Shown: piece after piece, positions 1 to 64,000 of the stretch
Layout: each line of letters begins with the position of its first letter
How positions within the stretch are numbered: position 1 is the stretch's first letter
Assembly: GCA_028718805.1 (NCBI GenBank)
Contig: JAQUKY010000001.1
Span: 80,384 to 144,383, forward strand
Length of the DNA stretch: 64,000 nucleotides
Direction of reading: 5' to 3'
Source of the DNA: Candidatus Nanoarchaeia archaeon
Lineage (GTDB): Archaea; Nanobdellota; Nanobdellia; Pacearchaeales; GW2011-AR1
Notes under the pieces: model-generated
Databases searched by the model: none
Told to the model about the DNA's origin: nothing
The model's input: only the letters and a program-made list of their open reading frames with translations
Translations under genes and position numbers: made by a program

Positions 1-130
1 TTTAATTTTCCAATTTCAGAATGAATTTTTTCAATTTCCTCTCTTTCTTTGTCAGCATCCATGGCAAAGCTATAGAAAATGTTCTTTTAAGCATTTATGT
101 TTTGAATTAAATGTTTTGTAATCTATTCAT

Positions 131-823
131 TTATCTTGATTTTATCACACCAATTCTGGGGCAATAATCTCTTGTAGGGCATATAGAACATTTTGGTGAT
201 ATGGGCAGGCAGATTGTTTTGCCAAACAAAACAAAAATTCCATTAAACTCCATCCAGTATTTTTTAGGCAGGATTTTCTCAAGTTCTTTTTCTGTTTTCT
301 CAGCTGTTTTTGTTTTTACCCAGCCAAGTCGGTTAGGAATCCTGTGGCAATGAGTATCAACAGGGATAAATTGCTGGTTAAATGCAAAATTCAAGACAAT
401 ATTGGATGTTTTAGGGCCTATTCCTTTAATTGACATTAAGTCTTCTTTATTATTTGGAACTTTTGAATTAAATCTTTTAATCAGTTCTTTAGAAACATGC
501 TTTAATGTCCGAGCTTTTTTATGATAATGGCCTGAAGAAAATATTATCTTTTCAAGTTTTTTTGTATTCATTTTTGCTATTTGTTGCGGGGTATCTGCTA
601 CTAAAAAAAGCTGTTTTGAAATTCTGTTTGTTGTTTCATCTTTTGCCCTTAAGGATAACAAGCAGGAAATTAGGATTTTGAAAGCATTTTTAGGTGATTT
701 TTTTTCTTTTCTCATCCTGTTTAAGGTAGTTCTTTCTGTATAATGAAAATGTTTTTCAAGAATTTGCATAGCGGGTTCTATATTAGAAATGAATTTTTCT
801 TTCATAAAGATAATAATATGCAA
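131..823 (-). CDS. nth: Endonuclease III (HhH-GPD DNA glycosylase/AP lyase)
   Basis: HhH motif LMSIKGIGPKTSNIVL. Asp context IPVDTH. C-terminal 4Fe-4S pattern C-x6-C-x2-C-x5-C (CLPISPKCSICPTRDYC). True start may be the internal MKEKF. Confidence 0.85.
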   Translation of the reverse strand: MHIIIFMKEKFISNIEPAMQILEKHFHYTERTTLNRMRKEKKSPKNAFKILISCLLSLRAKDETTNRISKQLFLVADTPQQIAKMNTKKLEKIIFSSGHYHKKARTLKHVSKELIKRFNSKVPNNKEDLMSIKGIGPKTSNIVLNFAFNQQFIPVDTHCHRIPNRLGWVKTKTAEKTEKELEKILPKKYWMEFNGIFVLFGKTICLPISPKCSICPTRDYCPRIGVIKSR

Positions 824-855
824 ATACTTATAAACTTCTGCTTTAGCAGTAATTT

Positions 856-1191
856 ATGAAGAACCAGAAACAAGAAGCTGTTTCTAAAACAATCTGTAAA
901 TGCCCTTTTTATGGAATTTATTATCTTAATGGTAGTCTTTATGAAGGAGATGAGAATAAATGCTTGATTAATCCTTATACTAATAATTATTGTTCAATGA
1001 AGGAAAGTAAAAAAATTCCTGATTTAATTAGCTGTTCTTCTTTTAATAAAAGAAATGATAAGGATGGTTTAATAAAAAATCTTTCTGGATTTGAGCTTTA
1101 TTTAGAAAAATTAAGGATTATAGGATTGCCTGAACAAAAAAAGGTTACATTTCAAAATTGGTTTGATTATATAATGAAATCTGCTGGTTGA
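856..1191 (+). CDS. Hypothetical Cys-rich protein
   Basis: 111-aa ORF divergent from nth; no recognisable motif. Confidence 0.35.
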   Translation: MKNQKQEAVSKTICKCPFYGIYYLNGSLYEGDENKCLINPYTNNYCSMKESKKIPDLISCSSFNKRNDKDGLIKNLSGFELYLEKLRIIGLPEQKKVTFQNWFDYIMKSAG

Positions 1192-1226
1192 TGTTTTTAT
1201 TATTCAGATTTTTCGTTTTAGAAAAA

Positions 1227-1301
1227 TGGCCCCAAGGGGATTTGAACCCCTGACACCTGCCTTAAGAGGGCAGTGCTCTAACCGGGCTGAGCTATGGAGC
1301 C
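1227..1301 (-). tRNA. tRNA-Lys (anticodon CUU), no encoded CCA
   Basis: The reverse complement folds as a cloverleaf: acceptor GGCTCCA/TGGGGCC, D stem GCTC/GAGC, anticodon stem CTGCC/GGCAG with loop CTCTTAA, T stem AGGGG/CCCCT with loop TTCAAAT, discriminator A. Confidence 0.9.
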
Positions 1302-1322
1302 TTAATTTTAGTAAGGATAATT

Positions 1323-1333
1323 GATTTAAAAAT
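1323..1333 (-). promoter_or_regulatory. TATA-box-like element for tRNA-Lys
   Basis: Minus-strand ATTTTTAAATC is centred about 27 nt upstream of the tRNA 5' end. Confidence 0.45.
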
Positions 1334-1426
1334 ATGTTGATGACATAATAAATAAAACCAAATTAATAATATAAAAAACTAGTCAAGTTAAAATACAGAA
1401 GATTAAGCTGTTTAAGCAGGGGATTC

Positions 1427-1717
1427 TTATTTTGATTTTTCTTCTTGTTCTATCTCTAAAACCATGCCTGGGATTTCATCCATGACCTTTCTTAAAACTT
1501 CTTTTTCAGTTAGTTTTGGGTCTTCTCTTGAAATCTTAAAGGCTTTTGCCGCAGCAGCCACCATGCATCTTTTTACTTTTTCGTCTCTTATATCATCCAT
1601 TTCAGAGATGTAATCTGAAACATCTTGGAATACTTCTTCATCTATTGCAAGAGGATTTTGCTTTCGAAACTTAATCACTCTTGTTGCAGCTGAAATCATT
1701 TTTATTTTTTCTTCCAT
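1427..1717 (-). CDS. Hypothetical protein (96 aa, helical/acidic)
   Basis: Clean ORF preceded by ATATTTAAATA about 35 nt upstream of the ATG; no motif recognised. Confidence 0.45.
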   Translation of the reverse strand: MEEKIKMISAATRVIKFRKQNPLAIDEEVFQDVSDYISEMDDIRDEKVKRCMVAAAAKAFKISREDPKLTEKEVLRKVMDEIPGMVLEIEQEEKSK

Positions 1718-1792
1718 CTTTTTTGCATATATGAAAGCTTATTGAGCATATTTAAATATTATTGTAAATTATTATAAGAATTAATTGTGTTT

Positions 1793-1887
1793 TTTATTTA
1801 TAATCTATTAAACGATTTTAATCTTGAGCAATCATTTTCGCTTTGTGTTAATTGCCATAGCTTATTTAGTTTTATTTATTACTGATT
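1793..1887 (-). repeat. Intergenic cassette copy A
   Basis: Shares TTTATTTATAATCTATTAAACGATTTTAATCTTGAGCAATCAT and TAGTTTTATTTATTACTGATT arms with copies at 3311, 4906 (inverted), 12685, 40405, 42387 and 52589. Confidence 0.8.
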
Positions 1888-1900
1888 AAGGAATTAAGAA

Positions 1901-2209
1901 TTATTTATACACCCTCCAGGTATGCTTGCACTTGGTGCATCTGAAGAATTTGGTTTCTGCTTCGTCGCTTGAGCGTGTTTGCAAAGTCCAAAAACTAGCT
2001 TTATTATTCTTGCATTTTGGGCATTCTGCATCTACTTCTGGCAAAAAATTACTATCTTCTTCATTTATTACTGCTACCTGAGATTTTAATTTAATATTTT
2101 CAGAGGATTCCAGATTAATCTTGTCTTTTGATTTATATTCGCATCTTGGGCATTTAGAACTATCCCCATCCTTAATCATAACACAGCCACAATTTGGACA
2201 AAATTCCAT
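1901..2209 (-). CDS. tfs: Transcription factor S (TFIIS-type transcript cleavage factor), paralog 1
   Basis: N-terminal Zn ribbon CPNCG...CPRC. C-terminal TFIIS ribbon CPKC...QTRSSDEAETKFFRCTKCKHTW with the acidic DE pair. Confidence 0.9.
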   Translation of the reverse strand: MEFCPNCGCVMIKDGDSSKCPRCEYKSKDKINLESSENIKLKSQVAVINEEDSNFLPEVDAECPKCKNNKASFWTLQTRSSDEAETKFFRCTKCKHTWRVYK

Positions 2210-2378
2210 TAGAAATTTTGTTAATTTAGATTTATAAACTCTCCTTTTTTGAAATCTGTTAAATGGTTTAGTATGGTTGTTAGAAGACTAAGGTTTATGT
2301 GAGATTGTTTATTATTAACGAAGAATTATCTATACTCTCTCCAAATTTCATTTACAATATGTGTAAAAATAGAATAGT

Positions 2379-2900
2379 CTAATTAAGATTTTCTAGCTTA
2401 TTAATTTCAGTATCTCTATACTCTGATATTTTATTTATAATCATATCCAAGGTAGGTTTTGATTCTTCTTCTACAAAAAGTAAATATTCTGCAGAACTAA
2501 TTAAACTATTAATAAGTTCGGGTTGTCTAATGCCTCCACCATTCTGTTTTATGGATTCTAAAGATTCTTTAATATATTTAATTTTTTGTAAATATGCTTC
2601 TAAATAGATTCTTATCTCAGGAGTTCCAAAATTAATCTTCTCTCTTGCTTGATAAGTAATCGTTGTTTCTAATTTGTCTATTCTATATTTTTCTGTATCT
2701 TTTATTTCGTTTAGAGTAAGAATTTTATCTTTTAAAAATTGTTCATTAAATCTTAATTCTATTATTAAATTGTTTGCAAGAGCAATATTTTCTTCAATAT
2801 CTTTTTTTGGTGAATCTCCATTTATTGCAATGATAGTTACAATGATTGCAATAAGTGTAATAATGATACTAACAATCGTAATTTTGGCTTCAAGTTTCAT
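2379..2900 (-). CDS. Hypothetical N-terminally membrane-anchored helical protein
   Basis: TM segment ITIVSIIITLIAIIVTIIAI followed by a coiled-coil-like region. Confidence 0.45.
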   Translation of the reverse strand: MKLEAKITIVSIIITLIAIIVTIIAINGDSPKKDIEENIALANNLIIELRFNEQFLKDKILTLNEIKDTEKYRIDKLETTITYQAREKINFGTPEIRIYLEAYLQKIKYIKESLESIKQNGGGIRQPELINSLISSAEYLLFVEEESKPTLDMIINKISEYRDTEINKLENLN

Positions 2901-2959
2901 AATTTCCCTTAGAAAACAACTTATTTAATTTTTTCCTTTTTTATTTTTTACACATATTG

Positions 2960-3268
2960 TTACCTATACTCTCTCCAGGTATGCTTGCACTTAGTGCATC
3001 TGAAGAATTTGGTCTCGGCTTCATCTCCTGCTCGTGTCTGAGAAGTCCAGAAGTAAGCTTCTCCATTATTACACTTAGGACAGTTTGCATTTGTAACAGG
3101 GAAAACGTCTGTATCCTTTTCTTTTATTACCCCTATTTTGGGTTTTACTTGAATTTGTTCAGAAGTCTCAATTTTTACTTTTCCTTTTGCTTTATATCCG
3201 CATCTAGCACAGCCAAAATTTTTTGTCTTTTCTACTAATACGCACCCACATTTTGGACAAAATTGCAT
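2960..3268 (-). CDS. tfs: Transcription factor S, paralog 2
   Basis: Same architecture as paralog 1: CPKCG...CARCG and CPKC...QTRAGDEAETKFFRCTKCKHTW. Confidence 0.9.
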   Translation of the reverse strand: MQFCPKCGCVLVEKTKNFGCARCGYKAKGKVKIETSEQIQVKPKIGVIKEKDTDVFPVTNANCPKCNNGEAYFWTSQTRAGDEAETKFFRCTKCKHTWREYR

Positions 3269-3310
3269 TATGAGTTTTGTATACTACTATTTATAAATGT
3301 TTCCTCCTTT

Positions 3311-3427
3311 TTTATTTATAATCTATTAAACGATTTTAATCTTGAGCAATCATCCATAGCTTGATGTTAATTGCTGCTCACTATCTCGTTTTTTGTATTA
3401 TTGGTTTAGTTTTATTTATTGGTGATT
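3311..3427 (-). repeat. Intergenic cassette copy B
   Basis: The first about 45 nt are near-identical to copy A. The central arms GAGCAAT...ATTGCTGCTC are self-complementary. The right arm is TAGTTTTATTTATTGGTGATT. Confidence 0.8.
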
Positions 3428-3436
3428 TTTAAATTT

Positions 3437-4111
3437 TTATCTAAATGCATTAATGAATTCAGTGAACCATATTTTGGGCCAGCCGAGAAGGGGGATTTTG
3501 ATTATGGCCTTGCCAATAATCTGTTCTTGGGATATATGGGTTTCATCTGTTTTATAAATATTATTATCTTTTGTTAATTGTTTTCCATTATGATCTCCTT
3601 TTGTCTGATAAGTTCCATCCTCGTTTATTTTTACTATCCTGTGAATAATTGGTCTTGGCGCAGTTGAATCTGCATTTGGCCTGAAAATTATTATATCTCC
3701 TATTTTTGGAATGAATCTGCCCCAAACAATAATTACATCTCCTTTATTGAACCCATTTGTTAAAGAAAATTCTGAGAATTGCTCTTTTGATATATTTTTA
3801 TCTTTGTACCAGCCCCCGCATACCCCCCAGTATTTATCAAGATCAATATAACCAATTTCTTTTTTTTCATCACTGGAATAAATATTATCACATAATGTTA
3901 ACCTGTTATAATCATCATAAACAATCCGGTGGTCCATACTTGAACTTTCAACTCCTGCCAAAGGTAGTTCATTTCCAAAGATTAATGAAAGGGCTGGAAA
4001 AAAGATAAATTTAACTGCGACAAATATAATCACAAGAGCGACAATCCAGCTCCAGATTGAATCTGAATGCCAAACCCAGTGCCAGCCTTTTTTTATATCC
4101 TGAAAGTTCAT
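3437..4111 (-). CDS. Signal peptidase I, archaeal/Sec11 type (S26B)
   Basis: N-terminal TM helix. Ser box GVESSSMDH, His box PIIHRIV, and TKGDHN in place of the GDN box. Confidence 0.7.
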   Translation of the reverse strand: MNFQDIKKGWHWVWHSDSIWSWIVALVIIFVAVKFIFFPALSLIFGNELPLAGVESSSMDHRIVYDDYNRLTLCDNIYSSDEKKEIGYIDLDKYWGVCGGWYKDKNISKEQFSEFSLTNGFNKGDVIIVWGRFIPKIGDIIIFRPNADSTAPRPIIHRIVKINEDGTYQTKGDHNGKQLTKDNNIYKTDETHISQEQIIGKAIIKIPLLGWPKIWFTEFINAFR

Positions 4112-4484
4112 TTTATTATTTATAATTTATAACTTATAAATGCTGTGATTATAATGTGGAAGTAATACCCAATAGAAACACAGTTATCTGGGAAGTTAGG
4201 AACTATTAATCCTTATTTAAAATATATACTACAGAATCGAAAACTTTAAATAGTATATCTTTCCTGTATACACTGAAAGTATACACAATCTCCTTTCCAG
4301 CCATACTTTTGTATGGCTGTTCATACGTAACACCTCTTTATCCCCAGAAGAGCAAAGACAGGTATTTGCCTGAAACTGGCTCCTCTAGGGTTTAAATATC
4401 AATAATAAATAAAACGAAACGAACCTATAACATAAAATAGTTTAACATTACCAAAACAGAACATAAAAACAAAATAAAACAAAA

Positions 4485-4895
4485 ATGACAGACATCTTTA
4501 ACAACACAATTTTATGTGGGAAATGCAATATTAAAATGAAGCCCGTTGAGATACATAAAAATGGTTTTGTTTTAAGGGCAGTTATGTGCCCAAAATGCGA
4601 GTCAAAGATTATTCATCCTAAAGATGAGCAGGAATATAATAATTTTACTGATTTAAAAAAGAAAGAGTTTAATGTCAAGATGAGATTTGTTGGAAATTCA
4701 TATGCAGTTTCTATTCCAAAAGAAATTGTTGATTTTATGCAGGAACAGGAAAAAATAATGAATGAAATGGTAAGATTATCATTAGAAGAATTCGGGAGAA
4801 TCAGCTTAAGTTTTGGAAATCAAAATCATAATCATGAAAATGATAGGATAAGAGCAATAAAGGAATTAAAGGAAAAAAATAAGGAGGTTAATTAA
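4485..4895 (+). CDS. Zn-ribbon plus AbrB/SpoVT-like domain protein
   Basis: CGKC...CPKC ribbon followed by RFVGNSYAVSIPKEIVDFM (swapped-hairpin AbrB-like signature). Confidence 0.4.
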   Translation: MTDIFNNTILCGKCNIKMKPVEIHKNGFVLRAVMCPKCESKIIHPKDEQEYNNFTDLKKKEFNVKMRFVGNSYAVSIPKEIVDFMQEQEKIMNEMVRLSLEEFGRISLSFGNQNHNHENDRIRAIKELKEKNKEVN

Positions 4896-4905
4896 ATTTA
4901 TATCT

Positions 4906-4999
4906 ATAATAAATAAAAACGAAATACTCAAGAGCAATTTAACATCAAGCTATGAATGATTGCCCAAGATTAAAATCGTTTAATAGATTATTGATAAAC
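4906..4999 (+). repeat. Intergenic cassette copy C (inverted relative to A/B)
   Basis: Reads AATAAATAAAAACGAAAT...GAGCAATTTAACATCAAGCTATGAATGATTGCCCAAGATTAAAATCGTTTAATAGATTATTGATAAAC and ends 11 nt before the cdc48 ATG. Confidence 0.8.
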
Positions 5000-5009
5000 A
5001 AAAGACAAA

Positions 5010-7457
5010 ATGGCAATAACAGAAGAAAAAAGCCCTAAATTAAGAGTAAGCGAGGCATTGCAGGATGATGCATATAAAGGGATTGCTAGAATTGATTTTG
5101 AGATTATGAGGGAACTTGGGATTAAAAGGGGGGATGTTATTATGATTAAAGGAGGAAAAGAAACTGTTGCTATTGCTGATAAGGCTTATCCTGCAGATGT
5201 TGGAGAAGGAATTATCAGGATTGATGGAATTATAAGGAAGAATGCAAGAACAGGTGTTGGAGAAAATGTTATTGTGAAAAAAGCAGAAATAAAAGAAGCT
5301 AAGAAGGTTGTTATTGCTCCTGCCCAGAGAGGGATAATGATTCAGGGAAATTTAAAGCCAGGATTATTGGGAAGAGCTGTTGTTAAAGGAGATGTTGTTG
5401 TTCTAGGAGGAGTCAGGAGAAGAAGAGACCTTATGAGTGAGGATTTAGAAAATTTATTTGGCGGTTTTGAAGATATTTTTGGAGATGCTTTTGGCGGGAT
5501 GGGATTAGGAGGATTACAGCAGATTAGATTTTTAATAACAAATACAACCCCAAATACTCCATGTATAATAACTGAAAATACAGAAGTTGTATTCAGCAAC
5601 AAGCCAGTTGAGGTTTCTGAAGAAACTAATTTACCTGAAGTTACTTACGAAGATATAGGGGGGTTAAGTGAAGAAGTTAAAAAAGTAAGAGAGATGGTAG
5701 AGCTTCCTCTTAAACATCCAGAGATATTTGACAGACTTGGAATTGAACCCCCAAAAGGAGTTCTATTGCATGGTCCTCCTGGAACAGGAAAAACATTGTT
5801 AGCAAAAGCTGTTGCAAATGAAAGCGAGGCTAATTTTATTTTATTAAATGGACCCGAAGTAATGAGCAAGTTTTATGGAGAATCAGAAAAAAAAGTAAGA
5901 GACATTTTTGATGAAGCTGAAAAAAATGCACCTTCAATAATTTTCATAGATGAAATAGATGCAATTGCCCCTAAAAGAGAAGATGCTGGGGGAGAAGTTG
6001 AAAGAAGAGTTGTTTCTCAATTACTAACTATGATGGATGGTTTGCAGTCAAGAGGAAAGGTAGTTGTTATTGGTGCAACTAACAGGCCAAATTCTATTGA
6101 TGAAGCATTAAGAAGGCCAGGAAGATTTGACAGGGAAGTGGAACTCAGAGCTCCTGATAAAAAAGGCAGATTGCAGATTTTAAAAATTCATACAAGAAAC
6201 ATGCCTTTAACAAAAGATGTTGATTTAAATGCTTTGGCAGAAATAACTCATGGTTTTGTTGGTGCTGATATTTCTTCATTGGCAAAAGAAGCTGCAATGG
6301 TTGTGCTTAGGAGAGTCTTGCCTAAAATTGAATTAAAAGAAGGAGAATCAATCCCAGAAGAAGTTTTAAAAGAATTAAAAGTTTATAAAAAAGATTTTGA
6401 TGATGCCCTGAAAGTTGTCAGGCCTAGTGCAATGAGGGAAGTTTTAGTAGAAACCCCAAATATTAATTGGGAAGACGTTGGAGGATTAGATAATGTTAAA
6501 CAAGAATTAAAAGAAGTTGTTGAATGGCCATTAAAATATCCTGATTCATTTACACGCCTTGGAATACGTCCTCCGAGAGGAATTTTATTATATGGCCCTC
6601 CTGGAACAGGAAAAACATTGTTAGCAAAAGCTGTTGCAAAAGAGAGCGAAGCTAATTTTATTCAGGTTAAAGGCCCAAGCCTGCTTTCAATGTGGGTTGG
6701 GAAATCAGAAGAAGGAGTTAGGAAGATATTTGAAAGAGCTAGACAAGTAAGCCCGTGCATTATATTTTTTGATGAGATTGATGCTTTAGCAGGAAAAAGA
6801 GGAATTGAGCAAGGAACAAAAGTTACTGAAAGAGTTTTAAATCAAATATTAGCTGAAATGGATGGAATTGAAGACTTGTCAAATGTAATTGTTATCGGAG
6901 CAACTAACAGGCCAGATATGCTGGATGCGGCTTTATTAAGACCAGGAAGATTTGACAGAATTTTATTAACTCCTGCTCCTTCAAAAGAAGGAAGAGAAGA
7001 AATATTTAAGATTCATACTAAGAAGATGCCTCTTGCGTTAAGTAAACATGAAGTTGAAGATTTAGATAGAAGATTTAAGAATGCAAAAATAGAAAATATT
7101 ACTTCAAAAATGGCTGCTGATGAACCGATTAAGCAATCTGATTTAATCAATAAGAAAAAGAAGGAAATTGATTTTAAAGAATTATCAGATAGAGACAAAT
7201 TAATGTATTATATCTCCGAAAAAACAGAGGGCTTTGTTGGTGCTGACATGGAAGCGTTGATAAGAGAAGCTGCAATGCTTGCTTTAAGAGAGGATATTGG
7301 CGCTAAAGAAGTTAAAATGAGCAATTTTGAAGATGCTCTGAAAAAAGTAAGAGCAAGTGTCACAAAAGGGGACATTGAAAAATACAAAAGAATAGAAGAA
7401 GATTATTTGAGAAGTGCAAAGGCTGCTTTGGAAACTCCTGTGAGCTATTTGGGATAA
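5010..7457 (+). CDS. cdc48: Cdc48/VCP-type AAA+ ATPase (N domain plus D1 plus D2)
   Basis: Two Walker A motifs ([15 protein letters not shown], twice), two Walker B motifs ([16 protein letters not shown]) and an N-terminal double-psi-barrel-like region. D2 carries an extra segment. Confidence 0.95.
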
Positions 7458-7528
7458 AATTATCTATCATATTAAAGATTATTATATATTTTCATAATAC
7501 TTATAAACTATTTTAATAAATAATTCTC

Positions 7529-8134
7529 ATGGAAGCAACTATTAAAGACACAAAACAAGTATTACTCGTAGGAGAAATTCTTGAAAATGCTTATAAAAAA
7601 TTAGGAGAGAGAAATTCAAACAGAGAGATAATTTTGCCAGAAGAAGTTAGGTCTGAAATTGCAGATGATTCTGATTATCATAAAATCAGAACAGGATATA
7701 TGGGTTATAAAACAGTTACTTTTTTTAATTTTAATAATAAAAGCTGGTTAATTGGTAATGGAAAATCTTGCGGAGCTTATCCTGCAAGACCTTATGACAG
7801 CGATATCTTAGCTTTGGAATTAGACATTGCGGTATTCCCTGAAAGAGTACGCAGCGAATTCCAGGAGAATGTAGGCAGTTATTTTAAGAATTCATTGATG
7901 TATTGTATGACAGATGGCATGTTAGCAATTTCTAAACATGGGAAATTTAATAAGAGTATGATGAATTTGTTAAGGCCAAGAATAGAAGAGTTTATTGCTG
8001 AAGAACCAAAGTACAATGAAGAGATTATCTCTCCGGATACTCATATGCCTGTAAACATAAGCCCTATGAAATATAAGCCAGAATTTGCTGATTTTTTAGC
8101 AGAGTCAATTGAAGCAGTTTTAAAACAGAGTTAA
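7529..8134 (+). CDS. Hypothetical protein (201 aa)
   Basis: Clean ORF; no motif recognised. Confidence 0.45.
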   Translation: MEATIKDTKQVLLVGEILENAYKKLGERNSNREIILPEEVRSEIADDSDYHKIRTGYMGYKTVTFFNFNNKSWLIGNGKSCGAYPARPYDSDILALELDIAVFPERVRSEFQENVGSYFKNSLMYCMTDGMLAISKHGKFNKSMMNLLRPRIEEFIAEEPKYNEEIISPDTHMPVNISPMKYKPEFADFLAESIEAVLKQS

Positions 8135-8205
8135 TTAATTTCTTATTTTAAAATTGTTACTTCTCTTTAGAAATAATTTATAAACCCTAAAATTAATGGT
8201 TTAGC

Positions 8206-8853
8206 ATGAGCATTCAAACTTTTTTAACTTATTTTATTAATGTTGATGAATACCTTGTTTTTCTTATTAGTTTATATGGGGTTTGGATTTATCCTATTTT
8301 GTTTATTGTTATCTTTTGCGAAACAGGACTTGTTGTGTTTCCTTTTTTGCCAGGAGATTCATTGATTTTTGTTGCAGGAACTATAGCAGCGCAACAACTT
8401 CTTAATGTGTGGCTTTTGTACATTCTTTTAGTAGCCGGGGCTATACTGGGAGATTCTTTAAATTATTGGATAGGCAGAAAACTAGGCCCAAAAGTTTTCT
8501 CAAGTGAGACTTCTAAATTTTTCAACAAAAATAATCTTATCAAAGCTAATAATTTTTATGAAAAACATGGTGGGAAAACAATAATTTATGCAAGATTTAT
8601 TCCCGTACTAAGAACCTTTGCCCCATTTGTAGCTGGAATAGGAAAGATGACTTATATTAGATTTTTTGCATATAATATAGTGGGGGGAATTTTATGGGTT
8701 TCACTTGCCCTATTTGGAGGTTATTATTTCGGGCAGATACCTATCATTAAAAATAATTTAACCCTAGTTGTAATTGTAATAATAATAACTTCCCTAATTC
8801 CTGCTATTGTAGAATACATTAAACATAGAATAAGGAAGATTGAAGTTATTTGA
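8206..8853 (+). CDS. DedA-family membrane protein
   Basis: Multi-TM protein with the DedA signatures FPFLPGDSLIFVAG and GDSLNYWIGRKLG. Confidence 0.8.
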   Translation: MSIQTFLTYFINVDEYLVFLISLYGVWIYPILFIVIFCETGLVVFPFLPGDSLIFVAGTIAAQQLLNVWLLYILLVAGAILGDSLNYWIGRKLGPKVFSSETSKFFNKNNLIKANNFYEKHGGKTIIYARFIPVLRTFAPFVAGIGKMTYIRFFAYNIVGGILWVSLALFGGYYFGQIPIIKNNLTLVVIVIIITSLIPAIVEYIKHRIRKIEVI

Positions 8854-8862
8854 TTTCTTGTT

Positions 8863-10164
8863 TTATTTTAATTCATCAGTACTAACTATCCCTTTATCTA
8901 CCATTTCTTTAACAGCATCGTAAATAGAAGGCATTTTTTCTGCTCTATCTCCATTTAAATATCTAATTGCTTTGCCGGCACTTGCATCATCATCCCAGAT
9001 AAACTGCATAGCAGCTATTCTTCCAGGATATTCTTTTTTAGGGTCTTTTTCATAAGTTTTTTTTACAAGCCTTTGCCCTATTCCTCCCCTGAATACATCA
9101 GTGAGTTGTTCTGTTGATATTCCGGTATTTACAAGATAGTGTAATCCTGACAAAATATCTGGTGCGTCTAGAGAACCTATGACTGTTTTCCCCCTGCGTG
9201 CTGAATCTATTGCTGTCTCTGCAATTTCATACCTGCTTATGTCATCTAAATAGACTACATTTGGGTTGAATTGCTCTACTATTTTGGATATATTTTCAGG
9301 ATCTGTGTATTTTAGATTTGTGTCAACATGGTGGATTCCATCAGGTGTTCTCTCTCCACCAAATGCAACGATGAATTTGTCTGGGCGATTTACAATATCC
9401 AGGAGATTATGTGCGGTTGTGGTTTTTCCCTCACCAGGAAGCCCTGCAATAACTACTAACCCTCCTCCTTCTTTAAACAAGTCTTTTTTTATCTTCTCTT
9501 TTTTATCTTCTTCAAAAATAGAATTTTGATATTCTTTGTAGAATATCTTTACCCTATACTGATCTCCAAAAGGGGATTCTATTTTTGAAATTGTTAAAAT
9601 ATTTTTTGTAGTCTGTTTATTTCCTATCTCTCCCTTTACTGTTAATTCCTTCTGGGCTGTTTCTCCATATTTTAATAGCTTTGTTGCTTGAACATTTGTC
9701 TTTTTTCTAAGCCATTTTCCTGTTATAATTTTCTCTTCTTTAAGTTTTCCGAAAATGTTCTCAAGTTCTCCACCTAAAGCTTCGCCTATATGCCTTGGCG
9801 GAGGCACCATTTCATAGATAGTTCCCTGTATCTTATATCTCATTTTCATTTCATACTGAAAATTTTCAAAATAAATGTCACTTGCTCTGTCTCTTATAGC
9901 CTGCAAAAGAACTGAATTAAGTAATTTTTTAATTGGGTCGCCTTCTGCTAATACTTTTAATTCATCAAGGTCTACAGAATCATTTCTAAACATGCTCTCT
10001 ATCTCTCTTCCGGCTTCTGCTAATTCAGCAGCGGTTTCTTCAATATCTTCTATTATTTTTTTATCTTCCTCGTCACTGTCTTCGACTACTTCGAAGTAAG
10101 GAAAATTATATACTTCTTGATTATTTCCTTTTTCTCTTGGTTTACTATCTTCATCCATTTTCAA
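8863..10164 (-). CDS. GspE/PilB/PilT-superfamily secretion-ATPase-like protein with degenerate motifs
   Basis: LLNSVLLQAIRDRASDIYFE...MRYKIQGTIYE resembles the GspE N2 region. Walker A variant GLPGEGKTTT. The Walker B/His-box positions read VYLDDIS and GSLDAP instead of canonical residues. Confidence 0.55.
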   Translation of the reverse strand: MKMDEDSKPREKGNNQEVYNFPYFEVVEDSDEEDKKIIEDIEETAAELAEAGREIESMFRNDSVDLDELKVLAEGDPIKKLLNSVLLQAIRDRASDIYFENFQYEMKMRYKIQGTIYEMVPPPRHIGEALGGELENIFGKLKEEKIITGKWLRKKTNVQATKLLKYGETAQKELTVKGEIGNKQTTKNILTISKIESPFGDQYRVKIFYKEYQNSIFEEDKKEKIKKDLFKEGGGLVVIAGLPGEGKTTTAHNLLDIVNRPDKFIVAFGGERTPDGIHHVDTNLKYTDPENISKIVEQFNPNVVYLDDISRYEIAETAIDSARRGKTVIGSLDAPDILSGLHYLVNTGISTEQLTDVFRGGIGQRLVKKTYEKDPKKEYPGRIAAMQFIWDDDASAGKAIRYLNGDRAEKMPSIYDAVKEMVDKGIVSTDELK

Positions 10165-10223
10165 AATATCACAGAACTCTTTTTTTTAATACAGAATATA
10201 TTAAGAGCTTCATATTTATAAAT

Positions 10224-11114
10224 TTATTGGGTTGTCACAATTACTTTTCCTTTTTCAATTATAATTGTGTGCTCTGCCTGGCTGACAGGCTTATGGGAGG
10301 TTTCAATTAACTGAGGATAATTTTTTATTATCCCCTGCTGTTCTAATTCTCTTAATGCAATTCTTGCTCCTGGGAACTTTTCCTGCACTTCCCTTAGTGA
10401 AAAAGGCAGGGTTTGATATTTCTCAAAAACATATTCTAATATCTTTCGTGCATTCGGGCTTCTTGGTGTTTTTGGATTTTCAATCCTGTATATATTACTT
10501 GAGCCTCCTTCGTAGATTCTTCCTTCTCCTGTTGTTGCAAAAGGCTCAATTGCATAAGCACCTTCTTTTAATTTATTTTTATTACCATTTGCATAATTTG
10601 GGATTGTGATTCCTGCGTGAAGGTTGTATTGACTTAAGCTGTGGCCTGAAAGGTTGATTATAGGAGAAAATTTTTTGTTTTCAATTGTTTCCTTTATTGT
10701 TTTCCCAATTTCATTTAGTGTTGTTTCTGGATTTTGTTTTAATTTCTTCAGAGCATTTTCCAGTGCTTCTTCACTTGCTTTAATTAAGTCTTTATATTTA
10801 TTGTCCGGAGTTAAATCCAGAGAAAAAGCAGTATCTGCAATATATCCGTTGAAATGAACCCCTATATCTACTTTTAATAATCCTTCTGCTTTTGATTCAT
10901 CTTCTTTTATCGGGTGATAGTGAGCAGCAATATCATTTACAGCAAGATTAACAGGAAAAGCAGGAATAGCATTTAAGTCCTCTATTTTTTTATGTATTTT
11001 TTCAGCAATTTCCAATAGAGGCATGCCTGGTTTTATTATTTCCTTAGCATAAGCTACAGCTTTCTTTGCAATTTCCCCTGCTTTAATGTAATTTGCCAGT
11101 TCTTGTTTATCCAT
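10224..11114 (-). CDS. map: Methionine aminopeptidase, type 2 (archaeal)
   Basis: Metal-ligand contexts VDIGVHFNGYIADTAF, GHSLSQYNLHAG, YAIEPFATTG and AEHTIII. Confidence 0.9.
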   Translation of the reverse strand: MDKQELANYIKAGEIAKKAVAYAKEIIKPGMPLLEIAEKIHKKIEDLNAIPAFPVNLAVNDIAAHYHPIKEDESKAEGLLKVDIGVHFNGYIADTAFSLDLTPDNKYKDLIKASEEALENALKKLKQNPETTLNEIGKTIKETIENKKFSPIINLSGHSLSQYNLHAGITIPNYANGNKNKLKEGAYAIEPFATTGEGRIYEGGSSNIYRIENPKTPRSPNARKILEYVFEKYQTLPFSLREVQEKFPGARIALRELEQQGIIKNYPQLIETSHKPVSQAEHTIIIEKGKVIVTTQ

Positions 11115-11174
11115 ATTTTATTGGGTTCTTTCAGGTATATAAATGTTTAAAAAATAACTTATTTTAAGCTTTTT

Positions 11175-12212
11175 ATGGTTGAAGACGTATGTAAACCTTA
11201 TTATAAAGGGGTATGGAAAACTACAAAGAGGGTTTGTGGTGAACTGGTGAGTGCTATTTTTATCTGTCCTGTTAGTTATCTGTTAAGGACTCCTTTAAAT
11301 TATGTTGTTAAACATTCTGATGAATATAAAGAAAAAGTCGGGAAAATTGAAAATTTAGAAAATGAAAAAAGCGGCCTGATAGAAAAAATCCATGAAGAGA
11401 CCAGATTAAGAGAGGAAGCCTGCTTTGACTCAACAAAAAAACAGGGAGAAATAGATAAACTTAAGAGAGAGCTGTCATATGAGCAGGAGAGAGCAAGCAA
11501 TCTGGAGATAGATCTAATAAAGACGATTCCGGATGCCAGAAAATTGTTATTAGAGGCACAGCAAATTTGCAGGGAGATTAAAACTCCAGCAGAAGTTATA
11601 GAGACAAGGGCAGAGTTGAACAAGAGCAGACATGATGATTATGCCAAATGGAGAGAATCTGAACTTGCGCCATACAAAAAAAGAACAGAACTGGCTGAAA
11701 AAGAAGCAGTTGCTCTGAGAAGTTTTTCAAATAAAGCTAAGAATATCCCTCTTTTTGAAAAACTGAACAATGACAGAGTGCCTTTTGCTTATTATAATTT
11801 TGGAAGCAAGAATCTGTATTATACAAAAGCTACTCTTAAATTTTTTGATTTTGACCAGGATTACTATGAGAATTTCAGCTTAAGCAAACTGCTGAGGTGC
11901 ATAAGAAAAGAGGATTTAGAAGATACTGAAGAAAGAAGAGGGATTTTGTATTCATTAAGAAAAGGAGTTAGATTGAATCATTATAAAGCAAAAACTTCTG
12001 GAAAAAATCCTAAAGAGTTGATATTGACAACCTATCCATTTGTTTACGATAACAGGCCTGTTGGGATTGCAATGTTTTTGCATGACACTAAGCTCAGTTT
12101 AAGCGCAATCAAATTTAGGATTTACTGCAAAAGTTTCGAGAAAAATTTTGAAGAGTTAAGCAAAGAATTTAAGGAGATAAAGATGAATCTTAGAAAAGAT
12201 ACCAGGACTTAA
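11175..12212 (+). CDS. Hypothetical coiled-coil protein (345 aa)
   Basis: Long ORF with a heptad-rich central region; no enzymatic motif. Confidence 0.45.
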   Translation: MVEDVCKPYYKGVWKTTKRVCGELVSAIFICPVSYLLRTPLNYVVKHSDEYKEKVGKIENLENEKSGLIEKIHEETRLREEACFDSTKKQGEIDKLKRELSYEQERASNLEIDLIKTIPDARKLLLEAQQICREIKTPAEVIETRAELNKSRHDDYAKWRESELAPYKKRTELAEKEAVALRSFSNKAKNIPLFEKLNNDRVPFAYYNFGSKNLYYTKATLKFFDFDQDYYENFSLSKLLRCIRKEDLEDTEERRGILYSLRKGVRLNHYKAKTSGKNPKELILTTYPFVYDNRPVGIAMFLHDTKLSLSAIKFRIYCKSFEKNFEELSKEFKEIKMNLRKDTRT

Positions 12213-12224
12213 TCCTTTAATCTC

Positions 12225-12668
12225 CTATTTTACTCTTCGCTCCCTTGGAACGAAGTTAGCGATTCTTTCGCCTGTAGATTTTCCACATCCAAGGAATTCG
12301 TTATTGTTTTTTAGTATTAGAAATCCTCTTTTTGTCTGGATATCCAGGTCATTCCCTCTTAACCAATCTTCTGCCTGATTATCATCAATTTCTATAATAT
12401 TTTTTGTAATCTGCTGCTTAAGAATCTGAATTCCATCCAAAGTTAATCTTATCCCATCTTTTTCTTCTTTTGCAAAGTATAATCCTATGTTTTCAATGTT
12501 TAATTTGGAGGCAAGAGTATTGAGCTCTTCATTTGACAGGCTTCCTGAATAAATTCTTATTTTATCTTCCCCAAATTTAATAAGAAGGTATGGAAGTTTG
12601 GATATTCCATACTGCTCATTGAGTTTTTCGATTATTTTCTTTTTTTCAGATGAATAAATGATTTTCAT
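12225..12668 (-). CDS. Putative PUA/NIP7-like RNA-binding protein
   Basis: Size (147 aa) and C-terminal GFLILKNNNEFLGCGKSTGERIANFVPRERR resemble pre-PUA/PUA proteins. Tentative. Confidence 0.35.
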   Translation of the reverse strand: MKIIYSSEKKKIIEKLNEQYGISKLPYLLIKFGEDKIRIYSGSLSNEELNTLASKLNIENIGLYFAKEEKDGIRLTLDGIQILKQQITKNIIEIDDNQAEDWLRGNDLDIQTKRGFLILKNNNEFLGCGKSTGERIANFVPRERRVK

Positions 12669-12684
12669 ATTTTTGTTTGTTTTT

Positions 12685-12774
12685 AGTAATTTATTAAACG
12701 ATTTTAATATGGATTCTGTTCATTAAGCTTATTATGATTGCTCCTTATTTTCTTAGTTTTATTTATTATTGGTT
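12685..12774 (-). repeat. Intergenic cassette copy D
   Basis: AGTAATTTATTAAACGATTTTAAT...GATTGCTCC...TAGTTTTATTTATTATTGG. Its right arm abuts the stop codon of the upstream gene. Confidence 0.7.
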
Positions 12775-13449
12775 TCATTTTAATTTTTCAAACTCCTTTT
12801 CCATGAACTCGTTAAATGTCATCTGGTAATATTTTCCATATTCTTTTGATACTCTTGTTCTTGGCCTGTACATGTCAAGAAAATCTACAACATCCGCCTT
12901 AAAATCATTATGTTTAATCCCCTGCATTGCTTTTAAAAATACTTCTGGGTGAATAACTGCAGAACCCATATTAATATAATGAAAAGGTTTCTGGAATCTT
13001 TCTTTAAGAAGTTTAAAATCCTTATTAGACCTGTTTGCTATCAGCCCCCAATCATCAGAAAGCAATTGCCAGTAATCGCAGGGCAGGGCTGTGAACAAAA
13101 GAACAGGGATATTTTTGTCTTCACAAAGCCTGGCAAGGGAACCTTCCGGAGCTGGTTTTTCTCCCCTTAACCAATCCCATAAATATAATCCTGAGTATTC
13201 TATTTTTTTAAGTGATTTATTTAATTCTGTTATTGGTACAGAGGTATATCCTTCTAAAGCCAGCTGAAAATCATGGAATAATGCTCCCCCATTATAGATA
13301 ATCATTTCTATATCATCAATGTTTTCTTTTAAGTGTTCATGTGCTCCTGTTTTTACAACTGCCCCGCCTATACCAATTATTTTTTTCATTTTTGCATTTT
13401 CCATGTTAATTAAACCATTTAGAATATTCAAATCTTTCTCTCCCTTCAT
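12775..13449 (-). CDS. Hypothetical protein (possible Rossmann-like fold)
   Basis: KKIIGIGGAVVKTG is a glycine-rich start. Distant resemblance to deoxyhypusine-synthase-like proteins is not convincing. Confidence 0.4.
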   Translation of the reverse strand: MKGEKDLNILNGLINMENAKMKKIIGIGGAVVKTGAHEHLKENIDDIEMIIYNGGALFHDFQLALEGYTSVPITELNKSLKKIEYSGLYLWDWLRGEKPAPEGSLARLCEDKNIPVLLFTALPCDYWQLLSDDWGLIANRSNKDFKLLKERFQKPFHYINMGSAVIHPEVFLKAMQGIKHNDFKADVVDFLDMYRPRTRVSKEYGKYYQMTFNEFMEKEFEKLK

Positions 13450-13981
13450 GAATAGTGATTATTGGAAGGCCTGCGTTTATGCATTGTATGTTCATCAGGA
13501 TTCTTCCAACCCTCCCATTGCCGTCTGTAAAAGGATGAAGTTTTTCAAAAACTATATGTTGTTTTTTAATATCATCATAACCTGCCACTTTTTTATAAGA
13601 GGTAATCCAGTTGTCAAGCTTTTTTATTAATTCTGTTTCAGAGTGTTTGGGTATCCTGTCATATTCTATATAAATTGCACCATAAAGCTGGTCATTACCG
13701 GCCGGGAAAATTGTTTTCAGGGCCCCGATATTAGCAGCGCAATCCCTTAATTTTCCTGCAATTTTTGGGTTAATCCTTTGCATCAGTATCTTATGAATGT
13801 TCAGGATGTAATCAACTGTGATAGCATCTTTATGCTTAACAGCATAAATCCATGACTTTTTAGAGTCTTCCAGAGCTTCTTCTGAATACTCCTCTTCAAT
13901 ATAATTTGAATTTCTTAGGAATTCTACAATTTCCCAGGCTATTTTTTCTTCAAGCTTTTTTCCTTGTTTTTGCTTTATCAT
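13406..13981 (-). CDS. Fic-domain protein (AMPylase family)
   Basis: Canonical Fic motif HPFTDGNGRVGR (HPFxxGNGRxxR). N-terminal SNYIEEE resembles the inhibitory (S/T)xxxE(G/N) helix. Confidence 0.85.
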   Translation of the reverse strand: MIKQKQGKKLEEKIAWEIVEFLRNSNYIEEEYSEEALEDSKKSWIYAVKHKDAITVDYILNIHKILMQRINPKIAGKLRDCAANIGALKTIFPAGNDQLYGAIYIEYDRIPKHSETELIKKLDNWITSYKKVAGYDDIKKQHIVFEKLHPFTDGNGRVGRILMNIQCINAGLPIITIHEGRERFEYSKWFN

Positions 13982-14946
13982 TTTAATTTTTTTATCTTGC
14001 AGACAAAAAATCCCTCCATGTCATTGTCATGATGATAAATCCTGCATGCTTTTTGGATTTCTTCGCTGAATTTTTTATTTTTCCATTTTGTTATTCCTGG
14101 CCTGCTTTTTATTGGCAGTTTAATTGTTTCGATTTTTATCTTATCTTTATAAGTGTTCAATAGGTGCTGTATAACTTCTTCATTTTCTTCAGGAGCATAA
14201 GAGCAGGTACTATAAACCATCTCTCCATTTTCTTCTAAAAGCTGAAATGCAGCTTCTGCTATTCTTTTTTGTTTGCCTGATAATTTGTTTAAAAGTCCTT
14301 CACTCCAGTTAAGATAAGTGCTTGGGCTTAGTCTTATGTTTCCTTCTCCTGAACATGGAGCATCAACTAAAATTTTATTAAACTTCATGTTTAGCTCTTT
14401 TAATTTTTTAGACAATTGCAGGAAGTCATGCCTTGTTATTATTGTGTTGGTTATTCCCTGCCTTTCTAGATTTGCAGAAAGAATTGAAATCCTCCCTATT
14501 GACAGGTCATTTGCAATGATTATACCTTTATTTTCCATTAAAGCAGCTGCCTGGGTTGTCTTGCTTCCCGGAGCTGCGCAACAATCCAGAAAAATATCAT
14601 TTTTGTCAAGGTTTAATGCGATTACCGGCATCATAGAAGTAATTTCCTGGATATAATAATAACCTAAAAGATGCTCTTTTGTTTTTCCCGATTCTCCTGG
14701 CTGTAAACTACTTTCTATAATCATAATTTCTTTTTGACCTGGAAGAGGTTGAGAGATTTTCCAGCCTTTTTCTTCAAGCCTTTTTATCAATTCTTCTGGC
14801 GAAATTTTTATTGTATTGCATCTAAAAGCCTTTTTTGGCTGTGTCTTAGCTGATTCAAAAAAAACTTTTATGTCTTCTTTATTATCATTCAGCAACTTGC
14901 TTATTCTTTCTACAAATGCAGGTTTTGGTTCATAATTTGTTTTCAT
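13978..14946 (-). CDS. NOL1/NOP2/Sun-family RNA (cytosine-C5) methyltransferase
   Basis: SAM motif DCCAAPGSKT, catalytic Cys motifs VDAPCSGEG and YSTCS. Confidence 0.9.
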   Translation of the reverse strand: MKTNYEPKPAFVERISKLLNDNKEDIKVFFESAKTQPKKAFRCNTIKISPEELIKRLEEKGWKISQPLPGQKEIMIIESSLQPGESGKTKEHLLGYYYIQEITSMMPVIALNLDKNDIFLDCCAAPGSKTTQAAALMENKGIIIANDLSIGRISILSANLERQGITNTIITRHDFLQLSKKLKELNMKFNKILVDAPCSGEGNIRLSPSTYLNWSEGLLNKLSGKQKRIAEAAFQLLEENGEMVYSTCSYAPEENEEVIQHLLNTYKDKIKIETIKLPIKSRPGITKWKNKKFSEEIQKACRIYHHDNDMEGFFVCKIKKLK

Positions 14947-15160
14947 TTTATATTGAAAACAAATATCTTCTTAAATTAATCGATTTGAATTTTGATAATT
15001 TTTAGTAATTCTTAAAGACGATTTAAGGCAGGATTTAGCAGAACAAGCTTGGTGTGAGATTTTTTTATTATATGGGCCTTTTGTAATTTAATATTAAATA
15101 AAGTTAAAGATTATAATCTTTCTCATAAATCCTTTTAAATCTAGGATAAATCTTAAAAAT

Positions 15161-15523
15161 ATGACGAATGCAGATACTACTAAAAACTCAAATGATGTTT
15201 TGTATAGCCTGAGTGCCACACTACTTAGGATTGAAGAACCATATGTTATAGCTTCAATAAATGAAAGAGGAAAGGAGGAAGAAATATATATTAAGGATAT
15301 ACCTTCTTTTGAAAAATCAAATGTTTTAGATGTTGGGAGCCCGTTTTTTTATCAGATTTGCAGAAATAAAAGAAATAATATTTATTGCAGGGTTGTTCTA
15401 GATTCTTTAAAAGAAGACGAGCAGCCAAAAATAGACAAGGATCTCGCTTTAATTTTAGATGAATTAGAATTAAGAGATAGAAAGCTTCTAGAAAAAATTA
15501 TTAAGCATAATCCTGGTGGTTAA
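15161..15523 (+). CDS. Hypothetical protein (120 aa)
   Basis: ORF only. Confidence 0.4.
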   Translation: MTNADTTKNSNDVLYSLSATLLRIEEPYVIASINERGKEEEIYIKDIPSFEKSNVLDVGSPFFYQICRNKRNNIYCRVVLDSLKEDEQPKIDKDLALILDELELRDRKLLEKIIKHNPGG

Positions 15524-15543
15524 TGGGTATTATATGTTAAACA

Positions 15544-16818
15544 ATGGTAAAAATCGGCATAATTGGGGGAAGCGGGTTGGATGACCCTAAATTATTGCAG
15601 GATTATTCTGAAAAAGAAATAGACACTAAATACGGAAAACCAAGTTCCAAGATAACCCATGGAAAACTTTCCGGAGCAGAGGTATATATTATTGCAAGAC
15701 ATGGGAAAACCCATAATATCCCCCCTGCTGCTGTAAATTACAGGGCTAATATTGCTGCATTGAAGTTATTAGGATGCGATTATATTATTACAACAAGTGC
15801 AGTAGGCTCATTAAAAGAAGACATTGAACCAGGAGATCTGGTTTTTCCTGATCAGTTTATTGATTTTACCAAGAAAAGGATAAATAGTTTTTATGAAGAA
15901 ATTGGAGAAGTAAATCATACCGGGATGGCAGAACCTTTTTCTGAGTTTTTGAGAGAAAGATTAATAGAAGCAACAGAAGAATTTGGTTTTAATTACCATA
16001 AAAAAGCAACAATTGTTGTGGTTGAGGGTCCGAGATTTTCTACAGAAGCAGAAAGCCATATGTTTAGGCAGTTTGGAGCAGATATTATTGGAATGACCAG
16101 TGTTCCTGAATGCACTTTGGCTAAAGAGGCAGGAATTCCTTATCAGACAATTGCTATGACTACCGATTATGATTGCTGGAGAGAAAACACTAAGTCTGTT
16201 ACATTTGAAATGGTTTTAACCAGAATGAAAGAAAATGCAGAAAAAGTAAAAAAGGTTTTGATGAGGGCAATTGAAAAAATAGCTGATTCAGACATAGATT
16301 TTATTAAAAGCAAGATAAGGACAGTCCCTGATTTTCCTAAGCCTGGAATAATGTTTAGGGATATTACAACTTTAGTAAGAGATCCAGAAGGATTTAGTAG
16401 AACAATGAAAGTTTTTGAAAATAGGTATAAAAATAAGGAAATTGATTTAATTGCGGGTATTGAATCAAGAGGATTTGTATTTGCTTCTGCTCTGGCAGCA
16501 AAATTAAATAAAGGAGTTGTTCTTTTAAGAAAACCTGGAAAGCTGCCATATAAAACAGTAGCACAGGAATATGACACAGAATACAGCAGAGACAGGATTG
16601 AAGTGCATGAAGATGCGATTGCAAAAGGGATGAATGTTTTGTTAATTGATGATTTGATTGCCACTGGTGGAAGTGCCTGGGCTGCCTGCAACTTAATTGA
16701 GAAGCTTGGGGGGAAGATTGTTGAATGCAGTTTTGTTGTTGAATTACCTGAATTAAAAGGCAGAGATAAACTGAAAAAATGGAATGTTTATTCTATTGTA
16801 AATTTTGAGGGAGGTTAA
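15544..16818 (+). CDS. Fusion: 5'-methylthioadenosine/purine nucleoside phosphorylase (N) plus adenine phosphoribosyltransferase (C)
   Basis: N half: IGIIGGSGL, ARHGKTHNIPP, VVEGPRFST, GMTSVPE. C half: PDFPKPGIMFRDIT and PRPP loop VLLIDDLIATGGS. Confidence 0.9.
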   Translation: MVKIGIIGGSGLDDPKLLQDYSEKEIDTKYGKPSSKITHGKLSGAEVYIIARHGKTHNIPPAAVNYRANIAALKLLGCDYIITTSAVGSLKEDIEPGDLVFPDQFIDFTKKRINSFYEEIGEVNHTGMAEPFSEFLRERLIEATEEFGFNYHKKATIVVVEGPRFSTEAESHMFRQFGADIIGMTSVPECTLAKEAGIPYQTIAMTTDYDCWRENTKSVTFEMVLTRMKENAEKVKKVLMRAIEKIADSDIDFIKSKIRTVPDFPKPGIMFRDITTLVRDPEGFSRTMKVFENRYKNKEIDLIAGIESRGFVFASALAAKLNKGVVLLRKPGKLPYKTVAQEYDTEYSRDRIEVHEDAIAKGMNVLLIDDLIATGGSAWAACNLIEKLGGKIVECSFVVELPELKGRDKLKKWNVYSIVNFEGG

Positions 16819-16827
16819 AATAATAAA

Positions 16828-17085
16828 ATGACAGGTAAAATAGAAGATATTTTGGGAAAAGAACCGAAAAGCATAGTTAATTATAAGGATTCACAAGAGA
16901 TGATAAATTTTATGGAAGAATTTACCGGGCTTTTACCAGAGTCAAAGATTCCAGATGCCTATAGAAGAATGGCAAAACATTATGAGAATATTGCTGGTGA
17001 TGGCACAAGAGCTGATTTTCTTAAATTAGCAGGCTATTTTCATAAAAAGGCAGAAGAGTATCAGGGAAAAGTTGATAGCGAGTAA
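16828..17085 (+). CDS. Hypothetical protein (85 aa)
   Basis: ORF 9 nt downstream of the MTAP-APRT stop. Confidence 0.4.
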   Translation: MTGKIEDILGKEPKSIVNYKDSQEMINFMEEFTGLLPESKIPDAYRRMAKHYENIAGDGTRADFLKLAGYFHKKAEEYQGKVDSE

Positions 17086-17088
17086 GAA

Positions 17089-17769
17089 TTAGATTATATC
17101 GATTATTTTTCCTATTTTAATCTTGCTTTTTAATGAATATAACTGCGGAGGCCTGTAAGAAACCTCTTTTTCTTTTTCCTCTGTTGGTTCGAGTAATTCT
17201 AAAGAAAGTATTTTTTTTCTGAAATTTCTTTTGTCAAAATTTTTTTCAAATATTATTTCATATATTTTCTGCAGTTGCGTTAGTGTAAACCTTTTTGGGA
17301 GAAAAGAGAAAGCGATTGTTGTGTATTCAAATTTCCATTTCAATCTTTTTATTGCGTATTTTAAAATTTCACTATGATCAAATGCAAGAGGAGGGAGATT
17401 TGATATTTCAAACCATTCTGCTTCTATAACATCTGTTGATGCATTTAATTTCTCTTTAGCTTTTTCAGAGTTTATTAAAGCAAAGTAAGTTACAGTAATT
17501 ACTCTTCCTCTTGGGTCTCTGCTGACATCCCCAAAAGTATAAAGTTGTTCTAAATACACTTCTTTAACTCCTGTTTCTTCTTCTAGCTCTCTTTTTGCTG
17601 CTTGTTCTAAATTTTCATGTATTTTTACAAATCCACCTGGAAAAGCCCATTTGTTTTTGAATGGTTCAACTCCTCTTTTTACAAGCAAAACTTTTAGATT
17701 ATTGTCTTTGATTGTAAAAATAACTATGTCAACTGTTACAGAAGGTCTTGGATAATCTGATAATTTCAT
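17089..17769 (-). CDS. nrtR: NrtR-like regulator: Nudix domain plus C-terminal winged-helix
   Basis: Intact Nudix box GGFVKIHENLEQAAKRELEEETGV. C-terminal FTLTQLQKIYEIIFEKNFDKRNFRKKI matches the NrtR wHTH signature as I recall it. Last gene of the NAD cluster. Confidence 0.75.
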   Translation of the reverse strand: MKLSDYPRPSVTVDIVIFTIKDNNLKVLLVKRGVEPFKNKWAFPGGFVKIHENLEQAAKRELEEETGVKEVYLEQLYTFGDVSRDPRGRVITVTYFALINSEKAKEKLNASTDVIEAEWFEISNLPPLAFDHSEILKYAIKRLKWKFEYTTIAFSFLPKRFTLTQLQKIYEIIFEKNFDKRNFRKKILSLELLEPTEEKEKEVSYRPPQLYSLKSKIKIGKIIDII

Positions 17770-18341
17770 TTGTATAGCCCCTTTTTTTGGATATATTCTT
17801 CAACTTTAAAGGGAACCATATCTTTTAAAGATTTTCCTTGCCTTATTCTTTCTCTTATTTCTGTTGAAGACTCATTATGTGTTTTAATATCTAATGCTGC
17901 CTTTATCCTCATATCTGGAATTTGCTTAATTGAATAGCCCTTTCTACTGAAAATAATAAATTCTGTTTCTTTTAATAGTTCATTTAACCCGTACCAGCTG
18001 TTATTTTCCATTTCATACAAAACGTCTGCTCCTATTACCCAATAAAACTCATGAGGATGTTTTTTCTTTAATTTTTTGATTGTTCTTATTGTATAGTTTG
18101 TTTCATTAGATTCAATTTCGGTTCTGTTTATTTTGACTTTTGGGTTATCAAATGCAAGCTGTATCATATTTATCCTGTCTTTAGCAGGAGCAAGATTCTT
18201 ATTGTACGGATGATTTTTAGAAGGGATAATCCACACTTCCTCTGCCACATGTTCTTCTAATACTGTATTTGCCATTTTTACATGATGATTATGAATAGGA
18301 TTGAAACTTCCCCCGAATAAGGCTATTTTTTTATCTGTCAT
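17766..18341 (-). CDS. nadD: Nicotinate/nicotinamide mononucleotide adenylyltransferase (NadD type)
   Basis: GGSFNPIHNHH ((H/T)xxH motif) and SSTEIRERI (ISSTxxR motif). Confidence 0.85.
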   Translation of the reverse strand: MTDKKIALFGGSFNPIHNHHVKMANTVLEEHVAEEVWIIPSKNHPYNKNLAPAKDRINMIQLAFDNPKVKINRTEIESNETNYTIRTIKKLKKKHPHEFYWVIGADVLYEMENNSWYGLNELLKETEFIIFSRKGYSIKQIPDMRIKAALDIKTHNESSTEIRERIRQGKSLKDMVPFKVEEYIQKKGLYK

Positions 18342-19119
18342 TTTCTGTTTGTATAACCCTTAATGGATATTCGCTTAATCTTATTTCAAGTATGGAATCT
18401 CTTGGAAAGTCATATTCTATTGTATCAAGTGCAAACTTTCCTTCATGCCCTTTAGATTCTATTCTAAAATATTCTCCTTCTCCACTTTTAATCGGACGAG
18501 CTGTTGTGAACTTAAATATTTTCGAGTTTCTTGGATAAGGAGTAAAATCAGAATGCCAGCCTGTTGAACCAGTTCCAGTAACTATGACTAACCCAGAATT
18601 TTCATGATATTCTATTTTTTCGTCGTACATTATATTATAGCGGGCCATTTTTGTGAATTTCATGCCTTCTCCCCCAACAGCTGTTTCGTTTAATGCTCTG
18701 CCAATAAATTTTCCATCGTGATAAACATCTTGCCTTGTCCATTCTTCAATTTTATAATTGCTATTAAGAAAATTTTTAAGAGCGTTTTCTGTATCTTTCT
18801 GGCAAAGAGCCCCAACGCTTTTTGAATCTGTTTTGAGATTTAACTGGGGGATATTTTTATTGAAGGCGGCGGTCGCAATAACCGTACCATCTCCTCCAGC
18901 CGAGATAACTGCATCATATTCGTTAACGAGTTCTTCTGATAATTCTCTTCGTGTAATTGTCCTATACTCACCTCCTGCTTTTTTGATTAATTCTTCTGTT
19001 TTCTCTACGCTTTGATTGTGATTTTCATGGCTTTCTATAATTTGCCTGCTTTTATGATTGCCATTATAATAGAATTCTAATGCTGACATTTTTCTTACTA
19101 TTAGTATTTTAGGTTTCAT
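18331..19119 (-). CDS. nadK: NAD kinase
   Basis: GGDGT motif (ISAGGDGTVIA), LNETAV, and glycine-rich VTGTGSTGW. Confidence 0.8.
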   Translation of the reverse strand: MKPKILIVRKMSALEFYYNGNHKSRQIIESHENHNQSVEKTEELIKKAGGEYRTITRRELSEELVNEYDAVISAGGDGTVIATAAFNKNIPQLNLKTDSKSVGALCQKDTENALKNFLNSNYKIEEWTRQDVYHDGKFIGRALNETAVGGEGMKFTKMARYNIMYDEKIEYHENSGLVIVTGTGSTGWHSDFTPYPRNSKIFKFTTARPIKSGEGEYFRIESKGHEGKFALDTIEYDFPRDSILEIRLSEYPLRVIQTENDR

Positions 19120-19145
19120 TTTTTCATTTGGATATCCTCTTAACT

Positions 19146-19164
19146 TAGTGTATATTTTACACTA
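19146..19164 (-). promoter_or_regulatory. Predicted NrtR-type operator fused to the TATA box (nadK-nadD-nrtR promoter)
   Basis: Minus strand reads ATTTAAATAGTGTAAAATATACACTAAG. It has perfect 7-bp arms TAGTGTA/TACACTA with a 5-nt spacer, immediately 3' of TTTAAATA. Confidence 0.6.
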
Positions 19165-19219
19165 TTTAAATCTTTGTATACTGCAGTACATACTTTTAAT
19201 TTTTTATCTGCAATAATTT

Positions 19220-20239
19220 TTACCTTCTGAGATTGTACATTTTTCTTCCAAGGGCTTTAATTTTTTCAGAATTTTTTAGCTCATTTACCCATTTATCTGG
19301 GAATATCATGCCGTTCTTTGCCCCGGCTAATGCTCCATACATTGCTCCTGTTGTGTCGCAATCTCCCCCAAAATTTACTGTTTCAATTAAACCTTCTATT
19401 GGTTTATCCCAGTATTTTTGGAACATGAAGATTGTGAAAGGATAAGCTTCAAAAACCAGGGAAGAGCATCCAAGAATCGCATATGCTTTTATATCTGGAG
19501 CATCTTGATTTTCTTTGACCCATTTCAATTTTGAGGAAAGATTGCCTCTTTCAGGTAAAGCGTCATACTCCTGCTGCCTTTCATTTTTTGTGCAGGTATT
19601 TACTATTGAATCTAAAAATTCTTGCTTTGCTGGCTCGTTTAATAATTGAGATATAGCATGGGCTTGCACAACTCCAGATGCAATTGACCTTTCATCTAAA
19701 TGAGTTGCTCTTGAAATTAATCTTGACATCTTAATTCCTTCTTCGTATTTCCCTGTTGCATGCATATATAATCCTACAGGCGCCATTTTCATGCAGGGGC
19801 CAGTTCCAGGGCCAGGAGAAATTCCCAATTTTATTTTTTCAAATGCCTCTCTTGTTGATTTCCCAAATCCCCCTCTGATCTTTCCATCTGGTTTCCTGAG
19901 AGAATCATAAACTTCCACTTGTTTTTTACAGATATCTGTTAAATCTAATATTTTTTTATCTGCAATTGACTCTGCTATTGCTAAAGTTAGTATAGTGTCA
20001 TCAGTATAATCCCCTTTTGATAGGTCTCTTCCCCAATATTTTAGCCTGCCAAATTCATCTTCTTTTAGTAAATTTCCATTTTTATCTTTGACAAGAACGG
20101 GGTCAATAAGGTCTGTTATTCTTCCAACATATTTCTTAATTTGTCCCTTTTTCCATGCTTCTATAGGCATTCCAAGAGCATCTCCGATACCACAGCCGAT
20201 TAAAGTTGCGATATATTTTTCTTCAATATTTGTTTTCAT
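19220..20239 (-). CDS. ADP-ribosylglycohydrolase (ARH/DraG family)
   Basis: GCGIGDALGMPIE, GDYTDDT and GGDCDTTGAMYGALAGA (binuclear-metal ligand contexts). Confidence 0.85.
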   Translation of the reverse strand: MKTNIEEKYIATLIGCGIGDALGMPIEAWKKGQIKKYVGRITDLIDPVLVKDKNGNLLKEDEFGRLKYWGRDLSKGDYTDDTILTLAIAESIADKKILDLTDICKKQVEVYDSLRKPDGKIRGGFGKSTREAFEKIKLGISPGPGTGPCMKMAPVGLYMHATGKYEEGIKMSRLISRATHLDERSIASGVVQAHAISQLLNEPAKQEFLDSIVNTCTKNERQQEYDALPERGNLSSKLKWVKENQDAPDIKAYAILGCSSLVFEAYPFTIFMFQKYWDKPIEGLIETVNFGGDCDTTGAMYGALAGAKNGMIFPDKWVNELKNSEKIKALGRKMYNLRR

Positions 20240-22764
20240 TTTCGTTGTTTTACAATCTCTGGCTTACTGCCTTTTTTTACTATCGTTAATCCTAAAAACT
20301 TTTTATCTTCTTCTGGGAAATCTTCTCTGAAATGACAGGCTCTGCTTTCCTCTCTTTTTAATGCACTTTCTAAAATTATACTTGCAACGTCTGCGATATT
20401 TCTAACTTCTAAAAAATCTTTTGCTAAGAAATAATCCCAATAAAACACATCGATTCCTTTTTGAAGTGCATTTAATTTTTGTATTGCAATCTCTAGTCTT
20501 TTCTTGTCTCTTGAAATTCCGCAAAGGTCAGTCATTACTCTTCTTATTGATTCCCAGTATTCTTCTATTAACTCCTGATGTTTTATCTTGGTTGCTTTTC
20601 CAACGTCCCATAATGGTATTTCTATATCTTTATTATCATGCTTCTTTGATAAAAAATGTTTTGCAGCAAGTCTCCCAAATAATATGCATTCTGGACCAGA
20701 ATTGCTTGCAAGACGTGTTGCCCCATGTAGTCCAGTGTATGATGTTTCCCCGAGTACATAACAGTTTTTTATGCTGGTTTCTGAATTTGAATCAACTAAC
20801 ACTCCTCCGTTTGAGTAATGAACTGCATAAACAATTGGGATAGGATCTTTTTTCATATCAAATCCCTTTTTAAGGCAGAAATCATAGGAATTCTTAAAAT
20901 CTTTTGTGAGCCTGCTTTCAGGGATTTTAGTGCAGTCTAACCATAAATGAGTTAAATTATTTTTTTTCATTTCCAGGTCTTCTGCCCGGCTTACAACATC
21001 ACGTGTTGCCTTTGAGCCAAGAGGATGGTACTTTAAAATGCAATCTTCTTTAGAATCTTTATAAGTCTTGATTATTGCTCCTGCTCCGCGCAGAGCTTCT
21101 GTTAATAAGAATCTTCTTTCGTTTTCATGTCTTGCCTTTAGGTCATAGAAAACACTTGGGTGAAATTGTATAAATTCCATATTTGCCAGAGGCAACCCTG
21201 CTCTGTAACACATTGCAAACCCGTCTCCTGTGGCAATATCTTTGTTGCTTGTGTATGAGAAAACTTTTCCAAGTCCTCCTGTGGCAACAAATGTTGCTTT
21301 GCAAGAAACAGTCTTGACATAATTCTTTTTTATATCATAGACATAAAATCCCAGGCATATATTTTTACCTTTTCTTCTTAATTTTTTGCTGGTTATTAAA
21401 TCAATAACAATGTGGTCTTCATGCAAAGTTATGTTTGGGTGAGTTCTTACTTTTTCACTGAGAATTTTCATTATAGTAATTCCTGTTGTGTCTTTTGCAT
21501 GAAATACTCTATTTCTGCTGTGCCCTCCTTCTATATGCAGATCATAAACATATCCTTTTTTTGATTTATCAAAATCAACTCCCTTTTGAACTAACCATTC
21601 TATAACATCTGGAAAAAAATGCTTTGAACAATATTCTACAATTTTCTTGTCATTTAGATATTTTCCTGCCATGAGCGTGTCTTTTACATGTTTTTCAAAT
21701 GAGTCTCCTTTTAACGGCTTGTTGTTAATTATTGGAACTGCAGTTAATCCCCCTGCTGCCAGATAACTATTGCAGTCTTTGAATAAGCTTTTCTTTACAA
21801 ATAAGTCTACTTTTTTACCTGCATCAGCTAATTCTAGTGCTACTGTGCATCCTGCAAATCCTCCCCCAATTACTCCACATTCAGTTCTTATCATATTTCT
21901 GTCCATGCCTAGGTCAACTGATCTTGCAGAGTGGGTTATTTCGCCTATTGAGATTCTTTCAACTCCTGTTTTAGCAATACTTCTAACATTCTCAAGGTTT
22001 ATGCCTCCTGATGCCTCTAGCAATGGCTTTTTATTTTTATTATTCTCATTTCTCATTAAAACTGCTTTTTTTAACTGTTGAGGGCTCATGTTATCCAAAA
22101 GGATTATATCTATCCCAGGAATTTTTAAAATATTTTTAAATTGATTTAAATTATCTACTTCTATTTCTATAAATTTTATTTTTTTCATTTTTTTTGCCTT
22201 GGTTACTATTTTATTTAATTGGTCGTATGTGTTTTTTCTAAGTTGTGCTAGATGATTGTCCTTGATAAGAACTGCATCATAAAGCCCTATTCTGTGATTG
22301 TTTCCCCCTCCACATTTAACAGCATATTTTTCCAATTGTCTCCAACCCGGAGTTGTTTTTCTTGTGTCGTATATTTTTGCGCTAGTCTCTTTTACTGCAT
22401 CTACATATTTACTAGTTAATGTTGCAATTCCGCTTAGTTTTTGCATAAAATTAAGAAGAACCCTTTCAGAATTTAGAATAGAATTTAAACGTCCTTCTAT
22501 TGTTGCTATCTTTTCTCCTTTATCAACTCTTTCTCCATCTTCTGCATATATCTTGACTTTTAGGCTTGGGTCATATTCTCTTAAAATTTCTGCAATGAGA
22601 TTTGTTCCGCATACGATTATTTCCTCCCGGGAAACAATGTTTGCACTTATAACTTCGTTATTTTCATGGAAGAGACTTGTTGTTACATCTCCGTTTCCGA
22701 AATCTTCTTTAACTGCCATCTTGATTAAATGAGGCAATCCCTTGAATTTTGTTTTGTTTTTCAT
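20236..22764 (-). CDS. nadC-nadB: Fusion: quinolinate phosphoribosyltransferase (NadC, N) plus L-aspartate oxidase (NadB, C)
   Basis: N about 290 aa: DTRKTTPGWRQLEKYAVKCGGGNNHRIGLYDAVLIKDNH. C about 550 aa: FAD fold GVIGGGFAGCTVALELA, FIQFHPS, GLHGATRLASNS. Confidence 0.9.
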   Translation of the reverse strand: MKNKTKFKGLPHLIKMAVKEDFGNGDVTTSLFHENNEVISANIVSREEIIVCGTNLIAEILREYDPSLKVKIYAEDGERVDKGEKIATIEGRLNSILNSERVLLNFMQKLSGIATLTSKYVDAVKETSAKIYDTRKTTPGWRQLEKYAVKCGGGNNHRIGLYDAVLIKDNHLAQLRKNTYDQLNKIVTKAKKMKKIKFIEIEVDNLNQFKNILKIPGIDIILLDNMSPQQLKKAVLMRNENNKNKKPLLEASGGINLENVRSIAKTGVERISIGEITHSARSVDLGMDRNMIRTECGVIGGGFAGCTVALELADAGKKVDLFVKKSLFKDCNSYLAAGGLTAVPIINNKPLKGDSFEKHVKDTLMAGKYLNDKKIVEYCSKHFFPDVIEWLVQKGVDFDKSKKGYVYDLHIEGGHSRNRVFHAKDTTGITIMKILSEKVRTHPNITLHEDHIVIDLITSKKLRRKGKNICLGFYVYDIKKNYVKTVSCKATFVATGGLGKVFSYTSNKDIATGDGFAMCYRAGLPLANMEFIQFHPSVFYDLKARHENERRFLLTEALRGAGAIIKTYKDSKEDCILKYHPLGSKATRDVVSRAEDLEMKKNNLTHLWLDCTKIPESRLTKDFKNSYDFCLKKGFDMKKDPIPIVYAVHYSNGGVLVDSNSETSIKNCYVLGETSYTGLHGATRLASNSGPECILFGRLAAKHFLSKKHDNKDIEIPLWDVGKATKIKHQELIEEYWESIRRVMTDLCGISRDKKRLEIAIQKLNALQKGIDVFYWDYFLAKDFLEVRNIADVASIILESALKREESRACHFREDFPEEDKKFLGLTIVKKGSKPEIVKQRK

Positions 22765-22766
22765 TT

Positions 22767-23675
22767 TTAACCTACACTTATCATCTTATTTAATGCTTTG
22801 CTGGCTTTAATCCTTATGTTTTCTGGAACATTTATCTCATACTGGTTTTTTTCAAGTGCTTCATAAACCTTTTTTAGAGTAGTTTTTTTCATGTTAGGGC
22901 ATGTTCCTCCAATTGAATAATACTTGTTCTCTGGGTTTTCTTTGATTAATCTATTAATCATATCTATTTCTGTTGCTAAAATTATTTGTTTGTTTTTATT
23001 TTCCTTTGCAAATTTAACCATTTTTTCTGTTGAGCAGATTTCATCTGCGTATTTTAAGACTTCTGCAGGACATTCAGGGTGCATTATAAGCTTTGCTTTT
23101 GGGTTTTGTTCTTTTGCAAGCTTTGCTTTTTCAGGAGAAATATTCTGATGGACATGACAGTAGCCCTGCCAGGGGATTATTTTCTTGTTTGTTTTTGTCT
23201 GAACATATGCACCAAGATTTTTATCAGGAATAAACAAAATTTCATTTTCCTTCATACTGTTTACAAGTTCAACTGCATTTCCAGAAGTACAACATGCATC
23301 TGATTCTGCTTTTATATTTGCATTTGTGTTTACATATGCAACGACTGCTGCTCCTGGATGCTGTTTTTTGAATTCTTTTAACTGTTTTACTGTTATCATT
23401 TCTGCCATAGGGCATCCTGCGTCAATTGCAGGGAGCAAGACTATTTTTTTTGGATTAAGTATTTTTGCAGTTTCTGCCATGAATTTGACTCCGCAGAAAA
23501 CTATTATGTCCTTGTCTGTTTCTGCAGCTTTTTTGCTTAATCCAAGAGAGTCTCCTATATAATCTGCAACTTCATATATTTCTGGTCTTTGATAGTTATG
23601 AACCAGTATGACTGCGTTTTTCTTTTTCTTTAATTCTTCAATTTTCCTGATTAGATTTTTTTCTTTATTTTCCAT
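22767..23675 (-). CDS. nadA: Quinolinate synthase
   Basis: About 300 aa with LVHNYQ, FCGVKFMAETAKIL and MHPECP contexts typical of NadA. Confidence 0.9.
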   Translation of the reverse strand: MENKEKNLIRKIEELKKKKNAVILVHNYQRPEIYEVADYIGDSLGLSKKAAETDKDIIVFCGVKFMAETAKILNPKKIVLLPAIDAGCPMAEMITVKQLKEFKKQHPGAAVVAYVNTNANIKAESDACCTSGNAVELVNSMKENEILFIPDKNLGAYVQTKTNKKIIPWQGYCHVHQNISPEKAKLAKEQNPKAKLIMHPECPAEVLKYADEICSTEKMVKFAKENKNKQIILATEIDMINRLIKENPENKYYSIGGTCPNMKKTTLKKVYEALEKNQYEINVPENIRIKASKALNKMISVG

Positions 23676-24111
23676 TTTTCTGCCTCCATATCTTATACTT
23701 TTCGATAATTTTTTTATGACTGAAAGCCATGTCAGGCAAGTTATCTAAGGGGAATTTTTTAACATCTGCTGCATCATCCCCTGGCTTTGTAACTCCGGTA
23801 TATTTTGTTGTAACATAGATTAAAGAGACTATATGCCCTCTTTCATTTTTGAGGGGATTATCTTTATGAGGATTTGATGTTTCGTGAAACAGCTCTAAAT
23901 CCTCTGTTTCTACATCTAAGCCTGTTTCTTCCTTAGCTTCTCTCCTGGCAGTTTGCCTCACGTTCTCTTCATCAACATTCAGAAACCCTCCCGGGAGTGC
24001 CCACAGACCTTTGTAAGGATTAAATTTTCTCTGAATCAAATATATCTCCCCATTATCTTCTATTATCAGGTCTGCAGTTACACTTGGTTTCTTAAAATTT
24101 TCTTGTTGCAT
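23665..24111 (-). CDS. Nudix hydrolase
   Basis: Nudix box GGFLNVDEENVRQTARREAKEETGL. Confidence 0.85.
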   Translation of the reverse strand: MQQENFKKPSVTADLIIEDNGEIYLIQRKFNPYKGLWALPGGFLNVDEENVRQTARREAKEETGLDVETEDLELFHETSNPHKDNPLKNERGHIVSLIYVTTKYTGVTKPGDDAADVKKFPLDNLPDMAFSHKKIIEKYKIWRQKNGK

Positions 24112-24112
24112 T

Positions 24113-24874
24113 TTAACTCTTAATAGCCTCCATAATTTTATTCTTAAATTTTATATCTACATCATAGGATATAAATCTATTTTCTGCTGTTTTATTAAAC
24201 TTTACGAAATCTTCTCCTAAAGCAGCAGATACTGCCAGAGCATCGTACATTGGAAATTCAGTTCTTCCTGTATAATCTGCCCATCTTTTTGTGGATTCAT
24301 ATAAAAAGTTTCCTAATTCAGTTTTTTTAAGAGCTTCTAGTTCATTTAGTGTGAAACAAACTTTTTTTGAGACTTCATTAGTTATCTGGAAAATTTTCCA
24401 GGGCTGAGAGAATACTTTTTGTGCAGCTTCGTTATCTGTTATCATATTGTGAGTGCCTTCAGAACCCATTATATAAACTTCTTTAACATTTTTTATACTT
24501 GGATTGTTTTCAAGCTGAAAAGCAATGTTTGTTAAAAGACCTATGCAAATAAGCTTTGTATCTTTATCATATTCTGGAAACTTATTATTTTCTAAATTTT
24601 CATTAAGCTCCTGCTGAGTTAAAGCTAATGGCTCTATTCCTGTCCAGTATTTTTTTATCATATCTTTGCTTCCAGATTTGCCCGCGGTTATTGGAATGTT
24701 AATTCCCAAAATCCTCTCGAGCTTTCTTGCTATCTTCGCCCTTATTATTGTGTCTCCCTGAGTAATTGTTATTGCCTTTATGTCTGCATTATTTTTTATA
24801 GCATAAGCCAGTGCAAACGCATCATCGGGGTCTGTTCCGATGTCTGTATCAATTACGAAATTTGTTTTTGTCAT
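24113..24874 (-). CDS. Nucleoside hydrolase (IU-NH family, short form)
   Basis: N-terminal aspartate cluster IDTDIGTDPDDAFALAYA. It is 253 aa, shorter than the roughly 310 aa of typical Rih enzymes. Confidence 0.7.
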   Translation of the reverse strand: MTKTNFVIDTDIGTDPDDAFALAYAIKNNADIKAITITQGDTIIRAKIARKLERILGINIPITAGKSGSKDMIKKYWTGIEPLALTQQELNENLENNKFPEYDKDTKLICIGLLTNIAFQLENNPSIKNVKEVYIMGSEGTHNMITDNEAAQKVFSQPWKIFQITNEVSKKVCFTLNELEALKKTELGNFLYESTKRWADYTGRTEFPMYDALAVSAALGEDFVKFNKTAENRFISYDVDIKFKNKIMEAIKS

Positions 24875-25902
24875 TTTTTATTTTCAAATAATTTATCTAC
24901 GAGTTTCTTTGCTCTATTGAATCTTTCATCATAATTCCCGTTTATCTCAATAAATGAAACTTTTCTATCCCTGAACATTTTTTTTAATTTATCATTGTTG
25001 ATTTTTCTTGTTTCCTGCTCTCCTGCAAATCTTAGGCCATCTTCAACCCATTTTACATCAGGTTCCAGATATAAGACCAGGTCATAATCCTGTAATTTTA
25101 CTATTTCCTCTATTAATTTAGATTTTTCTTTTGGGCAGTACATGTCCAAATAGTACTGGGTTGTTATTGCTTCGCTGTCAATAAACAAAACTTTATTGCT
25201 CTGCTCTGCCCTTTTCTGCTGCAATAAAAAATGTTCCATTGCTATATGATTAAACATTTCCTTGGTTAACTGATTGGAATATTTCTTACTGTAATCTCTC
25301 CCCACTTCTTCCACATAATTTGTGTTGTAAAACTTTGCCAGTTTCTTTGTAAGGATTGTTTTTCCGCAGCTTTCTGTTCCAACTACTGCAACTTTTTTTG
25401 TGAAATAAGATCTTACACAGTTTGGAAGCTTATCCCAGTTTTCATAAAGATTTTTTCTCATTTCAGTAGCTGAAATTCTTACAGTGTTTCTTTTGTCATC
25501 TATTACAATGTGTTTTGAATCTGGGTAAAATTTTTTAAAAAGTTTACTATACTCATGTTCTGAACTAAACACATAATCAATAGGTTTGCCAATTGCTTTC
25601 TTTATTAAATTTGCCCCAGTTTCCCAGTCGTAATTATTTTCCCACCGATCATCTTCGATATGTATCAGTTTTATGTTCTCAAGATTATTTAATGATTCTC
25701 CAATCCAGGATAATCTGACTTCTGCAGGAATATACTTTATTCCATCTCTCTCGCAGATTTCTCTGTCTCTGTTTTTAGATGAAGTAACAACTACATAAAG
25801 TTCATCTACTTGGTTTGAAGCAGCAATTATTGCATACACATGCCCTAAATGAAAGGGCAGGAATTTCCCTCCTATGAAACCAACTGTCTTTTTATTTTCC
25901 AT
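24871..25902 (-). CDS. nadR: NadR-like bifunctional NMN adenylyltransferase / ribosylnicotinamide kinase (no HTH)
   Basis: GGKFLPFHLGHVYAI (HxGH) in the N half; P-loop VVGTESCGKTILTKKLA in the C half. Confidence 0.85.
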   Translation of the reverse strand: MENKKTVGFIGGKFLPFHLGHVYAIIAASNQVDELYVVVTSSKNRDREICERDGIKYIPAEVRLSWIGESLNNLENIKLIHIEDDRWENNYDWETGANLIKKAIGKPIDYVFSSEHEYSKLFKKFYPDSKHIVIDDKRNTVRISATEMRKNLYENWDKLPNCVRSYFTKKVAVVGTESCGKTILTKKLAKFYNTNYVEEVGRDYSKKYSNQLTKEMFNHIAMEHFLLQQKRAEQSNKVLFIDSEAITTQYYLDMYCPKEKSKLIEEIVKLQDYDLVLYLEPDVKWVEDGLRFAGEQETRKINNDKLKKMFRDRKVSFIEINGNYDERFNRAKKLVDKLFENKK

Positions 25903-26476
25903 TTTGAGTTTTATATGATCTATACCATTTAATTAATCCGGATGTTGCCAGGACCAGGAACACAGCATAAAGTCCTGTTGTCATGTACAATCCTTTGTAA
26001 GAGTATATGAATAGCGCCATTACATCTACTGAAATCCATAAAACCCAATTTTCAAGGATTTTTCTTCCCATTAACCATTGAGCAGTAAGGCTCATTACAG
26101 TTGTTAATGAATCCCAATAAGGAAGTGAAGCCCCGGTATAATTAGCCATAACATATCCAAGCAGCATTGTTACAACTATAATCTCAAGTGACCAGAATAT
26201 TATTCCCATTATTTTTAATCTTTTAACAGGAACACTATCTTTCTTTTTTTTATTACCATAAACCCAATAATACCATCCATAAATCTGCATGAAAATGTAT
26301 ATAAAATTTTCAAGAGTATCTGAATATAGCTTAACATTTAAGAATATGATTACGTAGAGAATTGTCATTGCAATTCCTGTTGGCCAGCACCATATATTCT
26401 GCTTTGTTGTGAAATAAACACTTAATACCCCAAGTATGACTGCTGCAAGCTCCAAAATAGTCATTAATTCTAGCAT
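25892..26476 (-). CDS. pnuC: Nicotinamide riboside transporter PnuC
   Basis: Multi-TM protein with the signature KQNIWCWPTGI and Trp-rich helices. Confidence 0.85.
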   Translation of the reverse strand: MLELMTILELAAVILGVLSVYFTTKQNIWCWPTGIAMTILYVIIFLNVKLYSDTLENFIYIFMQIYGWYYWVYGNKKKKDSVPVKRLKIMGIIFWSLEIIVVTMLLGYVMANYTGASLPYWDSLTTVMSLTAQWLMGRKILENWVLWISVDVMALFIYSYKGLYMTTGLYAVFLVLATSGLIKWYRSYKTQNGK

Positions 26477-27333
26477 CTTTTATTCCTCCAAGATTTATAT
26501 CTCTCCATTACCAAGTTATGGTCAAAGGCAAGTCTTGGGGTTTCTTCAAGAGTAGCCCAGTATAGTTCAGAAGCATCATCTCCTGCTTTTGGGATTCCTT
26601 TATAATTTTTTACAATAAAAATGTGGTCAATTACATGAGTTCTTGGATCTCTATCCGGAGATGAGTTAACCATCAGTAATTCTAAATCTTCTGGGTTAGT
26701 TTTGAGGTTTGTTTCTTCATCTAATTCTCTTACTGCAGTCTTTTCCAATGATTCTTTCATGTAATCAAGGAATCCTCCCGGTAGAGCTAACATTCCTTTG
26801 TAGGGTTCATGCTTCCTTTTAACATAGCAGATTTTCCCGTTTCTTTCAACAATCATTGATGCTGTTGAAGCTGGATTTTTAAATTCCATTTTACTCCATT
26901 GTTTTACTTGTTTAGCTAAATCGTTTATAGAATAGACAATTTTTATCTCAGGTCTGATTAATGCTGTTTGTATTTCAACATCTATTTTTCTTTTGTATTC
27001 TGGATGAACCCCTATGAAAACGGGTTTATCAGAGTTACTTTGTTTTCCAAGTTCATAGAGAGTTATTGGGCAAAGAGTTTCTTTTGGGAACCAGAATGAA
27101 ACTGCATCTGCCTTCCTGAGATGATTGTATTCCCATATTATCTGTTCTTTGTCTATGCCAGGCTTATCTGGAAATATTTTTCTTCTTGGATTTAATATCA
27201 CAATTTTTTCATCTTCTAGTAACTTTACTAATTCTGACTGCCAGTTTTGGCATCCTGTTATGCCTCCGGCTATGAACAAGGATTTTTCATCTTGTTTTCT
27301 TTCATATTCTTCAGGCGCTTCTGTGTATTTCAT
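26470..27333 (-). CDS. Fusion: nucleoside 2-deoxyribosyltransferase-like domain (N) plus Nudix hydrolase (C)
   Basis: N half: LFIAGGITGCQNW...ADAVSFWF...ITLYELG (NDT/SLOG-like, Glu in YELG). C half: Nudix box LPGGFLDYMKESLEKTAVRELDEETNL. Confidence 0.65.
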   Translation of the reverse strand: MKYTEAPEEYERKQDEKSLFIAGGITGCQNWQSELVKLLEDEKIVILNPRRKIFPDKPGIDKEQIIWEYNHLRKADAVSFWFPKETLCPITLYELGKQSNSDKPVFIGVHPEYKRKIDVEIQTALIRPEIKIVYSINDLAKQVKQWSKMEFKNPASTASMIVERNGKICYVKRKHEPYKGMLALPGGFLDYMKESLEKTAVRELDEETNLKTNPEDLELLMVNSSPDRDPRTHVIDHIFIVKNYKGIPKAGDDASELYWATLEETPRLAFDHNLVMERYKSWRNKRC

Positions 27334-27334
27334 T

Positions 27335-28252
27335 TTATCTGTACTCCAAATTTATTTTAGCTATTGGGGGATGTAAAATTTCAGATTTCTTCTGAGCAAT
27401 TTTATTTCTCCTTAAAATGTCATATACAATTTTTTCAGTTGTGTTGAATTTTCTATTTCCATAAATTTTTTCATACTTTTGCATATCTTTTTCAGTATAT
27501 TCTTTAACTTGAGTATTTTCTATAAGGTTTTCAAGAGAGAATCCTTGTGTAAGACCCTCTGTTACTAATTCTACGGTTTCATACTCATAACCCAAGTCTT
27601 TGAAATCTGTTTGATTTGGTTCTATTCCTGCTGTTGGTGTTTTTTTTGCTATTTCGGGAAATCCGAGATATTCTGCCATCTGTTTCACTAATCTTTTTGA
27701 GAGATTTCCAATAGGAGAAAGATGAACAGCACCATCTCCGAATAAAGTATAATATCCTACACCAAAGTCTTCATCTTTATTTCCGGTTCCTAGCACTAAT
27801 TTTTGTTCTATGGCTGCTTTTGTTGATAAAATATTAGCCCTTATTCTTGCTATCAAGTTACCTTTGTCATATTCTTTGCCTACCTCAAAAATTCTTGGGT
27901 CAACAGTATAAAATCCTTCAATCGCTTTGTTTATGTCTATGACTTCATAGTCTATTGCAAGTTTTTTTGCAACATATGTCCCATCTATTGTATCTTTTTG
28001 CTCATTTAGTTTTGTTGGAAGCATATACCCAATTAATCCTAGTTTTCTGTCTTTCCTTCTATTGTTTTCATTATAATTATCAAATGCTTTTTTTGCTAAT
28101 GCTGCTGTTACTGTTGAATCTACTCCTCCGGATAATCCTATTACTCCCCCGGTATAGCCTATGCTGGTTATTTCATCTAAAATGAAATCTCCGATTTCAT
28201 CTGCTGCCTTTTCTGGATTCATGTATGGAAGTTTTATTTTTTCGTTTTTCAT
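27335..28252 (-). CDS. nadE: NH3-dependent NAD+ synthetase
   Basis: PP-loop GLSGGVDSTV, GNLIARIRANIL, GTGNKDEDFGVGYYTLFGDG. The start is set at MKNEKI, whose ATG overlaps the upstream TGA (ATGA). Confidence 0.85.
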   Translation of the reverse strand: MKNEKIKLPYMNPEKAADEIGDFILDEITSIGYTGGVIGLSGGVDSTVTAALAKKAFDNYNENNRRKDRKLGLIGYMLPTKLNEQKDTIDGTYVAKKLAIDYEVIDINKAIEGFYTVDPRIFEVGKEYDKGNLIARIRANILSTKAAIEQKLVLGTGNKDEDFGVGYYTLFGDGAVHLSPIGNLSKRLVKQMAEYLGFPEIAKKTPTAGIEPNQTDFKDLGYEYETVELVTEGLTQGFSLENLIENTQVKEYTEKDMQKYEKIYGNRKFNTTEKIVYDILRRNKIAQKKSEILHPPIAKINLEYR

Positions 28253-29184
28253 ATTTTTTCCTCCTCTAAAAAATAAGGTGTCAGGCAAAGCCTGCAGAAC
28301 TTATCCCTCATGAATTGTTCTATGTGTTTATCTGTGTTTGCAAGCAAAATAACATCGCTTGCTTTCAGATTTAGATTATGTTTTTTATTCAATTCTTTGA
28401 TTATTTTATCCTGGAGCGGCTTATATTTATTGTAAAGCTGTTGTGGTCTTATTTCATCCAAAATTCTGTCTGCTACAACCAGAGAGAATATATTCTTAAA
28501 CCATATATTCGCTTCAAGTGTTTCTATTGGCTCTCTGCTAAAAGTGAAACCTATCCTATAATAATACAAACCAAAAGGTTTGCTCATTGAAGTTACCACT
28601 GCGATTATGTTCTGATTGCTTAAATCGAATTTGTTATCTCTTGTTAAACCAGCATAACTAGTATCATAAACAACTTTGTGATATTTGCAGATCTCATTTA
28701 TAAATTCATTTTTGATTATGTTTCCATTTCTTGAAGAAGGGTTTGAGATGAAGAAGATTCCTGGATTTAATTTTGAAAACTCTTCATTTTCGTTAACTTC
28801 AATTATCTTTATTCCCATTTCCTTGGCATACTCTTTGTATCCTTCATATTCTCCCTTTAAAGTATAAATGGGTGCTTCAGGATTTTTTGTTTTTAGCTTA
28901 ACAAGCAAATGAAAAATACCTTCACTTGCTCCTGCTGTAAAATATCTATACTTAAAATCTTTTAAAGAGGGTAATTGTTTTTCATTATATCTTATAAACT
29001 TTCCAATTACTGGAAAGTGAAAGTCATCTAAGCCAGGAGTTATTGAACTAAGGAAGACTTTATGAGGATAGTTTTTAACAACTTCGTCTATAACTTTTCT
29101 TATTTCTGGGAAATAATAGCAATAGACTGTTCTTGTAGCTTTTAGCTTTTCTATTTCAATATTTTTTTGTTTTTGAATTTCCAT
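28249..29184 (-). CDS. PLP-dependent aminotransferase-fold protein (class I/II-like), function unknown
   Basis: TSMSKPFGL (Schiff-base Lys context), DTSYAGL and FISNPSSRNGN (degenerate NPxNPTG) in the expected order. Short (311 aa). Confidence 0.5.
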   Translation of the reverse strand: MEIQKQKNIEIEKLKATRTVYCYYFPEIRKVIDEVVKNYPHKVFLSSITPGLDDFHFPVIGKFIRYNEKQLPSLKDFKYRYFTAGASEGIFHLLVKLKTKNPEAPIYTLKGEYEGYKEYAKEMGIKIIEVNENEEFSKLNPGIFFISNPSSRNGNIIKNEFINEICKYHKVVYDTSYAGLTRDNKFDLSNQNIIAVVTSMSKPFGLYYYRIGFTFSREPIETLEANIWFKNIFSLVVADRILDEIRPQQLYNKYKPLQDKIIKELNKKHNLNLKASDVILLANTDKHIEQFMRDKFCRLCLTPYFLEEEKI

Positions 29185-29185
29185 T

Positions 29186-30046
29186 TTAAATTAAAATTGC
29201 CCCCTTATACTGCCAGTCATATCTTAGATGACCATCTGGAAAAAATATTATCTGCCTTAGGTTATCTGAATCTGGCTCTATTGTTAATGCATCTGTAATG
29301 CATATATTCTGCCCGTGAACATCGTAGACTTTTGCTCCATCATGAAAAGTCATAAGTTTGTTTCCATTTCTAATTACAAAGTTTCTTATTTTTGTCATTT
29401 CTGATTCTTTGATGAGATTTTCTGCAGTCCATGCAGCAATTTCATTATCTTCAGAATGTTTTGGCATTGCGAGTTTTCTTATGCTTAGATGCTCTAATTT
29501 CCATTCTTTAGCTTTTTCAATAAGATTCTTTACTTCTTCTGGATTGTCAATAAATCCTTTTAGCATAGTGCAGCTTATTCTTACTGAAAATCCAATAATA
29601 TGCAGTTTTTTAATTAAATTTTCAAGTTCAGGATATTCCTCTGAGAATATTTCCTTGTTTCTTTCTTGTTTATAATGAACTGCAGACAGAGCTATCATTG
29701 TTAATCCTAGAGTATACCATCTTTTCAGATGTTTGTTATAGCTTTCTTGGGTAAGTAAAATCCCATTTGTCTGTAATTCAATTAGTGGAAAATTGAATCT
29801 TTTTAAATTTTCCAGGAATTTTGTTATTTGCTTTGGATAAAGAGTTGGCTCTCCTTTTCCTGTTATCAAAACAGTCGTAATTCCTTTTATTTCTGCTAAC
29901 CTGCATGCTTTTTCAAAATTCCTCCAGTTAACTCTTGGTTCTTCTAAGCTAATCCCTTGTTTAGGAGTCATTTTTGATATGCAATAAGGGCAGTGCGCAT
30001 TGCATGCTGTTGTTCCTGCGACTATGCTAAATGTTTGTATTTTCAT
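29186..30046 (-). CDS. Radical SAM enzyme, function unknown
   Basis: CNAHCPYC (CxxxCxxC) at residues about 15-22, GKGEPTLYP (GGE-like) and ELQTNGILL. Confidence 0.8.
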   Translation of the reverse strand: MKIQTFSIVAGTTACNAHCPYCISKMTPKQGISLEEPRVNWRNFEKACRLAEIKGITTVLITGKGEPTLYPKQITKFLENLKRFNFPLIELQTNGILLTQESYNKHLKRWYTLGLTMIALSAVHYKQERNKEIFSEEYPELENLIKKLHIIGFSVRISCTMLKGFIDNPEEVKNLIEKAKEWKLEHLSIRKLAMPKHSEDNEIAAWTAENLIKESEMTKIRNFVIRNGNKLMTFHDGAKVYDVHGQNICITDALTIEPDSDNLRQIIFFPDGHLRYDWQYKGAILI

Positions 30047-30513
30047 ATTTTGCCTCCTGGTTTATAACCGCTTATCATCAAGAAACCGTTTCCGGCTAAT
30101 TTTAGTGTTTCCTGCTCTTTTAATCCCAGAGTTTTTCCGCTCATTATCTCCCAAAGTCCAAGAGCCTTTCCTAAAGCCATTGTTCTTAATGCTTCTTCTT
30201 GTTCTACTTCTAAATTAGGGGCTAGTTCAATATAACTTGGCCCCCCAGCAAGCCTGTCTTTTTGGGGGTAATCTTCTAATAGAGTTTCTAATTCTTTTTT
30301 TCTTGCCTTTGCTTTTTCTTTGTCAACTAAGACATCTACAAAGATCATATCTATTTTTTCATATTTTTCATTATTCGGAGCTTCTGAAGTATGAGGATAG
30401 CCAAATATCTCCACAACATGTAGATTCCCAGTATTTCTTTCCTCAATTACCCCTCCTTTTCTGTAAACTCTCGTAGTTTCCTGCAGTATGTCATAAAGTT
30501 TCTCAGTGTTCAT
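30043..30513 (-). CDS. Hypothetical protein (156 aa)
   Basis: Overlaps both neighbours by 4 and 11 nt; no motif recognised. Confidence 0.5.
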   Translation of the reverse strand: MNTEKLYDILQETTRVYRKGGVIEERNTGNLHVVEIFGYPHTSEAPNNEKYEKIDMIFVDVLVDKEKAKARKKELETLLEDYPQKDRLAGGPSYIELAPNLEVEQEEALRTMALGKALGLWEIMSGKTLGLKEQETLKLAGNGFLMISGYKPGGKI

Positions 30514-30781
30514 TTTTTTTACCTCCGTAGCTAAAAATAAGCCTGTTACATCGGTCTGTTTGGGATCCTGTGAAGTGATAAACTTTCCAGTGAGGGCTGT
30601 ATATCTGAATTAGTTTGTCAATAGCTTCTCTTGAAGTATTGTCTAGAAGATCAAATGCAACTTCTCGTGTTCCATTAAAAGTTGCTTCAAGAAACTTATC
30701 AATTTCTATTTCTAGGCTTTTGACAGTTTCATTGTCATTTCTTATTTTTCTTTCAATTAATGGTTCTGGTATGATTACCAT
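30503..30781 (-). CDS. Hypothetical small protein (92 aa), paralog of 31133..31390
   Basis: Shares MVI(I/T)P start, LExxIDxxLE, IYxxxWxV and QxxxxxxLxF with the 85-aa ORF. Confidence 0.45.
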   Translation of the reverse strand: MVIIPEPLIERKIRNDNETVKSLEIEIDKFLEATFNGTREVAFDLLDNTSREAIDKLIQIYSPHWKVYHFTGSQTDRCNRLIFSYGGKKNEH

Positions 30782-31131
30782 CTTCCGGCTCCTTCCCCAA
30801 AATCTGGGATTTTTGTTATACTATCTTTAGCTCGAGTTGTGATTTGTTCAAGCCCGCATCTAGTGCAGGTTCTTTTCCATCTTGGTTCTGTTTTTGCTGA
30901 AACATAAGTTGGTCCTCTCCAGTCAACACCCATTGTTCCTGGTTTATCTCCAGGAATAGTATATGCTGATGTGTAAATTGGGTCATAAATTGTCTTGCTA
31001 TATTCATGCTGACATCTTCTTTCGTAATCTCTAAGTTCGTTTCTAGCTCTGTCAGATTTTTCATTAGCTTTATTAACTTCTTCATTGGTTCTTTTTACTA
31101 TTTCACGTAATTCTCTTGCTCTGTTTTCCAT
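30775..31131 (-). CDS. Hypothetical protein (118 aa; N-terminal coiled coil, Cys/His cluster)
   Basis: RRCQHE ... CTRCG. Translationally coupled to both neighbours. Confidence 0.45.
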   Translation of the reverse strand: MENRARELREIVKRTNEEVNKANEKSDRARNELRDYERRCQHEYSKTIYDPIYTSAYTIPGDKPGTMGVDWRGPTYVSAKTEPRWKRTCTRCGLEQITTRAKDSITKIPDFGEGAGRW

Positions 31132-31132
31132 T

Positions 31133-31390
31133 TTATTCTCTGCCTCCGGTTTTCATTTCTTTAAAACTTAGATAGTTTCCTTCTCTTTGGTCTGATTCAT
31201 AACTGACCTCCCAGCCAGCTTTTTCATATATATGAGTTATTTCTTGAACTACTTTTTCTCCAGGATATTCATTTATATCGAAAGTATTTTCCCCTTCCAA
31301 TAATGCCTGGTCAATTCTCTTCTCCAGACCTTTAAGCAGGGCTTTATCTGCTTTTGTCAGAGCTTTTGCTTCTTGAGGTGTGATTACCAT
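31133..31390 (-). CDS. Hypothetical small protein (85 aa), paralog of 30503..30781
   Basis: The start is trimmed to MVITPQ (ATG 1 nt after the pncA TAA). The longer track ORF would overlap pncA by 83 nt. Confidence 0.45.
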   Translation of the reverse strand: MVITPQEAKALTKADKALLKGLEKRIDQALLEGENTFDINEYPGEKVVQEITHIYEKAGWEVSYESDQREGNYLSFKEMKTGGRE

Positions 31391-31391
31391 T

Positions 31392-32129
31392 TTACAATTT
31401 TCCCTCCAAAACCTGTTTAGTTGTAATGAGTTTGGCACCAGCTTTTGACATTTCTTCAAGTGCTTTATTTCCAAATTCAGGATCTACTTTTCCTTCAAAA
31501 TTTATATTAACAGCTTCTATTGCATCAGTTACCACATAAATCTCCAATGGTTTTTGATATTTGTCTCTAATTTCCGCCATTTTCAGAACTGCTGCTTTAT
31601 CACAATAGTCTGTTGCAAAACCATTTACAATGACTCTTTGTAGGCCTTTGTCAAGCAATTTTTTAAATGCTGGCTCAAAATTAGGATTTGTCCCAACATT
31701 ATAGTTCTGCTTTTCAAAAATTAAGTGCATCTTATTTTTTTCTGCAGCTTCTGTATACTTCTCTAGTTCATTGTTAGTATAAATCTTAATTCCCAGTTCA
31801 GGCCCATCCTTTGCTCTTATATAAATGTCTTTTTGAGGTTCTAGTTCTTTTAGCCTTAACTGACCCCAGGTTCCATTCATGCAATGATCATCAAATACCC
31901 CTCCCTGGTTTCTTATTAATTCTGCATCTTCGTAAAAATGCCTGTCTACTGACCCGAGAAACAGATAGTTGTTATCAATTGCATTTTTATGTATTGCAAA
32001 TATATTCGGGAGTCTTTCTTCTGCACCATAAGGCAATGCTGTTTTTGGCTTGTTAGCTCTTACAAACAATGCTCCTTCTCTTACACTAAAGTCGTACTGA
32101 ACATCTGTTTCATAAATTGCAGTTTTCAT
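31392..32129 (-). CDS. pncA: Isochorismatase-family nicotinamidase
   Basis: N-terminal Asp (ETDVQYDF), metal-site context SVDRHF...DDHC, and nucleophile Cys in GFATDYCDKAAV. Confidence 0.7.
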   Translation of the reverse strand: MKTAIYETDVQYDFSVREGALFVRANKPKTALPYGAEERLPNIFAIHKNAIDNNYLFLGSVDRHFYEDAELIRNQGGVFDDHCMNGTWGQLRLKELEPQKDIYIRAKDGPELGIKIYTNNELEKYTEAAEKNKMHLIFEKQNYNVGTNPNFEPAFKKLLDKGLQRVIVNGFATDYCDKAAVLKMAEIRDKYQKPLEIYVVTDAIEAVNINFEGKVDPEFGNKALEEMSKAGAKLITTKQVLEGKL

Positions 32130-32130
32130 T

Positions 32131-33324
32131 TTATTTTATACCTCCTAATCTTAGTTTTAGTTTTGGATTTGGATTGTATTGTCTTCCGACTTTTGCAATC
32201 GGAACAAAATGTTCTGGATCTTCTCCAACAGCAACTATGTCCATTTTTGATGCCCTTGATTCGAAAATCTGGCCTACACCAAGACCTTCAAATAGTTTTG
32301 TTCCTAACAATTTCTCTGCTCTTACAAATGCCTCGACCTTTTTTGGTTCTGCAAAACCACTTGATAACCAGATTTGCAAATTTTTGTAATTATTTTCATC
32401 AAGAGCTTTTCTCATGGCATAAGTCCCTGTTACAGTCACTCCTCTGTCAAACCAGTATTTCTCATCTTCTTTAGGAATGATTACTTTTTTTCCAACTAAT
32501 CTCTCAAGTTTCTTTTCATCTTTAAATTCTAAAGCTCCTTCTCCGGCATTTTCACCACATGTATCTATTCTTGGGCCATGAAGCCTGTTTTTCAGAGCTT
32601 TGGCTGTATCTAAAGTGTCTGTAATTTCTTTATTTCTGTAATCACATAAAATTATTCTTGGAACTTCTGGTTCAATGTGTTTATCAAAAGCAATCATTGT
32701 TTCTGAAACAGCTCTTTCGTAGCCATATTTTGCAGCCATTATATTTTCTAGAACGTGAGGAGTTGTTCCCATTCCTTTTTTCCCTGCTGTTGCTGCACCA
32801 ATATCTGTTGAAGCGCTTGTTGCACCTGCTTCAAAAGCTGCTTTTGTAATTGCTGCATCTTCATCATATCTCCAGTGCCTTGCACCAAAATAAGAAATAA
32901 ACCTTCCTTCTGCAGCTTTCACAACGTACCTCATATTTTTTCTTACTAAGTCTAAATCTATTCCGTGCTTATCGTTCGCTTTTGTAGTTTCTGCTGCTAA
33001 AACTCCTAGATACATTGTTTCTAAATCCACAATGTCTTGGATTGGAGCCTCAATAAGCATAAGTGTTTCTTTCGGCTGATAAGATTCTCCTTCATTTAGT
33101 GCATAAACTCTTCCTTTATGAGCAACTAAATTGCTGTATTTATCAAGAATTGCAAGAGCTTCATTTATTCCATAAACTTTTCCAGGCCCTTTTCTTATAA
33201 ATATCTGTGCTCTTACCCAAGGATTGATACCTTCTGCTTCAAGTATTTTCTTTGCTCTTAGAAAATATTTGTCAATATAAGAAGCATATTCATCAGGCAG
33301 ATTAAATTTTTTTGTTTGTGCCAT
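32131..33324 (-). CDS. pncB: Nicotinate phosphoribosyltransferase (archaeal/type II PRTase-like)
   Basis: GTTPHVL, ILCDYR, PRIDTCGE, IWLSSGF and LGVGQIF align in order with conserved blocks of archaeal NAPRTases as I recall them. Confidence 0.75.
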   Translation of the reverse strand: MAQTKKFNLPDEYASYIDKYFLRAKKILEAEGINPWVRAQIFIRKGPGKVYGINEALAILDKYSNLVAHKGRVYALNEGESYQPKETLMLIEAPIQDIVDLETMYLGVLAAETTKANDKHGIDLDLVRKNMRYVVKAAEGRFISYFGARHWRYDEDAAITKAAFEAGATSASTDIGAATAGKKGMGTTPHVLENIMAAKYGYERAVSETMIAFDKHIEPEVPRIILCDYRNKEITDTLDTAKALKNRLHGPRIDTCGENAGEGALEFKDEKKLERLVGKKVIIPKEDEKYWFDRGVTVTGTYAMRKALDENNYKNLQIWLSSGFAEPKKVEAFVRAEKLLGTKLFEGLGVGQIFESRASKMDIVAVGEDPEHFVPIAKVGRQYNPNPKLKLRLGGIK

Positions 33325-33332
33325 TTTTATTT

Positions 33333-33746
33333 TTATTTTTTACCTCCTTCATTTACAAACATCATCTGCATTTTTCCTACTATATCCGGCGTCTCAACTT
33401 TATTTAGAAAACATCCTGTCTGATAAAATTCAATTATTTCTCCTTGAGGGTCATAAACATCGCCTTGTAAAAGCCTTCTTGCAGTTACATGCCATCCGTC
33501 AGGGTAGATATCATAAGGTCCGTGTCCTGTACCTCCTCCGCCATAATAAGTTTTTTCAACAACATACCTTGCTTTTTCTCTTTCTTGGTCTATATGCCCC
33601 CTAAATTTCATAGGGCCTGCTACATTAAAGCGTCCTTTTTGAAATAGATTAGGATTTTCTATAATTCCTTCTATTCCGACTTGTGGGATTTTTATTACAT
33701 CCCCTATCTGGACTAGTTTTTGTTTTGTTAGTGTATTATTTAACAT
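33333..33746 (-). CDS. Hypothetical protein (137 aa), first gene of the NAD operon
   Basis: Gly-rich loop YYGGGGTGHGPYDIYPDGWH; no family recognised. Confidence 0.5.
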   Translation of the reverse strand: MLNNTLTKQKLVQIGDVIKIPQVGIEGIIENPNLFQKGRFNVAGPMKFRGHIDQEREKARYVVEKTYYGGGGTGHGPYDIYPDGWHVTARRLLQGDVYDPQGEIIEFYQTGCFLNKVETPDIVGKMQMMFVNEGGKK

Positions 33747-33750
33747 AAGT

Positions 33751-33769
33751 TAGTGTAGTAAATACACTA
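33751..33769 (-). promoter_or_regulatory. Predicted NrtR-type operator fused to the TATA box (main NAD operon promoter)
   Basis: Minus strand reads GTTTAAATAGTGTATTTACTACACTAACTTATG. It has the same arms and 5-nt spacing as the site at 19146. The palindrome lies between the TATA box and the ATG, which implies a leaderless mRNA. Confidence 0.6.
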
Positions 33770-33871
33770 TTTAAACCTATGTGTACTAGAGAATACATAT
33801 TGTTAGAGTTAAACTAAGATTGAAAATTACCGAGAATATGCCTTAAAATTACATACACTAAGGAGGATAAA

Positions 33872-34804
33872 TTATTGGTTTTTTGCCTCTAAATGCGAGT
33901 TTTTTGAACCACATACCCTCGAGGCAATGAAACTTCCCATTCTTCCGCATTCCTGTAAATTAAATCCTTTTATATAGGAAAATAAAAATCCTGCTGCATA
34001 AGAATCCCCTGCCCCGCATGTGTTTATTACCTTTGTTTTATAAATAGGTATTTTTATTTCTTCTCCTTTGCTTCTTACAATTGAGCCTCTTTTCCCTAAT
34101 TTTAATGAGACAATAGGGCATATCTTGCTTAGTTCTCTTAATGATTTTAGAGGATTGTAGCCAGTAAGAGCCATTGCTTCTTCTTCTGTTGCAAACAAAA
34201 TCTGTGTTTCATTAAGAAGGTTTTCCAAGCCAAGGTTATTATTCCTGACCATCTTTTCATCTGCCAGGTCAAGGCTTATCCGGATGCCTATTTCTCTTGC
34301 ATATTCTATTGTTTCAAAAAAGGTGTCTGGATTTGAGTTTAGCTCATATAAAGAAGTGTGAAGCATACTACTTTTGTTTAGTGATTTTAAGTCAAAATTA
34401 AACTTAGATGAAGCATTTAGTCCTGCCATCTGAGTTCTTTCTCCTTCAGGGGTTATGAAAATATAACAGATCCCGCTTTCTTCATCATTCATGCCAAAGC
34501 ATGGCTTTATCTTATATTTTTTTAATTCTTTAAGATAATTATTTGCTATCTCATCATTTCCAAGGCTTCCAAGCAAAGATGTTTTTAAACCAAGGCAGGC
34601 TGCATTAAATATCGCATTTGCAGGAGAGCCTGCAGCACAATACTCCAATTTCTTATCTTTTAATACAGACTTCAATTTTTCTTTGTCAAATCCTCTCAGC
34701 CCGTAAACAGAGCCTTTTTTAAGATTTAAAAAATCTAATTCAGAATCACTTATATTTACTATTGTGTCAGTTAATGCGTTTGTCAATCCTGTCAGTTCTA
34801 TCAT
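33872..34804 (-). CDS. PfkB-family sugar/nucleoside kinase (ribokinase-like)
   Basis: NTCGAGDSYAAGFL (anion-hole/ATP motif) and N-terminal AAGSPANA. Confidence 0.85.
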   Translation of the reverse strand: MIELTGLTNALTDTIVNISDSELDFLNLKKGSVYGLRGFDKEKLKSVLKDKKLEYCAAGSPANAIFNAACLGLKTSLLGSLGNDEIANNYLKELKKYKIKPCFGMNDEESGICYIFITPEGERTQMAGLNASSKFNFDLKSLNKSSMLHTSLYELNSNPDTFFETIEYAREIGIRISLDLADEKMVRNNNLGLENLLNETQILFATEEEAMALTGYNPLKSLRELSKICPIVSLKLGKRGSIVRSKGEEIKIPIYKTKVINTCGAGDSYAAGFLFSYIKGFNLQECGRMGSFIASRVCGSKNSHLEAKNQ

Positions 34805-34992
34805 TTTTAATAAGCTTTTTGACCTATTTTTTAAGAAATCACCTGATTTCCCTTATTATGGGTGATTTATAAACTTAATCTTTGTTTGAGCGTTTTTGAG
34901 GGTCCAAAATCTGTTGATATAATGACTAAATTACCGAACTATTTTTACAAAACTATAGAAAGCTTTAAATTTATATTTAGTCTGTGTATGTT

Positions 34993-35643
34993 ATGAAAGA
35001 GGTTTATTATGCTAAGTCATTGGAGGAGGATTTTGTTACAAAAACTCTAAAAGGGAAGAAGAAAGTAGCTTTTCAATCTGTTGAAAATATCGTAAAGAGG
35101 AAAGTAATACTGCCTAACACAAAAAGTTTTGGCAGGCAAATGAGGCTGTCTTGCACAGCAATTGATAAAAACTATCTAAAAACCTACAGGCCTCAGGGAA
35201 TAATCTTTAAAACAGGACAAAAACCAGAATACATACTTCCTTTTGATCTTGTGCTTCTAAGCGCGACAAACAATATAATTGTACATTATTACAGGATAAA
35301 AAATAATCTCCATGTTTATTACAATCATACTCTTATACCGGGATTTCAAAAATTTATATTTAAAGATTTTAATAAACTTAAGAAAAAATTCCCTACTTTA
35401 AAGAGTATCTGGAAAGAAGTAAATAAGTTCAGGAAGTCAGCAGGCTATCAAAGTCTGCCAATGCAGAAACACCGGCTTGTGGAATATAATGAAGCGGTAT
35501 TTTATGAGTCGGTAAAAATAACCCCTGTTGCCATTTTTGGTTACAGAAAAGAGGCAAGGAAAATAGCTAGGCAGTTGGGTTTGCCCTATTTTGTATCTGC
35601 AAAACAGTTTTACAAAGATTTAACTAACAGAAAAATAAAATGA
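34993..35643 (+). CDS. Hypothetical protein (216 aa) coupled to nadM
   Basis: ATG at 34993 (the track ORF starts at GTG 34984). The stop overlaps the nadM start (ATGA). Confidence 0.45.
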   Translation: MKEVYYAKSLEEDFVTKTLKGKKKVAFQSVENIVKRKVILPNTKSFGRQMRLSCTAIDKNYLKTYRPQGIIFKTGQKPEYILPFDLVLLSATNNIIVHYYRIKNNLHVYYNHTLIPGFQKFIFKDFNKLKKKFPTLKSIWKEVNKFRKSAGYQSLPMQKHRLVEYNEAVFYESVKITPVAIFGYRKEARKIARQLGLPYFVSAKQFYKDLTNRKIK

Positions 35644-36194
35644 AAAAGTCAGTCCTGATTATTGGCAGATTTCAGCCGTTTCATACCGGGCATTTGGAAT
35701 TAATTAAGAAATATTGCAGACTTGGATATTTTATTAAAATCGGCATAGGTTCTGTAAACAAGCCATGTGACTTAAAAAATCCTCTTACTTTTAAAGAAAG
35801 GGCAAATATTATCAGGGGAGTTCTAAAAGATAACAAAATAAAAGATTATGAATTATACAGCATTCCGGATATACCAAGAGACAGCTTATATGCAGGACAT
35901 GTTTCCAAGATAGTTGGAAAATATGATTTGGTTATTACTGGAAATATGCTGATAAAAAATATTTTCCTGAAATATTGCTCTTCTTCAGCTACATGCAGGG
36001 TTGATTATTTCAATGAAAAAGTTAATAGAATAAAAGAGATAAAAGCAAAGAATATAAGAAAGAGATGGCTGTTCAGCAAACCTAATAAAAAAGAAATTTC
36101 AAAATCCACTTTTGGTTATTTAAAAAAGGCAAAGTTCTCTGACAGGCTGAAAGAAATTTACAATTTTAAAAGGATAAAAGTCAGGGAGATATAA
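35640..36194 (+). CDS. nadM: NMN adenylyltransferase, archaeal NadM type
   Basis: IGRFQPFHTGH ((H/T)xGH of the archaeal NMNAT family); about 180 aa. Confidence 0.8.
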   Translation: MKKSVLIIGRFQPFHTGHLELIKKYCRLGYFIKIGIGSVNKPCDLKNPLTFKERANIIRGVLKDNKIKDYELYSIPDIPRDSLYAGHVSKIVGKYDLVITGNMLIKNIFLKYCSSSATCRVDYFNEKVNRIKEIKAKNIRKRWLFSKPNKKEISKSTFGYLKKAKFSDRLKEIYNFKRIKVREI

Positions 36195-36198
36195 ATAG

Positions 36199-36609
36199 CT
36201 ACTGAGGCTCTTTGGGTTTTTTATCTACTGAAGAAGCCTTTTCTGATTTAATCGCCCTATATAAGGCAGGTATAATGGCTCCTAGAAGATTGGTATATAT
36301 CGGGAACCAATTAGCAGATTCTGATGGGTTTTGAATAATGTCTTTTCCGAATTCATAAATAATTGTGCAATATGCTGCCTGCCCTGCTAAATGCAGCATA
36401 TAATTACTAACCCCTCCAGGAATACCATCCCTTAAGTTGACTACCTCTTTAATTGCAGAAAATGGATCAAATAAACTTTTAAAAGCTCCCACGCATGCTC
36501 CTGCTACTGCAGCAACAGGTATACCTGCTAAATCATCAACTAAATCAGACAACTCATTTTTTTGTTTCAATATTTTTTGTTCATTTTGCTGTTCTGTTTG
36601 TGTTTCCAT
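36199..36609 (-). CDS. Hypothetical membrane protein (136 aa)
   Basis: Hydrophobic segments. Shares the METQT start with the upstream gene. Confidence 0.4.
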   Translation of the reverse strand: METQTEQQNEQKILKQKNELSDLVDDLAGIPVAAVAGACVGAFKSLFDPFSAIKEVVNLRDGIPGGVSNYMLHLAGQAAYCTIIYEFGKDIIQNPSESANWFPIYTNLLGAIIPALYRAIKSEKASSVDKKPKEPQ

Positions 36610-36653
36610 TTTTATTTTACTTCCTGTTTGAATTTATCTATCGGATTTATTTT

Positions 36654-37121
36654 TTAATCTGGTCTGAAATTTACAGAGGATACAAATCCACTTCCATAAC
36701 CCCATTCCTCCCAATTACGATAATTGGCTTGTACCTCATAATTTATCTCTTTGCAAGGCCTTCCATCCCCCCCTCTTTCACCAAAAGTAGCGATAGAAGT
36801 ATCTCTTTTTATTAATTTAGAGGAATATTCTAAATCTTCTATCGATTTAGTCCGTTCAGAAGCAGCTTTGTCTAAACCTGCATTAGAAAAATAGCATTGC
36901 AGGGAGGGGATTCTAAACTTCCTGCCTCCGATTGATGCTTCAACTTCCCAATTAGGCTCATTTTTACTTTCGTAATAACCAATATTTCTAGTCAGACTTA
37001 TCTCGATATTATCATTTCTATGTTTAGATTTTTCATTAAAATCTCCAAGGAAGAATCCAATACTCATTAAAGCACCTGCACTTCCCGCCACTAAAATACT
37101 TTTTAATGTTTGTGTTTCCAT
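36654..37121 (-). CDS. Hypothetical N-terminally anchored protein (155 aa)
   Basis: TM/signal-like ILVAGSAGALMSIGFFLG. Confidence 0.4.
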   Translation of the reverse strand: METQTLKSILVAGSAGALMSIGFFLGDFNEKSKHRNDNIEISLTRNIGYYESKNEPNWEVEASIGGRKFRIPSLQCYFSNAGLDKAASERTKSIEDLEYSSKLIKRDTSIATFGERGGDGRPCKEINYEVQANYRNWEEWGYGSGFVSSVNFRPD

Positions 37122-37205
37122 TTTATGTTTATTTGTTTTATTTTGTTACTATTATTTGGTAATAGCTAATATTTAAATAATGCCTCCCACCTTGTGGTAA
37201 GTAAG

Positions 37206-37943
37206 ATGTATGAGAAATTGCTTGAAGAATGCGGGCTGACACAAAATGAAACCCTTGTATACCTCGCATTGCTTAAAATGGGCAAGGCTAAGAGTGGGGA
37301 GATAATCAGGGAAGCAAAAATCTCCGGGGGAAAAATCTATGAAACACTTTACAAACTTGTTGACAAAGGTCTTGTGAAAGAGGTATCTGAGAACAGGGTA
37401 AAGCGATTTATTGCAAATGATCCAAAAACATTGATATCTTATATCAGGGAGAAAGGAAAGAGCCTCAAGGAAAAAGAAAATGAGCTAAATAAAGCGGTTC
37501 CGTTGCTATTCAGCCTTAAGAAACAAGAGTCTGAATCAGATAGCGTTTCTCTTGTTAAAGGAACTAAGGGGATTTCTCCTGTTGTCTATTCAGTTTTGGA
37601 GCAATCAAAAGAGATTAGGATTATGGGTGTCAGGTCTTCTAAAAAAGAAGAATATAATAATTTTTGGAGGGGCTGGCACAGAAAGAGAGTTGAATTAAAA
37701 AGAGAGGCTAAAATGTTATTTTCAGACAGGAATACAGATTACTGGAGATTTTTCAGGAAGCTTAAATACACCAAGGTAAAAGAGCTTCTTCATCTAAGCC
37801 CATCTGCAATTATGACTATAGATAATAATGCCTTTTTATTTTCTTATGAAGAAGAATTTACCTGCATCCATATAACCTCAGATTCCATATCTTCTTCTTT
37901 ATCAAACTTTTTTGATGATTTATGGAGAATAGCCAAGAAATAA
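37206..37943 (+). CDS. TrmB-family transcriptional regulator
   Basis: N-terminal wHTH LTQNETLVYLALLKMGKAKSGEIIREAKISGGKIYETLYKLVDKGLV. ATATTTAAATA lies about 30 nt upstream of ATG 37206. Confidence 0.75.
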   Translation: MYEKLLEECGLTQNETLVYLALLKMGKAKSGEIIREAKISGGKIYETLYKLVDKGLVKEVSENRVKRFIANDPKTLISYIREKGKSLKEKENELNKAVPLLFSLKKQESESDSVSLVKGTKGISPVVYSVLEQSKEIRIMGVRSSKKEEYNNFWRGWHRKRVELKREAKMLFSDRNTDYWRFFRKLKYTKVKELLHLSPSAIMTIDNNAFLFSYEEEFTCIHITSDSISSSLSNFFDDLWRIAKK

Positions 37944-37946
37944 GGA

Positions 37947-40397
37947 CTAAAACTCTCCCAGCTTTTTTTGTTTGCTTCCATCTGCAATTTCTTTTATGTT
38001 TATATTGAAAACCTCAAATATGTTTTCAACTGCTGGCAGAATCTGATTGTTCAGATAATAATTTATGTTATACTCTCCTTTTTCATCAGGGAGCTTTACT
38101 TTTTCCCTGACAAGCTTTTTTTCTTTTTCGCTCCTTACCTCGGCTATAAAATATTCAACCAGCATGCCGATGTCTATCGGTTTCCCTGCTTCTTTTATTT
38201 TTCTTGCAGCTATCACGTGGGGGGTTATTGCCTTATATTCATCAATTGATTTTTTTAACTGGGTTCTTATAAGGACTTCTTTAATCTCAATCTCCCTATT
38301 TTTAATTTTCCTTATCACATTCTTAACATATTCCAGTGCTTTTTGCTCGTTTCCATCATTTAAAATTAAATGTAAAACTTTATTCTGGGTCTCTCTTGCA
38401 AGATTGCACCAGTCTCTTCTTACTGTTTCAAAACCTCTTATTTTTATTTTATTCTCCTCGTTTATTAATGCATATTTCTTTTTTGCCCCAAACTCTCCTG
38501 TTCTTTTTGTGACCCAAATACCTCTTTTATAAAAATCTTCCAAATCCAGTTCCATTATTCCCGGAAGATTTTTATTGATTTCTTTTAATAATTCAAGAGT
38601 CTGAGGTTTTGTGTGAGCATTTAACTTAAAAGCAACGCTGTCTGTGTCAGAATATACGACCTGATACTCTTCTTTGTTTATTTTGTCAATCACCTGCTTT
38701 ATATTCTGCCTTGCAAAATAAGCAGTTGATGCAGCAGCCTCCAGGCAATAATATCTTGCCCCGAAAAATCCCTGATAGCCATATGCTGCATTTGCAATTA
38801 ATTTATAGGCATTGCTCCTTACTTTTGTTATGGGGTTTGGATTTTTCTTGTACTCTTCCTTATACTGTTTCCTTTTTTCTATTATCTCACCTAACAATAT
38901 GGGAAAAAAACCTGGCTTTTTTAAAAAATAAACTTTTTTATTCCCTAATTCTCCTTGATATACATTTTTTTTGTCTTTTGTTAAAGTTGATAAAGAGAGG
39001 TTGTATGATACAATCACACTTGCGTACATGCTTGTAAAATCAAAAAAAGAAATATTTTCATATAATCCTGGAACAGGCTGGAAAACAAAAGCTCCTTCAT
39101 ATTTTTCTCTTTGCATCCTTTTTCCTATTTCATCGCGCATAGGCCTTTTTTCAGGGATTTCATTAAATCTTTCTAAATTATGAATTACTAAATCTTCAAA
39201 ATCTCCTGCCATTGTGCTCCTTGAAACGTTGAACAAGGGCTCTCCAACAATTTTTGTAATCTCCATAAGGTCAGGGAATAATTTTTCAGTAAGCTTGTAG
39301 GTTAATGCAGAATCCTGGAGATTATAGTCAAAATAGTCCTCCCATTCATGTTTTTTTACTTTTGCAGAATGTTTATGTTCCCATTCATGTTTTTTCTCCC
39401 CTAAAAGCTCATTTGAAACTTCGTTTAAAGAGAGAGTTTCTGACTGGAGGTACTGGGAATAGGCATTCTGGATAAACCTCAGCAAGTCAATATGAACAAT
39501 CCCTTTTATTTTTCCTGTTAATAACCTGCCTCTTGAAAAACTTGGCTGGGAGTTATCTATTCCAAGATTTAATTTCATACTCTTTTTTTCAGCTCTTGCC
39601 CTTAAATAAGGCAGGTCAAATCCGTCTGAAAAATAACCAACTAAAATGTCAGGAGAGTATTGCTTTACATATTTTACAAAAGCTTCTAACATGTCTGCTT
39701 CATCTTTAAAGCATTCAACAAAGTTCTGGTCTGAACAGTGTTTCCAGGTCAGAACTTTCCTGAAATTTTCCCCAACAAGGGAAATCATTACAATTTCCCC
39801 CTTTCCTATTTCAAATTCATCTGCTTCAATATCATAAGCAAGTATCTTTGGTTTGAATTCCTGTTTTTCTGTTTCAGTAATCTTATTAACTTTTAAACAT
39901 AGATCAACATCAAGCGAGTTAATTATATTCCCAAAATCATTGTCTGTTAAAACCTCTCCTTCAATTTTATACCAATTAAGAGGTTTAAGCTTTTTTTCTA
40001 TGATATACTGGGTTATATACCCCAAATCGTAACCTCTTCTTTTATTTACTTCTTTCATTCCTATTTCATCTGCAATTGAATGAGCATCTTTGTAATTTGT
40101 GATAAATATTTTAATTGCATTTACATCCTGCCCTAAAAATTTCTTGTCATGAAGCTCTGTCCTTATAACCCTTGATTTTCTTAGTTTATCATTTACTTCT
40201 ATTTTCTCTATTTTTTCTCTTATTTGCTTAATTTTTAAATCACATGTTTTTGGCTTTAAAACTGCCCAAAAATAAGGTTCAAAACTGTCAATTATACAGA
40301 TTCTTTTTCCCTTGTCATCTCTGCCGATTATTTTTGCATAATTTTTTTCCTGCCAGTCAAAATAATCATAGTCTATTGGGATGAATTGTATTTGCAT
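37947..40397 (-). CDS. polB: DNA polymerase, family B
   Basis: Exo I AYDIEAD, Exo III YNLQDSALTY, motif A FDFTSMYASVIV, motif B KLIANAAYGY, motif C VYSDTDS. No intein. Confidence 0.95.
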   Translation of the reverse strand: MQIQFIPIDYDYFDWQEKNYAKIIGRDDKGKRICIIDSFEPYFWAVLKPKTCDLKIKQIREKIEKIEVNDKLRKSRVIRTELHDKKFLGQDVNAIKIFITNYKDAHSIADEIGMKEVNKRRGYDLGYITQYIIEKKLKPLNWYKIEGEVLTDNDFGNIINSLDVDLCLKVNKITETEKQEFKPKILAYDIEADEFEIGKGEIVMISLVGENFRKVLTWKHCSDQNFVECFKDEADMLEAFVKYVKQYSPDILVGYFSDGFDLPYLRARAEKKSMKLNLGIDNSQPSFSRGRLLTGKIKGIVHIDLLRFIQNAYSQYLQSETLSLNEVSNELLGEKKHEWEHKHSAKVKKHEWEDYFDYNLQDSALTYKLTEKLFPDLMEITKIVGEPLFNVSRSTMAGDFEDLVIHNLERFNEIPEKRPMRDEIGKRMQREKYEGAFVFQPVPGLYENISFFDFTSMYASVIVSYNLSLSTLTKDKKNVYQGELGNKKVYFLKKPGFFPILLGEIIEKRKQYKEEYKKNPNPITKVRSNAYKLIANAAYGYQGFFGARYYCLEAAASTAYFARQNIKQVIDKINKEEYQVVYSDTDSVAFKLNAHTKPQTLELLKEINKNLPGIMELDLEDFYKRGIWVTKRTGEFGAKKKYALINEENKIKIRGFETVRRDWCNLARETQNKVLHLILNDGNEQKALEYVKNVIRKIKNREIEIKEVLIRTQLKKSIDEYKAITPHVIAARKIKEAGKPIDIGMLVEYFIAEVRSEKEKKLVREKVKLPDEKGEYNINYYLNNQILPAVENIFEVFNINIKEIADGSKQKKLGEF

Positions 40398-40404
40398 TTT
40401 GGTT

Positions 40405-40500
40405 TTTATCAGTAATATTTAATACGATTTTAAGATGGGGCAATTAGGCATGGCTTAATCTCAATTGCTCCTTATTATTTTCGTTTTACACATTATCAAT
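40405..40500 (-). repeat. Intergenic cassette copy E
   Basis: TATCAGTAATATTTAATACGATTTTAAG...GGGGCAATT...AATTGCTCC...TTTTCGTTTTACA, directly upstream of polB. Confidence 0.65.
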
Positions 40501-40557
40501 TATTTAAAGTTATTAAAGAAAGATAAAGTGTTATTTAAAATTTGGGGTATGATAAGA

Positions 40558-40839
40558 TTAAGCTACAAACTTTTTGTGTTCTCCATTATTAAAGAAAGCA
40601 AGAACAGCACTCCTCATAACTGGAAAAAGCTTAAAATGTCTATCCTCATCAGTTTCTAATGTTTTTTCAAGAGTGCCTTGGGCATAAGAATCTGCAAAAA
40701 TTTTAGCTTTATCAGCATATATTGGAGGAAAAGAATTAAAAGTTACTCTCATTTTCTCTCTCCAGTCCTTGGGCTGATACTGTTTCATAAAACTTTCTAT
40801 ACTTACTCCTAAAAGTTCATAATTTTGATTATTGTCCAT
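40558..40839 (-). CDS. Hypothetical protein (93 aa)
   Basis: ORF only. Confidence 0.4.
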   Translation of the reverse strand: MDNNQNYELLGVSIESFMKQYQPKDWREKMRVTFNSFPPIYADKAKIFADSYAQGTLEKTLETDEDRHFKLFPVMRSAVLAFFNNGEHKKFVA

Positions 40840-40936
40840 ATTTTCCTTATAGATATTCTATTTATAGATGTTACTCTTTAGTGATAACAATAGAAAGGTT
40901 TAAATATATGTTTTGCTTATATAAACTAAGGAAAAA

Positions 40937-41302
40937 ATGGCAAAGAGATTAGAAACTTTGAATTTTGATAACCCGACTGCAGAAGAAACAGAAAGGCATC
41001 AAAGAATGGCCGAGAATATTGAATTTGAGCAAAAATGCGAAGATTATCTTAATGGAGAACGGATAAGAAAATACACTGATTTTTTAAAGGCAGTAAAGCA
41101 ATCAGGAATTAATGTAGAAAATATTCTTTCTGATATCCCTGCTAAAATGAGGCATTTGAGGGACATTATGGGTTATGAAGTTTTAATTGGTAAAAATAAT
41201 AAACCTGTTCCTCTTGATGATGCCAAGTCATCAAGAATAGGAAAAGCTTATCTGCACACTTACAATCAGGCAAGAAGATATTTAGATAACTCAAACAATT
41301 AA
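40937..41302 (+). CDS. Hypothetical protein (121 aa)
   Basis: ORF only. Confidence 0.4.
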   Translation: MAKRLETLNFDNPTAEETERHQRMAENIEFEQKCEDYLNGERIRKYTDFLKAVKQSGINVENILSDIPAKMRHLRDIMGYEVLIGKNNKPVPLDDAKSSRIGKAYLHTYNQARRYLDNSNN

Positions 41303-41332
41303 TTTTATTAATCCTTTTTCTCTTTGTTATTT

Positions 41333-42367
41333 ATGGGACTGCAAATAGGGGAAATTATTCCGAAGAAGCAAATTGAATTTAAAGACTTAAAGAATAAGAT
41401 AATTGCTGTTGATGCTTTTAATGCGATTTACCAGTTTCTTACCACAATCAGGCAGCCAGATGGTACCCCCTTAAAAGATAGCAAAGGAAATGTTACAAGT
41501 CATCTATCGGGATTGTTCTACAGAAATATGAATCTGATTCTGGAGGGGGTTAAACTTATTTATGTTTTTGATGGAGAGGCCCCTGATTTAAAAGAAAAAA
41601 CCTGGAAAAAAAGAAAAGAGGCAAGGAGAGAAATGAAAGAAAAATATGAAAAGGCAAAATCAGAAGAGGATATAGAAGCAATGGGGAAATATGCCCGATT
41701 TGAAACTAAGCTGGATGAGGAAAAAATAAAAGAGAGCAAGGAATTATTAGAAGCTATGGGGATTGCTGTTGTGCAGGCTCCTGGGGAAGGAGAAGCACAG
41801 GCAAGCGTTATGGTTAAGGAAGATAGTGACATTTATGCTGTTGCTTCTCAGGATTATGACTGCTTGGTGTTCCAGTCTCCGAGGTTAATACAAAATCTGG
41901 GAATGGCAAGAAAAAGAAAAACTATTTCTGGTTATGTGGAAATTTTTCCGCAATTAATTGAATTAAAAAATGTTTTAAAGGAACTTGATATTAACCAGGA
42001 ACAACTTATTTGCCTTGGTGTTTTGTGCGGGACAGATTATAATCCTGGGGGGGTTAAAGGGCTTGGCCCTAAAAAATCCCTTGCAATTGTTAAAGAGTTT
42101 AAGACAAAAGAAAAAATATTTGATGCAATTGGAAAAGATAAATTAGAGAAATATGAAATTAATTTTGAATGGAAAGAAATTTATGATGAGATTGAAAAAC
42201 CTAAAGTAAAAAAGATGAAAAAGCAGGATATTGAATTCCCAAAAATAGATAAGGATAAAATTAAGAAAATATTATTAAGGCATGATTTTTCAGAAGAAAG
42301 AATAAATAATCAGCTTTTAAAGCTTGATGAAGTAAAAAAAGCTAAGGCACAAAAGACGCTGTTTTGA
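41333..42367 (+). CDS. fen: Flap endonuclease 1
   Basis: AVDAFNAIYQFL, VFDG, GEGEAQAS, SQDYDCLVF, H3TH GTDYNPGGVKGLGPKK, and C-terminal PIP-like QKTLF. The start is set at MGLQIGE. Confidence 0.9.
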   Translation: MGLQIGEIIPKKQIEFKDLKNKIIAVDAFNAIYQFLTTIRQPDGTPLKDSKGNVTSHLSGLFYRNMNLILEGVKLIYVFDGEAPDLKEKTWKKRKEARREMKEKYEKAKSEEDIEAMGKYARFETKLDEEKIKESKELLEAMGIAVVQAPGEGEAQASVMVKEDSDIYAVASQDYDCLVFQSPRLIQNLGMARKRKTISGYVEIFPQLIELKNVLKELDINQEQLICLGVLCGTDYNPGGVKGLGPKKSLAIVKEFKTKEKIFDAIGKDKLEKYEINFEWKEIYDEIEKPKVKKMKKQDIEFPKIDKDKIKKILLRHDFSEERINNQLLKLDEVKKAKAQKTLF

Positions 42368-42386
42368 TGATTTTAATCTATTTTTT

Positions 42387-42467
42387 GGTAATTTATTAAA
42401 CGATTTTAAGTTTTGTTTGAGTGGCTTAATTGTTTATGAGTTTTTAGTTTAGTTATTTATTACTGAT
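42387..42467 (-). repeat. Intergenic cassette copy F (in a convergent intergenic region)
   Basis: GGTAATTTATTAAACGATTTTAAG...TTAGTTTAGTTATTTATTACTGATT, located between two 3' ends. Confidence 0.7.
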
Positions 42468-42508
42468 TTTTAGAATAGTAGTCCTGATTATATTCTAGAA
42501 TTTGTTTT

Positions 42509-42721
42509 TTAATATCTCTGTGCTTTGTATCTTGATCTGAGACTTATTACTAATAGTATACCAATCACTATTAGAATTATCTGATAAATTATTTCTCCAG
42601 GAACAAGGTATGAAAGAATACCTGATGAAAAATAATTTTTTATGCTTTCAATTTTTGAGAGCATTGGAAGTATTGCTACTAATATTAATATTACCCCCAA
42701 AAATTTTTCTTTAATTGGCAT
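42509..42721 (-). CDS. Small membrane protein (70 aa)
   Basis: Two hydrophobic helices. One nt separates it from the upstream gene. Confidence 0.4.
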   Translation of the reverse strand: MPIKEKFLGVILILVAILPMLSKIESIKNYFSSGILSYLVPGEIIYQIILIVIGILLVISLRSRYKAQRY

Positions 42722-42722
42722 T

Positions 42723-43349
42723 TTATCTTAACCTCCTATTCCCTATTCTGGATATAGACTCCAATAATGTTTCTGGACCCTGGCCTCCAAATGCAAAAGC
42801 TATGACAATAAGAATTATTAATCCAATCCAGCTAGTTAAAACTTCCCAAAACCAGACAAAAGCGGGTATGTCTGCTAATAACCCTGGCAAAATTTGTTCT
42901 GGATAAAAATTATACAAAACTAACCATGTGAGAAAAACAACAGCCACTGCCCCAATTTTACCAAAGCTTTCAGAAGAAAATCTTATTAAAAATGCAATTC
43001 CTATTGCTGCGGCAAGGAATAAGGCCCAGGAGCTGATTTCTCCTCCGCCGTAGGCGGTTATTAACCCTCTTTGGGCTATTGCCATACTTATTAATGCTGA
43101 TAATCCTAAGGCAATAATTACTGAAACTGCACTATTCTTAAATGCTTTATTAAGAGTGTAAAATATAAGCGCAAAGAAGATTAAAAAAAGAACAGCAGAT
43201 AATACCCATTCATTTTCTAAATAATCTAGTGGGGAACCATAAAACCCAAAGTTTCCAAAGGGGCTATAGCTATAGGCGGAGATAATTGGAAGAATGAGTA
43301 ATAGTGTTGTTAATGCTAATCCTAAAGTTCTTGATATTTTTGTCTGCAT
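42723..43349 (-). CDS. Polytopic membrane protein (208 aa), paralog of 43369..44067
   Basis: Signal-like N-terminus, then SPLDYLENEWVLSAVLFLIFF (compare SPVELFNSEWSKFTIIVVLLF) and AQRGLI (compare MQRGLI). Confidence 0.5.
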   Translation of the reverse strand: MQTKISRTLGLALTTLLLILPIISAYSYSPFGNFGFYGSPLDYLENEWVLSAVLFLIFFALIFYTLNKAFKNSAVSVIIALGLSALISMAIAQRGLITAYGGGEISSWALFLAAAIGIAFLIRFSSESFGKIGAVAVVFLTWLVLYNFYPEQILPGLLADIPAFVWFWEVLTSWIGLIILIVIAFAFGGQGPETLLESISRIGNRRLR

Positions 43350-43368
43350 TTTAAATTCTTAATCTATT

Positions 43369-44067
43369 TTAATTAAGCCCAGGATCATAACCGGTGTTTG
43401 TATTTTTTCTTCCAAACCAACCGCCCCCACCCCCACCGAAACTTCTTCTTTGTGCTCTATAACGCCAGCCATAACCCATTTTTTCTCTTTTCCATCCCCA
43501 CCATACTATAATTATAAATATAATAATAGCGATTGTGATTGTCCAACCGCCTAAACTTTTAATCCAGTCAATAGAATCTCCTACGGGGCCATATATTACT
43601 GTTTCTGGGAGTAAATCACCTGCTATATAAGCAAGAATTATTAATAAAAATAAGAATACAATCAATCTTAACAAGGAAAATCTTTTTACTCCGTACTCAT
43701 TTGTACTCATTCCAAATTTGTAGAATAAAAAGAAGAATGCAATTAATACAGCAGCGATTACAATCCAATCAACTCCCCCTGGACCAAAGAAAGGATCTAA
43801 GAAAGGGTCTATCAATCCTCTTTGCATTATGGGCAGAGTTATGAGAATAGACACACAAAGTGAGATTATTGTTGAGACAGCAGGATTTTGCATTCGTCTG
43901 TTTAAAAAAGAGTATATTGAAACAAATAATAACACAACAATAATTGTAAATTTTGACCATTCTGAATTAAACAACTCTACAGGGGAGTTGAGATAACTAA
44001 GGGCTGAGGTTAATGGTATAACCAACAATGCTAAAACAAATACAAATACTAATGCTTGCTTTCTCAT
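43369..44067 (-). CDS. Polytopic membrane protein (232 aa) with Gly-rich tail
   Basis: Same topology as its neighbour. C-terminal RRSFGGGGGGWFGRK. Confidence 0.5.
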   Translation of the reverse strand: MRKQALVFVFVLALLVIPLTSALSYLNSPVELFNSEWSKFTIIVVLLFVSIYSFLNRRMQNPAVSTIISLCVSILITLPIMQRGLIDPFLDPFFGPGGVDWIVIAAVLIAFFFLFYKFGMSTNEYGVKRFSLLRLIVFLFLLIILAYIAGDLLPETVIYGPVGDSIDWIKSLGGWTITIAIIIFIIIVWWGWKREKMGYGWRYRAQRRSFGGGGGGWFGRKNTNTGYDPGLN

Positions 44068-44346
44068 TTTCGCCCCTTTCTTATTATCCTTAATTTAGCA
44101 TTATTTATAAATATTGTTGATTTCATAAAAACAATATTTATACTGGTATAACTGGTAATTTGATAAACGAAAACTATAATGTATAAAATTAACGATTTTG
44201 GTAATGTCAAAGACGAAGTAAGGTGTAATTGATAAGAGCAAAAGATGTGATAGAGAAGCTTAATCTCATTTATATCACCTTGAAATAGTTTATTAGATCA
44301 CCAATAAACAAATTAAATAACCAAAAAATAAACAACAAAATCAAAT

Positions 44347-45126
44347 ATGGCAGACTATGATATTCTTGGGAATATAGCAGTAATTAAAGGAGAGGCTAAT
44401 TTAAAGAGAAAGACAAGAAATGAGAAGTTAGAAGAAGCCAGGAAATTATTGAAAAATCCGAGCATTAGAACTATTGTTGAAAAAATCGGGAATGTTAAGG
44501 GAAGATTAAGGACAATCAGTGTTAAGCATGTTTTGGGTGAAAAAAATCTTATTGCAAAGCATAAGGAAAATGGGTGTGTGTTTAAATTTGATGTTTCTAC
44601 CTGTTACTTTTCTCCAAGGATATCTGAGGAAAGAAAAGAAATTGCAGGCATGATTAAAAAAAACGATTCTGTTTTGGTTATGTTTGCAGGGGTTGGAGTT
44701 TATCCTATTGTTATTTATAAAATAAAAAAACCAGCTAAAATTGTAGGTATTGAATTGGGAAAAGAGTGCTGCAGGTATTTTAAGGAAAATTTAAAATTAA
44801 ACAAGATGCTGAATAAAATTGGAATTATTCAGGGGGATGTCAAGAAAAAAATAAATTCCAAACTTGGAAAGTTTGATGTTGTTATTATGGCAAGGCCTAA
44901 TCTAAAAGAGAGTTTTTTGAAAGAAGGCTTAACGGCAAGTAAGAAAGGAACAAGAATATTTTATTATGGTTTTTGCAACGTTGATGAAAAAGATGAAATG
45001 GTTAGAGGTTTGATTGATGAGGCTGGAAAATTAAAAAGAAAAATTAAAATAATTAATGTTCAGAAAGCCGGAGAGATTGCTCCCTATAAGTTTAGGTATA
45101 GGGTTGAGATGAGAGTATCGAATTAG
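44347..45126 (+). CDS. trm5: Trm5/Met-10+-like SAM-dependent tRNA methyltransferase
   Basis: CYFSPRISEER (Met-10 signature context), SAM loop VLVMFAGVGVYPIV, and VIMARPN in place of NLP. Confidence 0.65.
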   Translation: MADYDILGNIAVIKGEANLKRKTRNEKLEEARKLLKNPSIRTIVEKIGNVKGRLRTISVKHVLGEKNLIAKHKENGCVFKFDVSTCYFSPRISEERKEIAGMIKKNDSVLVMFAGVGVYPIVIYKIKKPAKIVGIELGKECCRYFKENLKLNKMLNKIGIIQGDVKKKINSKLGKFDVVIMARPNLKESFLKEGLTASKKGTRIFYYGFCNVDEKDEMVRGLIDEAGKLKRKIKIINVQKAGEIAPYKFRYRVEMRVSN

Positions 45127-45304
45127 AATCGTGTTTGGGTTTTAAGTGAGAGTAGAAATAGGAATTATAATCAAAACAGGTTTGGTCTAATCTGGCCATA
45201 TCTTCTATTATTTCCGAATTATCCTCTGTAGTTTTTCCATTAAATAAAATATCATCAATATCATCATATTCACAAAGTAAATCTATGCCCTCTTTGTCCA
45301 TCAT
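45092..45304 (-). CDS. Hypothetical acidic small protein
   Basis: 70-aa ORF overlapping the trm5 3' end by 35 nt. Weak. Confidence 0.25.
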   Translation of the reverse strand: MMDKEGIDLLCEYDDIDDILFNGKTTEDNSEIIEDMARLDQTCFDYNSYFYSHLKPKHDSNSILSSQPYT

Positions 45305-45390
45305 TTTTGGATAATTATTTGTCTTATAAACTTTGTTATAATCTATAATTTTAATAATACCATATAAATGTTTAAAAGCATTTAGTTTAT

Positions 45391-45672
45391 ATGTTTCTTA
45401 TGAGAGGTCAATATTGTTTATCAGAAAATCCTAATTGTGCCTTCTATTTAAAGCATAAAGAAGATAATTCTAAAATTTGGGTTAATGGAGGAGAAATTTA
45501 TTGCTGTAATAAGCAGTGTGTTAGTTTTGACTCTAAAGGAACTCCTATACAATTTGATGAATTTGACAATTCATTGTGCGGGTGTGTTGAGGGAGCAGTT
45601 ATTGGTAATGGGATCCCTGTTGATGTATTGGGAAGAAAGATTGATTTAGAAAAGGTTGTTGGCTTAAAATAA
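45391..45672 (+). CDS. Hypothetical Cys-rich protein (93 aa)
   Basis: Nine Cys residues; no motif recognised. Confidence 0.35.
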   Translation: MFLMRGQYCLSENPNCAFYLKHKEDNSKIWVNGGEIYCCNKQCVSFDSKGTPIQFDEFDNSLCGCVEGAVIGNGIPVDVLGRKIDLEKVVGLK

Positions 45673-45693
45673 TTTTTTAGAGATGATTGAGTT

Positions 45694-46035
45694 TTATTCG
45701 TAAGTTATTTTTGGTTCATCAATTTTGCCGAATTTTCTCTGAAACATTTTGAAAAAAAGTTTAATTTTTAATCCATCGTACGAAAGATGGAATTTTAGTG
45801 GGTTATCGCTATCTTCTTTATTTGGAGTATATTTTATTCTAGCGCTAGCGATTAATCCGGAAAAACCATGATAATTATCTGTGTCTACAAAGGATTTACC
45901 AAAAAGTGATAAAACATAGGCACATCGTTTTGCCAAATTTTCCAAAGTCCTGGCTTCTTTTGCATTAAGAGAACCATAAATATCAAGATCAGTGAGATAG
46001 TTCTCGTCTTCTAATGTAACTTTATCAATTTTCAT
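45694..46035 (-). CDS. Hypothetical protein (113 aa), last gene of the KS operon
   Basis: Overlaps the upstream gene by 11 nt. Confidence 0.45.
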   Translation of the reverse strand: MKIDKVTLEDENYLTDLDIYGSLNAKEARTLENLAKRCAYVLSLFGKSFVDTDNYHGFSGLIASARIKYTPNKEDSDNPLKFHLSYDGLKIKLFFKMFQRKFGKIDEPKITYE

Positions 46036-46768
46036 TCTTATTATAAATCTTGTTTCTTACAGCAAAATAATGATCTCTGCTTGCTTTTTTCATCTTGTTT
46101 ATATCTCCTCTTCCTATTATTATCTTCCAACCAAGGGTATCTGCTAATGCTTCATAGTATTCATCCATTGAATCAGACATTTGCTCACAATATTCTGTGT
46201 ATTCTGTTTCTGTCAAAGTATTTCTTACCAAATTTTCGTAAGTTTCTGAGACATCTTTGTTTTCATATTGACTATTCATTTTAGAAAGTATTTTTTTATG
46301 ACACTCTGCTGCTATTTTAACAGTCTTAGCTCTTGCCTTGATTACTTCTTTGTCAAGAGGATTAGTGTGCCCTTTATAAAAATTTAAATCATCCTGCCCT
46401 ATTTGTTTTGAAACAGCCAGATATTCTTTTTCGGGGATTTCATTTGGTTCTTGACAATATTTTTCAGCTAAACTAATTGAATAGGATTTCATTTTAGCTA
46501 AATGTTCATAGGTCTTTTTTAGTCCATATTTTTCTATTTGTTGTTTAAATGGCGTATTGTCTTTACATTCATTTACAAAAATAATGCTGTCTTCTAATGT
46601 TGCAGCTCTAATTAATTCAGGAGCAGATAGTTTTTCTTGTTTAATGGTTTGCTGGGTCTGTACTGCCTGATTTATCTTTTGTTCAAGCCCTCTTGCCTCA
46701 GAGATATTTGTCGTTAATGCTAATACTGCTGTAACAAATCCAATTTCCAGATATTTTTTAAAATTCAT
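46025..46768 (-). CDS. Hypothetical secreted/anchored helical protein (247 aa)
   Basis: Signal/TM IGFVTAVLALTTNISEA. One nt after the KS stop. Confidence 0.45.
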   Translation of the reverse strand: MNFKKYLEIGFVTAVLALTTNISEARGLEQKINQAVQTQQTIKQEKLSAPELIRAATLEDSIIFVNECKDNTPFKQQIEKYGLKKTYEHLAKMKSYSISLAEKYCQEPNEIPEKEYLAVSKQIGQDDLNFYKGHTNPLDKEVIKARAKTVKIAAECHKKILSKMNSQYENKDVSETYENLVRNTLTETEYTEYCEQMSDSMDEYYEALADTLGWKIIIGRGDINKMKKASRDHYFAVRNKIYNKNEN

Positions 46769-46769
46769 T

Positions 46770-48173
46770 CTATGTTACATCTCCTAAAACTAAAGCAGAA
46801 TTATATCCCCCAAAACCCATAGAGATTACAAGGGAATTTCTTATATTCCTTTCTACTGCTTTATTGGGGGTGTAGTTTAAATCACATTCAGGGTCTGGAT
46901 TGTCTAAATTAATTGTTGGGGGAACAAGATTATTTTGTACTGCAAGAGCACTTATTATCGCTTCTATTCCTCCTACTGCTCCTATTGAATGTCCTGTCAT
47001 TGATTTTGTTGAGCTTATATTTAACTTGTTAGTATGTTCTTCAAACACCTCTTTAATAACTTTAGTTTCAACAAGATCACAGGTTTTGGTTGCAGTTCCG
47101 TGGGTATTGATATAATCAATTTCATTTATGTTTAAACCAGACATATTGATTGTTTTTTTTATCGCTTTTTTTAAGTACTCTCCTTCTGGATGAAGCATAA
47201 CCATTTGTGGGTTTGCATCACTGGATTGACTATACCCTTTTATTTTAGCATAAATTTTAGCATTTCTTTTTAATGCACATTCTTTTTCTTCTAAAACAAT
47301 TATCCCTGCTCCTTCTGAAATAGCAAATCCATCTCTGTCAATGCAGTATGGTTTGGGTTTTGTTCTCGAGATTACTCCTAAATTAGATAGGCAGGATATT
47401 GCCTGCAGAGTAATTGGTGCTTCAGAACCTCCTGCAATTGCAGTATTAGAACGACCTTCCTTAATTGTGTAATAGGCTTGTCCTATTGCGTCAAGTCCTG
47501 AAGAACAAGCGGTATTTATACATATCGAAGACCCATGAAAGTTAAAAAAACTAGAAATTTTTGCAGGAATTGCATAACTTTTAAAATCTATGGTATTTGG
47601 TGGAGTAAATTGGTAAAGATTTCCAAATCTTTTATTAAGAAAGGTTATAAATTCTTCGAGCTTGTCTTCTTGCAATAGGCATTTGTACTTTACAAATTCT
47701 CTTTTTGTTTTAAAAAAATGAAATGGTCTAACCAATTTATTAAATTCTTCAAAGGTTTTTTTCATAACTGTCTGGATAACTACTTTTACAACCTGCTCAT
47801 TTGATTGAATCGGTTCTTCTGCATTTCCCATAAAAACGTCAATATCATTGTTTTCTTTGTTATATTCCAAAACTGCATTTTCTAATGCTAATCTTGTTCC
47901 AAGAACAGCAAATTGTATGGATTTGTCATCTGTTTTGACTTTCCCATAATTTTTTTTATTAAATTTCCCTTGATTTACATCTTGTAAAAAATAATTATCT
48001 AGATTAAAATCTTTGATTTCACTTCCCTTAATTTCCCCATAACCTCTATCTCTTACTATTGGAAGAGTCTCAAAAAAAGATTTTCCATTAACTATGTTCT
48101 CCCAAAAATCTCTTATTCCAATTCCATTGGGTGTTACTATTCCTAGCCCTGTTATTACAACTTCTCGGTTCAT
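46770..48173 (-). CDS. Beta-ketoacyl synthase, FabF/KAS-II type (Cys-His-His)
   Basis: VVITGLGIVTPNG, active-site NTACSSGLDAIG, THGTATKTCD, GHSIGAVGG, GFGGYNSALVL. About 60 extra residues precede the active-site Cys. Confidence 0.85.
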   Translation of the reverse strand: MNREVVITGLGIVTPNGIGIRDFWENIVNGKSFFETLPIVRDRGYGEIKGSEIKDFNLDNYFLQDVNQGKFNKKNYGKVKTDDKSIQFAVLGTRLALENAVLEYNKENNDIDVFMGNAEEPIQSNEQVVKVVIQTVMKKTFEEFNKLVRPFHFFKTKREFVKYKCLLQEDKLEEFITFLNKRFGNLYQFTPPNTIDFKSYAIPAKISSFFNFHGSSICINTACSSGLDAIGQAYYTIKEGRSNTAIAGGSEAPITLQAISCLSNLGVISRTKPKPYCIDRDGFAISEGAGIIVLEEKECALKRNAKIYAKIKGYSQSSDANPQMVMLHPEGEYLKKAIKKTINMSGLNINEIDYINTHGTATKTCDLVETKVIKEVFEEHTNKLNISSTKSMTGHSIGAVGGIEAIISALAVQNNLVPPTINLDNPDPECDLNYTPNKAVERNIRNSLVISMGFGGYNSALVLGDVT

Positions 48174-49408
48174 TTTTTAAACATGCTCCCCCTTTCCAAA
48201 TCTTCAAGGGAATTTATGGCTTTTTTAAGACAATTTTCTCTTGCTTTATCTCCTCCGACAAATTTTAGATGTTTTTCAGCAATATCTTTGCAATAACTGC
48301 ATGAATTTGCATTTTTTTTCTCATTTTTCAACTCTGAGATATCACAAATGTGCTCGCTGCAATCTTTACCTTTGATAAAAGGTTCTATAAATCCATCTAG
48401 ATCTTTGTTGTTTAAATAAACTTGTGCTGGAAAAATTGCTTCTTGCATATTTCTCATTTTTTGTGCCCTTGCTTTTCCTAAAATAGCTCCTTTAATAAAA
48501 GGGGTTCTATTTACTTGTGTGAATTCATTGTTTCTGTAATTTAGAATATCAAAAAGATTTCCATCATAAGATTTTTCTGCATAAGCTTTAACAACTCTTA
48601 CTAGCCAATCAGTAGGTCTTGAACGTTCTGTTAATTTTAAAGTTAAATTTGTCTTTCCAATTTTATCGCATAGCTCTTCATAATAATGAACATCTTCTGG
48701 TCTTATCCAGTCTGCTGCAATAAATTTTCCAGAGCTTTCAAATTTTTCTTTTCCGCAGTTCAAAGAATAAAAATCCAAGAAAAATCCTCCTGATTCATGA
48801 TTTGATTGAGAAGAGTGAGCAAGAGCATTTGCATGATTTGTTCTGTAAATACAATCGTGCAAACAAGTGTTATTGGCAATCAATCTTAAATTTAAATCAG
48901 TTGATTTTAATGCCTGTTCTAACTTTTTAAAATTTCTGTTAAATCCGTAATGTAATGTTAATTCGTCTGCTCCTAATTCTTCCCAGGCCCTTATTCTTTC
49001 CAGACTGTCTATATCGTTATATACTGAAACAGAGATTTCTAAATCTGGCGCAGTATTTTTTGCAAGTTTTAGCATGAATGGGCTTCCGACAGTTACAATG
49101 TCTGCTCCTGTGTCTTGGATATGTTTTATAAAATCCCTTATTTGTAAATTTGTTTTTCCAGAGAATTCTCTGTTATCTGAGCATAAAGCATTAAAAAGAT
49201 AATTAAACTTAATTCCATGTTCATGTGCAGTTTTAATATGCCCCTTTAGTTGTTTCTGTGAGATATTGGGTATTGTAAAGCTTGGTCTTCCTCCGCCAAT
49301 GATATGTTCGCTCAGCATGCCATACAAACACTTGACAATTCCAAAAGGCGCAACTTTTTCTATTAATTTATTATCAAAATTTGTAGCTAAATCATACCTC
49401 ATTTCCAT
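48170..49408 (-). CDS. Peptidase-U32-family-like TIM-barrel / Fe-S protein
   Basis: The block order HEHGIKFNYLFNA, DTGADIVTVGSPFML, ISVSVYNDIDS and ELGADELTL matches U32 proteins. NNTCLHDCIYRTNH sits at the signature position, with further C-terminal Cys residues (CSEHIC, CSYC). Confidence 0.55.
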   Translation of the reverse strand: MEMRYDLATNFDNKLIEKVAPFGIVKCLYGMLSEHIIGGGRPSFTIPNISQKQLKGHIKTAHEHGIKFNYLFNALCSDNREFSGKTNLQIRDFIKHIQDTGADIVTVGSPFMLKLAKNTAPDLEISVSVYNDIDSLERIRAWEELGADELTLHYGFNRNFKKLEQALKSTDLNLRLIANNTCLHDCIYRTNHANALAHSSQSNHESGGFFLDFYSLNCGKEKFESSGKFIAADWIRPEDVHYYEELCDKIGKTNLTLKLTERSRPTDWLVRVVKAYAEKSYDGNLFDILNYRNNEFTQVNRTPFIKGAILGKARAQKMRNMQEAIFPAQVYLNNKDLDGFIEPFIKGKDCSEHICDISELKNEKKNANSCSYCKDIAEKHLKFVGGDKARENCLKKAINSLEDLERGSMFKK

Positions 49409-49523
49409 ACCCGTTATTCTTCTTAAGTGATTATAAAGATTATTATTATCTATAGAATATATTGTTTAATTTATGTTGTTCAAGAACAAGCTTGTTTTTA
49501 AATAAAAGAATTTTGAAATAAAC

Positions 49524-49883
49524 ATGAAAGGGTTGAGAAATGCAATAGCGGGTCTTGGGTTGGCAGGCTTGCTTGCTGTTTCTGGGTGCGGCATAACTAT
49601 CCCCCTTAAGCCGGCCCCGTATATTCCTCGCGATTTAAGGGGGACAGCACAAGCGCTTATACTTGAAAAGAGAGCAGATGAGCTTGCTGGAAGCAGTTCT
49701 TTAGATGATTTGGGGGATGCTGTTAAAATTTATGGAAGTGTGGGCAAGCTGGAAAAGATGGATAAAGTGCTAGATGAGATTGCGGGTATGAGAGGCGAGG
49801 ATGAAGATGAAGTAATCAATTATATTGATATTGGAAGAAGATGTAATGAAATGTATGAAAGAATTGATAAAAAGAAAAAATAA
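49524..49883 (+). CDS. Putative lipoprotein (119 aa)
   Basis: Lipobox-like LLAVSGCG after a signal peptide. Confidence 0.45.
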   Translation: MKGLRNAIAGLGLAGLLAVSGCGITIPLKPAPYIPRDLRGTAQALILEKRADELAGSSSLDDLGDAVKIYGSVGKLEKMDKVLDEIAGMRGEDEDEVINYIDIGRRCNEMYERIDKKKK

Positions 49884-49916
49884 AAAGGATTAAAAAAGTA
49901 AATTTTAATATGACAG

Positions 49917-50510
49917 ATGTTACTGGAGAAAATTTCAAAAGGAGTGATTTGTGCGGGATTTGGATTAGCTGTCTTATGCTCTTCTTGTGATAGTATTGAC
50001 GGGCAACCTATTGGGAGAATGGGTTCTTATGCAAGCGCAACAATGGCAACAAGTTTTCAAGGTCTGAAAGATTTAGGGCAGCATAGTTCTTCATCAGAAG
50101 GCAATGGGCAGGTGTATTGCTGTAGATGCGGGCATATTGATATTGCTCATTTAAGAAAATCTGCTGATTGGACCAGATATCTTGGAGAAAAATCCTATAG
50201 TCATTTAATGAATAATGATGCTAAATTTTCATTTTCATTTAAAGAACCTTCTCAATATTTTGTTAGTATTGATTATCCAAAGAACTGGGGAAGTTTGAAA
50301 TCAGAAGATAAAGAAAAAATTTCAAAAGAGGTTTCTGTTGGGCTTGGACAGTATTTTTCTTATACAGGGGTTACCTGGCACGAGATGCTTACCTGGTTTG
50401 GGTACAAATCAACAGGATTTTATACAGAATTCCCATCAGCTTTTTCGTGGGAAGATGGATTTCCAAAAAATTATGGGATACATAAGAAAAGAGGCTGTAG
50501 AAAAATATGA
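49917..50510 (+). CDS. Putative lipoprotein (DUF4056-like?), C-terminus possibly frameshifted
   Basis: LAVLCSSCD signal/lipobox. GQVYCCRCGHIDIAHLRKSADWTRYL and SAFSWED blocks. The overlapping +1 ORF continues to 50532. Confidence 0.45.
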   Translation: MLLEKISKGVICAGFGLAVLCSSCDSIDGQPIGRMGSYASATMATSFQGLKDLGQHSSSSEGNGQVYCCRCGHIDIAHLRKSADWTRYLGEKSYSHLMNNDAKFSFSFKEPSQYFVSIDYPKNWGSLKSEDKEKISKEVSVGLGQYFSYTGVTWHEMLTWFGYKSTGFYTEFPSAFSWEDGFPKNYGIHKKRGCRKI

Positions 50511-50634
50511 TTGTGATGTAGACCCAGACTGACTTCTTTTGATAATAACCAGTAATACAAGATAACGAAATATTAATGGGTTGCTGATATCAAACCAGTC
50601 AGCTATTTTGAGAAAGTTTTAGGTTAGTTCTTAC

Positions 50635-50667
50635 AAGCTAGGGCTCTGCGGAGCCCTAGCTTTTTTA
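50635..50667 (+). terminator. Perfect GC-rich hairpin plus T-run (intrinsic-terminator-like)
   Basis: AAGCTAGGGCTC tgcg GAGCCCTAGCTT followed by TTTTT: a 12-bp perfect stem with a 4-nt loop. Confidence 0.5.
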
Positions 50668-50751
50668 CCCACAAGAGAAAAACTTATAAATCAATAATCA
50701 TGACTATTTTAGAGGTGTTCGCATCTCAGAGAGTTTTCTGAGTAGATTAAG

Positions 50752-51135
50752 ATGGCATATGAATTTAATAAGTGTGAAGAAGGAAGATTATATAAAATTG
50801 TAGATGGATTGATGAACCTAAGAAAGTCAATTGTTGGTCCTAAAAGAGAATATGAAGAATCTCTTGAGAATCTTGCTCTATCCTCCTGTGAGAAAATTGG
50901 AAACTTAGTTCTTAAGATTGGAAATTCTTATATTGGAAAAGTAATAAGAAAAAGAGCTATTCCTATTTATTTAACATGCTGTTTTGGAGGAGCCCTCGCT
51001 AATACTTTAGCTAACTATAATAACACAGGCAATTTAGGAGAATCTGTAATGTTAGGAACTGTAATCGTGGCCTCTATTGCCCCAGCACCATTTATTGCAA
51101 AAGCAATAGTTAAAGGAGAAGAAAATAATAAATAA
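50752..51135 (+). CDS. Hypothetical membrane protein (127 aa)
   Basis: Two C-terminal hydrophobic helices. Confidence 0.4.
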   Translation: MAYEFNKCEEGRLYKIVDGLMNLRKSIVGPKREYEESLENLALSSCEKIGNLVLKIGNSYIGKVIRKRAIPIYLTCCFGGALANTLANYNNTGNLGESVMLGTVIVASIAPAPFIAKAIVKGEENNK

Positions 51136-51141
51136 AAATTT

Positions 51142-52440
51142 TTATATCTTTTCCCTGATATTCACAGAAGTTGGTGCCTCGCCGCCATGCCAGGTGAATC
51201 TTGGGCGGATTCTGACAGGATATAATCTTTCTGAATTATCATCTAAGATAATTGCACTTCCTTTTAAATCCGGGAGATTGTTCATTGATTTTGTTATTCC
51301 TTCTAATAAATAAGTCTGCATCATTTCATTTAGTGCTTCTAAATCTTTTTTATTGGTTAATCTATGGCTTATTATAATATCTGACTGAGTCATTACATCC
51401 CTGTGAATTACTCCTGGCTGCTGAGTTGCCAATACCATTGATATTCCTGGCTGCCTGCCTTCACGCAAAAGCTGAATTAGTGCGTTTGATGCAGGAGTTT
51501 TTTCATTCATTGGAAGGAATTCATGAGCCTCATCAATAAACAGCCAGACAAGAGGCATTTCTTTTTCATATTCCTTGCTTCCAATTCCGTGCTCGATTGC
51601 ATCAATTTCTTCTTTTTTTCTTGCCAGCATTCTTTGATTAAATAACTTTTTTGAGACCAAGCCAATAATTAATGCACGAACATTAAATGAAGATGTTGAA
51701 GAGTACATTGACAAATCCAAAACAGAAGTTTTCCCGGCTTTTATCAGATCTGAAATTTTTGTTGGCTTTTCGTTTTTAGATGCAAACACTTTCCACGACT
51801 TAGCTGCTTCAAACAAGGAAATAGCTGCTTTTTTTGTCTTGTCATCTGCTTCAGTATTTTTTGCAATCAAATCAGTTATATTTTCCAGATCAAAATCTTC
51901 CTGCAGGTTTGATAAAATTCTTTGAATTAAAACAGAAACAGAGTCTGTCATTTCCAGATTGAAGATAGATAACCAGTCTTCAATATCCAATTCAGAAACA
52001 GCTAATGCAAATTTTTTAGTTACAGGAATGCCTCTTTTTTCATATTCATCAAAATAGCCTGCAGGAACCCAGATGTTCACCGGAAGATTTTTTGTTTTTA
52101 ACTGCCATTCTTCAAGCAATGCTGTTTCTTTTTCATTTTTGAATTTCATTGTCCAGAAAATTCCCATTGTATCAAATATCAGGGAGGCAATATTATCCTT
52201 TACTTCTGCAGGCAGATCAGATAGTTCTTCTGCTAAAACACCGATTGTATATGATTTTCCAGAACCTCTTTTTCCTGCAATTAAAATTACATGGCTTCTC
52301 GCTACATCAAACCAGATTAGATTGCTTAAAGAAGTATAATTACCCATGCTGACATAACCCTTTCCAATATAGATTAGTCCTTTATCCTCTAACTTTTCCT
52401 TATCTGCTTTGTCCCTTCCTATTATAATATCGTATGGCAT
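51142..52440 (-). CDS. HerA/FtsK-like P-loop ATPase (DUF87-type)
   Basis: Walker A LIAGKRGSGKSYT, Walker B VWLFIDEAHEF, and an N-terminal barrel-like segment IIIGRDK...LIYIGKG. Confidence 0.65.
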   Translation of the reverse strand: MPYDIIIGRDKADKEKLEDKGLIYIGKGYVSMGNYTSLSNLIWFDVARSHVILIAGKRGSGKSYTIGVLAEELSDLPAEVKDNIASLIFDTMGIFWTMKFKNEKETALLEEWQLKTKNLPVNIWVPAGYFDEYEKRGIPVTKKFALAVSELDIEDWLSIFNLEMTDSVSVLIQRILSNLQEDFDLENITDLIAKNTEADDKTKKAAISLFEAAKSWKVFASKNEKPTKISDLIKAGKTSVLDLSMYSSTSSFNVRALIIGLVSKKLFNQRMLARKKEEIDAIEHGIGSKEYEKEMPLVWLFIDEAHEFLPMNEKTPASNALIQLLREGRQPGISMVLATQQPGVIHRDVMTQSDIIISHRLTNKKDLEALNEMMQTYLLEGITKSMNNLPDLKGSAIILDDNSERLYPVRIRPRFTWHGGEAPTSVNIREKI

Positions 52441-52588
52441 TTTTTGTTTTCTTTCTTTTTTATTTATGCTTTATCAATAATCTATAACTCTGTTCGCTTT
52501 GTAGATGAGGAGATTAGCTTTATTCTCAGTAGCTTGTTCTTCTCATATATACTCTGTTTAGTATTTATCTATTACTAATTTAATCATT

Positions 52589-52683
52589 TAGTAATGTATT
52601 AGACGATTTTCATATGAAGCAATCATTTTAAAACTTCTTGCTCAATTGCCTATTATTATTTCGTTCTTATTTATTACTAATTT
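52589..52683 (-). repeat. Intergenic cassette copy G
   Basis: TTAGTAATGTATTAGACGATTTTCAT...GAAGCAATCAT...CTTGCTCAATTGCC...CTTATTTATTACTAATT. Confidence 0.65.
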
Positions 52684-52817
52684 TATGTTTGTGATATTTT
52701 ACCTTTTTTATTAAGAATATTTTAATCTATTTAAGGTTTTATGTCTGAGAGATTGAATAAAAACATTATGGATTTCACAATCATAATGTTTTTAAACCCT
52801 TAATTGTTAAAAACTAA

Positions 52818-53882
52818 ATGGATGAAAGAAAGCACTGGGAAAACAGACCAGAAAGGAGTATTGTGAGCAGACCAGAAAAGACGGTTATGAAAATTGACAA
52901 TGACCCAGACAACAGGATTTCTAAAGTAACTGAAAGAGTTAAGGGTAATCCCTGGATTATGGTCAGTATTGTTTTAGGAATTGCAGTTATAATTTTATTA
53001 TTTATGGTTTTTAAGGGGGGAATTACTGGAAATGTTATTAAGGCAGATGATGCTGGAACAAAAATAGTTGAATATTTAAATGGTATGACCGGCGGGGGAG
53101 TTGAATTTGTAAGCAGCGAGGATCTAGGAAGTTTATACCAGATAACTGTTTCTTATCAGGGACAGGAAATACCTGTTTTTACTACAAAAGACGGAGAATA
53201 CTTTCTTCAGGGAGCGGTTCCTATAAATGCACAAACTGCTGATAATTCTGCTGCTAATACTCAAACACCTGCTGAAGTTCCAAAATCAGACAAGCCAAAA
53301 GTTGAGGCATTTATATTCTCATATTGCCCTTATGGATTACAATTTGAAAAAGCATTATTCCCGGTTTATGATTTATTAAAAGGCAAGGCAGATATTAATA
53401 TAGTTGCAATCGGAGCAATGCATGGTGAATTTGAAAAAACAGAATCATTAAGACAAATAAGCATTGAACAATTATATGGAAGAGATAAATTATTTGCATA
53501 TCTGAAAGAATTTGATTCAAGCACTAATATTGGTGCTTGCAGTGGAGATGACACATGCCTGAATAAGTATCTTCCAGCGATATATACCAAGTTAGGAATT
53601 GACAAGACCAAAGTTGATAATTACATGAAATCAAGTGCTGTAACTGTTTATGATGCACAAGGAGCAGAAGCAAACTCATTAGGTCAAACAGGTTCACCAG
53701 GTTTTATGATAAATGGAGTGGAAGTACAGGTTTCAAGAACTCCTGAAGCAATTAAAACAGCAATCTGTTCTGCATTTAATACTGCACCAGCTGAATGTTC
53801 ACAAACATTATCAACAGCATCACCTGGTGCTGGATTTGGTGCTGCTGCAGGCAGTAGTGCCAGCAGTGCAGCTCAATGTTAA
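52818..53882 (+). CDS. Membrane-anchored extracytoplasmic protein, possible thioredoxin/DsbA-like fold
   Basis: Single TM (IMVSIVLGIAVIILLFMVF). FIFSYCPYG sits at the position of a CxxC but has only one Cys. Ala/Ser-rich tail ending in QC. Confidence 0.4.
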   Translation: MDERKHWENRPERSIVSRPEKTVMKIDNDPDNRISKVTERVKGNPWIMVSIVLGIAVIILLFMVFKGGITGNVIKADDAGTKIVEYLNGMTGGGVEFVSSEDLGSLYQITVSYQGQEIPVFTTKDGEYFLQGAVPINAQTADNSAANTQTPAEVPKSDKPKVEAFIFSYCPYGLQFEKALFPVYDLLKGKADINIVAIGAMHGEFEKTESLRQISIEQLYGRDKLFAYLKEFDSSTNIGACSGDDTCLNKYLPAIYTKLGIDKTKVDNYMKSSAVTVYDAQGAEANSLGQTGSPGFMINGVEVQVSRTPEAIKTAICSAFNTAPAECSQTLSTASPGAGFGAAAGSSASSAAQC

Positions 53883-53976
53883 AATAGAGGATTAATAAAG
53901 ACTAATTAATAATATAAAAACAGGATAACTAATAACTAGATTTGTAATAAAAAAACTCGGATAAACTATTGGAACA

Positions 53977-54020
53977 GATTGCCCAAGCGATATAAAGTTG
54001 ATTATTACCGATAAATAAAG
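53977..54020 (+). repeat. Partial cassette copy H (promoter-proximal arm only)
   Basis: GATTGCCCAAGCGATATAAAGTTGATTATTACCGATAAATAAAG. Compare copy C: GATTGCCCAAGATTAAAATCGTTTAATAGATTATTGATAAACAAAAG. Confidence 0.55.
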
Positions 54021-54026
54021 AATAAA

Positions 54027-54461
54027 ATGACAAAAATAAAAGAACTAACACCAAGACAGGGAAATGTTAATGTAGAAGGAGTTATAACTGAGGTTGGAGA
54101 AGCAAGGACATTTAACAAATTTGGCAGGCCATTGGTTGTTGCAAATGCAATATTAAAGGATGATTCTGGAAGTGTTAAACTGACTTTGTGGAATGATGAT
54201 GCAGGCAGATATAAAGCTGGAGATAAAATTAAGGTTACAAATGGTTATGTCGGGGAATTCCAGGGAGAAAAACAATTAACATCAGGGAAGTTTGGGAAAA
54301 TCGAGAAAGTTGGAGAAGGTGAGATAGAAGAGAATGTTGATGAGAAAGCAGAAGTTTCTGCAGATGATGAAGAATTGGAAGATGCTCCTGTTGCAGAAGT
54401 TATTGAAGAAGAAGCAGAAGAGCCTGAAGGCGTAGAAAAGATTGAGGAAGAAGAGTTTTAG
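54027..54461 (+). CDS. ssb: Single OB-fold ssDNA-binding protein with acidic tail
   Basis: OB core VNVEGVITEVGEARTFNKFGRPLVVANAILKDDSGSVKLTLWND plus a Glu/Asp-rich C-terminal tail, similar to crenarchaeal-type SSB. Confidence 0.75.
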   Translation: MTKIKELTPRQGNVNVEGVITEVGEARTFNKFGRPLVVANAILKDDSGSVKLTLWNDDAGRYKAGDKIKVTNGYVGEFQGEKQLTSGKFGKIEKVGEGEIEENVDEKAEVSADDEELEDAPVAEVIEEEAEEPEGVEKIEEEEF

Positions 54462-54536
54462 ATTTATTTTTGAGTGATTTTTATTTATAATAGATATTTA
54501 TCTTTTAATTTTGTTAGAAAGAAATTATAATTACTA

Positions 54537-55190
54537 TCAATTATTGAAATAGCTTTTAATTTTTTGTTCAGTTTTTTCTACTATTGGTTTTACTAATTTC
54601 ATATCTTTATCTGCTTGTTCAAATACCCTTTTATTCGTTTGATAGTCCTTTTTTCTAACAAGAAATCTTACTTTTTCGTCATTTATAATGTAAATCCAAT
54701 CAACTTCACCATCTAGGTTTCCATGATTTCCTCCGTCAATATAACCAAAACCATTTATCTTACTTTCTGAATTAATGATTGCTTTTCTAATACATGTTTC
54801 ATATGGCTGATTGTATTCTATTACTATCCTTTCAATAGGCTCTTTTCCTTGAGTTAAAAAAGGAGAAAGGTTTTCTTTTATCTTTTTAAGAAGAGTTTCA
54901 GATTTATAATCATAGTTGTTAGGATCTCCATCGGCGTATTCAAATTCTATGCTTGAAAGAATATGCCTTGCATTATTTTCAATTTGGTTTTCCCATAATA
55001 TATTTCTATCATAATAAATTATGCTATCTATTTCTTTATTATCCTTTTTGGTAGCAGAATATCCTAAATGTATATTTCTCCTAGGATAAGACTTTATAGA
55101 GTTAACATCACTATTACTTGAGTTTGAGAGTGCTGAGATAGATGAGACAGAAAGAACCACTCCGATTGCAATTCTTTTTAATAAATTCAT
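54537..55190 (-). CDS. Hypothetical secreted protein (217 aa)
   Basis: N-terminal signal-like IAIGVVLSVSSISALS. Confidence 0.45.
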   Translation of the reverse strand: MNLLKRIAIGVVLSVSSISALSNSSNSDVNSIKSYPRRNIHLGYSATKKDNKEIDSIIYYDRNILWENQIENNARHILSSIEFEYADGDPNNYDYKSETLLKKIKENLSPFLTQGKEPIERIVIEYNQPYETCIRKAIINSESKINGFGYIDGGNHGNLDGEVDWIYIINDEKVRFLVRKKDYQTNKRVFEQADKDMKLVKPIVEKTEQKIKSYFNN

Positions 55191-55374
55191 AGGTTTTATT
55201 TGTGAGCTATGTTTATAAGCTTTTTTTATTAAAAGTTTTACTGTATAGTGGGTAATCTAAATAGCCTTGCCCACAAAGTAATGACAACAAAAATTATTGC
55301 CCGAAAGTTTTTTAAATACAAAAATCTCAGTATTTCTACCTAAAAGGGAAGGAGAGTTCTGTGATAATATTAAG

Positions 55375-56094
55375 ATGGAAAATAAAATTGAAGCAAGAAA
55401 AAAGTTTATTTACGAACAAGTTGGAGAAGAAGCAATAAAATTGTTAAAAGAATCAGGATTAAATATTGATAATGCTGTAACCAATATATTAAGAGAACAA
55501 GAAGAACAAAGAGAAAAATTAGAGGCTCAAGCAGAATTTGGAACTGTGGAAGATATAATGACTTCTGAACTTGTTTATAAGTCTAAGTCTACAGAAGATG
55601 TTTTTGGTAAAGAATATTCAAGGAGATTATATTTAATTGGATTAGATGATAATCAAATCAAAGGCTTACATCAAGTTGAATCTCTTATTCTTTCAACAGG
55701 AAGTATGTCTGAAGAAAGAAAACAACCGTGGGTTAGAAGATATTTTATAATGCCAGATTCAACTCCAGAAAAAATGCCTAAAGTAGGTGAAATGACTTTA
55801 TCTGAATTAATTTTAATTACCGATGATGCAAATTCTGCTTTTTGGAGAGACCATCATGTTTTATCAGGAGAAGCATGGCAAGCACTTTGCATTGCAGCAT
55901 GTTGTGCTCAATATACAGAAGCAAGATATGCTTATGGTTTCAATGCAAGAACTGAAAAGCTGGGATGGTCAAAAGCTCAAAGCGGAGCATACACAAAAAA
56001 TGAATGTCTTCTAACCGAAAGACTAAAGTGGGGTCACCATGAAAATCCTGCTTGGACTCCCGAAACTACCAATCTCGAACAGTTTAAAAGATAA
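55375..56094 (+). CDS. Hypothetical protein (239 aa)
   Basis: The start is set at the first ATG (MENKIE); the track ORF begins at a TTG. No motif recognised. Confidence 0.4.
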   Translation: MENKIEARKKFIYEQVGEEAIKLLKESGLNIDNAVTNILREQEEQREKLEAQAEFGTVEDIMTSELVYKSKSTEDVFGKEYSRRLYLIGLDDNQIKGLHQVESLILSTGSMSEERKQPWVRRYFIMPDSTPEKMPKVGEMTLSELILITDDANSAFWRDHHVLSGEAWQALCIAACCAQYTEARYAYGFNARTEKLGWSKAQSGAYTKNECLLTERLKWGHHENPAWTPETTNLEQFKR

Positions 56095-56214
56095 TTTTCG
56101 TGACACGACCCTCCTTTTTGTTACAACTTTCTTAAAATCTTATACTGAAAACTTACTTTATGGGCGGAAAACAGCTAATAATCGGCTAATCAAGGGTTTA
56201 TAGGCAGGGCTAAT

Positions 56215-56941
56215 CTAAATCAGCTTTTCTCTCAAATCATTTACAATATCCATCAAGCTTCTTACTCTCTTTCTGTCAACTTGCTGGTAGGTGTTTCCAT
56301 CGGGTTTAAAATAGCTTCCGATGATTGCTGCATCTGCAATTCTTAGCTGTTCATTAATATTTTCTAGATTAACTCCTGCACCAACAACCAAAGGAAAATC
56401 TTCTAATAATCTTTTATATTCTTTTAGTTTTTCTATTGGTGTTTCTATTCCTGTTCCGGCTCCAGTTGTGACAATTGCGTCGCATCTTGGCATTGCCTCA
56501 TGTAAATCCTGTTCAAGAGGATTTCCTGTTTTTTGGATATATTTAAAGCCAACTCCTCCAAGAACAAGAATATCAGAATATTCATTTTTTACTTGCTCAT
56601 ATCTTCTTACATTTAAATCCCTTGTCTGGATACTATCAAACTGCACAAATTTTGCTTTAAAATTCTCTGCTAATCCGAACGCAGAATAAGGATCTATTAA
56701 AACATTTACACCAAGAATAATATTCAGATTTAATTTAGAAGTTTTTTTCTAGTGTATCACAAATATCAGTATAAGTTCCGTGATAGTCTTCTATTATTGC
56801 TCCGTTTACTCCTTCTTCCTGATAAATCATTAATTCTTCGAGAGCTCTTTCTACTTTTTCTTCTTTTTTTCCTGCCAGATGAATCATTCCTATTATTGGT
56901 TTTCTGACAGAAAATAATTTTTCAAATTTATTTAAGTTCAT
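56215..56941 (-). pseudogene. BtpA/SgcQ-family TIM-barrel gene interrupted by a frameshift in an A7 run
   Basis: The N fragment (KPIIGMIHLAG...GVNGAIIEDY) and C fragment (VTTGAGTGIETP...VVGAGVNLEN) match BtpA blocks. The missing middle (LNIILGVNVLIDPYSAFGLAENFKAKFVQ) is readable by shifting frame at 56742-56748. Confidence 0.7.
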
Positions 56942-56943
56942 TT

Positions 56944-58167
56944 TTAAGCAAACCTATTCAGATTATTGCTCATAATCATGTCATGTTTTCTTTCTTTTAA
57001 CCATTCAGTTTCTTTTTCATCTAAATCAAGGCGTTTATTTGCTTCCCGGTCTATAATCAACGGGAAAAGAAAAGCTTCTTTATTTGCTTTTCTCTTGGAA
57101 ATATGGCATCTTTGAGAATATTTTGCTATTATGGATTTCTTTTTTGCATTTTTTTGATTAGAAAGCCAGATTTTTAATATTCTTGAAGGTTTTCTGTATT
57201 TTGTGAACTTTTTGTATTTTAGTTTTGTTGCTGTAGAAATTCCTGCAGATAAAAAAAAGTTTTGGTATAACAAAAATCTCCAGTATTGCTGCCTGTAGAT
57301 TCTTCCTCTGAACACATCTGCCTTGCTTAAACTATCATAAGCTTTTGCCAAGGCTTCTCCTTTATATTCTGAAGGAATATTTTCTTCAACCCATAATAAT
57401 ATTTCATCTAATTCCAGTTTAGTATTGTCATAAACTCTTATTGTTTTTTCTTCTGTTTTGTTTTGGAAAACATTTTTTAATGCATTAAATATGCTTTCTT
57501 CTTTTTCTCTTTCGCTTAGTTCTTCTAAGAATGCCTGTTCCCCTAGACTTATAGCTGTCTGAAGGTCATTTAATGCAGCTCTTACATCTCCCTTTGCCAG
57601 TACTGAAATCATGATTATTGTTTCCGGCCTTAGAGATTTATTTTCTTTTTTTAAAATATCCTTTATTATATTAAGAATTACCTTGTCAGTTAATTCATTT
57701 ACACTTACTAAATGGCATCTTTTTCTTAATAAATTAAATTTCCTGTCCCAGATATCATTTGCAGTTATAATTATAGGATGAGAAGTTTTGTCAATTAAAG
57801 CTATAAGTTCCGGCAACCCCCCCCTGTCTGTTCCGGTTATCCCGTCTGCTTCATCCATTAAAATTAATTTTCCTTTTCTGAATAAAGAATGCTGTTCTAT
57901 AGAAGGCCTTAATACTTCCTCTAATTTTAATCTGTTTCTTAAATCGCTTGCATTTAGTTCAAATAATTCCAAGTTAAACTCATTTGCAAGAGCAATTACC
58001 AAGCTTGTTTTTCCTGTTCCAACAGGGCCGTTTAATATCAGAGCTTTTTTCATTGGAAATCTCTTATAAAAGTTTATAACTTCCTGGATGGCAATGTCCT
58101 GCCCCCTTATATCTGAGAACTTCTTTACTCTGTATTTTTCAATTAAAGGCAAGGTTTTAGGCAGCAT
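56944..58167 (-). CDS. rfcL: Replication factor C, large subunit
   Basis: Walker A LNGPVGTGKTS, Walker B LILMDEADG, and a basic C-terminal region. Confidence 0.9.
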   Translation of the reverse strand: MLPKTLPLIEKYRVKKFSDIRGQDIAIQEVINFYKRFPMKKALILNGPVGTGKTSLVIALANEFNLELFELNASDLRNRLKLEEVLRPSIEQHSLFRKGKLILMDEADGITGTDRGGLPELIALIDKTSHPIIITANDIWDRKFNLLRKRCHLVSVNELTDKVILNIIKDILKKENKSLRPETIIMISVLAKGDVRAALNDLQTAISLGEQAFLEELSEREKEESIFNALKNVFQNKTEEKTIRVYDNTKLELDEILLWVEENIPSEYKGEALAKAYDSLSKADVFRGRIYRQQYWRFLLYQNFFLSAGISTATKLKYKKFTKYRKPSRILKIWLSNQKNAKKKSIIAKYSQRCHISKRKANKEAFLFPLIIDREANKRLDLDEKETEWLKERKHDMIMSNNLNRFA

Positions 58168-58168
58168 T

Positions 58169-58510
58169 TTAAATTATTTTATTTATTCCTTCGAAGTGAA
58201 TTGTTTTATCATCTATATCATAGACTTCATTTACTTTATAAATCCCTTTTGTATACATCTTTCCATTTTTTAAAAGATGGATTGCTCTTTGTATGGTTAT
58301 ACTAGCTAATGGGCGGGATAGTTCCCCGTTTCCTTTTGTTTCTACTAAAGGAATTTCGCCAAAAAACCAGTAATTTCTTTGCCCTTCTTTTAGGAAATCA
58401 TAAAATTTTCCTGCTTCAATATTCTTTGGCAAACATTCATCTTCTAATCTTCCTTTTGTTCCAAATTTTCTTAATGCTAAATCTGGATTAAATTCTATTT
58501 GAATTCCCAT
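58169..58510 (-). CDS. Hypothetical protein (113 aa) inside the rfc operon
   Basis: One nt from the rfcL start; no motif recognised. Confidence 0.45.
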   Translation of the reverse strand: MGIQIEFNPDLALRKFGTKGRLEDECLPKNIEAGKFYDFLKEGQRNYWFFGEIPLVETKGNGELSRPLASITIQRAIHLLKNGKMYTKGIYKVNEVYDIDDKTIHFEGINKII

Positions 58511-58516
58511 TTTAAA

Positions 58517-58744
58517 TTATATACTCACTCCATATATTTTCTTCATTAAATGTCCTACTCTTCTTCGTTGTAATGGCAAATCCATTTCTATTATATTGTA
58601 GTATCCTTCAACCTGGACGTTTAAATGAACATATTTATTTTTAATGTAGTCTATAGCTCTTTGTAAGATGGGATGTTCACATTCACTATAAGCATTTTTT
58701 TCAGAATTCCATAGTTGTCCTAATAATTTTAATAAGTTTTTCAT
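58517..58744 (-). CDS. Hypothetical protein (75 aa) inside the rfc operon
   Basis: ORF only. Confidence 0.4.
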   Translation of the reverse strand: MKNLLKLLGQLWNSEKNAYSECEHPILQRAIDYIKNKYVHLNVQVEGYYNIIEMDLPLQRRRVGHLMKKIYGVSI

Positions 58745-58752
58745 ATTTTAGT

Positions 58753-59145
58753 TTACTCCTCTTTCTTTATGAATAATTTATTACTTCCGTTATAGCGTAT
58801 ACCATGCGGCCATCCTTTTTGGAAGTGTTCAAAACCTTTTTCTGATAGGTTTATGTACCAACTTGAATTTTCTGATTCTGGAATTAATATTTTTCCAAGA
58901 CCTTCCATGTCACTTGCGTTTTTAAAAAACCCTCCTGGATCTTTGCCATAACCAAGAAAAAAATATGTTCTTAGTTCCATGCATGTTCCTCTTAATAATA
59001 TGTATCCTTTTCCGTCTTTGTCCAGATTTTTTGAACTATTATGAATATCTGCAAAATGCTTTGTAGGACCTTTTTCTAATGCATTTGATTCTTCTGCTGT
59101 CAGAAATAAAGTTATATCCTGGTCGTTATCATATTTAACTTGCAT
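58753..59145 (-). CDS. Hypothetical protein (130 aa) inside the rfc operon
   Basis: One nt after the rfcS stop; no motif recognised. Confidence 0.45.
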   Translation of the reverse strand: MQVKYDNDQDITLFLTAEESNALEKGPTKHFADIHNSSKNLDKDGKGYILLRGTCMELRTYFFLGYGKDPGGFFKNASDMEGLGKILIPESENSSWYINLSEKGFEHFQKGWPHGIRYNGSNKLFIKKEE

Positions 59146-59146
59146 T

Positions 59147-60154
59147 TTATTTTACAATTCCTTTTCCAGCAAGCACAAAGCTTGCTAAAAGGGCCTCTAA
59201 TTGGATAAACTCATCGCTTCCCTCAACTAATCTGAATTCAATTTCCCCTGTTTTCTCTGTCAACTTTACTTTTAACTCATCATCAATCTGCAGGTTCCAG
59301 ACTTCTTTCTGTATTGATTTTATTATGTCTGTTCCTGAAACAGATTCTTTTAGCATTACATCCAATAATTTTTCTTTTGCTCTTTCAAAGTCCCCTGAAA
59401 GGGCATATTCCAGGACAATTTTTATGTCTGCTGGCTTTGCGCTTGAGATTAAAGTGCTCACAAGTTCAGAGGTTATTGCAGGAGAAATAGAAGCTGAAGC
59501 CTGAAGAAGATTTATTACCCTTCTGCAATCTCCTTCACTTCCCTCATATAGAGTTTCTATTGTCTTATCACTTATTTGCAGATTTTCGCTTTCTGCTATT
59601 TTTTTGATAATCCTCTCTATATCTTTCCTTTCTAAGAGCTTGAATCTGAAAATTGCTGTTCTTGACTGAATTGGGTCTATTATTTTTGAGGAATAGTTGC
59701 AGGAAAGAATAAACCTGCAGGTTCCTGTGAAATTTTCCATTGTTCTTCTTAATGCCTGCTGGGCTTCCCTTGTTAATGCGTCTGCTTCATCCAAGAAAAT
59801 AACTTTAAATGGAACATCTCCTAACGCTTTTGTCCTTGCAAAATCTTTTACTTTTTGCCTTACAACATCAATTCCTCTTTCATCACTTGCGTTCAATTCC
59901 AGGTAATTCTCTTTCCAAGTTGGACCAAATAACTCTTTTACTACAATTAAAGCCAATGTAGATTTTCCTGTTCCTGCAGGTCCTGCAAACATCATGTGGG
60001 GGATGTTTAATGATTTAGTCAGATTTTGTACTTTTTTTATAATGTCATCCTGCCCAACAACACCTTCAAATTTTTTTGGTCTGTATTTCTCTGTCCAGAT
60101 TGTCAATTCATTAGCTTTTTTTAATTGCCTCTCTTTTAGTTCTTTAAGTTCCAT
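59147..60154 (-). CDS. rfcS: Replication factor C, small subunit
   Basis: Walker A FAGPAGTGKST, Walker B IFLDEADAL, and SRC-position motif PIQSRTAIFRF. Confidence 0.95.
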   Translation of the reverse strand: MELKELKERQLKKANELTIWTEKYRPKKFEGVVGQDDIIKKVQNLTKSLNIPHMMFAGPAGTGKSTLALIVVKELFGPTWKENYLELNASDERGIDVVRQKVKDFARTKALGDVPFKVIFLDEADALTREAQQALRRTMENFTGTCRFILSCNYSSKIIDPIQSRTAIFRFKLLERKDIERIIKKIAESENLQISDKTIETLYEGSEGDCRRVINLLQASASISPAITSELVSTLISSAKPADIKIVLEYALSGDFERAKEKLLDVMLKESVSGTDIIKSIQKEVWNLQIDDELKVKLTEKTGEIEFRLVEGSDEFIQLEALLASFVLAGKGIVK

Positions 60155-60491
60155 ATTAGAATAGGAAGAAAGGGTGAATTTGTTTTATAAAGATTATTAT
60201 GGTGATATGTAATCTTTATTAGGGATTAGAAATGTGTCTGTTGTTTTTCCCTCTATTTTTTAGTTTATATTCCTAATTTATAATCTTATCCGCTTTGGCT
60301 TATGTTCTCATAGCGTTAAAGAGTTTTTTTATTAAGGATTTAGTTTTTTAGCAGCTTAAGCTTGATGTTATTTTTGAGATGAATCTTTCTTCAGAGTGTT
60401 TAACTACATAGTGCATATCATTGTCTTTGGCAAGTTTCATGAGTTCACAGAATGTATCAGCTATAATCCCTATTTTTTCTGCACTTTTTTT

Positions 60492-60884
60492 CTAAAGGAT
60501 TATCCCCCGCATCATAAAAGCTGATATCAACAGCATATCCTCCTCATTTCCAAACTTATTCTTGTTTTTATCTATAGATACTCCTATTAGACCTTTTTTA
60601 TTCTTGAAATGTGTTTGGTTAGCAATCACAGATAACATGTCTCTTGTATACGTTACCCCTTTTTCTACTGGATAATCTTCTTCATCTTTTTCAGTAGCAG
60701 GAGCGCTATCGCGTCTTTCTGTCCAATATTGATTGTTGTCTGTCCAATCATTAGAGCTTTTAAAATAATCTACAAATCTTTGCTTAATTTCATCTTGATT
60801 ACCTTCTCCAATAAGTATTTCCATATTAGAAGTGGTTATATCCAGTATTTTTTCTAAATCAGAGTCAGGGGTTTGCTTAACCAA
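60492..60884 (-). CDS. Hypothetical protein; boundaries doubtful
   Basis: The ORF has only a TTG start, and the nearest upstream ATG is out of frame. Its TAG is followed in frame by 48 more sense codons. Confidence 0.3.
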   Translation of the reverse strand: MVKQTPDSDLEKILDITTSNMEILIGEGNQDEIKQRFVDYFKSSNDWTDNNQYWTERRDSAPATEKDEEDYPVEKGVTYTRDMLSVIANQTHFKNKKGLIGVSIDKNKNKFGNEEDMLLISAFMMRGIIL

Positions 60885-61004
60885 TTCAATAAATTGTTCT
60901 GGTGAATATCTGTCTTTCTCTGGGTAACCATTTTATCTGGATTATTTTTTATGACTTTTGGACCCTTTGGGGTGTATTTAAATGCCTTTTAATCAGAATT
61001 CTTT

Positions 61005-61121
61005 TTAACTTATTCTTGCTTTTCTTTGCTTTCTTTTTCTCTTTACTCTTCTAATTCTTTTTCTCTGCCATTTCCATCTCATTTGGCCTTTCTTTTTCCA
61101 TCTTCTACTTGAGCGTTTCAT
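61005..61121 (-). CDS. rpl41e: Ribosomal protein eL41 (L41e)
   Basis: Not in the ORF track. Translates to MKRSSRRWKKKGQMRWKWQRKRIRRVKRKRKQRKARIS, matching the archaeal eL41 pattern KRSSRRWKKKGxMRWKW as I recall it. Confidence 0.8.
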   Translation of the reverse strand: MKRSSRRWKKKGQMRWKWQRKRIRRVKRKRKQRKARIS

Positions 61122-61152
61122 GAAATAGAATGGAAAATAGTGTTTAAAAAGC

Positions 61153-62163
61153 TTATCTCTTGCTCTTTGATAGCCCTTCAAGGCTTTGTTGATATAATCT
61201 CTCTTTTTCCTGTTTTGTATTTGTAATATTATCTTCTATTTCTTTTAACTCTGCTTTTTTTGTGTTTATGTTAGAATCTATCTTATATATTTCCTCATTT
61301 TTTTCTTTTATAGTCTTTTCTAGACCCTCAAAATTTGCCCTTTGATAAGCTGCTTTTCTCGTTAAATCCCCTAATTCATAATTTTTTGTTTCTATATTTT
61401 TTTCTAGTACAGAAACCTCCCCTATCTTATTTTTATATGCTTCTGTTGCCCTATGTAAATTTTGTTCTGTTGTGTAAACTTCTGTTTGCAGATTTCCTAA
61501 GGTATTCTGCTTGTTTTTAATATCTTTTTCAAGAACAGGTATTTGCGTCTTTAGCGAATTGTAATGGCTAAAATTAAGATCATATTTCTTGAGGCTATTT
61601 TTGTAAGTGTTTCCTGCAAATGCAATTACTAATGCAAGTGCTATTGTTGCAAAGATTTTTGCAGGGCGATTTTTTTTCATTTTTTCTCCCCTGTCTTTTA
61701 TCTTCTGCAGCTCTTCTCTTTCTAAGTATAAGAGGTTTGGATTTGCTTTTTTTAATGCTTTCCTAAAACAGGTGTCTGTTTTTTCTGAGTCTGACCTTAT
61801 AAGAACAAGCCCATCTTTTGTTCTTTTATCGTCTGCTATATAAAGGGCTGCTCTGTCTATTATTTCCGCTAATGGCCTGCCGGAATTCAGCATGTTCTTT
61901 ATATCGTTTCTGCTATTTGCCTGGGTGATCATTTCAAGAAATCCATCTGCGATTATCACGCTCTTTATTCCTCTTTGTCCCTCTTCTATCAGCCTTTTTT
62001 TAGCTTCTTCATCAGATACCTGTTCTTTGAGAAGTGCGGTTAGGGCTTCATAAATAGGGTGTATTATTCCTTCTTCTGTTGAGAAATTAGAAGATTTTTT
62101 GGAATATAATCCTGCTATTTTTTCTGTTAAATTATTTTTCTCCATTTTTCTCACATCCAGCAA
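61153..62163 (-). CDS. Hypothetical bitopic protein: N-terminal globular domain, one TM, long coiled coil
   Basis: TM IFATIALALVIAFAG at about residue 170, followed by about 150 aa of heptad-rich sequence. Its start overlaps the E1-like gene's end. Confidence 0.5.
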   Translation of the reverse strand: MLDVRKMEKNNLTEKIAGLYSKKSSNFSTEEGIIHPIYEALTALLKEQVSDEEAKKRLIEEGQRGIKSVIIADGFLEMITQANSRNDIKNMLNSGRPLAEIIDRAALYIADDKRTKDGLVLIRSDSEKTDTCFRKALKKANPNLLYLEREELQKIKDRGEKMKKNRPAKIFATIALALVIAFAGNTYKNSLKKYDLNFSHYNSLKTQIPVLEKDIKNKQNTLGNLQTEVYTTEQNLHRATEAYKNKIGEVSVLEKNIETKNYELGDLTRKAAYQRANFEGLEKTIKEKNEEIYKIDSNINTKKAELKEIEDNITNTKQEKERLYQQSLEGLSKSKR

Positions 62164-63337
62164 GGCAGTTTCTTAATGTCAGAACTTTTTCAATCCCTCT
62201 GTTAGAATTGTATTTGATAGTAGCTGTGTCTTCATGCATTTTGTTTATCTGGTTTACTAGAAGAGCCCCGGTTATCTGGTTTGAGATTATTGTTGTAGGC
62301 TCATAACAACTGCCAACTTCTTCTTTATCTTTTGTCTGGCTTAGCATTCCAAAACCCTGGCAGTCAAGGCAGGCTGTTTTTCCTGGAATATAAGGCATTA
62401 CACTTCCTTGTATGAAAGATGTCCCAGAATTTAAGAGAGGGGTTTTTGTTTTATAGGAAAGCCAGTCCAGATAATATCTTGCTTTTGCGTTATCAACACA
62501 GCTTAAAATAATCTCATAATATTTTTCTAATTTGTAGTTCTCATCAACCTTCCTAACTATGCCTTTAAAATTTCCTAATTTTGATAACTTTTCTGCCATT
62601 ACTTCTGCTTTATATTTTCCAACTGAATTGTAAAAAAGAATCTGCCTGTTTAGATTAGATTCCTCAACGTTGTCAAAATCAATTACATCAACATCTGCCC
62701 CTGCCATTGCCAGCCCTATGCCTGCAAATGTGCCTATTGCACCTGCCCCAACCAATAAAACTTTCTTGTTTATTTTATCCTCTAAATTACTCGCTGAGAG
62801 CCTGGAAAGGGTTTTATCATCTGGGAGAGGCATTATTCTTTTTCTTATTTCATCTGCTGTTATCCCTGAGGCAATTATTGCATTTATAATCCCATTGTTT
62901 TTTTCATTTTTATGAAAATTGATAATCTCGTCTAAACTTTCATTTTTTTTAATAACTTTAATCTTATAGGATTCTTTAGAGCAGGATGCAGAGATAGCTT
63001 GAATGCTGTTTTTTATTGCATATCCAATACAAATTTGCTTTTCTCTGCCTTCAGAAGCGTCTACAAAAAAATCTGGTTTTCCTATATAATCCTTTGCAAG
63101 TTCTTCATTTAAAACTTCTCCTTGTATTTCTTCAAATTCAGTATCCGGGTTCATATTATAGAAATCTAAAAATTGCAGGCTGTTTTCTCCTATCCTTGTT
63201 ATTTTTCCGAAACCCATTGCTGTTAAGTCTGCAAGAATAAAAGAAGCAAGATTATTTGAGCCAGTTACAACTATGTGTGAATTTTGCAGATTTTCCTGCT
63301 TCCATCCTTTTGCCAGTTCCTGCTTTGCATATCTCAT
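62132..63337 (-). CDS. E1-like protein with tandem ThiF/MoeB-type domains (degenerate N, active-looking C)
   Basis: C half: VLLVGAGAIGTFAGIGLAMAGADVDVIDFDNVEESNLNRQ, SCVDNAKAR, CLDC...CLAGC. N half: RYAKQE...NSHIVVTGSNNLASFILADLTAMGFGKITRI, with ThiF-like layout but no Gly loop or NRQ. Confidence 0.8.
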   Translation of the reverse strand: MRYAKQELAKGWKQENLQNSHIVVTGSNNLASFILADLTAMGFGKITRIGENSLQFLDFYNMNPDTEFEEIQGEVLNEELAKDYIGKPDFFVDASEGREKQICIGYAIKNSIQAISASCSKESYKIKVIKKNESLDEIINFHKNEKNNGIINAIIASGITADEIRKRIMPLPDDKTLSRLSASNLEDKINKKVLLVGAGAIGTFAGIGLAMAGADVDVIDFDNVEESNLNRQILFYNSVGKYKAEVMAEKLSKLGNFKGIVRKVDENYKLEKYYEIILSCVDNAKARYYLDWLSYKTKTPLLNSGTSFIQGSVMPYIPGKTACLDCQGFGMLSQTKDKEEVGSCYEPTTIISNQITGALLVNQINKMHEDTATIKYNSNRGIEKVLTLRNCLAGCEKNGEK

Positions 63338-63343
63338 TTGAAA

Positions 63344-64000
63344 TCATCTGGAGAAAATCCCGAGCAAGCCAGGTTTTTTTACTTTTTGTCTTATCTCTTC
63401 TCTTATCCCTTCTTCTGAAAATTTAATATCATCTTCTGTTTCTATTATCTCCAGCTTGATTGGTTTTTTTGTTATGTGGCTTTTTTCGCAGACAGTGCAT
63501 ATCTCTTTTAATGCAACTTCTGCATAAAATTTTCCTTCGCTTGCCACAAGTGAGTATGCATACCCCAAGGATTTTAGTTTTTGGGGCTCAGTTTCTTTAA
63601 ATGTCAGTGTATGCTCTCCGAGAGGCATGAAAATTGTTTTCCCTCCTATGTTAAAATAGAATTTGTTGTCTTTAGTATGCATATAATTTATTTTTGGATT
63701 AATGATTTTTCTTTCTACAGTATACGTGTTAAAGGGCTTTGTTGATTTTATTTCAAGTTCAACTCCTCCTTCTCTAATGAGGAATCTGTTTCTTTCAAAT
63801 TCGTTTTTTACGGGATCGTTTCCTATTAGGATTATTTCCCTGTTTCCTGCTATTGAATGAACAAGTTTTTCTAAATTTCTGTCATCTGTTCCAGAATGCC
63901 AGGCGCCCATGCCATGATGGCTGTGCCAACAGCCTATTGCATCATATCCAAGATTTTCAATTTCTGCCTTGGATTTGAATGCACCTTCCGGGCCAATTGA
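63344..64000 (-). CDS. JAB/MPN+ (JAMM) metalloprotease with C-terminal extension; 5' end outside the window
   Basis: The frame stays open to position 64000. JAMM motif WHSHHGMGAWHSGTD (HxH-x7-S-xx-D), followed by about 185 aa of unassigned sequence. Confidence 0.8.
   Translation of the reverse strand, partial: SIGPEGAFKSKAEIENLGYDAIGCWHSHHGMGAWHSGTDDRNLEKLVHSIAGNREIILIGNDPVKNEFERNRFLIREGGVELEIKSTKPFNTYTVERKIINPKINYMHTKDNKFYFNIGGKTIFMPLGEHTLTFKETEPQKLKSLGYAYSLVASEGKFYAEVALKEICTVCEKSHITKKPIKLEIIETEDDIKFSEEGIREEIRQKVKKPGLLGIFSR

Follow-up and report, generated by a model that had tools for sequence, protein, structure and literature searches.

The radical SAM enzyme (rSAM) encoded within an NAD operon of the window, the stretch of 64,000 nucleotides that was analysed, belongs to a gene module that very probably has a role in NAD homeostasis. 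The fuller reading, in which rSAM is the core of an undescribed, NrtR-controlled NAD-homeostasis module, with a PLP enzyme as accessory and with the mechanism proposed below, is more tentative, and we place it slightly under an even chance. To our knowledge, NAD biosynthesis and salvage count as completely charted, and no known route uses a radical SAM enzyme. We propose an NAD-linked reaction outside the known pathways because rSAM, often together with the PLP enzyme, is conserved in the NAD gene set of very small symbiotic archaea and bacteria and of large phages. No description of an rSAM/PLP module was found in full-text searches of the literature.

The locus comprises the following features, given from the upstream operator to the NrtR gene.

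33751 to 33769, no strand: putative NrtR-type operator TAGTGTAGTAAATACACTA, just downstream of TTTAAATA
33333 to 33746, reverse strand: 137-aa ORF, first gene past the operator, no family match (Pfam, NCBIfam)
32131 to 33324, reverse strand: nicotinate phosphoribosyltransferase (NAPRT), archaeal type, with a QRPTase_N domain (PRK08662 at 2.6e-40, below the cut-off)
31392 to 32129, reverse strand: PncA, isochorismatase-family nicotinamidase, grouping with PncA of other loci
30043 to 31474, reverse strand: four small ORFs (113, 118, 92 and 156 aa) between PncA and rSAM, no family match
29186 to 30046, reverse strand: rSAM enzyme, 286 aa, single N-terminal CxxxCxxC cluster site, predicted MoaA/viperin-like fold
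28249 to 29184, reverse strand: fold-type I PLP enzyme, HisC/CobD-like, 311 aa, catalytic Lys202 (SMSK202PFGL)
27335 to 28252, reverse strand: NadE, NH3-dependent NAD synthetase (family match), its start overlapping the PLP stop
26470 to 27333, reverse strand: fusion of a nucleoside 2-deoxyribosyltransferase-like and a Nudix domain (Pfam)
25892 to 26476, reverse strand: PnuC nicotinamide riboside transporter
24871 to 25902, reverse strand: NadR-like NMN adenylyltransferase / ribosylnicotinamide kinase
24113 to 24874, reverse strand: nucleoside hydrolase (IU_nuc_hydro)
23665 to 24111, reverse strand: Nudix hydrolase
22767 to 23675, reverse strand: NadA, quinolinate synthase, from its translation; groups with NadA of other loci
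20236 to 22764, reverse strand: NadC-NadB fusion (quinolinate PRTase and L-aspartate oxidase)
19220 to 20239, reverse strand: ADP-ribosylglycohydrolase
19146 to 19164, no strand: second putative NrtR-type operator TAGTGTATATTTTACACTA, 27 nt ahead of the gene for NAD kinase
18331 to 19119, reverse strand: NADK2-type NAD kinase (GGDG, NE and TGTGS motifs)
17766 to 18341, reverse strand: NMN/NaMN adenylyltransferase
17089 to 17769, reverse strand: NrtR repressor, Nudix plus NrtR winged-helix domain (PF21906 at 2.3e-25)

The operator at 33751 to 33769 heads a transcription unit with NAPRT, PncA, rSAM, the PLP enzyme and NadE. The rSAM and PLP reading frames and their motifs, singled out in the preliminary description of this DNA, were recovered from the ORFs and from PF04055 and PF00155, and the translational coupling that it had reported can be read directly at the junctions: the rSAM stop TAA is separated by 1 base from the PLP ATG, and the PLP TGA overlaps the nadE ATG as ATGA, with GGAGGA ahead. 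Because the ATGA overlap is preceded by GGAGGA, the nadE start is placed at 28252 rather than at a TTG lying further upstream, at 28288. The 156-aa ORF upstream of rSAM overlaps the rSAM ATG as ATGA, and the four small ORFs are kept in close relatives only. All known Preiss-Handler, de novo and riboside steps are encoded in the window; therefore no gap demands rSAM, which counts against our main reading. The preliminary description had also held that no known NAD step needs either chemistry. This fails for PLP: kynureninase, a PLP enzyme, works in the tryptophan route to NAD, and NifS, another, is needed for NadA in Bacillus and is found in the nad locus of B. subtilis. The PLP enzyme studied here matches neither. 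The Aminotran_5, kynureninase and cysteine desulfurase families were absent among its Pfam, NCBIfam and PDB matches, and a class V identity of the kynureninase or NifS type was rejected on that ground.

The putative NrtR control proposed for the operon gained support from two features of the window, the NrtR gene within the locus and a palindromic NrtR-type site upstream of the operon. The palindrome, TAGTGTA-N5-TACACTA, occurs twice in the window versus 0.18 expected, and 54 matches were counted in 46 of 80 cellular rSAM loci, with 0 to 1 for each of four composition-matched control patterns. It agrees with the published NrtR operator core, GT-N7-AC (PMC2330246). The palindromes lie directly upstream of rSAM (17) and NAPRT (16), and also of NadK, PncA, NadE and NadA. 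In CPR bacteria the palindrome directly precedes stand-alone rSAM-PLP pairs that have no NAD genes nearby; in loci of the Collierbacteria type without NAD genes, a TTGACA promoter has its -10 box overlapped by the palindrome, whose end lies 1-2 nt ahead of the rSAM ATG. NrtR itself adjoins rSAM in three loci (L190, L207 and L212). The arrangement resembles the NrtR regulon of Rodionov et al. 2008 (PMC2330246) in having an NrtR gene in the locus, the GT-N7-AC palindrome, and sites before pncA/pncB, nadE, nadA, pnuC-nadR and draG-like genes. It differs in being common here to DPANN archaea and CPR bacteria, and no rSAM or class I/II PLP enzyme was found in PMC2330246 or the later papers searched. 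Judged from sequence, rSAM shares its transcription or its regulation with genes for Preiss-Handler and de novo steps and for NAD kinase.

The rSAM family comprises about 410 clusters at 50% identity and was found in no fewer than 230 species-level genomes and 128 viral contigs. Its carriers are DPANN archaea, CPR bacteria, other bacterial phyla and large phages or viruses, a wider range than the initial description had covered. NAD genes lie within 10 kb of rSAM in 55 of 80 species-level genomes, in shuffled order, the neighbours in the cellular loci being NadK (40), NAPRT (37), PncA (36), NMNAT (23), NadE (17, plus 17 of the glutamine type) and NadA (16); in Obscuribacterales, NadR, tandem NadD and NadK are followed by rSAM. 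The co-occurrence with NAD genes envisaged in the preliminary description is thus strongly conserved, in these genomes, in phage gene sets and through the operator on isolated pairs. It supports the earlier proposal of an unrecognised NAD-linked reaction by rSAM and the PLP enzyme, which the comparison of loci leads us to amend to a putative rSAM core with a PLP accessory. A neighbour search revealed no conserved small partner protein (reductant or carrier) beside rSAM, and no consistent alternative setting emerged from the loci of Chloroflexota, Acidobacteriota and Holophagae that lack NAD genes.

The rSAM protein carries the marks of the radical SAM superfamily, namely the cluster motif, a SAM-binding GGE-type motif and a partial TIM barrel, and is matched by PF04055 at 1.6e-13 (Pfam). 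The window protein reads C15-x3-C19-x2-C22 (CNAHCPYC) and GKGEPTLYP, and C15, C19, C22 and G65-E66-P67 are invariant across the family alignment. Its AF2 model (pLDDT 90.7) has 6 beta/alpha units; the C-terminus is made, according to model and alignment, of beta-hairpins without a Cys motif. The best sequence and fold match is MoaA, the GTP 3',8-cyclase (PDB 2fb2/1tv7; phmmer E 4e-5, Foldseek E 2e-11, TM 0.70), with which rSAM has the N-terminal CxxxCxxC, GxGEP and TNG motifs in common. Unlike MoaA, it lacks C-terminal auxiliary-cluster cysteines (C249 is the sole conserved Cys past residue 160, and the CxxCxnC motif is absent), is shorter (286 versus about 330 aa) and stands in an NAD context with no Moco genes nearby. 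Identity with MoaA was rejected, since the score against TIGR02666 is 59.2 bits at a cut-off of 284 (NCBIfam), the cysteines of the second [4Fe-4S] cluster are missing, and moaB/C/D/E were not among the annotated recurrent neighbour clusters of about 170 loci.

Viperins and prokaryotic viperins (ddhNTP synthases) gave TM 0.65-0.72 and the lowest rmsd of the fold matches, 3.6-4.0 A (Foldseek). They resemble rSAM in size, single cluster and partial barrel, and act on a nucleotide ribose, as rSAM may do. They differ by their 11-14% identity to rSAM and by their place in defence islands, whereas rSAM is found in NAD operons and phages. Membership of the viperin family was rejected, the score against NF038283 being 38.8 bits at a cut-off of 180 (NCBIfam) and the neighbours being NAD genes, with no defence-island or nucleotide-kinase context. 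A SPASM/twitch peptide maturase was rejected for want of a SPASM match and of a C-terminal auxiliary-cluster domain. Apparent domain fusions of rSAM, in long ORFs, proved to be start-codon artefacts. For rSAM and the PLP enzyme alike, sequence and profile searches of Pfam, NCBIfam and PDB returned superfamily-level matches only, and the profile and Foldseek checks on AF2 models suggested in the preliminary description did not assign either protein with confidence to any known pathway unrelated to NAD.

From alignment and model, rSAM is a single-cluster enzyme of MoaA/viperin fold, with identical conserved core residues in every context; no specificity-determining positions were found between PLP+, PLP- and viral rSAMs in the family alignment. 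Its invariant basic residues are K64, R156, R190 and R264. R156 and R190 align with K163 and R192 of MoaA, which, together with K69 and R71, we take to be its ligand residues; the latter two triphosphate-binding positions are not conserved in the rSAM alignment. The fold likeness (TM about 0.7, at 11-18% identity) and the conserved basic residues point to a possible substrate of the phosphorylated pyridine-nucleotide or ADP-ribose type.

We considered the possibility that rSAM serves metabolite repair, using C249 to re-epimerise or re-oxidise damaged pyridine nucleotides (alpha-anomers, or 1,2- or 1,6-dihydro isomers of NAD(P)H) without O2. This would be a special case of nucleotide-directed chemistry with another biological purpose. 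C249, within a GQNxC motif, is invariant in the PLP+, PLP- and viral groups, and radical SAM epimerases use such a Cys as hydrogen-atom donor; the fold is that of nucleotide-acting radical SAM enzymes, NAD kinase, an end-of-pathway enzyme, is a frequent partner, and the carriers are mostly anaerobes without O2-dependent repair of the renalase type. Yet repair would leave the PLP partner without a role and matches the phage Preiss-Handler cassette poorly, and the genes most often found directly beside rSAM are those for PncA and NAPRT rather than NAD(P)H-handling genes. We regard it as unlikely.

The PLP enzyme is matched by PF00155 at 3.3e-10 (Pfam). Its AF2 model (pLDDT 92.7) has CobD 3fkd and HisC 2f8j as top Foldseek matches (E about 1e-14, with a TM of only about 0.65). 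In 50 homologues N148, D174, Y177, S201-K202 and R210 are invariant and S199 is at least nearly so. The Schiff-base Lys, the pyridine-N Asp, the O3' Asn/Tyr and the phosphate Arg/Ser of fold type I are present, and the active site is intact across these homologues. The HisC/CobD subgroup of class I/II aminotransferases has the closest folds and the same PLP-binding residue set, including two conserved C-terminal Arg, but the PLP enzyme is shorter, has invariant motifs of its own (VYxYYFPExR, GEYEGY, WFKN and RxCLTPYF) and no his or cob genes were seen near rSAM/PLP loci. Identity with HisC (TIGR01141, 39.9 bits, cut-off 276.6) or CobD (TIGR01140, 34.2 bits, cut-off 290.6; both NCBIfam) was rejected on scores and gene context. 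Where the flank sufficed, rSAM was also present in 54 of 57 PLP loci, while the PLP gene stands beside rSAM in about 46% of cellular loci and was absent from every viral one. This asymmetry marks rSAM as the core gene, with the PLP enzyme as its dependent accessory. By inspection of the loci, PLP presence did not correlate with NadE type (NH3 or glutamine) or with NadA presence. Our main reading gives no account of how 54% of cellular loci and all the viruses do without the PLP gene, which weighs against it.

Both proteins might instead supply a precursor by jointly converting an amino acid to iminoaspartate, quinolinate, nicotinate or a new intermediate, with the PLP enzyme keeping the substrate as an aldimine while rSAM makes the radical, as in aminomutases. 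The tight coupling of the two genes, one rSAM-PLP fusion protein and the operons 'NadA PLP rSAM NrtR' without NadB nearby (L190 and L212) fit this idea, as do the stand-alone CPR pairs under an NAD-type operator, which could represent a self-contained route answering NAD demand. Against it, rSAM occurs without PLP in 43 of 80 cellular and 46 of 46 viral loci with its conserved residues identical, complete NadA/NadB/NadC sets accompany it in the window and in L207, and PncA in the viral sets implies nicotinamide as the input. Furthermore, known PLP-radical enzymes carry PLP in the radical SAM barrel and not on a separate fold-type I protein. Joint precursor synthesis therefore seems improbable to us.

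Slightly less probable still is a supporting role, in which rSAM modifies or activates an NAD enzyme and the PLP protein, through C300, supplies Fe-S sulfur like NifS for NadA. In size and single N-terminal cluster rSAM is like activating enzymes, with weak NCBIfam matches to NrdG2 (2.5e-7) and PflA (1.2e-5); C300 is invariant in the PLP family, two residues past R298; NifS in B. subtilis is a precedent for a PLP enzyme in a nad locus; and the one-sided dependence of PLP on rSAM suits a helper replaceable by host or housekeeping machinery. However, no glycyl-radical enzyme or conserved substrate protein adjoins rSAM, which also lacks the SPASM or twitch domain typical of peptide maturases; the PLP fold is of the HisC/CobD type (class I/II) and not class V as in NifS, IscS and SufS; and C300 sits in a predicted beta-strand of the AF2 model, not in a mobile loop.

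The core role of rSAM in NAD homeostasis, which is our preferred reading, extends to viruses. In 13 of 46 viral contigs rSAM lies inside a phage PncA-NAPRT-NMNAT-NadE set, with gene orders such as 'PncA rSAM NAPRT NMNAT NadE' (L095-99) and 'NAPRT NadE rSAM PncA' (L107), and similar ones in L108 and L121. A tblastn search of 50,697 deposited phage genomes gave no match to rSAM; therefore the viral evidence consists of IMG/VR contigs only. Ralstonia jumbo-phage and cyanophage papers that name both radical SAM and NAD genes were set aside, the genes being unrelated ones. NARP1 (Adps and Namat), NARP2 (NadV and NMNAT) and NARP3 (PnuC and NadR) are likewise phage-borne NAD-synthesis gene sets, presumably restoring NAD. 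The viral rSAM loci do not contain their defining gene pairs, having PncA, NAPRT, NMNAT and NadE with rSAM, and none of NARP1-3 includes PncA, NAPRT, NadE or rSAM.

The phage rSAM gene is located within auxiliary islands with RNA-repair genes, and no NAD gene is present in the examined flank of 33 of 46 viral and 25 of 80 cellular loci. The flanks without NAD genes weigh against our main reading. Both facts would suit an unrelated function with mere co-location or co-regulation, be it an antiviral or counter-defence nucleotide dehydratase of the viperin kind or an aminonucleoside-type secondary-metabolite pair. In BlsE/BlsH and PolH/PolI a PLP aminotransferase comes after a MoaA-like radical SAM enzyme whose substrate is a nucleoside or nucleotide sugar, and such pairs are typical of peptidyl-nucleoside pathways. 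The pairing is the same as here, and viperin is among the structural neighbours of rSAM, as is BlsE (7vob) with a weak match (TM 0.51; Foldseek); unlike those pairs, rSAM and the PLP enzyme have no antibiotic-pathway genes around them and belong to a housekeeping NAD regulon. An unrelated function is also hard to reconcile with the NAD-type operator directly on the promoter of isolated pairs, with an NAD linkage that is kept in archaea, in several bacterial phyla and in viruses although the genes are shuffled, with the lack of defence-island, Moco (moaBCDE) or his genes nearby, and with scores far under the family cut-offs and the absent second-cluster Cys motif, and we give it little probability. 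Among these options we rank a divergent MoaA/HisC pair last.

Returning to rSAM as the core of an NAD module, the nucleotide-directed mechanism in the form given here is a possibility to which we assign rather less than an even chance. ADP-ribose would signal NAD breakdown, NrtR would leave its operator and the module would be expressed. rSAM would then reductively cleave SAM, and the resulting 5'-deoxyadenosyl radical would take a hydrogen from the ribose of a phosphorylated, anionic pyridine-nucleotide derivative, the candidates being NaMN, NaAD, NAD(P) and ADP-ribose. R156, R190, R264 and K64 may hold the phosphates and C249 is a candidate hydrogen-atom donor. Dehydration, epimerisation or rearrangement could return an unusable compound to the NAD pool or make a modified one, and the HisC/CobD-like PLP enzyme, where present, would work on a carbonyl or amine of the same metabolite. 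Each turnover of a radical SAM enzyme uses up one SAM; this is a high price for salvage and speaks against this reading.

We consider the odds about even that rSAM represents a new NAD-metabolism step in the NrtR regulon of DPANN and CPR, co-opted by large phages in a fourth, Preiss-Handler-based NAD reconstitution pathway, with the PLP enzyme turning the rSAM product into a salvageable intermediate or an amino derivative. Three things argue for a missing reaction or quality-control step: the size of the family, its NAD linkage across archaea, several bacterial phyla and phages, and the putatively ADP-ribose-responsive operator that rSAM shares with the NAD genes. If the reaction is real, metabolic reconstructions of DPANN and CPR symbionts would have to be revised, a new phage NAD-restoring module of relevance to NAD-depleting immunity would stand beside NARP1-3, and enzymologists would gain a small single-cluster radical SAM enzyme whose candidate substrates are already listed for testing.

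The preliminary description had proposed that a radical SAM enzyme (rSAM) and a PLP enzyme, encoded next to each other within an NAD operon, form an undescribed NAD-linked system. ORF calls returned exactly its coordinates for both genes, and reading of the sequence bore out the couplings it had described: a single base separates the rSAM stop TAA from the PLP ATG, and the TGA of the PLP gene overlaps the nadE ATG (ATGA) behind a GGAGGA, which places the nadE start at 28252. A 156-aa ORF upstream of the rSAM gene overlaps its ATG in the same manner. The contig comes from a DPANN archaeon, and NCBI lists proteins 100% identical to both under the name 'Candidatus Nanoarchaeia archaeon'. Both genes belong to an unbroken array on the minus strand, which runs from about 33746 down to 17089 and has the following features.

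29186-30046, minus strand: rSAM, 286 aa (C15-x3-C19-x2-C22, GKGEP motif; Pfam Radical_SAM, 1.6e-13)
28249-29184, minus strand: PLP enzyme, 311 aa (Aminotran_1_2, 3.3e-10; SMSK202)
33751-33769: predicted operator 1, 5 nt ahead of the gene that opens the unit of rSAM and the PLP enzyme
19146-19164: predicted operator 2, before nadK
Array, first part, in order: 137-aa ORF (no family), NAPRT, PncA, four small ORFs
Array, second part, in order: rSAM, PLP enzyme, NadE
Array, third part: NDT-like-Nudix fusion, PnuC, NadR-like protein, nucleoside hydrolase, Nudix hydrolase
Array, fourth part: NadA, NadC-NadB fusion, ADP-ribosylglycohydrolase
Array, fifth part: NADK2-type NAD kinase, NMNAT, NrtR

The putative NAD kinase (18331-19119) resembles mitochondrial NADK2 (PDB 7r4j, E 7e-14) more than it does the PpnK of archaea or bacteria (E ~1e-3), and this NADK2-type kinase is the commonest gene near rSAM (40 of 80 loci). 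The 842-aa NadC-NadB fusion (20236-22764) and the 287-aa fusion of a nucleoside 2-deoxyribosyltransferase (NDT)-like domain with Nudix (26470-27333) have unusual architectures; NDT-like genes recur near rSAM in other loci, as a 150-aa stand-alone form or as NDT-Nudix fusions of 390-426 aa. The five small ORFs of the operon (113, 118, 92, 156 and 137 aa; 30043-31474 and 33333-33746) had no family match, and the 156-aa ORF, translationally coupled to rSAM, is kept only in close relatives (L001, L002). Directly upstream of the operon and divergent to it, a 219-aa ORF and a second cytidylyltransferase-like (NMNAT-type) gene overlap each other by 4 nt (34984-36194, plus strand).

Profile and structure searches, for which the preliminary description had called, placed neither protein in any curated family. 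The rSAM reached no NCBIfam cut-off; its best models were MoaA (59 bits, cut-off 284), viperin (39 bits, cut-off 180) and also the tungsten-cofactor maturase, and sequence and profile searches of the PDB returned MoaA only (4e-5 and 3e-6). Its AlphaFold model (pLDDT 90.7) matched MoaA best (TM 0.70) and then the viperins (TM 0.65-0.72, rmsd 3.6-4 Å), with SuiB, NifB and BlsE behind. Neither auxiliary-cluster cysteines nor a SPASM domain were found in the sequence or by Pfam search. Together these results show a single-cluster enzyme with a MoaA/viperin fold. The PLP enzyme likewise stayed below the NCBIfam cut-offs (HisC 40 bits, cut-off 277; CobD 34 bits, cut-off 291), and the structures closest to its model (pLDDT 92.7) were CobD and HisC (E ~1e-14, TM only ~0.65). 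The PLP-binding residues N148, D174, Y177, S201-K202 and R210 are invariant across 50 homologues, as are the family-specific motifs VYxYYFPExR, GEYEGY, WFKN and R293...R298-x-C300-LTPYF, showing an intact enzyme of HisC/CobD type. Full-text literature searches retrieved no paper tying a radical SAM enzyme to the NAD genes or NrtR. We rate the two proteins as a new functional family of MoaA/viperin-like radical SAM enzymes and a new family of PLP partners.

To follow the genomic context of rSAM, ORFs were called and clustered in the fetched loci, HMMs were built for recurring families and six-frame translations were rescanned. The linkage to NAD genes proved to be conserved: an NAD gene lies within 10 kb of rSAM in 55 of 80 GTDB loci (20 with the PLP gene and 35 without it), in variable order. 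In the remaining 25 cellular loci (17 with and 8 without the PLP gene), the flanks that were fetched contained none. Among the 80 loci we counted NadK 40 times, NAPRT 37, PncA 36, NMNAT 23, NadE 17, glutamine-type NadE 17, NadA 16, ADP-ribosylglycohydrolase 14, NadR 13 and PnuC 10. The arrangements include 'NAPRT PncA rSAM PLP NadE ...', '... NadK NMNAT rSAM NrtR', 'NadA NadC rSAM NadB', 'NadC NadA NadB PLP rSAM <-NrtR' and, in Obscuribacterales, 'NadR, tandem NadD-NadD, NadK, rSAM'.

A shared predicted operator provides evidence independent of this linkage. In both intergenic gaps of the array in the window, TTTAAATA precedes a perfect palindrome, TAGTGTA-N5-TACACTA, of which 0.18 sites would be expected by chance in the window and 2 were observed. 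With one mismatch allowed, it occurred at 54 sites in 46 of the 80 GTDB loci and at 29 sites in 26 of 80 loci fetched via the PLP protein, and at no site in 80 viral loci; four composition-matched control patterns gave 0-1 matches in the same 3.1 Mb. The first gene just downstream was rSAM in 17 cases, NAPRT in 16, NadK in 4, PncA and NadE in 3 each, and NadA and NrtR in 2 each. Published NrtR motifs are palindromes of about 21 bp with a GT-N7-AC core (PMC2330246), which the GTA-N5-TAC of the present palindrome matches. NrtR itself is encoded in the window and adjoins rSAM in several other loci. In Collierbacteria and Woesebacteria, isolated rSAM-PLP pairs are flanked by rpsG and fusA; NAD genes are missing from their surroundings, yet they carry the operator on their promoter nonetheless. 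There, TTGACA is followed after 17 nt by a -10 box within the operator, and the predicted transcript would be leaderless, since the ATG lies only 1-2 nt past the operator. We conclude that rSAM, whether or not the PLP gene accompanies it, is by its predicted operators a regular member of an NrtR-type NAD regulon.

The same predicted operator is present in DPANN archaea, behind a TATA-like box, and in CPR and Chloroflexi bacteria, where it overlaps the sigma-70 -10 box (window 19146-19164 and 33751-33769; L003, L004, L035, L037 and about 70 other loci). As one operator serves both domains, regulator, site and regulon seem to have been transferred together between archaea and bacteria. In an Anaerolineales operon (L037:8430-12991), the promoter TTGACA-17-TATACT is followed by two operators; the unit encodes a HemN/STM4012-like rSAM (485 aa), the family rSAM, the PLP enzyme, a second MoaA-like rSAM (262 aa) and a 147-aa protein without assigned family, so that three radical SAM enzymes lie in one unit under a predicted NAD operator. 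In six Collierbacteria/Woesebacteria loci (L004, L005, L008, L039, L051 and L058, about 5000-7130), the intergenic region that bears the operator of the rSAM-PLP pair also has, transcribed away from it on the other side, small ORFs without assigned function and a gene of the MTTB family (non-Pyl trimethylamine methyltransferase-like); a link to NAD through demethylation of trigonelline or another pyridine betaine is speculative.

When metagenome contigs were searched with the PLP family, rSAM was present in 54 of 57 PLP loci with sufficient flank, usually immediately upstream and sometimes immediately downstream ('NadA PLP rSAM'). The converse did not hold: the PLP gene was lacking in 43 of 80 cellular and in all 46 viral rSAM loci. 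We conclude that the PLP enzyme is a dedicated accessory of rSAM. A 666-aa rSAM-PLP protein with both active-site motifs (P0341, L250:1730-3730; PLP part 36% identical to that of the window, E 7e-72) is encoded beside a response regulator on one 3.7-kb Logan contig, and could be either a real fusion or a frameshift artefact across an overlapping stop and start.

The rSAM family is widespread. Homologues formed 1522 clusters (90% identity) at E<=1e-5, the best 120 of which shared 52-100% identity at 91-100% query coverage, and at E<=1e-30 there were 410 clusters (50% identity) among 1.84 billion representatives. Of the GTDB species genomes, 230 carry relatives; they include Nano-, Woese-, Pace- and Aenigmatarchaeota, CPR bacteria (Collier-, Woese-, Lloyd- and Sungbacteria, Parcubacteria and bins labelled Saccharibacteria), Obscuribacterales, Chloroflexota, Acidobacteriota and Planctomycetota. 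Identity between archaeal and bacterial members still amounts to about 50%. Relatives were also found on 128 contigs catalogued as viral by IMG/VR, many of them 100-460 kb long, about 46 copies being full-length (30-60% identity), and in none of the deposited phage genomes searched. Neighbours on these contigs include CCA-adding enzyme, RNA ligases, RtcB, Thg1, HNH endonuclease and a sigma factor, a setting consistent with auxiliary gene islands in the genomes of large phages.

Among the 46 full-length viral loci, 13 carried NAD genes and 33 had none within the fetched flanks, and neither the PLP nor the NadK gene occurred in any. In the 13, rSAM usually lies within or beside a Preiss-Handler set, as in 'PncA rSAM NAPRT NMNAT NadE' (L095-97, L099) or 'NAPRT NadE rSAM PncA' (L107; L108 and L121 similar). 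Large contigs (L095-L099, L107, L108, L121) hold the complete set (PncA, NAPRT, NMNAT, NadE) plus rSAM, often adjoining RNA-repair genes (CCA-adding enzyme, RNA ligase, RtcB, Thg1). Three phage NAD pathways have been described to date, NARP1, NARP2 and NARP3, the last consisting of PnuC and NadR; term searches of the preprint on NARP1/2 and of the paper on NARP3 gave no match for PncA, for NadE or for radical SAM enzymes, and the viral set falls outside these published pathways. On three viral contigs, a DeoC/LacD-family aldolase adjoins rSAM or lies near it (L124:8852-9502, L123:9315-9965, L090:2737-3396), which, with the NDT-like genes, hints at deoxy-sugar chemistry in a small sample.

UPGMA clustering by identity interleaved NAD-linked with unlinked rSAMs, and those with a PLP gene with those lacking it. 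No specificity-determining positions were found between the PLP-associated, PLP-free and viral groups, and 36 core residues are common to all three. For these reasons we take the rSAM reaction to be probably identical in all contexts.

Everything that we propose about function comes from comparison. In MoaA, viperin and BlsE alike, the hydrogen is abstracted from the sugar moiety of a nucleotide or nucleoside. R156 and R190 of rSAM align with K163 and R192 of MoaA, which we take to be ligand residues, and are kept in all groups together with K64 and R264; this conservation suggests a phosphorylated, anionic substrate. C249, invariant within GQNxC, is a candidate hydrogen-atom donor by analogy with rSAM epimerases and reductive dehydratases, in which a cysteine has this role. 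From the contexts (PncA/NAPRT, NadA/B/C, NadD, NadE, NadK), we infer as common denominator the deamidated trunk NaMN -> NaAD -> NAD(P), plus ADP-ribose. Since the substrates of HisC and CobD are phosphorylated amines and ketones, it is plausible that the PLP enzyme transaminates or decarboxylates the phosphorylated metabolite on which rSAM acts.

The genes of the window already cover three NAD routes in all their known steps, so that no pathway hole requires rSAM. Less probable readings than the mechanism given below are metabolite repair, precursor supply through a two-protein radical-PLP system, the role of a maturase or sulfur supplier, and an unrelated nucleotide-modifying function. In the mechanism that we propose, ADP-ribose, the effector of NrtR, would induce rSAM expression; rSAM would carry out a ribose-centred dehydration, epimerisation or rearrangement of a compound derived from a pyridine nucleotide; its reaction would feed or protect the NAD pool; and a PLP-dependent step could optionally follow. 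We put this mechanism forward as a whole only tentatively, and the chances that the module is a genuinely new step of NAD metabolism seem to us about evenly balanced. That it serves NAD homeostasis, judged by regulon and gene context, is very probable.

Follow-up and report, generated by a model that had tools for sequence, protein, structure and literature searches.

What reads a perfect 19-bp palindrome that runs directly out of the TATA-like hexamer of an archaeal NAD operon and ends just short of the first start codon? The locus raising this question lies in a stretch of 64,000 nucleotides, here called the window, which is archaeal (it encodes CDC48, the large subunit of RFC, a family-B DNA polymerase, TrmB, and HerA) and has a GC content of 33%. 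The likely answer is that the palindrome is the operator of NrtR, a Nudix and winged-helix protein encoded in the same gene cluster, which would act from a TATA-proximal position as an ADP-ribose-released repressor of two NAD units comprising 18 and 3 genes. An earlier note on this DNA had proposed an operator for an NrtR-like protein, and the proposal gains support from Pfam assignments, the GT-N7-AC core of the palindrome, the contacts seen in a crystal structure of a family member, and the enrichment of the box beside nrtR genes in both domains.

The perfect palindrome, TAGTGTA-N5-TACACTA, and its end 4 nt before the ATG of the main promoter (33746-33744), both claimed in that note, were borne out when the sequence was re-read and the window was searched for exact matches; the minus strand at 33744-33776 reads GTTTAAATAGTGTATTTACTACACTAACTTATG, identical to the quotation given there. 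Exactly two copies occur in the window (Table 1), and they stand at the heads of the cluster's only two recognizable transcription units, both on the minus strand and both composed of NAD genes. A TTTAAA hexamer adjoins each copy (33770-33775 at the main and 19165-19170 at the second promoter). The 7-mer half-site by itself is not enriched in the window (10 observed versus 13.3 ± 4.2 expected), and six of its ten copies fall within the two NAD promoter regions. In box 1, GT at 33755-56 and AC at 33764-65 are spaced by exactly N7, which is the NrtR core: published NrtR boxes are 21-bp palindromes built around GT-N7-AC (Rodionov et al. 2008, PMC2330246).

Table 1. Features of the NAD gene cluster and its two promoters (positions in the window; sequences of boxes 2 and 3 as on the minus strand)
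Feature	Position	Strand	Sequence	Remarks
Box 1, perfect NrtR box	33751-33769		TAGTGTA-N5-TACACTA	19 bp; about -23 to -5 relative to the predicted TSS at 33746
Box 2, weak tandem box	33729-33747		TATGTTAAATAATACACTA	3 mismatches; distal half perfect
Box 3, weak upstream box	33798-33816		TAGTTTAACTCTAACAATA	3 mismatches; about -70 to -52
Isolated perfect half-site	33854-33860		TACACTA, AG flank	within ATACACTAAG (33853-33862); near the 3′ end of the upstream pfkB
Predicted TATA box, main promoter	33768-33775	minus	TTTAAATA	-29 to -22; last two bases are the first two of box 1
ORF137	33333-33746	minus		first gene of the main unit; ATG (33746-33744) is also the predicted leaderless TSS
Main NAD unit	19220-33746	minus		18 genes; no intergenic gap > 8 nt
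Perfect NrtR box, second promoter	19146-19164		TAGTGTATATTTTACACTA	exact palindrome match
Predicted TATA box, second promoter	19163-19170	minus	TTTAAATA	nadK-nadD-nrtR unit; predicted from spacing
Second unit	17089-19119	minus		NAD kinase, NadD-like adenylyltransferase, NrtR; assigned by Pfam
nrtR	17089-17769	minus		226 aa; Nudix + NrtR winged-helix; PF21906 NrtR_WHD E=2.3e-25, PF00293 E=1.6e-23

The main unit opens with ORF137, a NAPRT-like protein, PncA, and four small unknown proteins (genes 1-7), continues with a radical SAM protein, an aminotransferase, NadE, a Nuc_deoxyribosyltransferase-Nudix fusion, and PnuC (genes 8-12), and closes with a NadR-like NMNAT/kinase, a nucleoside hydrolase, a Nudix protein, NadA, a NadC-NadB fusion, and an ADP-ribosylglycohydrolase (genes 13-18). 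The only real gap of the cluster, 19120-19219, contains the second palindrome. In the second unit, nrtR is the third and last gene and overlaps nadD. The 21 genes between 17089 and 33746 cover de novo NAD synthesis, Preiss-Handler salvage, uptake and salvage of nicotinamide riboside, NAD kinase, and ADP-ribose recycling. Such a cluster is of note since the usual picture of DPANN archaea is one of cells without cofactor biosynthesis that depend on a host for cofactors; some of them carry a large NAD cluster, apparently under tight regulation. Two other ways of reading the control of these genes were rejected: no NAD riboswitch was found here, and an operator of the NiaR/NadR type was discarded, the NadR-like protein (24871-25902) matching only adenylyltransferase and AAA_28 kinase families in Pfam, with no DNA-binding (HTH) domain among these matches.

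The earlier note had taken TTTAAA for a TATA box and the main transcript for a leaderless mRNA. The first claim is supported by a promoter survey of the window, restricted to genes with real upstream gaps, in which about ten other genes lack a Shine-Dalgarno motif and have a hexamer of the form TTTAWA or TTATAW whose first base lies 27-29 nt ahead of the ATG; in five of them the hexamer lies at exactly -29, matching ORF137. Because about ten genes share this arrangement, transcripts without a leader, driven by a TATA box with its centre near -26, appear to be the rule in this genome. ORF137 (137 aa) has no Pfam match, yet it represents a real, rare protein family with 15 database relatives and a near-invariant motif GGGTGHGPxDIYPDGWHVTARRL (GGGTGHGP.D.YPDG.H being invariant); a block LxQxGD, about 5-10 residues into the protein, is conserved as well. 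No alternative start codon was found before this block, and the ATG at 33746 is therefore supported as the start. With a sole possible start for ORF137 and a TATA centre at about -26, the claim of a leaderless main mRNA is supported too, and the usual TATA-to-ATG spacing of the genome agrees with such a start at 33746. ORF137 itself may be a new protein related to NAD, either an enzyme or one that binds a ligand or partner. The hexamer at -29 and a box that occupies the interval between the predicted TATA box and the predicted TSS fit the geometry of an archaeal TATA-proximal repressor operator, in agreement with the repressor-type position proposed before.

Two further full-length boxes, both weak and overlooked in the earlier note, are found at the main promoter. 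Box 2 is placed 22 bp downstream of box 1, over the predicted TSS and the ATG of ORF137; in one of the compared loci (L112, see below) the orthologous sequence is non-coding, with ATA instead of ATG, and 28 nt separate box 1 from the start of the first gene. Box 3 is placed 47 bp upstream of box 1, and its ortholog is a 2-mismatch box at L112 7193 with an identical 47-bp offset. The weaker half-sites that had been claimed at 33781-33860 did not stand, neither being a full box: GTGTAC/ATACAT (33781-33800) was rejected as an NrtR box for its wrong spacing (N8 here, N6 at the other promoter) and for showing 5 mismatches in any register, and the half-site within ATACACTAAG is isolated, having no partner half at N5 spacing, and is of uncertain significance. 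The segment 33781-33800 is nevertheless conserved between both window promoters. A TCTnnAGTA element is likewise present in both (minus strand, TCTCTAGTA at 33783-33791 and ACTGCAGTA at 19178-19186), fixed 8-16 nt upstream of the TATA hexamer; it recurs upstream of the boxes in L113 and L118, is not an NrtR box, lies beyond the BRE, and may be a second factor's site. An exact search of the fetched loci for the upstream element and the box combined gave no match.

The layout of the main promoter was said to recur at 19146, which is true of its core. Both promoters share TTTAAATA/TTTAAA, followed by the box and then by A(C/G)TTA; the start codon, however, is not 4 nt away, since nadK begins 26 nt after the box, and this promoter is predicted to be leadered. 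Because the TATA-to-TSS spacing is taken to equal that of the main promoter, the TSS of the second unit is predicted near 19141, with a leader of about 22 nt containing GAGG. ATGAAAAAATGA (19116-19127, minus strand) is a mini-ORF of three codons; its stop codon overlaps the ATG of nadK, and GAGG stands 7 nt upstream of its first ATG. It may reflect translational coupling or a mis-assigned nadK start.

The candidate reader of these boxes, NrtR, has its closest relatives in MAGs of Nanoarchaeota, Woesearchaeota, and Pacearchaeota. Its Nudix signature, GX5EX7REUXEEXGU, is intact (G46-x5-E52-x7-R60-E61-L62-x-E64-E65-x-G67-V68). Full-length alignments to PDB entries place AraR of Bacteroides thetaiotaomicron (BtAraR; 5bs6, E=5.6e-46) closest, followed by NrtR of Shewanella oneidensis (SoNrtR; 3gz5, E=1.7e-36). 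In the BtAraR-DNA crystal the operator strand GCAAAAGTGTTACTTTTACACCCATGC has the form AGTGT-N7-ACAC, and GTGT is defined by four residues of the recognition helix (Lys179, Arg180, Asn181, and Lys184) and by one of the wing, Arg205 (PMC4666351). The window protein has the same recognition helix, DKRNFRKK, and the same wing arginine: K179/R180/N181/K184/R205 of BtAraR align with K180/R181/N182/K185/R206, all of which are invariant in 32 archaeal homologues, as is the motif DKRNFxKK (n=32), and BtAraR K204 is replaced by Tyr. On the ligand side, R32 and R87 align with R41 and R98, ADP-ribose ligands of SoNrtR, and the R98 position is Gly in the arabinose-sensing AraR. Since the Nudix catalytic signature is intact, the window NrtR may also hydrolyse ADP-ribose, its own proposed effector, which would complicate a simple switch.

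Does the box accompany NrtR elsewhere? Eighty loci were taken from species-representative genomes, chosen by NrtR protein alignment alone, and archaeal loci were added through exact-protein look-up; a scan of metagenome contigs with the NrtR protein yielded mostly distant or partial matches and one useful archaeal locus (L081). The resulting 87 NrtR loci (1.32 Mb) contain 12 exact, 29 one-mismatch, and 35 two-mismatch boxes, versus 0, 0.1, and 4.4 per replicate when the loci were shuffled in 100-nt blocks. At up to one mismatch this amounts to 41 boxes versus about 0.1 per shuffle replicate, an enrichment near NrtR genes of at least several-hundred-fold. Boxes are found in DPANN archaea and in at least ten bacterial phyla, often directly upstream of nrtR, the box-bearing bacteria including Acidobacteriota, Chloroflexota, Planctomycetota, Verrucomicrobiota, Myxococcota, Cyanobacteria, and Gammaproteobacteria. 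At up to two mismatches, 32 of the 87 loci have no box, some of these being short contigs. Among archaeal loci, 13 of 17 have a box at this threshold and the other four have one at three mismatches; in L001, L002, and L081 such 3-mismatch boxes end at the nrtR start codon. In DPANN genomes the boxes precede either nrtR itself or the first gene of NAD operons that terminate in nrtR, such as the NAPRT-like/PncA/radical SAM/NrtR operons of L112, L116, and L118 and the nucleoside hydrolase/NadE/.../NrtR operon of L113. The bacterial consensus extends the palindrome to tTAGTGTA-N5-TACACTAa. The least variable positions of the box form the GTGT core, a result biased by a pre-filter that demanded one intact GTGT. 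Secondary boxes (up to three mismatches) are spaced 22-26 bp from the primary one, at 22 bp in archaea (six cases, among them L003, L112, L115, L116, and L118) and at 23-26 bp in bacteria.

A separate, weaker class of boxes, TTTATATAcct|TATTGT-N7-ACACTA, occurs in many DPANN relatives with its end overlapping or touching the nrtR ATG (L001 6409, L002 9983, L081 1680, L071 9970, L004 9982, L005 9962) and would imply a dedicated, leaderless, autoregulated nrtR promoter. The window has no box of this class because nrtR overlaps nadD there.

The comparison extends to the promoters in which the boxes are embedded. Archaeal boxes with up to one mismatch have a TATA-like hexamer within 12 nt upstream in 15 of 16 cases (background 6%), abutting exactly in 8 of the 16. 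Bacterial boxes have TTGA within 9 nt in 13 of 27 cases (background 9.5%), nine of them at the -6 offset also seen in archaea; in these promoters the 17-nt spacer is taken up by the box, the terminal TA of which opens a TAnnnT -10 element, as in L066 (TTGACA|TAGTGTTGCATGTACAC|TATACT). Judged by these promoter sequences, a single operator fits either type of promoter through a change of the abutting hexamer. In the NrtR tree, a rough neighbour-joining tree without support values, 17 of 18 archaeal sequences form one pure clade nested among bacterial ones, a topology that suggests a single bacterial-to-DPANN transfer carrying the operator specificity along. It appears somewhat favoured that NrtR and its 19-bp operator crossed from Bacteria to DPANN with specificity kept, apparently once (in the Woese-/Pacearchaeota clade), and that only the abutting hexamer was swapped: TTGACA as the -35 element in bacteria, where the box spans the distance from -35 to -10 and contributes its terminal TA as the first bases of the -10 element, would have given way to TTTAAA as the TATA box in archaea, where it spans the distance from TATA to TSS. 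If so, NrtR would be a natural repressor module independent of promoter architecture, and supposedly metabolically minimal DPANN cells would hold ADP-ribose-sensing control over a complete 21-gene NAD supercluster.

Compared with the bacterial NrtR proteins of Shewanella oneidensis (SO1979) and Synechocystis (Slr1690; PDB 3GZ5/3GZ6), the window system shares the Nudix and winged-helix architecture, a palindromic GT-N7-AC operator, tandem boxes, the location of nrtR within a regulated operon, and the ADP-ribose-contacting arginines of SoNrtR. The NAD genes common to bacterial NrtR regulons and the window cluster are pncA/pncB-like, nadE, nadD, nadA/B/C, and pnuC/nadR. Several differences exist: the host is a DPANN archaeon, the promoter is of the TATA/TFB type, and the box abuts TATA rather than occupying the -35/-10 interval; the main mRNA probably lacks a leader and has its start codon covered by a weak box; the Nudix catalytic signature is intact rather than degenerate as in SoNrtR; and the regulon forms one 21-gene supercluster. 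AraR (BT0354; PDB 5BS6, 5DD4), the closest solved structure by sequence, shares with the window protein the AGTGT-N7-ACAC operator geometry, D-K-R-N-F-R-K plus the wing arginine, and tandem sites. It senses L-arabinose and controls sugar genes, whereas the window NrtR sits among NAD genes, and its nucleotide pocket is filled (G89, F36, L67), whereas the window NrtR keeps R87 and the catalytic Nudix box. By every computable criterion, the window pair is a member of the known NrtR regulator/operator family; what is new is the archaeal-promoter setting.

This setting has precedents in other regulator families. Archaeal repressors with operators between the TATA box and the TSS include MDR1 (Archaeoglobus), LrpA and Phr (Pyrococcus), and TrmB-family proteins, which belong to the DtxR, Lrp/AsnC, wHTH heat-shock, and TrmB families, respectively. 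Their operators lie immediately downstream of TATA or overlap it, and recruitment of RNA polymerase is expected to be blocked after or alongside the binding of TBP/TFB. Operator placement is thus alike, the protein families being different, and none of these repressors is known to sense ADP-ribose or to control NAD metabolism.

On these grounds we infer that NrtR binds the boxes and represses from them, and the following mechanism is proposed. A dimer of NrtR would use its pair of winged-helix domains to read GTGT-N7-ACAC. The box of either NAD promoter shares its first two bases with the end of the predicted TATA box and extends to about -5, so that NrtR, once bound, should block the assembly of TFB and RNA polymerase, and possibly that of TBP. 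At the main promoter, boxes 1, 2, and 3 would probably be occupied cooperatively; both tandem sites and double shifts are on record for Shewanella NrtR and BtAraR. If bacterial NrtR is a guide, ADP-ribose, a breakdown product of NAD consumption, would bind the Nudix domain and release the protein; ADP-ribose suppressed DNA binding of the Shewanella and Synechocystis proteins in vitro. Release would de-repress the 18 + 3 genes for NAD synthesis, salvage, uptake, and ADP-ribose recycling, nrtR included, and autoregulation is predicted because nrtR is the third gene of the box-headed second unit.

The effector is deduced from few residues together with the gene context. ADP-ribose is favoured by the alignment of R32 and R87 and by the gene context, which includes an ADP-ribosylglycohydrolase and Nudix enzymes; the closest solved homologue, on the other hand, is an arabinose sensor. 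An NrtR that binds the boxes and is something other than a simple ADP-ribose-released repressor, being an activator or dual regulator through box 3 or responding to NAD or another ligand, is the alternative that survives best, although it is improbable. Box 3 lies upstream of BRE/TATA, a position that can be activating in archaea, the effectors of the NrtR family differ (ADP-ribose, NAD, arabinose; PMC4666351), and a response to NAD or another ligand has been reported for NdnR of C. glutamicum; the intact Nudix signature would moreover imply enzymatic turnover of the ligand by NrtR. Yet a perfect box at -23 to -5 of both promoters, abutting TATA in half of the 16 archaeal sites, is in an occlusive position, and every characterized NrtR is a repressor.

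That the palindrome is the site of another protein, for instance the TrmB-family regulator encoded at 37194-37943 or an unrecognized factor, with NrtR merely co-located, is considerably less probable. A TrmB gene does lie near the NAD cluster in both the window and L112. Nevertheless, loci picked by NrtR homology alone carry the same box in DPANN and in at least ten bacterial phyla, where TrmB is absent, and box geometry and contact residues match the crystal structure of an NrtR-family protein.

Still harder to sustain is the idea that the inverted repeat acts as RNA, whether by folding into a 5′-leader hairpin or by terminating the upstream pfkB. The repeat could fold into a stem of 7 bp around a loop of 5 nt, and for nadK a leader is predicted to follow the box. 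The predicted TSS, however, lies downstream of the box, no T-run follows the inverted repeat, and across sites 158 single-sided changes stand against 11 compensatory ones. What is conserved is the GTGT sequence and not the pairing; variation that is largely single-sided fits recognition by a protein rather than an RNA hairpin. With no Rfam match at the palindrome and no compensatory pattern, the RNA-element reading was rejected. Finally, although the genome has 33% GC and the half-site alone is not enriched in the window, the notion that an AT-rich palindrome turned up twice by chance, or that the copies are a functionless remnant of a duplication, is effectively refuted and scarcely credible, since 100 dinucleotide-preserving shuffles put the expectation for the 25-nt pattern (palindrome plus TTTAAA) at 0.00, boxes are enriched in NrtR loci far beyond the shuffled loci, and the two copies differ in their central 5 nt while their arms are identical.

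The operator reading of the palindrome, although its mechanism is not new in kind, bears on a regulator so far studied in bacteria only. A search of the searchable full-text literature returned no paper pairing NrtR with DPANN and none describing an archaeal NrtR operator; among the papers listed for NrtR and archaea, none was found that had an archaeal NrtR as its subject, archaea being mentioned in passing or in reference lists in those checked, and the pairing of NrtR with 'TATA box' retrieved a docking benchmark only. The locus would represent a clean case of a bacterial-type ligand-sensing repressor wired into an archaeal TATA/TFB promoter, and it supplies the operator, the protein, and two promoters, one predicted to be leaderless and the other leadered. 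TAGTGTA-N5-TACACTA is conserved in both domains to a degree sufficient for regulon prediction in thousands of uncultured genomes.

A number of further observations concern the remaining content of the cluster and the window. The radical-SAM gene (29186-30046, minus strand) is a constant member of DPANN NAD/NrtR clusters, usually located directly upstream of nrtR, and is 49-77% identical across loci (L112 9098-9958, L113 9067-9939, L115 9093-9926, L118 9027-9899, L004 ~9096-9962); canonical NAD synthesis includes no radical-SAM step. Unusual fusions join NadC to NadB (842 aa; 20236-22764, minus strand), a nucleoside 2-deoxyribosyltransferase-like domain to Nudix (26470-27333, minus strand), and MTAP to adenine phosphoribosyltransferase (15544-16818, plus strand). 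A FabF-like beta-ketoacyl synthase is encoded in this archaeon at 46770-48173 (minus strand). The 16-mer TTAAAATCGTTTAATA is present in five exact copies, at 1806-1821(-), 3324-3339(-), 4970-4985(+), 12692-12707(-), and 42394-42409(-), and in 14 copies at up to three mismatches versus 4.6 expected, with variants at 40418, 52597, and 14974. Copies of it precede the ATGs of CDC48 (5010), of the gene at 12225-12668, and, in variant form, of PolB (40397) by about 40 nt; the 16-mer is probably either a strong BRE+TATA promoter class or the signal of a separate regulon.

Follow-up and report, generated by a model that had tools for sequence, protein, structure and literature searches.

Hydroxylation by UbiU/UbiV, TrhP and RlhA requires prephenate, and to our knowledge prephenate/U32 hydroxylation has so far been limited to ubiquinone and RNA. 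We know of no oxygen-inserting tailoring enzyme of natural-product pathways that works without O2. In Srs-type operons, such as SrsABC of Streptomyces griseus, and in the mycobacterial polyketide quinone systems, a type III polyketide synthase (PKS) is accompanied by a methyltransferase and a hydroxylase, the latter being an O2-dependent flavoprotein. Characterised U32 proteins are 4Fe-4S-carrying components of O2-independent hydroxylases (PMC6747719, PMC10990095, PMC11574389), and every characterised member has been tied to hydroxylation (PMC11574389); direct in vitro hydroxylase activity has not been demonstrated even for UbiU/UbiV, TrhP or RlhA (PMC10990095). Their cysteines follow the motif CX6CX15CX3/4C or, in UbiV, CXnCX12CX3C (PMC6747719).

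Archaeal fatty-acid synthesis (FAS) that is independent of acyl carrier protein (ACP) uses thiolase and DUF35 proteins with KR, DH and ER. As far as we know, the general view is that archaea do without FabF-type condensing enzymes and ACP, and that the biosynthetic capacity of DPANN archaea is close to nil. Some Woesearchaeota are reported to carry bacterial fatty-acid synthesis genes (Castelle et al., PMC8204110). Here we describe a DPANN locus in which a FabF-like ketosynthase is coupled to a divergent U32-like protein, and compare it with these systems.

Layout of the locus

The window, by which we mean the whole 64-kb stretch of DNA analysed, carries a minus-strand block of four tightly packed ORFs at 45694-49408. 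Their coordinates and lengths, and the 4-nt overlap of the first two, agree with the original prediction. The features are as follows.

49524-49883, plus strand: p119, a small lipobox-type protein, divergent from U32L, with phmmer matches in relatives
49431-49437, minus strand: TTTATAA, an archaeal TATA-like element read by eye, ~22 nt upstream of the U32L ATG
48170-49408, minus strand: U32-like, predicted Fe-S TIM-barrel protein (U32L), 412 aa, the first gene of the cassette
46770-48173, minus strand: FabF-like beta-ketoacyl synthase (KS), 467 aa, PF00109 and PF02801
47952-47987, minus strand: KS insert 1, KS residues 63-74, +12 aa relative to FabF
47574-47756, minus strand: KS insert 2 region, KS residues 140-200, +49 aa within the FabF 'RRVSPF/FVPMM' segment
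46025-46768, minus strand: p247, a ~250-aa small-family protein (247 aa) with an N-terminal signal-like segment and an all-alpha domain, accessory
45694-46035, minus strand: p113, an orphan ORF of 113 aa, overlapping p247 by 11 nt

Spacing is -4 nt between U32L and KS (an ATGA overlap), +1 nt between KS and p247 and -11 nt between p247 and p113, which is consistent with a single transcription unit. The position of the TATA-like element suggests that the U32L mRNA may be leaderless or have a short leader.

The host is a tiny symbiotic DPANN archaeon, and the contig is archaeal. It encodes a family-B DNA polymerase (PolB), FEN1 (XPG_N/XPG_I), an RFC small subunit, an RPA-like OB protein, TrmB and Tyw2, with the PolB, FEN1, RFC and RPA-like genes only 3-12 kb from the pair, and GC content is flat at 30-35% across the window (0.322 in the U32L-KS pair, 0.328 in the rest). 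These archaeal replication genes and the uniform GC content indicate that the region is not the bacterial contamination feared in the original prediction. The idea of a bacterial contaminant, or of a chimeric assembly within an archaeal bin, could appeal to the ultimately bacterial ancestry of both U32L and KS and to the filing of an 80%-identical locus (L007) under a CPR bacterial bin. It is nevertheless most improbable, all the more so as the pair adjoins genes for archaeal ribosomal proteins L1/L10/P1 and Taw1 in a second locus (L088) and for RadA and archaeal-type aaRSs in a third (L089).

A FabF-type condensing enzyme with two inserts

KS matches PF00109 (E = 4e-36) and PF02801 (E = 2e-31) and contains the motifs TAC223SSG, H358GTAT, K390, GH395SIGA and GFGGY (GFGG at 453-456). 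In alignments to C164, H304, K336, H341 and F401 of E. coli FabF, 27-28 of 28 clade members keep C223, H358, K390, H395 and GFGG. The motifs from which a condensing enzyme had originally been proposed (ACSSG, HGTAT and GHSIGA) are thus all present, and an alignment check suggested at the time finds every activity-critical residue kept. Its sequence predicts that KS is active as a Cys-His-His condensing enzyme and that it descends from a FabF-like ancestor of bacterial origin.

KS shares with FabF/KAS II both Pfam domains, the Cys-His-His triad, the catalytic Lys and the GFGG gating loop. By contrast, it has two inserts, both upstream of Cys223: the 'about 60 extra residues' reported earlier before the active-site Cys are real, and consist of one block of +12 aa (residues 63-74) and a further +49 aa distributed between residues 140 and 200. 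In FabF alignments insert 1 is seen in all insert-bearing KSs; insert 2 has conserved F/G/P/Y positions and no DS(L) phosphopantetheine-attachment motif. FabF GSGIGG is replaced by GNAEE or GNANG in the KS clade, and, unlike FabF, these enzymes have an obligate U32-like gene partner and no ACP or fab genes nearby. Insert-bearing KSs are monophyletic in 50/50 NJ bootstraps and sister to FabF. Against Thiolase_N, KS scores 21 bits, below the 26.4 cutoff, and is of FabF type, not a thiolase.

Neither an ACP (HMM, E<=10) nor a match to FabD, FabH, PlsX or AcpP (phmmer, E. coli queries) was found in the 64-kb window or in 12 related loci, and every DPANN-type locus has a single KS gene and no CLF or ACP. 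A Pfam scan of 36 window ORFs (the operon, all neighbours at ~31-64 kb and several others) gave no thiolase family above cutoff and no DUF35. The earlier observation that ACP, fab and thiolase/DUF35 genes are missing nearby therefore holds for the window (for thiolase/DUF35, among these 36 ORFs) and, for ACP and fab, also across the 12 loci. The lack of a thiolase/DUF35 pair among the 36 ORFs, together with the FabF type of the KS, distinguishes the window from archaeal ACP-independent FAS. No shikimate-pathway gene was seen in the window. Because no carrier protein lies nearby, we infer that KS works without a dedicated ACP or docks U32L instead; ACP-free operation would be out of the ordinary for a FabF-type KS, and an ACP gene may be located outside the 64-kb window.

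If an ACP and Fab proteins were indeed encoded elsewhere, KS might simply be the elongating enzyme of an acquired bacterial-type FAS, with U32L unrelated or loosely accessory. The nearest relatives outside its clade are housekeeping FabF of Bacillota (~38% identity), among PDB entries it matches FabF of B. subtilis best (4LS6, E = 5e-74), and bacterial fatty-acid synthesis genes have been reported from some Woesearchaeota (PMC8204110). We consider this reading unlikely, however, because KS misses the fabF equivalog thresholds (335.2 versus 493.75 bits for TIGR03150; 324.8 versus 387 for NF005589), because its relatives form a distinct monophyletic clade with two inserts, because ACP, FabD, FabH and PlsX are absent from the window and the 12 loci, and because KS is strictly co-inherited, translationally coupled and jointly transferred with U32L, as described below.

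A divergent U32-superfamily partner

U32L matches PF01136 at 38.1 bits (cutoff 22.4), the match covering only residues 89-150 of 412. Its AF2 model (pLDDT 88, pTM 0.89) has an alternating strand/helix pattern, and the top Foldseek match of the model is Mk0906, the only U32 protein with a solved structure (5D88; E = 5e-11, TM (target) 0.76), which is also found with a U32L profile against PDB sequences (E = 7e-11). The model makes U32L a TIM barrel of the U32 superfamily, though a highly divergent one. The Cys clusters of the original prediction are all present, as NNTC182LHDC186, C350SEHIC355 and C370SYC373. Residues C182, C186, C218, C350, C370 and C373 are invariant in 91/91 homologs, as are H192, R236, P237 and D239; C355 is kept in 90 of the 91, which makes seven near-invariant Cys, and C76 in 79. 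The overall pattern is C76...C182X3C186X31C218 followed by C350X4C355X14C370X2C373.

Like UbiU, UbiV, TrhP and RlhA, U32L combines a U32-superfamily TIM barrel with conserved Cys predicted to be able to bind Fe-S, and its one distant Cys plus cluster of three recalls the UbiV arrangement CXnCX12CX3C (PMC6747719). Unlike them, it has an extra C-terminal CX4CX14CX2C site, and neither the canonical CX6CX15CX3/4C motif nor a true UbiV-type motif is present; the corresponding Cys region of U32L does not align with UbiU or UbiV. The NCBIfam TrhP model scores 19.8 bits on U32L (cutoff 534), hhalign gives 0.3% probability and no alignment with UbiV, and its alignment with UbiU (52% probability, 110 columns) is confined to the N-terminal half of the barrel. 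These results rule out membership of a characterised U32 hydroxylase family. The proposed U32-family likeness thus stands for the PF01136 match and the fold and does not extend to any characterised hydroxylase family, so that a hydroxylase role is argued by analogy.

Source annotations describe such proteins as 'U32 family peptidase' or 'collagenase-like PrtC', and the PF01136 match would agree with a collagenase-like peptidase whose adjacency to KS has no functional meaning. Such an enzyme is very unlikely, given the seven near-invariant Cys, the lack of a signal peptide on U32L, the embedding of its homologs in biosynthetic clusters, and the adjacency itself, which is found again in at least 12 distinct loci and is accompanied by gene overlap and protein co-variation.

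A mobile two-gene cassette

The original prediction had called for a search for the pair as a conserved gene neighbourhood. The U32L->KS order recurs in at least 12 distinct loci (the window, L001, L002/3, L007-L011, L030, L071, L088, L089, L092 and L094), the ATGA overlap is found in 7 of 12, and pairwise identities of U32L and KS co-vary (r = 0.84; Mantel 0/5000). One pair lies on a bacterial contig with RecA, SSB, S6 and SHMT. In Planctomycete DNA the pair has 54-57% GC and its flanks ~66-70%; it is a unit imported into a 70%-GC Planctomycete. This recipient presumably has its own FAS, a further point against KS as the elongating enzyme of an acquired one. In L088 the pair stands alone, so two genes are enough as a unit. 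The conserved core is U32L and KS only, a translationally coupled, horizontally mobile two-gene cassette. The 'four-gene operon' originally described is accordingly not conserved as such, with p247 present in some loci and p113 without relatives.

Bacterial contexts and proposed function

Single-sequence probes detected a condensing enzyme within 10 kb in at least 71 of 133 usable U32L loci and none in the other 62. In bacteria, mostly anaerobes, U32L occurs with NRPS/PKS megasynthases, type II KS/CLF/ACP sets, an aryl-polyene-like cluster and, most commonly, in type III PKS-U32L-UbiE methyltransferase cassettes, an arrangement that we take to match the hydroxylase-requiring phenolic-lipid/quinone pathways (SrsABC). 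Homologs in Bacillota type II PKS/aryl-polyene clusters are found in L043, L066 and L090, and GT1 glycosyltransferases in L090 as well as in extended DPANN clusters. B12-radical-SAM neighbours and tandem U32L paralogs are frequent; the latter recall UbiU/UbiV, and the company of UbiE-type methyltransferases and aromatic polyketide-forming enzymes is shared with the U32 oxidases. U32L ties the DPANN locus to over a hundred bacterial clusters with NRPS, PKS and type III PKS genes. The suggestion that the U32 protein is a tailoring enzyme for an acyl or polyketide product, and not a protease, is strengthened by these contexts, its hydroxylase part remaining an analogy.

The window pair resembles Srs-type operons as a compact set of a condensing enzyme and a proposed oxygen-inserting tailoring enzyme, and differs in its FabF-type KS, in place of a type III PKS, and in having no methyltransferase. 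With type II PKS and aryl-polyene systems it shares a stand-alone FabF-lineage KS as core biosynthetic enzyme, but it has no CLF, ACP, dehydratase or acyltransferase. Moreover, the KS tree shows no kinship between the DPANN KS and the bacterial KSs encoded beside U32L. The partnership thus had an independent origin and may involve a substrate of another kind.

Gene anatomy, conservation, co-inheritance, KS catalytic residues, the U32 fold, invariant Cys and genomic contexts, all of them observed, lead us to propose, with a probability of about 0.5, that the cassette is a mobile biosynthetic unit made of a minimal KS without a dedicated ACP and an O2-independent Fe-S oxidase/hydroxylase. We infer the ACP independence, Fe-S binding, hydroxylase chemistry and product class. 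KS would join a malonyl-type thioester to an acyl thioester by decarboxylative Claisen condensation, either using CoA- or host-derived thioesters without a dedicated ACP or docking U32L instead; its inserts fall at the FabF acyl-pocket/dimer-interface loop and next to the ACP-docking patch. At the mouth of its barrel, U32L would probably bind a single Fe-S cluster (C182, C186 and C218 with C76 or H192), and it would have a C-terminal Cys4 metal site (C350, C355, C370 and C373). The analogy to UbiU/UbiV, TrhP and RlhA, and the neighbourhoods of its bacterial homologs, suggest that U32L could oxidise, and most likely hydroxylate, the KS substrate or product without O2, which would yield a small oxygenated polyketide or phenolic-lipid-like molecule.

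Alternatively, KS and U32L could cooperate with U32L performing some other Fe-S step (reduction, dehydration or ring chemistry) or serving as a structural or electron-transfer partner docked on the KS inserts. A docking partner would parallel the CLF or carrier protein of other KSs; the clade-specific inserts arose together with the pairing; the Cys pattern of U32L is unlike that of characterised U32 oxidases; and B12-radical-SAM neighbours and tandem paralogs would suit several anaerobic chemistries. We rate this possibility as clearly less probable than a hydroxylase, while giving it real weight, because characterised U32 members are all linked to hydroxylation (PMC11574389) and because the commonest bacterial context would otherwise miss the hydroxylation in a phenol-to-methoxyquinone route.

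More broadly, and quite tentatively, we suggest that the U32L subfamily may be a widespread, unrecognised group of O2-independent tailoring oxidases/hydroxylases for thiotemplate and polyketide products in anaerobes, and that the DPANN cassette may be a minimal ACP-independent polyketide pathway to a redox-active phenolic or quinone-like lipid, present in archaea presumed unable to make such compounds and mobile enough to have crossed from archaea to Planctomycetes. If so, Claisen condensation would have a new minimal architecture, a conserved, catalytically intact KS that is joined by its own Fe-S partner and lacks a carrier protein, and DPANN archaea would have a rare specialised-metabolite pathway. 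A U32-type route would also explain natural-product oxygenation in strict anaerobes and would bring secondary metabolism within the scope of prephenate/U32 hydroxylation. For the question of U32L hydroxylation, the type III PKS-U32L-methyltransferase cassette is a bacterial system amenable to experiment.

Genes around the pair

Extended DPANN versions of the cluster add an SDR, GT1, secreted p247 and lipobox proteins, with which the product could be further reduced, glycosylated or handled extracellularly. The secreted, lipobox and GT1 genes would fit the original idea of an envelope product. The orphan p113, which may not be a real gene, has no Pfam or NCBIfam match, and neither the 171 fetched loci nor a metagenome scan yielded a relative. 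p247 has no Pfam or NCBIfam match either, and its AF2 model (pLDDT 80) gave no PDB fold match (E>=1). Database searches returned five p247 matches in 5.8e9 proteins and 33 representatives in 1.84e9, and homologs occur in L001 (280 bits, directly after KS), L089 (136) and L007 (130); p247 is an accessory cluster member whose small family is represented in only some of the loci. Finally, phmmer matches to p119 in L007 (48 bits) and L008 (20 bits) lie, as in the window, upstream of the cassette and divergent from it, an arrangement thus kept in the closest relatives of the window locus.

The best-supported reading of this locus is that the U32-like TIM-barrel protein (U32L) and the FabF-like ketosynthase (KS) form a minimal biosynthetic cassette, which joins an active condensing enzyme to an Fe–S U32-type oxidase. 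KS would be a remodeled FabF-type condensing enzyme, active and coupled to U32L; U32L would be an Fe–S U32-type enzyme that oxidizes, probably by hydroxylation, the substrate or product of KS without O2. We infer the chemistry, the product and the ACP independence of this cassette, which is a variant built from known superfamilies. The observation behind the original prediction is confirmed, and its interpretation, an acyl or polyketide-like product, is supported in part. The finding can be tested, and its consequences for natural-product chemistry in anaerobes could be wide.

Four packed ORFs on an archaeal contig

All four ORFs lie where the original prediction had placed them, and every motif it quoted is present.

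48170-49408, minus strand: U32L, 412 aa
46770-48173, minus strand: KS, 467 aa
46025-46768, minus strand: p247, third ORF
45694-46035, minus strand: p113, fourth ORF

Successive spacings are -4, +1 and -11 nt, and a TATA-like TTTATAA, read by eye, lies ~22 nt upstream of the ATG of U32L, the first gene. KS matches PF00109 and PF02801, whereas the match of U32L to PF01136, above threshold, is short and covers only residues 89-150; neither p247 nor p113 has a Pfam or NCBIfam match. Scanning the window for Rfam families and tRNAs returns a single tRNA-Lys and nothing near the operon. The contig is archaeal. The same DNA encodes a family-B DNA polymerase, FEN1, an RFC small subunit, an RPA-like OB protein, TrmB and Tyw2, and its GC content is flat at 30-35%, the U32L–KS pair being the same as the remainder. 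Contamination as the source of the operon is effectively excluded by these archaeal genes and the uniform GC.

KS is a FabF relative with two insertions

KS aligns with solved FabF structures, best with B. subtilis 4LS6 (E 5e-74), and retains C223, H358, K390, H395 and the GFGG loop. Some 28 database proteins of 461-476 aa are 50-73% identical to KS, and the catalytic residues are kept in 27-28 of 28 clade members. Below this clade, identity falls sharply to ~38%, the level of ordinary 411-418-aa FabF proteins from Bacillota and other bacteria. Two insertions relative to FabF define the clade: 12 aa at residues 63-74, and 49 aa over residues 140-200, within the FabF ‘RRVSPF/FVPMM’ segment, which in FabF structures forms part of the acyl pocket and dimer interface. 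An ACP built into the insert was considered and rejected; conserved positions there are F, G, P and Y only, with no conserved Ser and no DS(L) motif, and the insert is therefore not a fused carrier domain.

Neighbor-joining on alignment columns outside the inserts recovers the insert-bearing KSs as one monophyletic group in 50 of 50 bootstraps, sister to housekeeping FabF. The type II and aryl-polyene-like KSs, and the KS of L051 (such handles denote U32L-bearing loci fetched from other genomes or metagenomes), branch away from this DPANN clade, and a common origin of the DPANN KS and the KSs adjoining U32L in bacteria is rejected on these placements. The main rival reading for KS is an ordinary FAS role. 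KS scores 335 bits against the NCBI fabF equivalog, below the cutoff of 494. Three of six basic FabF positions associated with ACP docking lose their charge in KS, an observation of little weight given the uncertain alignment in this region. Neither the window nor any DPANN-type locus has an ACP (HMM, E<=10), FabD, FabH or PlsX.

U32L and KS travel as a pair

U32L immediately precedes an insert-bearing KS on ENA and JGI DPANN contigs (L001, L088, L089, L092, L094), in GTDB genomes labeled Pacearchaeota, Nanoarchaeota and Woesearchaeota (L008, L009, L011, L030), in L007, a locus with 80% identity that is assigned to a CPR bin, on Planctomycete contigs (L002/L003, L010) and on a bacterial contig that also carries RecA, SSB, S6, SHMT and YchF (L071). 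The same ATGA overlap is present in 7 of 12 pairs, and pairwise identity in U32L tracks that in KS (r=0.84; Mantel test, 0/5000 permutations). The Planctomycete pair (L002:6642-9398 and L010:1634-4390) has 54-57% GC in surroundings of ~66-70%, and both proteins nest beside a Nanoarchaeota copy in their respective trees, which indicates a recent joint import of these two genes alone from archaeon to bacterium, with a DPANN-like donor. In L088, the pair stands alone among unrelated genes, adjoining archaeal ribosomal proteins L1/L10/P1; two genes therefore suffice as a unit. The four ORFs of the proposed four-gene operon are indeed packed together, but the unit is U32L–KS, accompanied by p247 in some loci, and p113 has no relative in the loci and metagenome data searched.

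Both genes are of bacterial ancestry: all other U32L proteins are bacterial, and KS is sister to FabF. The pairing and the KS inserts are specific to this clade, which diversified within DPANN and was re-exported to bacteria. U32L and KS seem to have been reassorted by recombination at least once: in L089 (10001-12684), U32L falls in clade B (62% identity to L088), whereas KS falls in clade A (56% identity to the window). The nearest relative of the window locus, L007 (JAFCCB010000007.1; 80% and 73% identity), was deposited under a ‘Candidatus Dojkabacteria’ (CPR) bin, yet it shares synteny with L008, a Pacearchaeota contig, and is probably mis-binned.

U32L as a candidate Fe–S enzyme

A confident AlphaFold2 model of U32L (27 homologs; pLDDT 88, pTM 0.89) has alternating strands and helices. 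Its closest PDB neighbor is Mk0906 (5D88; Foldseek E 5e-11), the only solved U32 protein; the remaining matches are generic TIM barrels, and a sequence-profile search returns 5D88 again as its sole entry. Nevertheless, U32L is distant from the characterized U32 oxidases. Its match to the TrhP model reaches 19.8 bits, where the cutoff is 534. With hhalign, E. coli UbiV gives no match and UbiU matches across the N-terminal half of the barrel alone, and neither comparison gives a usable alignment over the Cys region. The canonical U32 oxidase motif, CX6CX15CX3/4C (PMC6747719), is absent from U32L. A peptidase role is effectively excluded. The other main rival reading is a non-hydroxylase role for U32L.

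Across 91 homologs from three clades, C182, C186, C218, C350, C370, C373, H192, R236, P237 and D239 are invariant, with C355 kept in 90 and C76 in 79. C76 and C182/C186 come after predicted β-strands and would therefore lie on the catalytic face of the barrel, and CX4CX14CX2C, at the C terminus, resembles a metal site of the ribbon or rubredoxin type. This conservation and placement, together with the metal-site-like C terminus, make Fe–S binding by U32L plausible, as we infer.

Related U32L proteins in bacterial biosynthetic clusters

Full-length bacterial homologs of U32L (33-45% identity) are consistently found within biosynthetic clusters. In Clostridium felsineum, Desulfoluna, Sporomusaceae, Lacrimispora, Hungatella, Ruminococcus and Pseudoramibacter, the gene immediately follows NRPS/PKS megasynthase genes, and genes for a thioesterase and a PPTase are also present; it accompanies type II KS/CLF/ACP genes in L043 and L066, and also occurs in an aryl-polyene-like cluster with ApeI/ApeP dehydratases, an LpxL-type acyltransferase, ACP, KSs, B12-radical SAM enzymes and a GT1. 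A condensing enzyme lies within 10 kb of U32L in 71 of 133 usable loci, as counted with deliberately crude single-sequence probes.

In environmental metagenomes, the commonest context is a cassette of three genes (type III PKS, U32L and UbiE/COQ5-type methyltransferase), Pfam-verified in L082 (10001-15757) and recurring in L067, L084 and >20 metagenome loci (L118 and many of L127-L171), sometimes with FabF/ACP/SDR genes upstream (L163, L165). This arrangement mirrors phenolic-lipid/quinone operons (SrsABC, polyketide quinones), whose third activity is a hydroxylase. A further parallel is anaerobic ubiquinone synthesis, in which UbiU/V act alongside UbiE/UbiG (PMC6747719). The three-gene cassette appears to be an anaerobic pathway to a phenolic lipid or quinone. 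In reviews up to late 2024, the substrates of U32 oxidases are ubiquinone and RNA only (PMC10990095, PMC11574389). Our literature search for U32 proteins in NRPS, PKS or type III PKS clusters, or for a DPANN KS, in which ‘U32’ is confounded with Amycolatopsis strain U32, returned nothing on this subfamily and no report of the type III PKS cassette.

In Bdellovibrionales, the cassette is extended by YceI and an MMPL transporter. Two U32L paralogs stand in tandem in many bacteria (L039, L051, L054, L059, L068, L074, L121, L125, L158), often flanking or adjoining B12-binding radical SAM genes, an arrangement that recalls the UbiU/UbiV heterodimer.

Accessory genes and other features of the window

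p247 has a signal-like N terminus and an all-alpha domain; its AF2 model (pLDDT 80) has no fold match in the PDB by Foldseek (E>=1). The family is very small, with 5 matches in 5.8 billion proteins and, in a second count, 33 representatives in 1.84 billion. The gene directly follows KS in the window and L001 and lies further downstream in L007 and L089. For p113, no relative appears in 171 loci or the metagenome scan. Upstream of U32L, a divergent gene for a small lipobox protein is conserved in position. Longer DPANN clusters add a secreted beta-sandwich-like protein of ~250 aa, a lipobox metallophosphoesterase, SDR/KR, DUF2334, Amidohydro_2, a GT1 glycosyltransferase and a protein of ~430-450 aa (L089:15023-16384, L007:14623-15909, L008:14447-15727). 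This last protein has no Pfam match; read by eye, it shows kinase-like motifs (GH..SVF…VLKI, IIIDYE), and its C-terminal portion is hydrophobic.

Beside the operon, two small proteins (49524-49883 and 49917-50510) carry bacterial-style lipobox signals (…LAVSGC…, …LCSSC…), unexpected for a DPANN archaeon; the second belongs to DUF4056, a bacterial lipoprotein family. A Cys-rich 93-aa ORF with no Pfam match (45391-45672) converges on the operon end, the stop codons being 21 nt apart. Elsewhere in the window, an isochorismatase-domain (PncA-like) gene adjoins a QRPTase_N-domain (NAPRTase-like) gene at 31392-33324, which suggests NAD salvage, unrelated to chorismate/prephenate supply. At 62132-64000, ThiF-family E1-like and JAB-domain genes lie side by side, as in archaeal ubiquitin-like (SAMP) systems.
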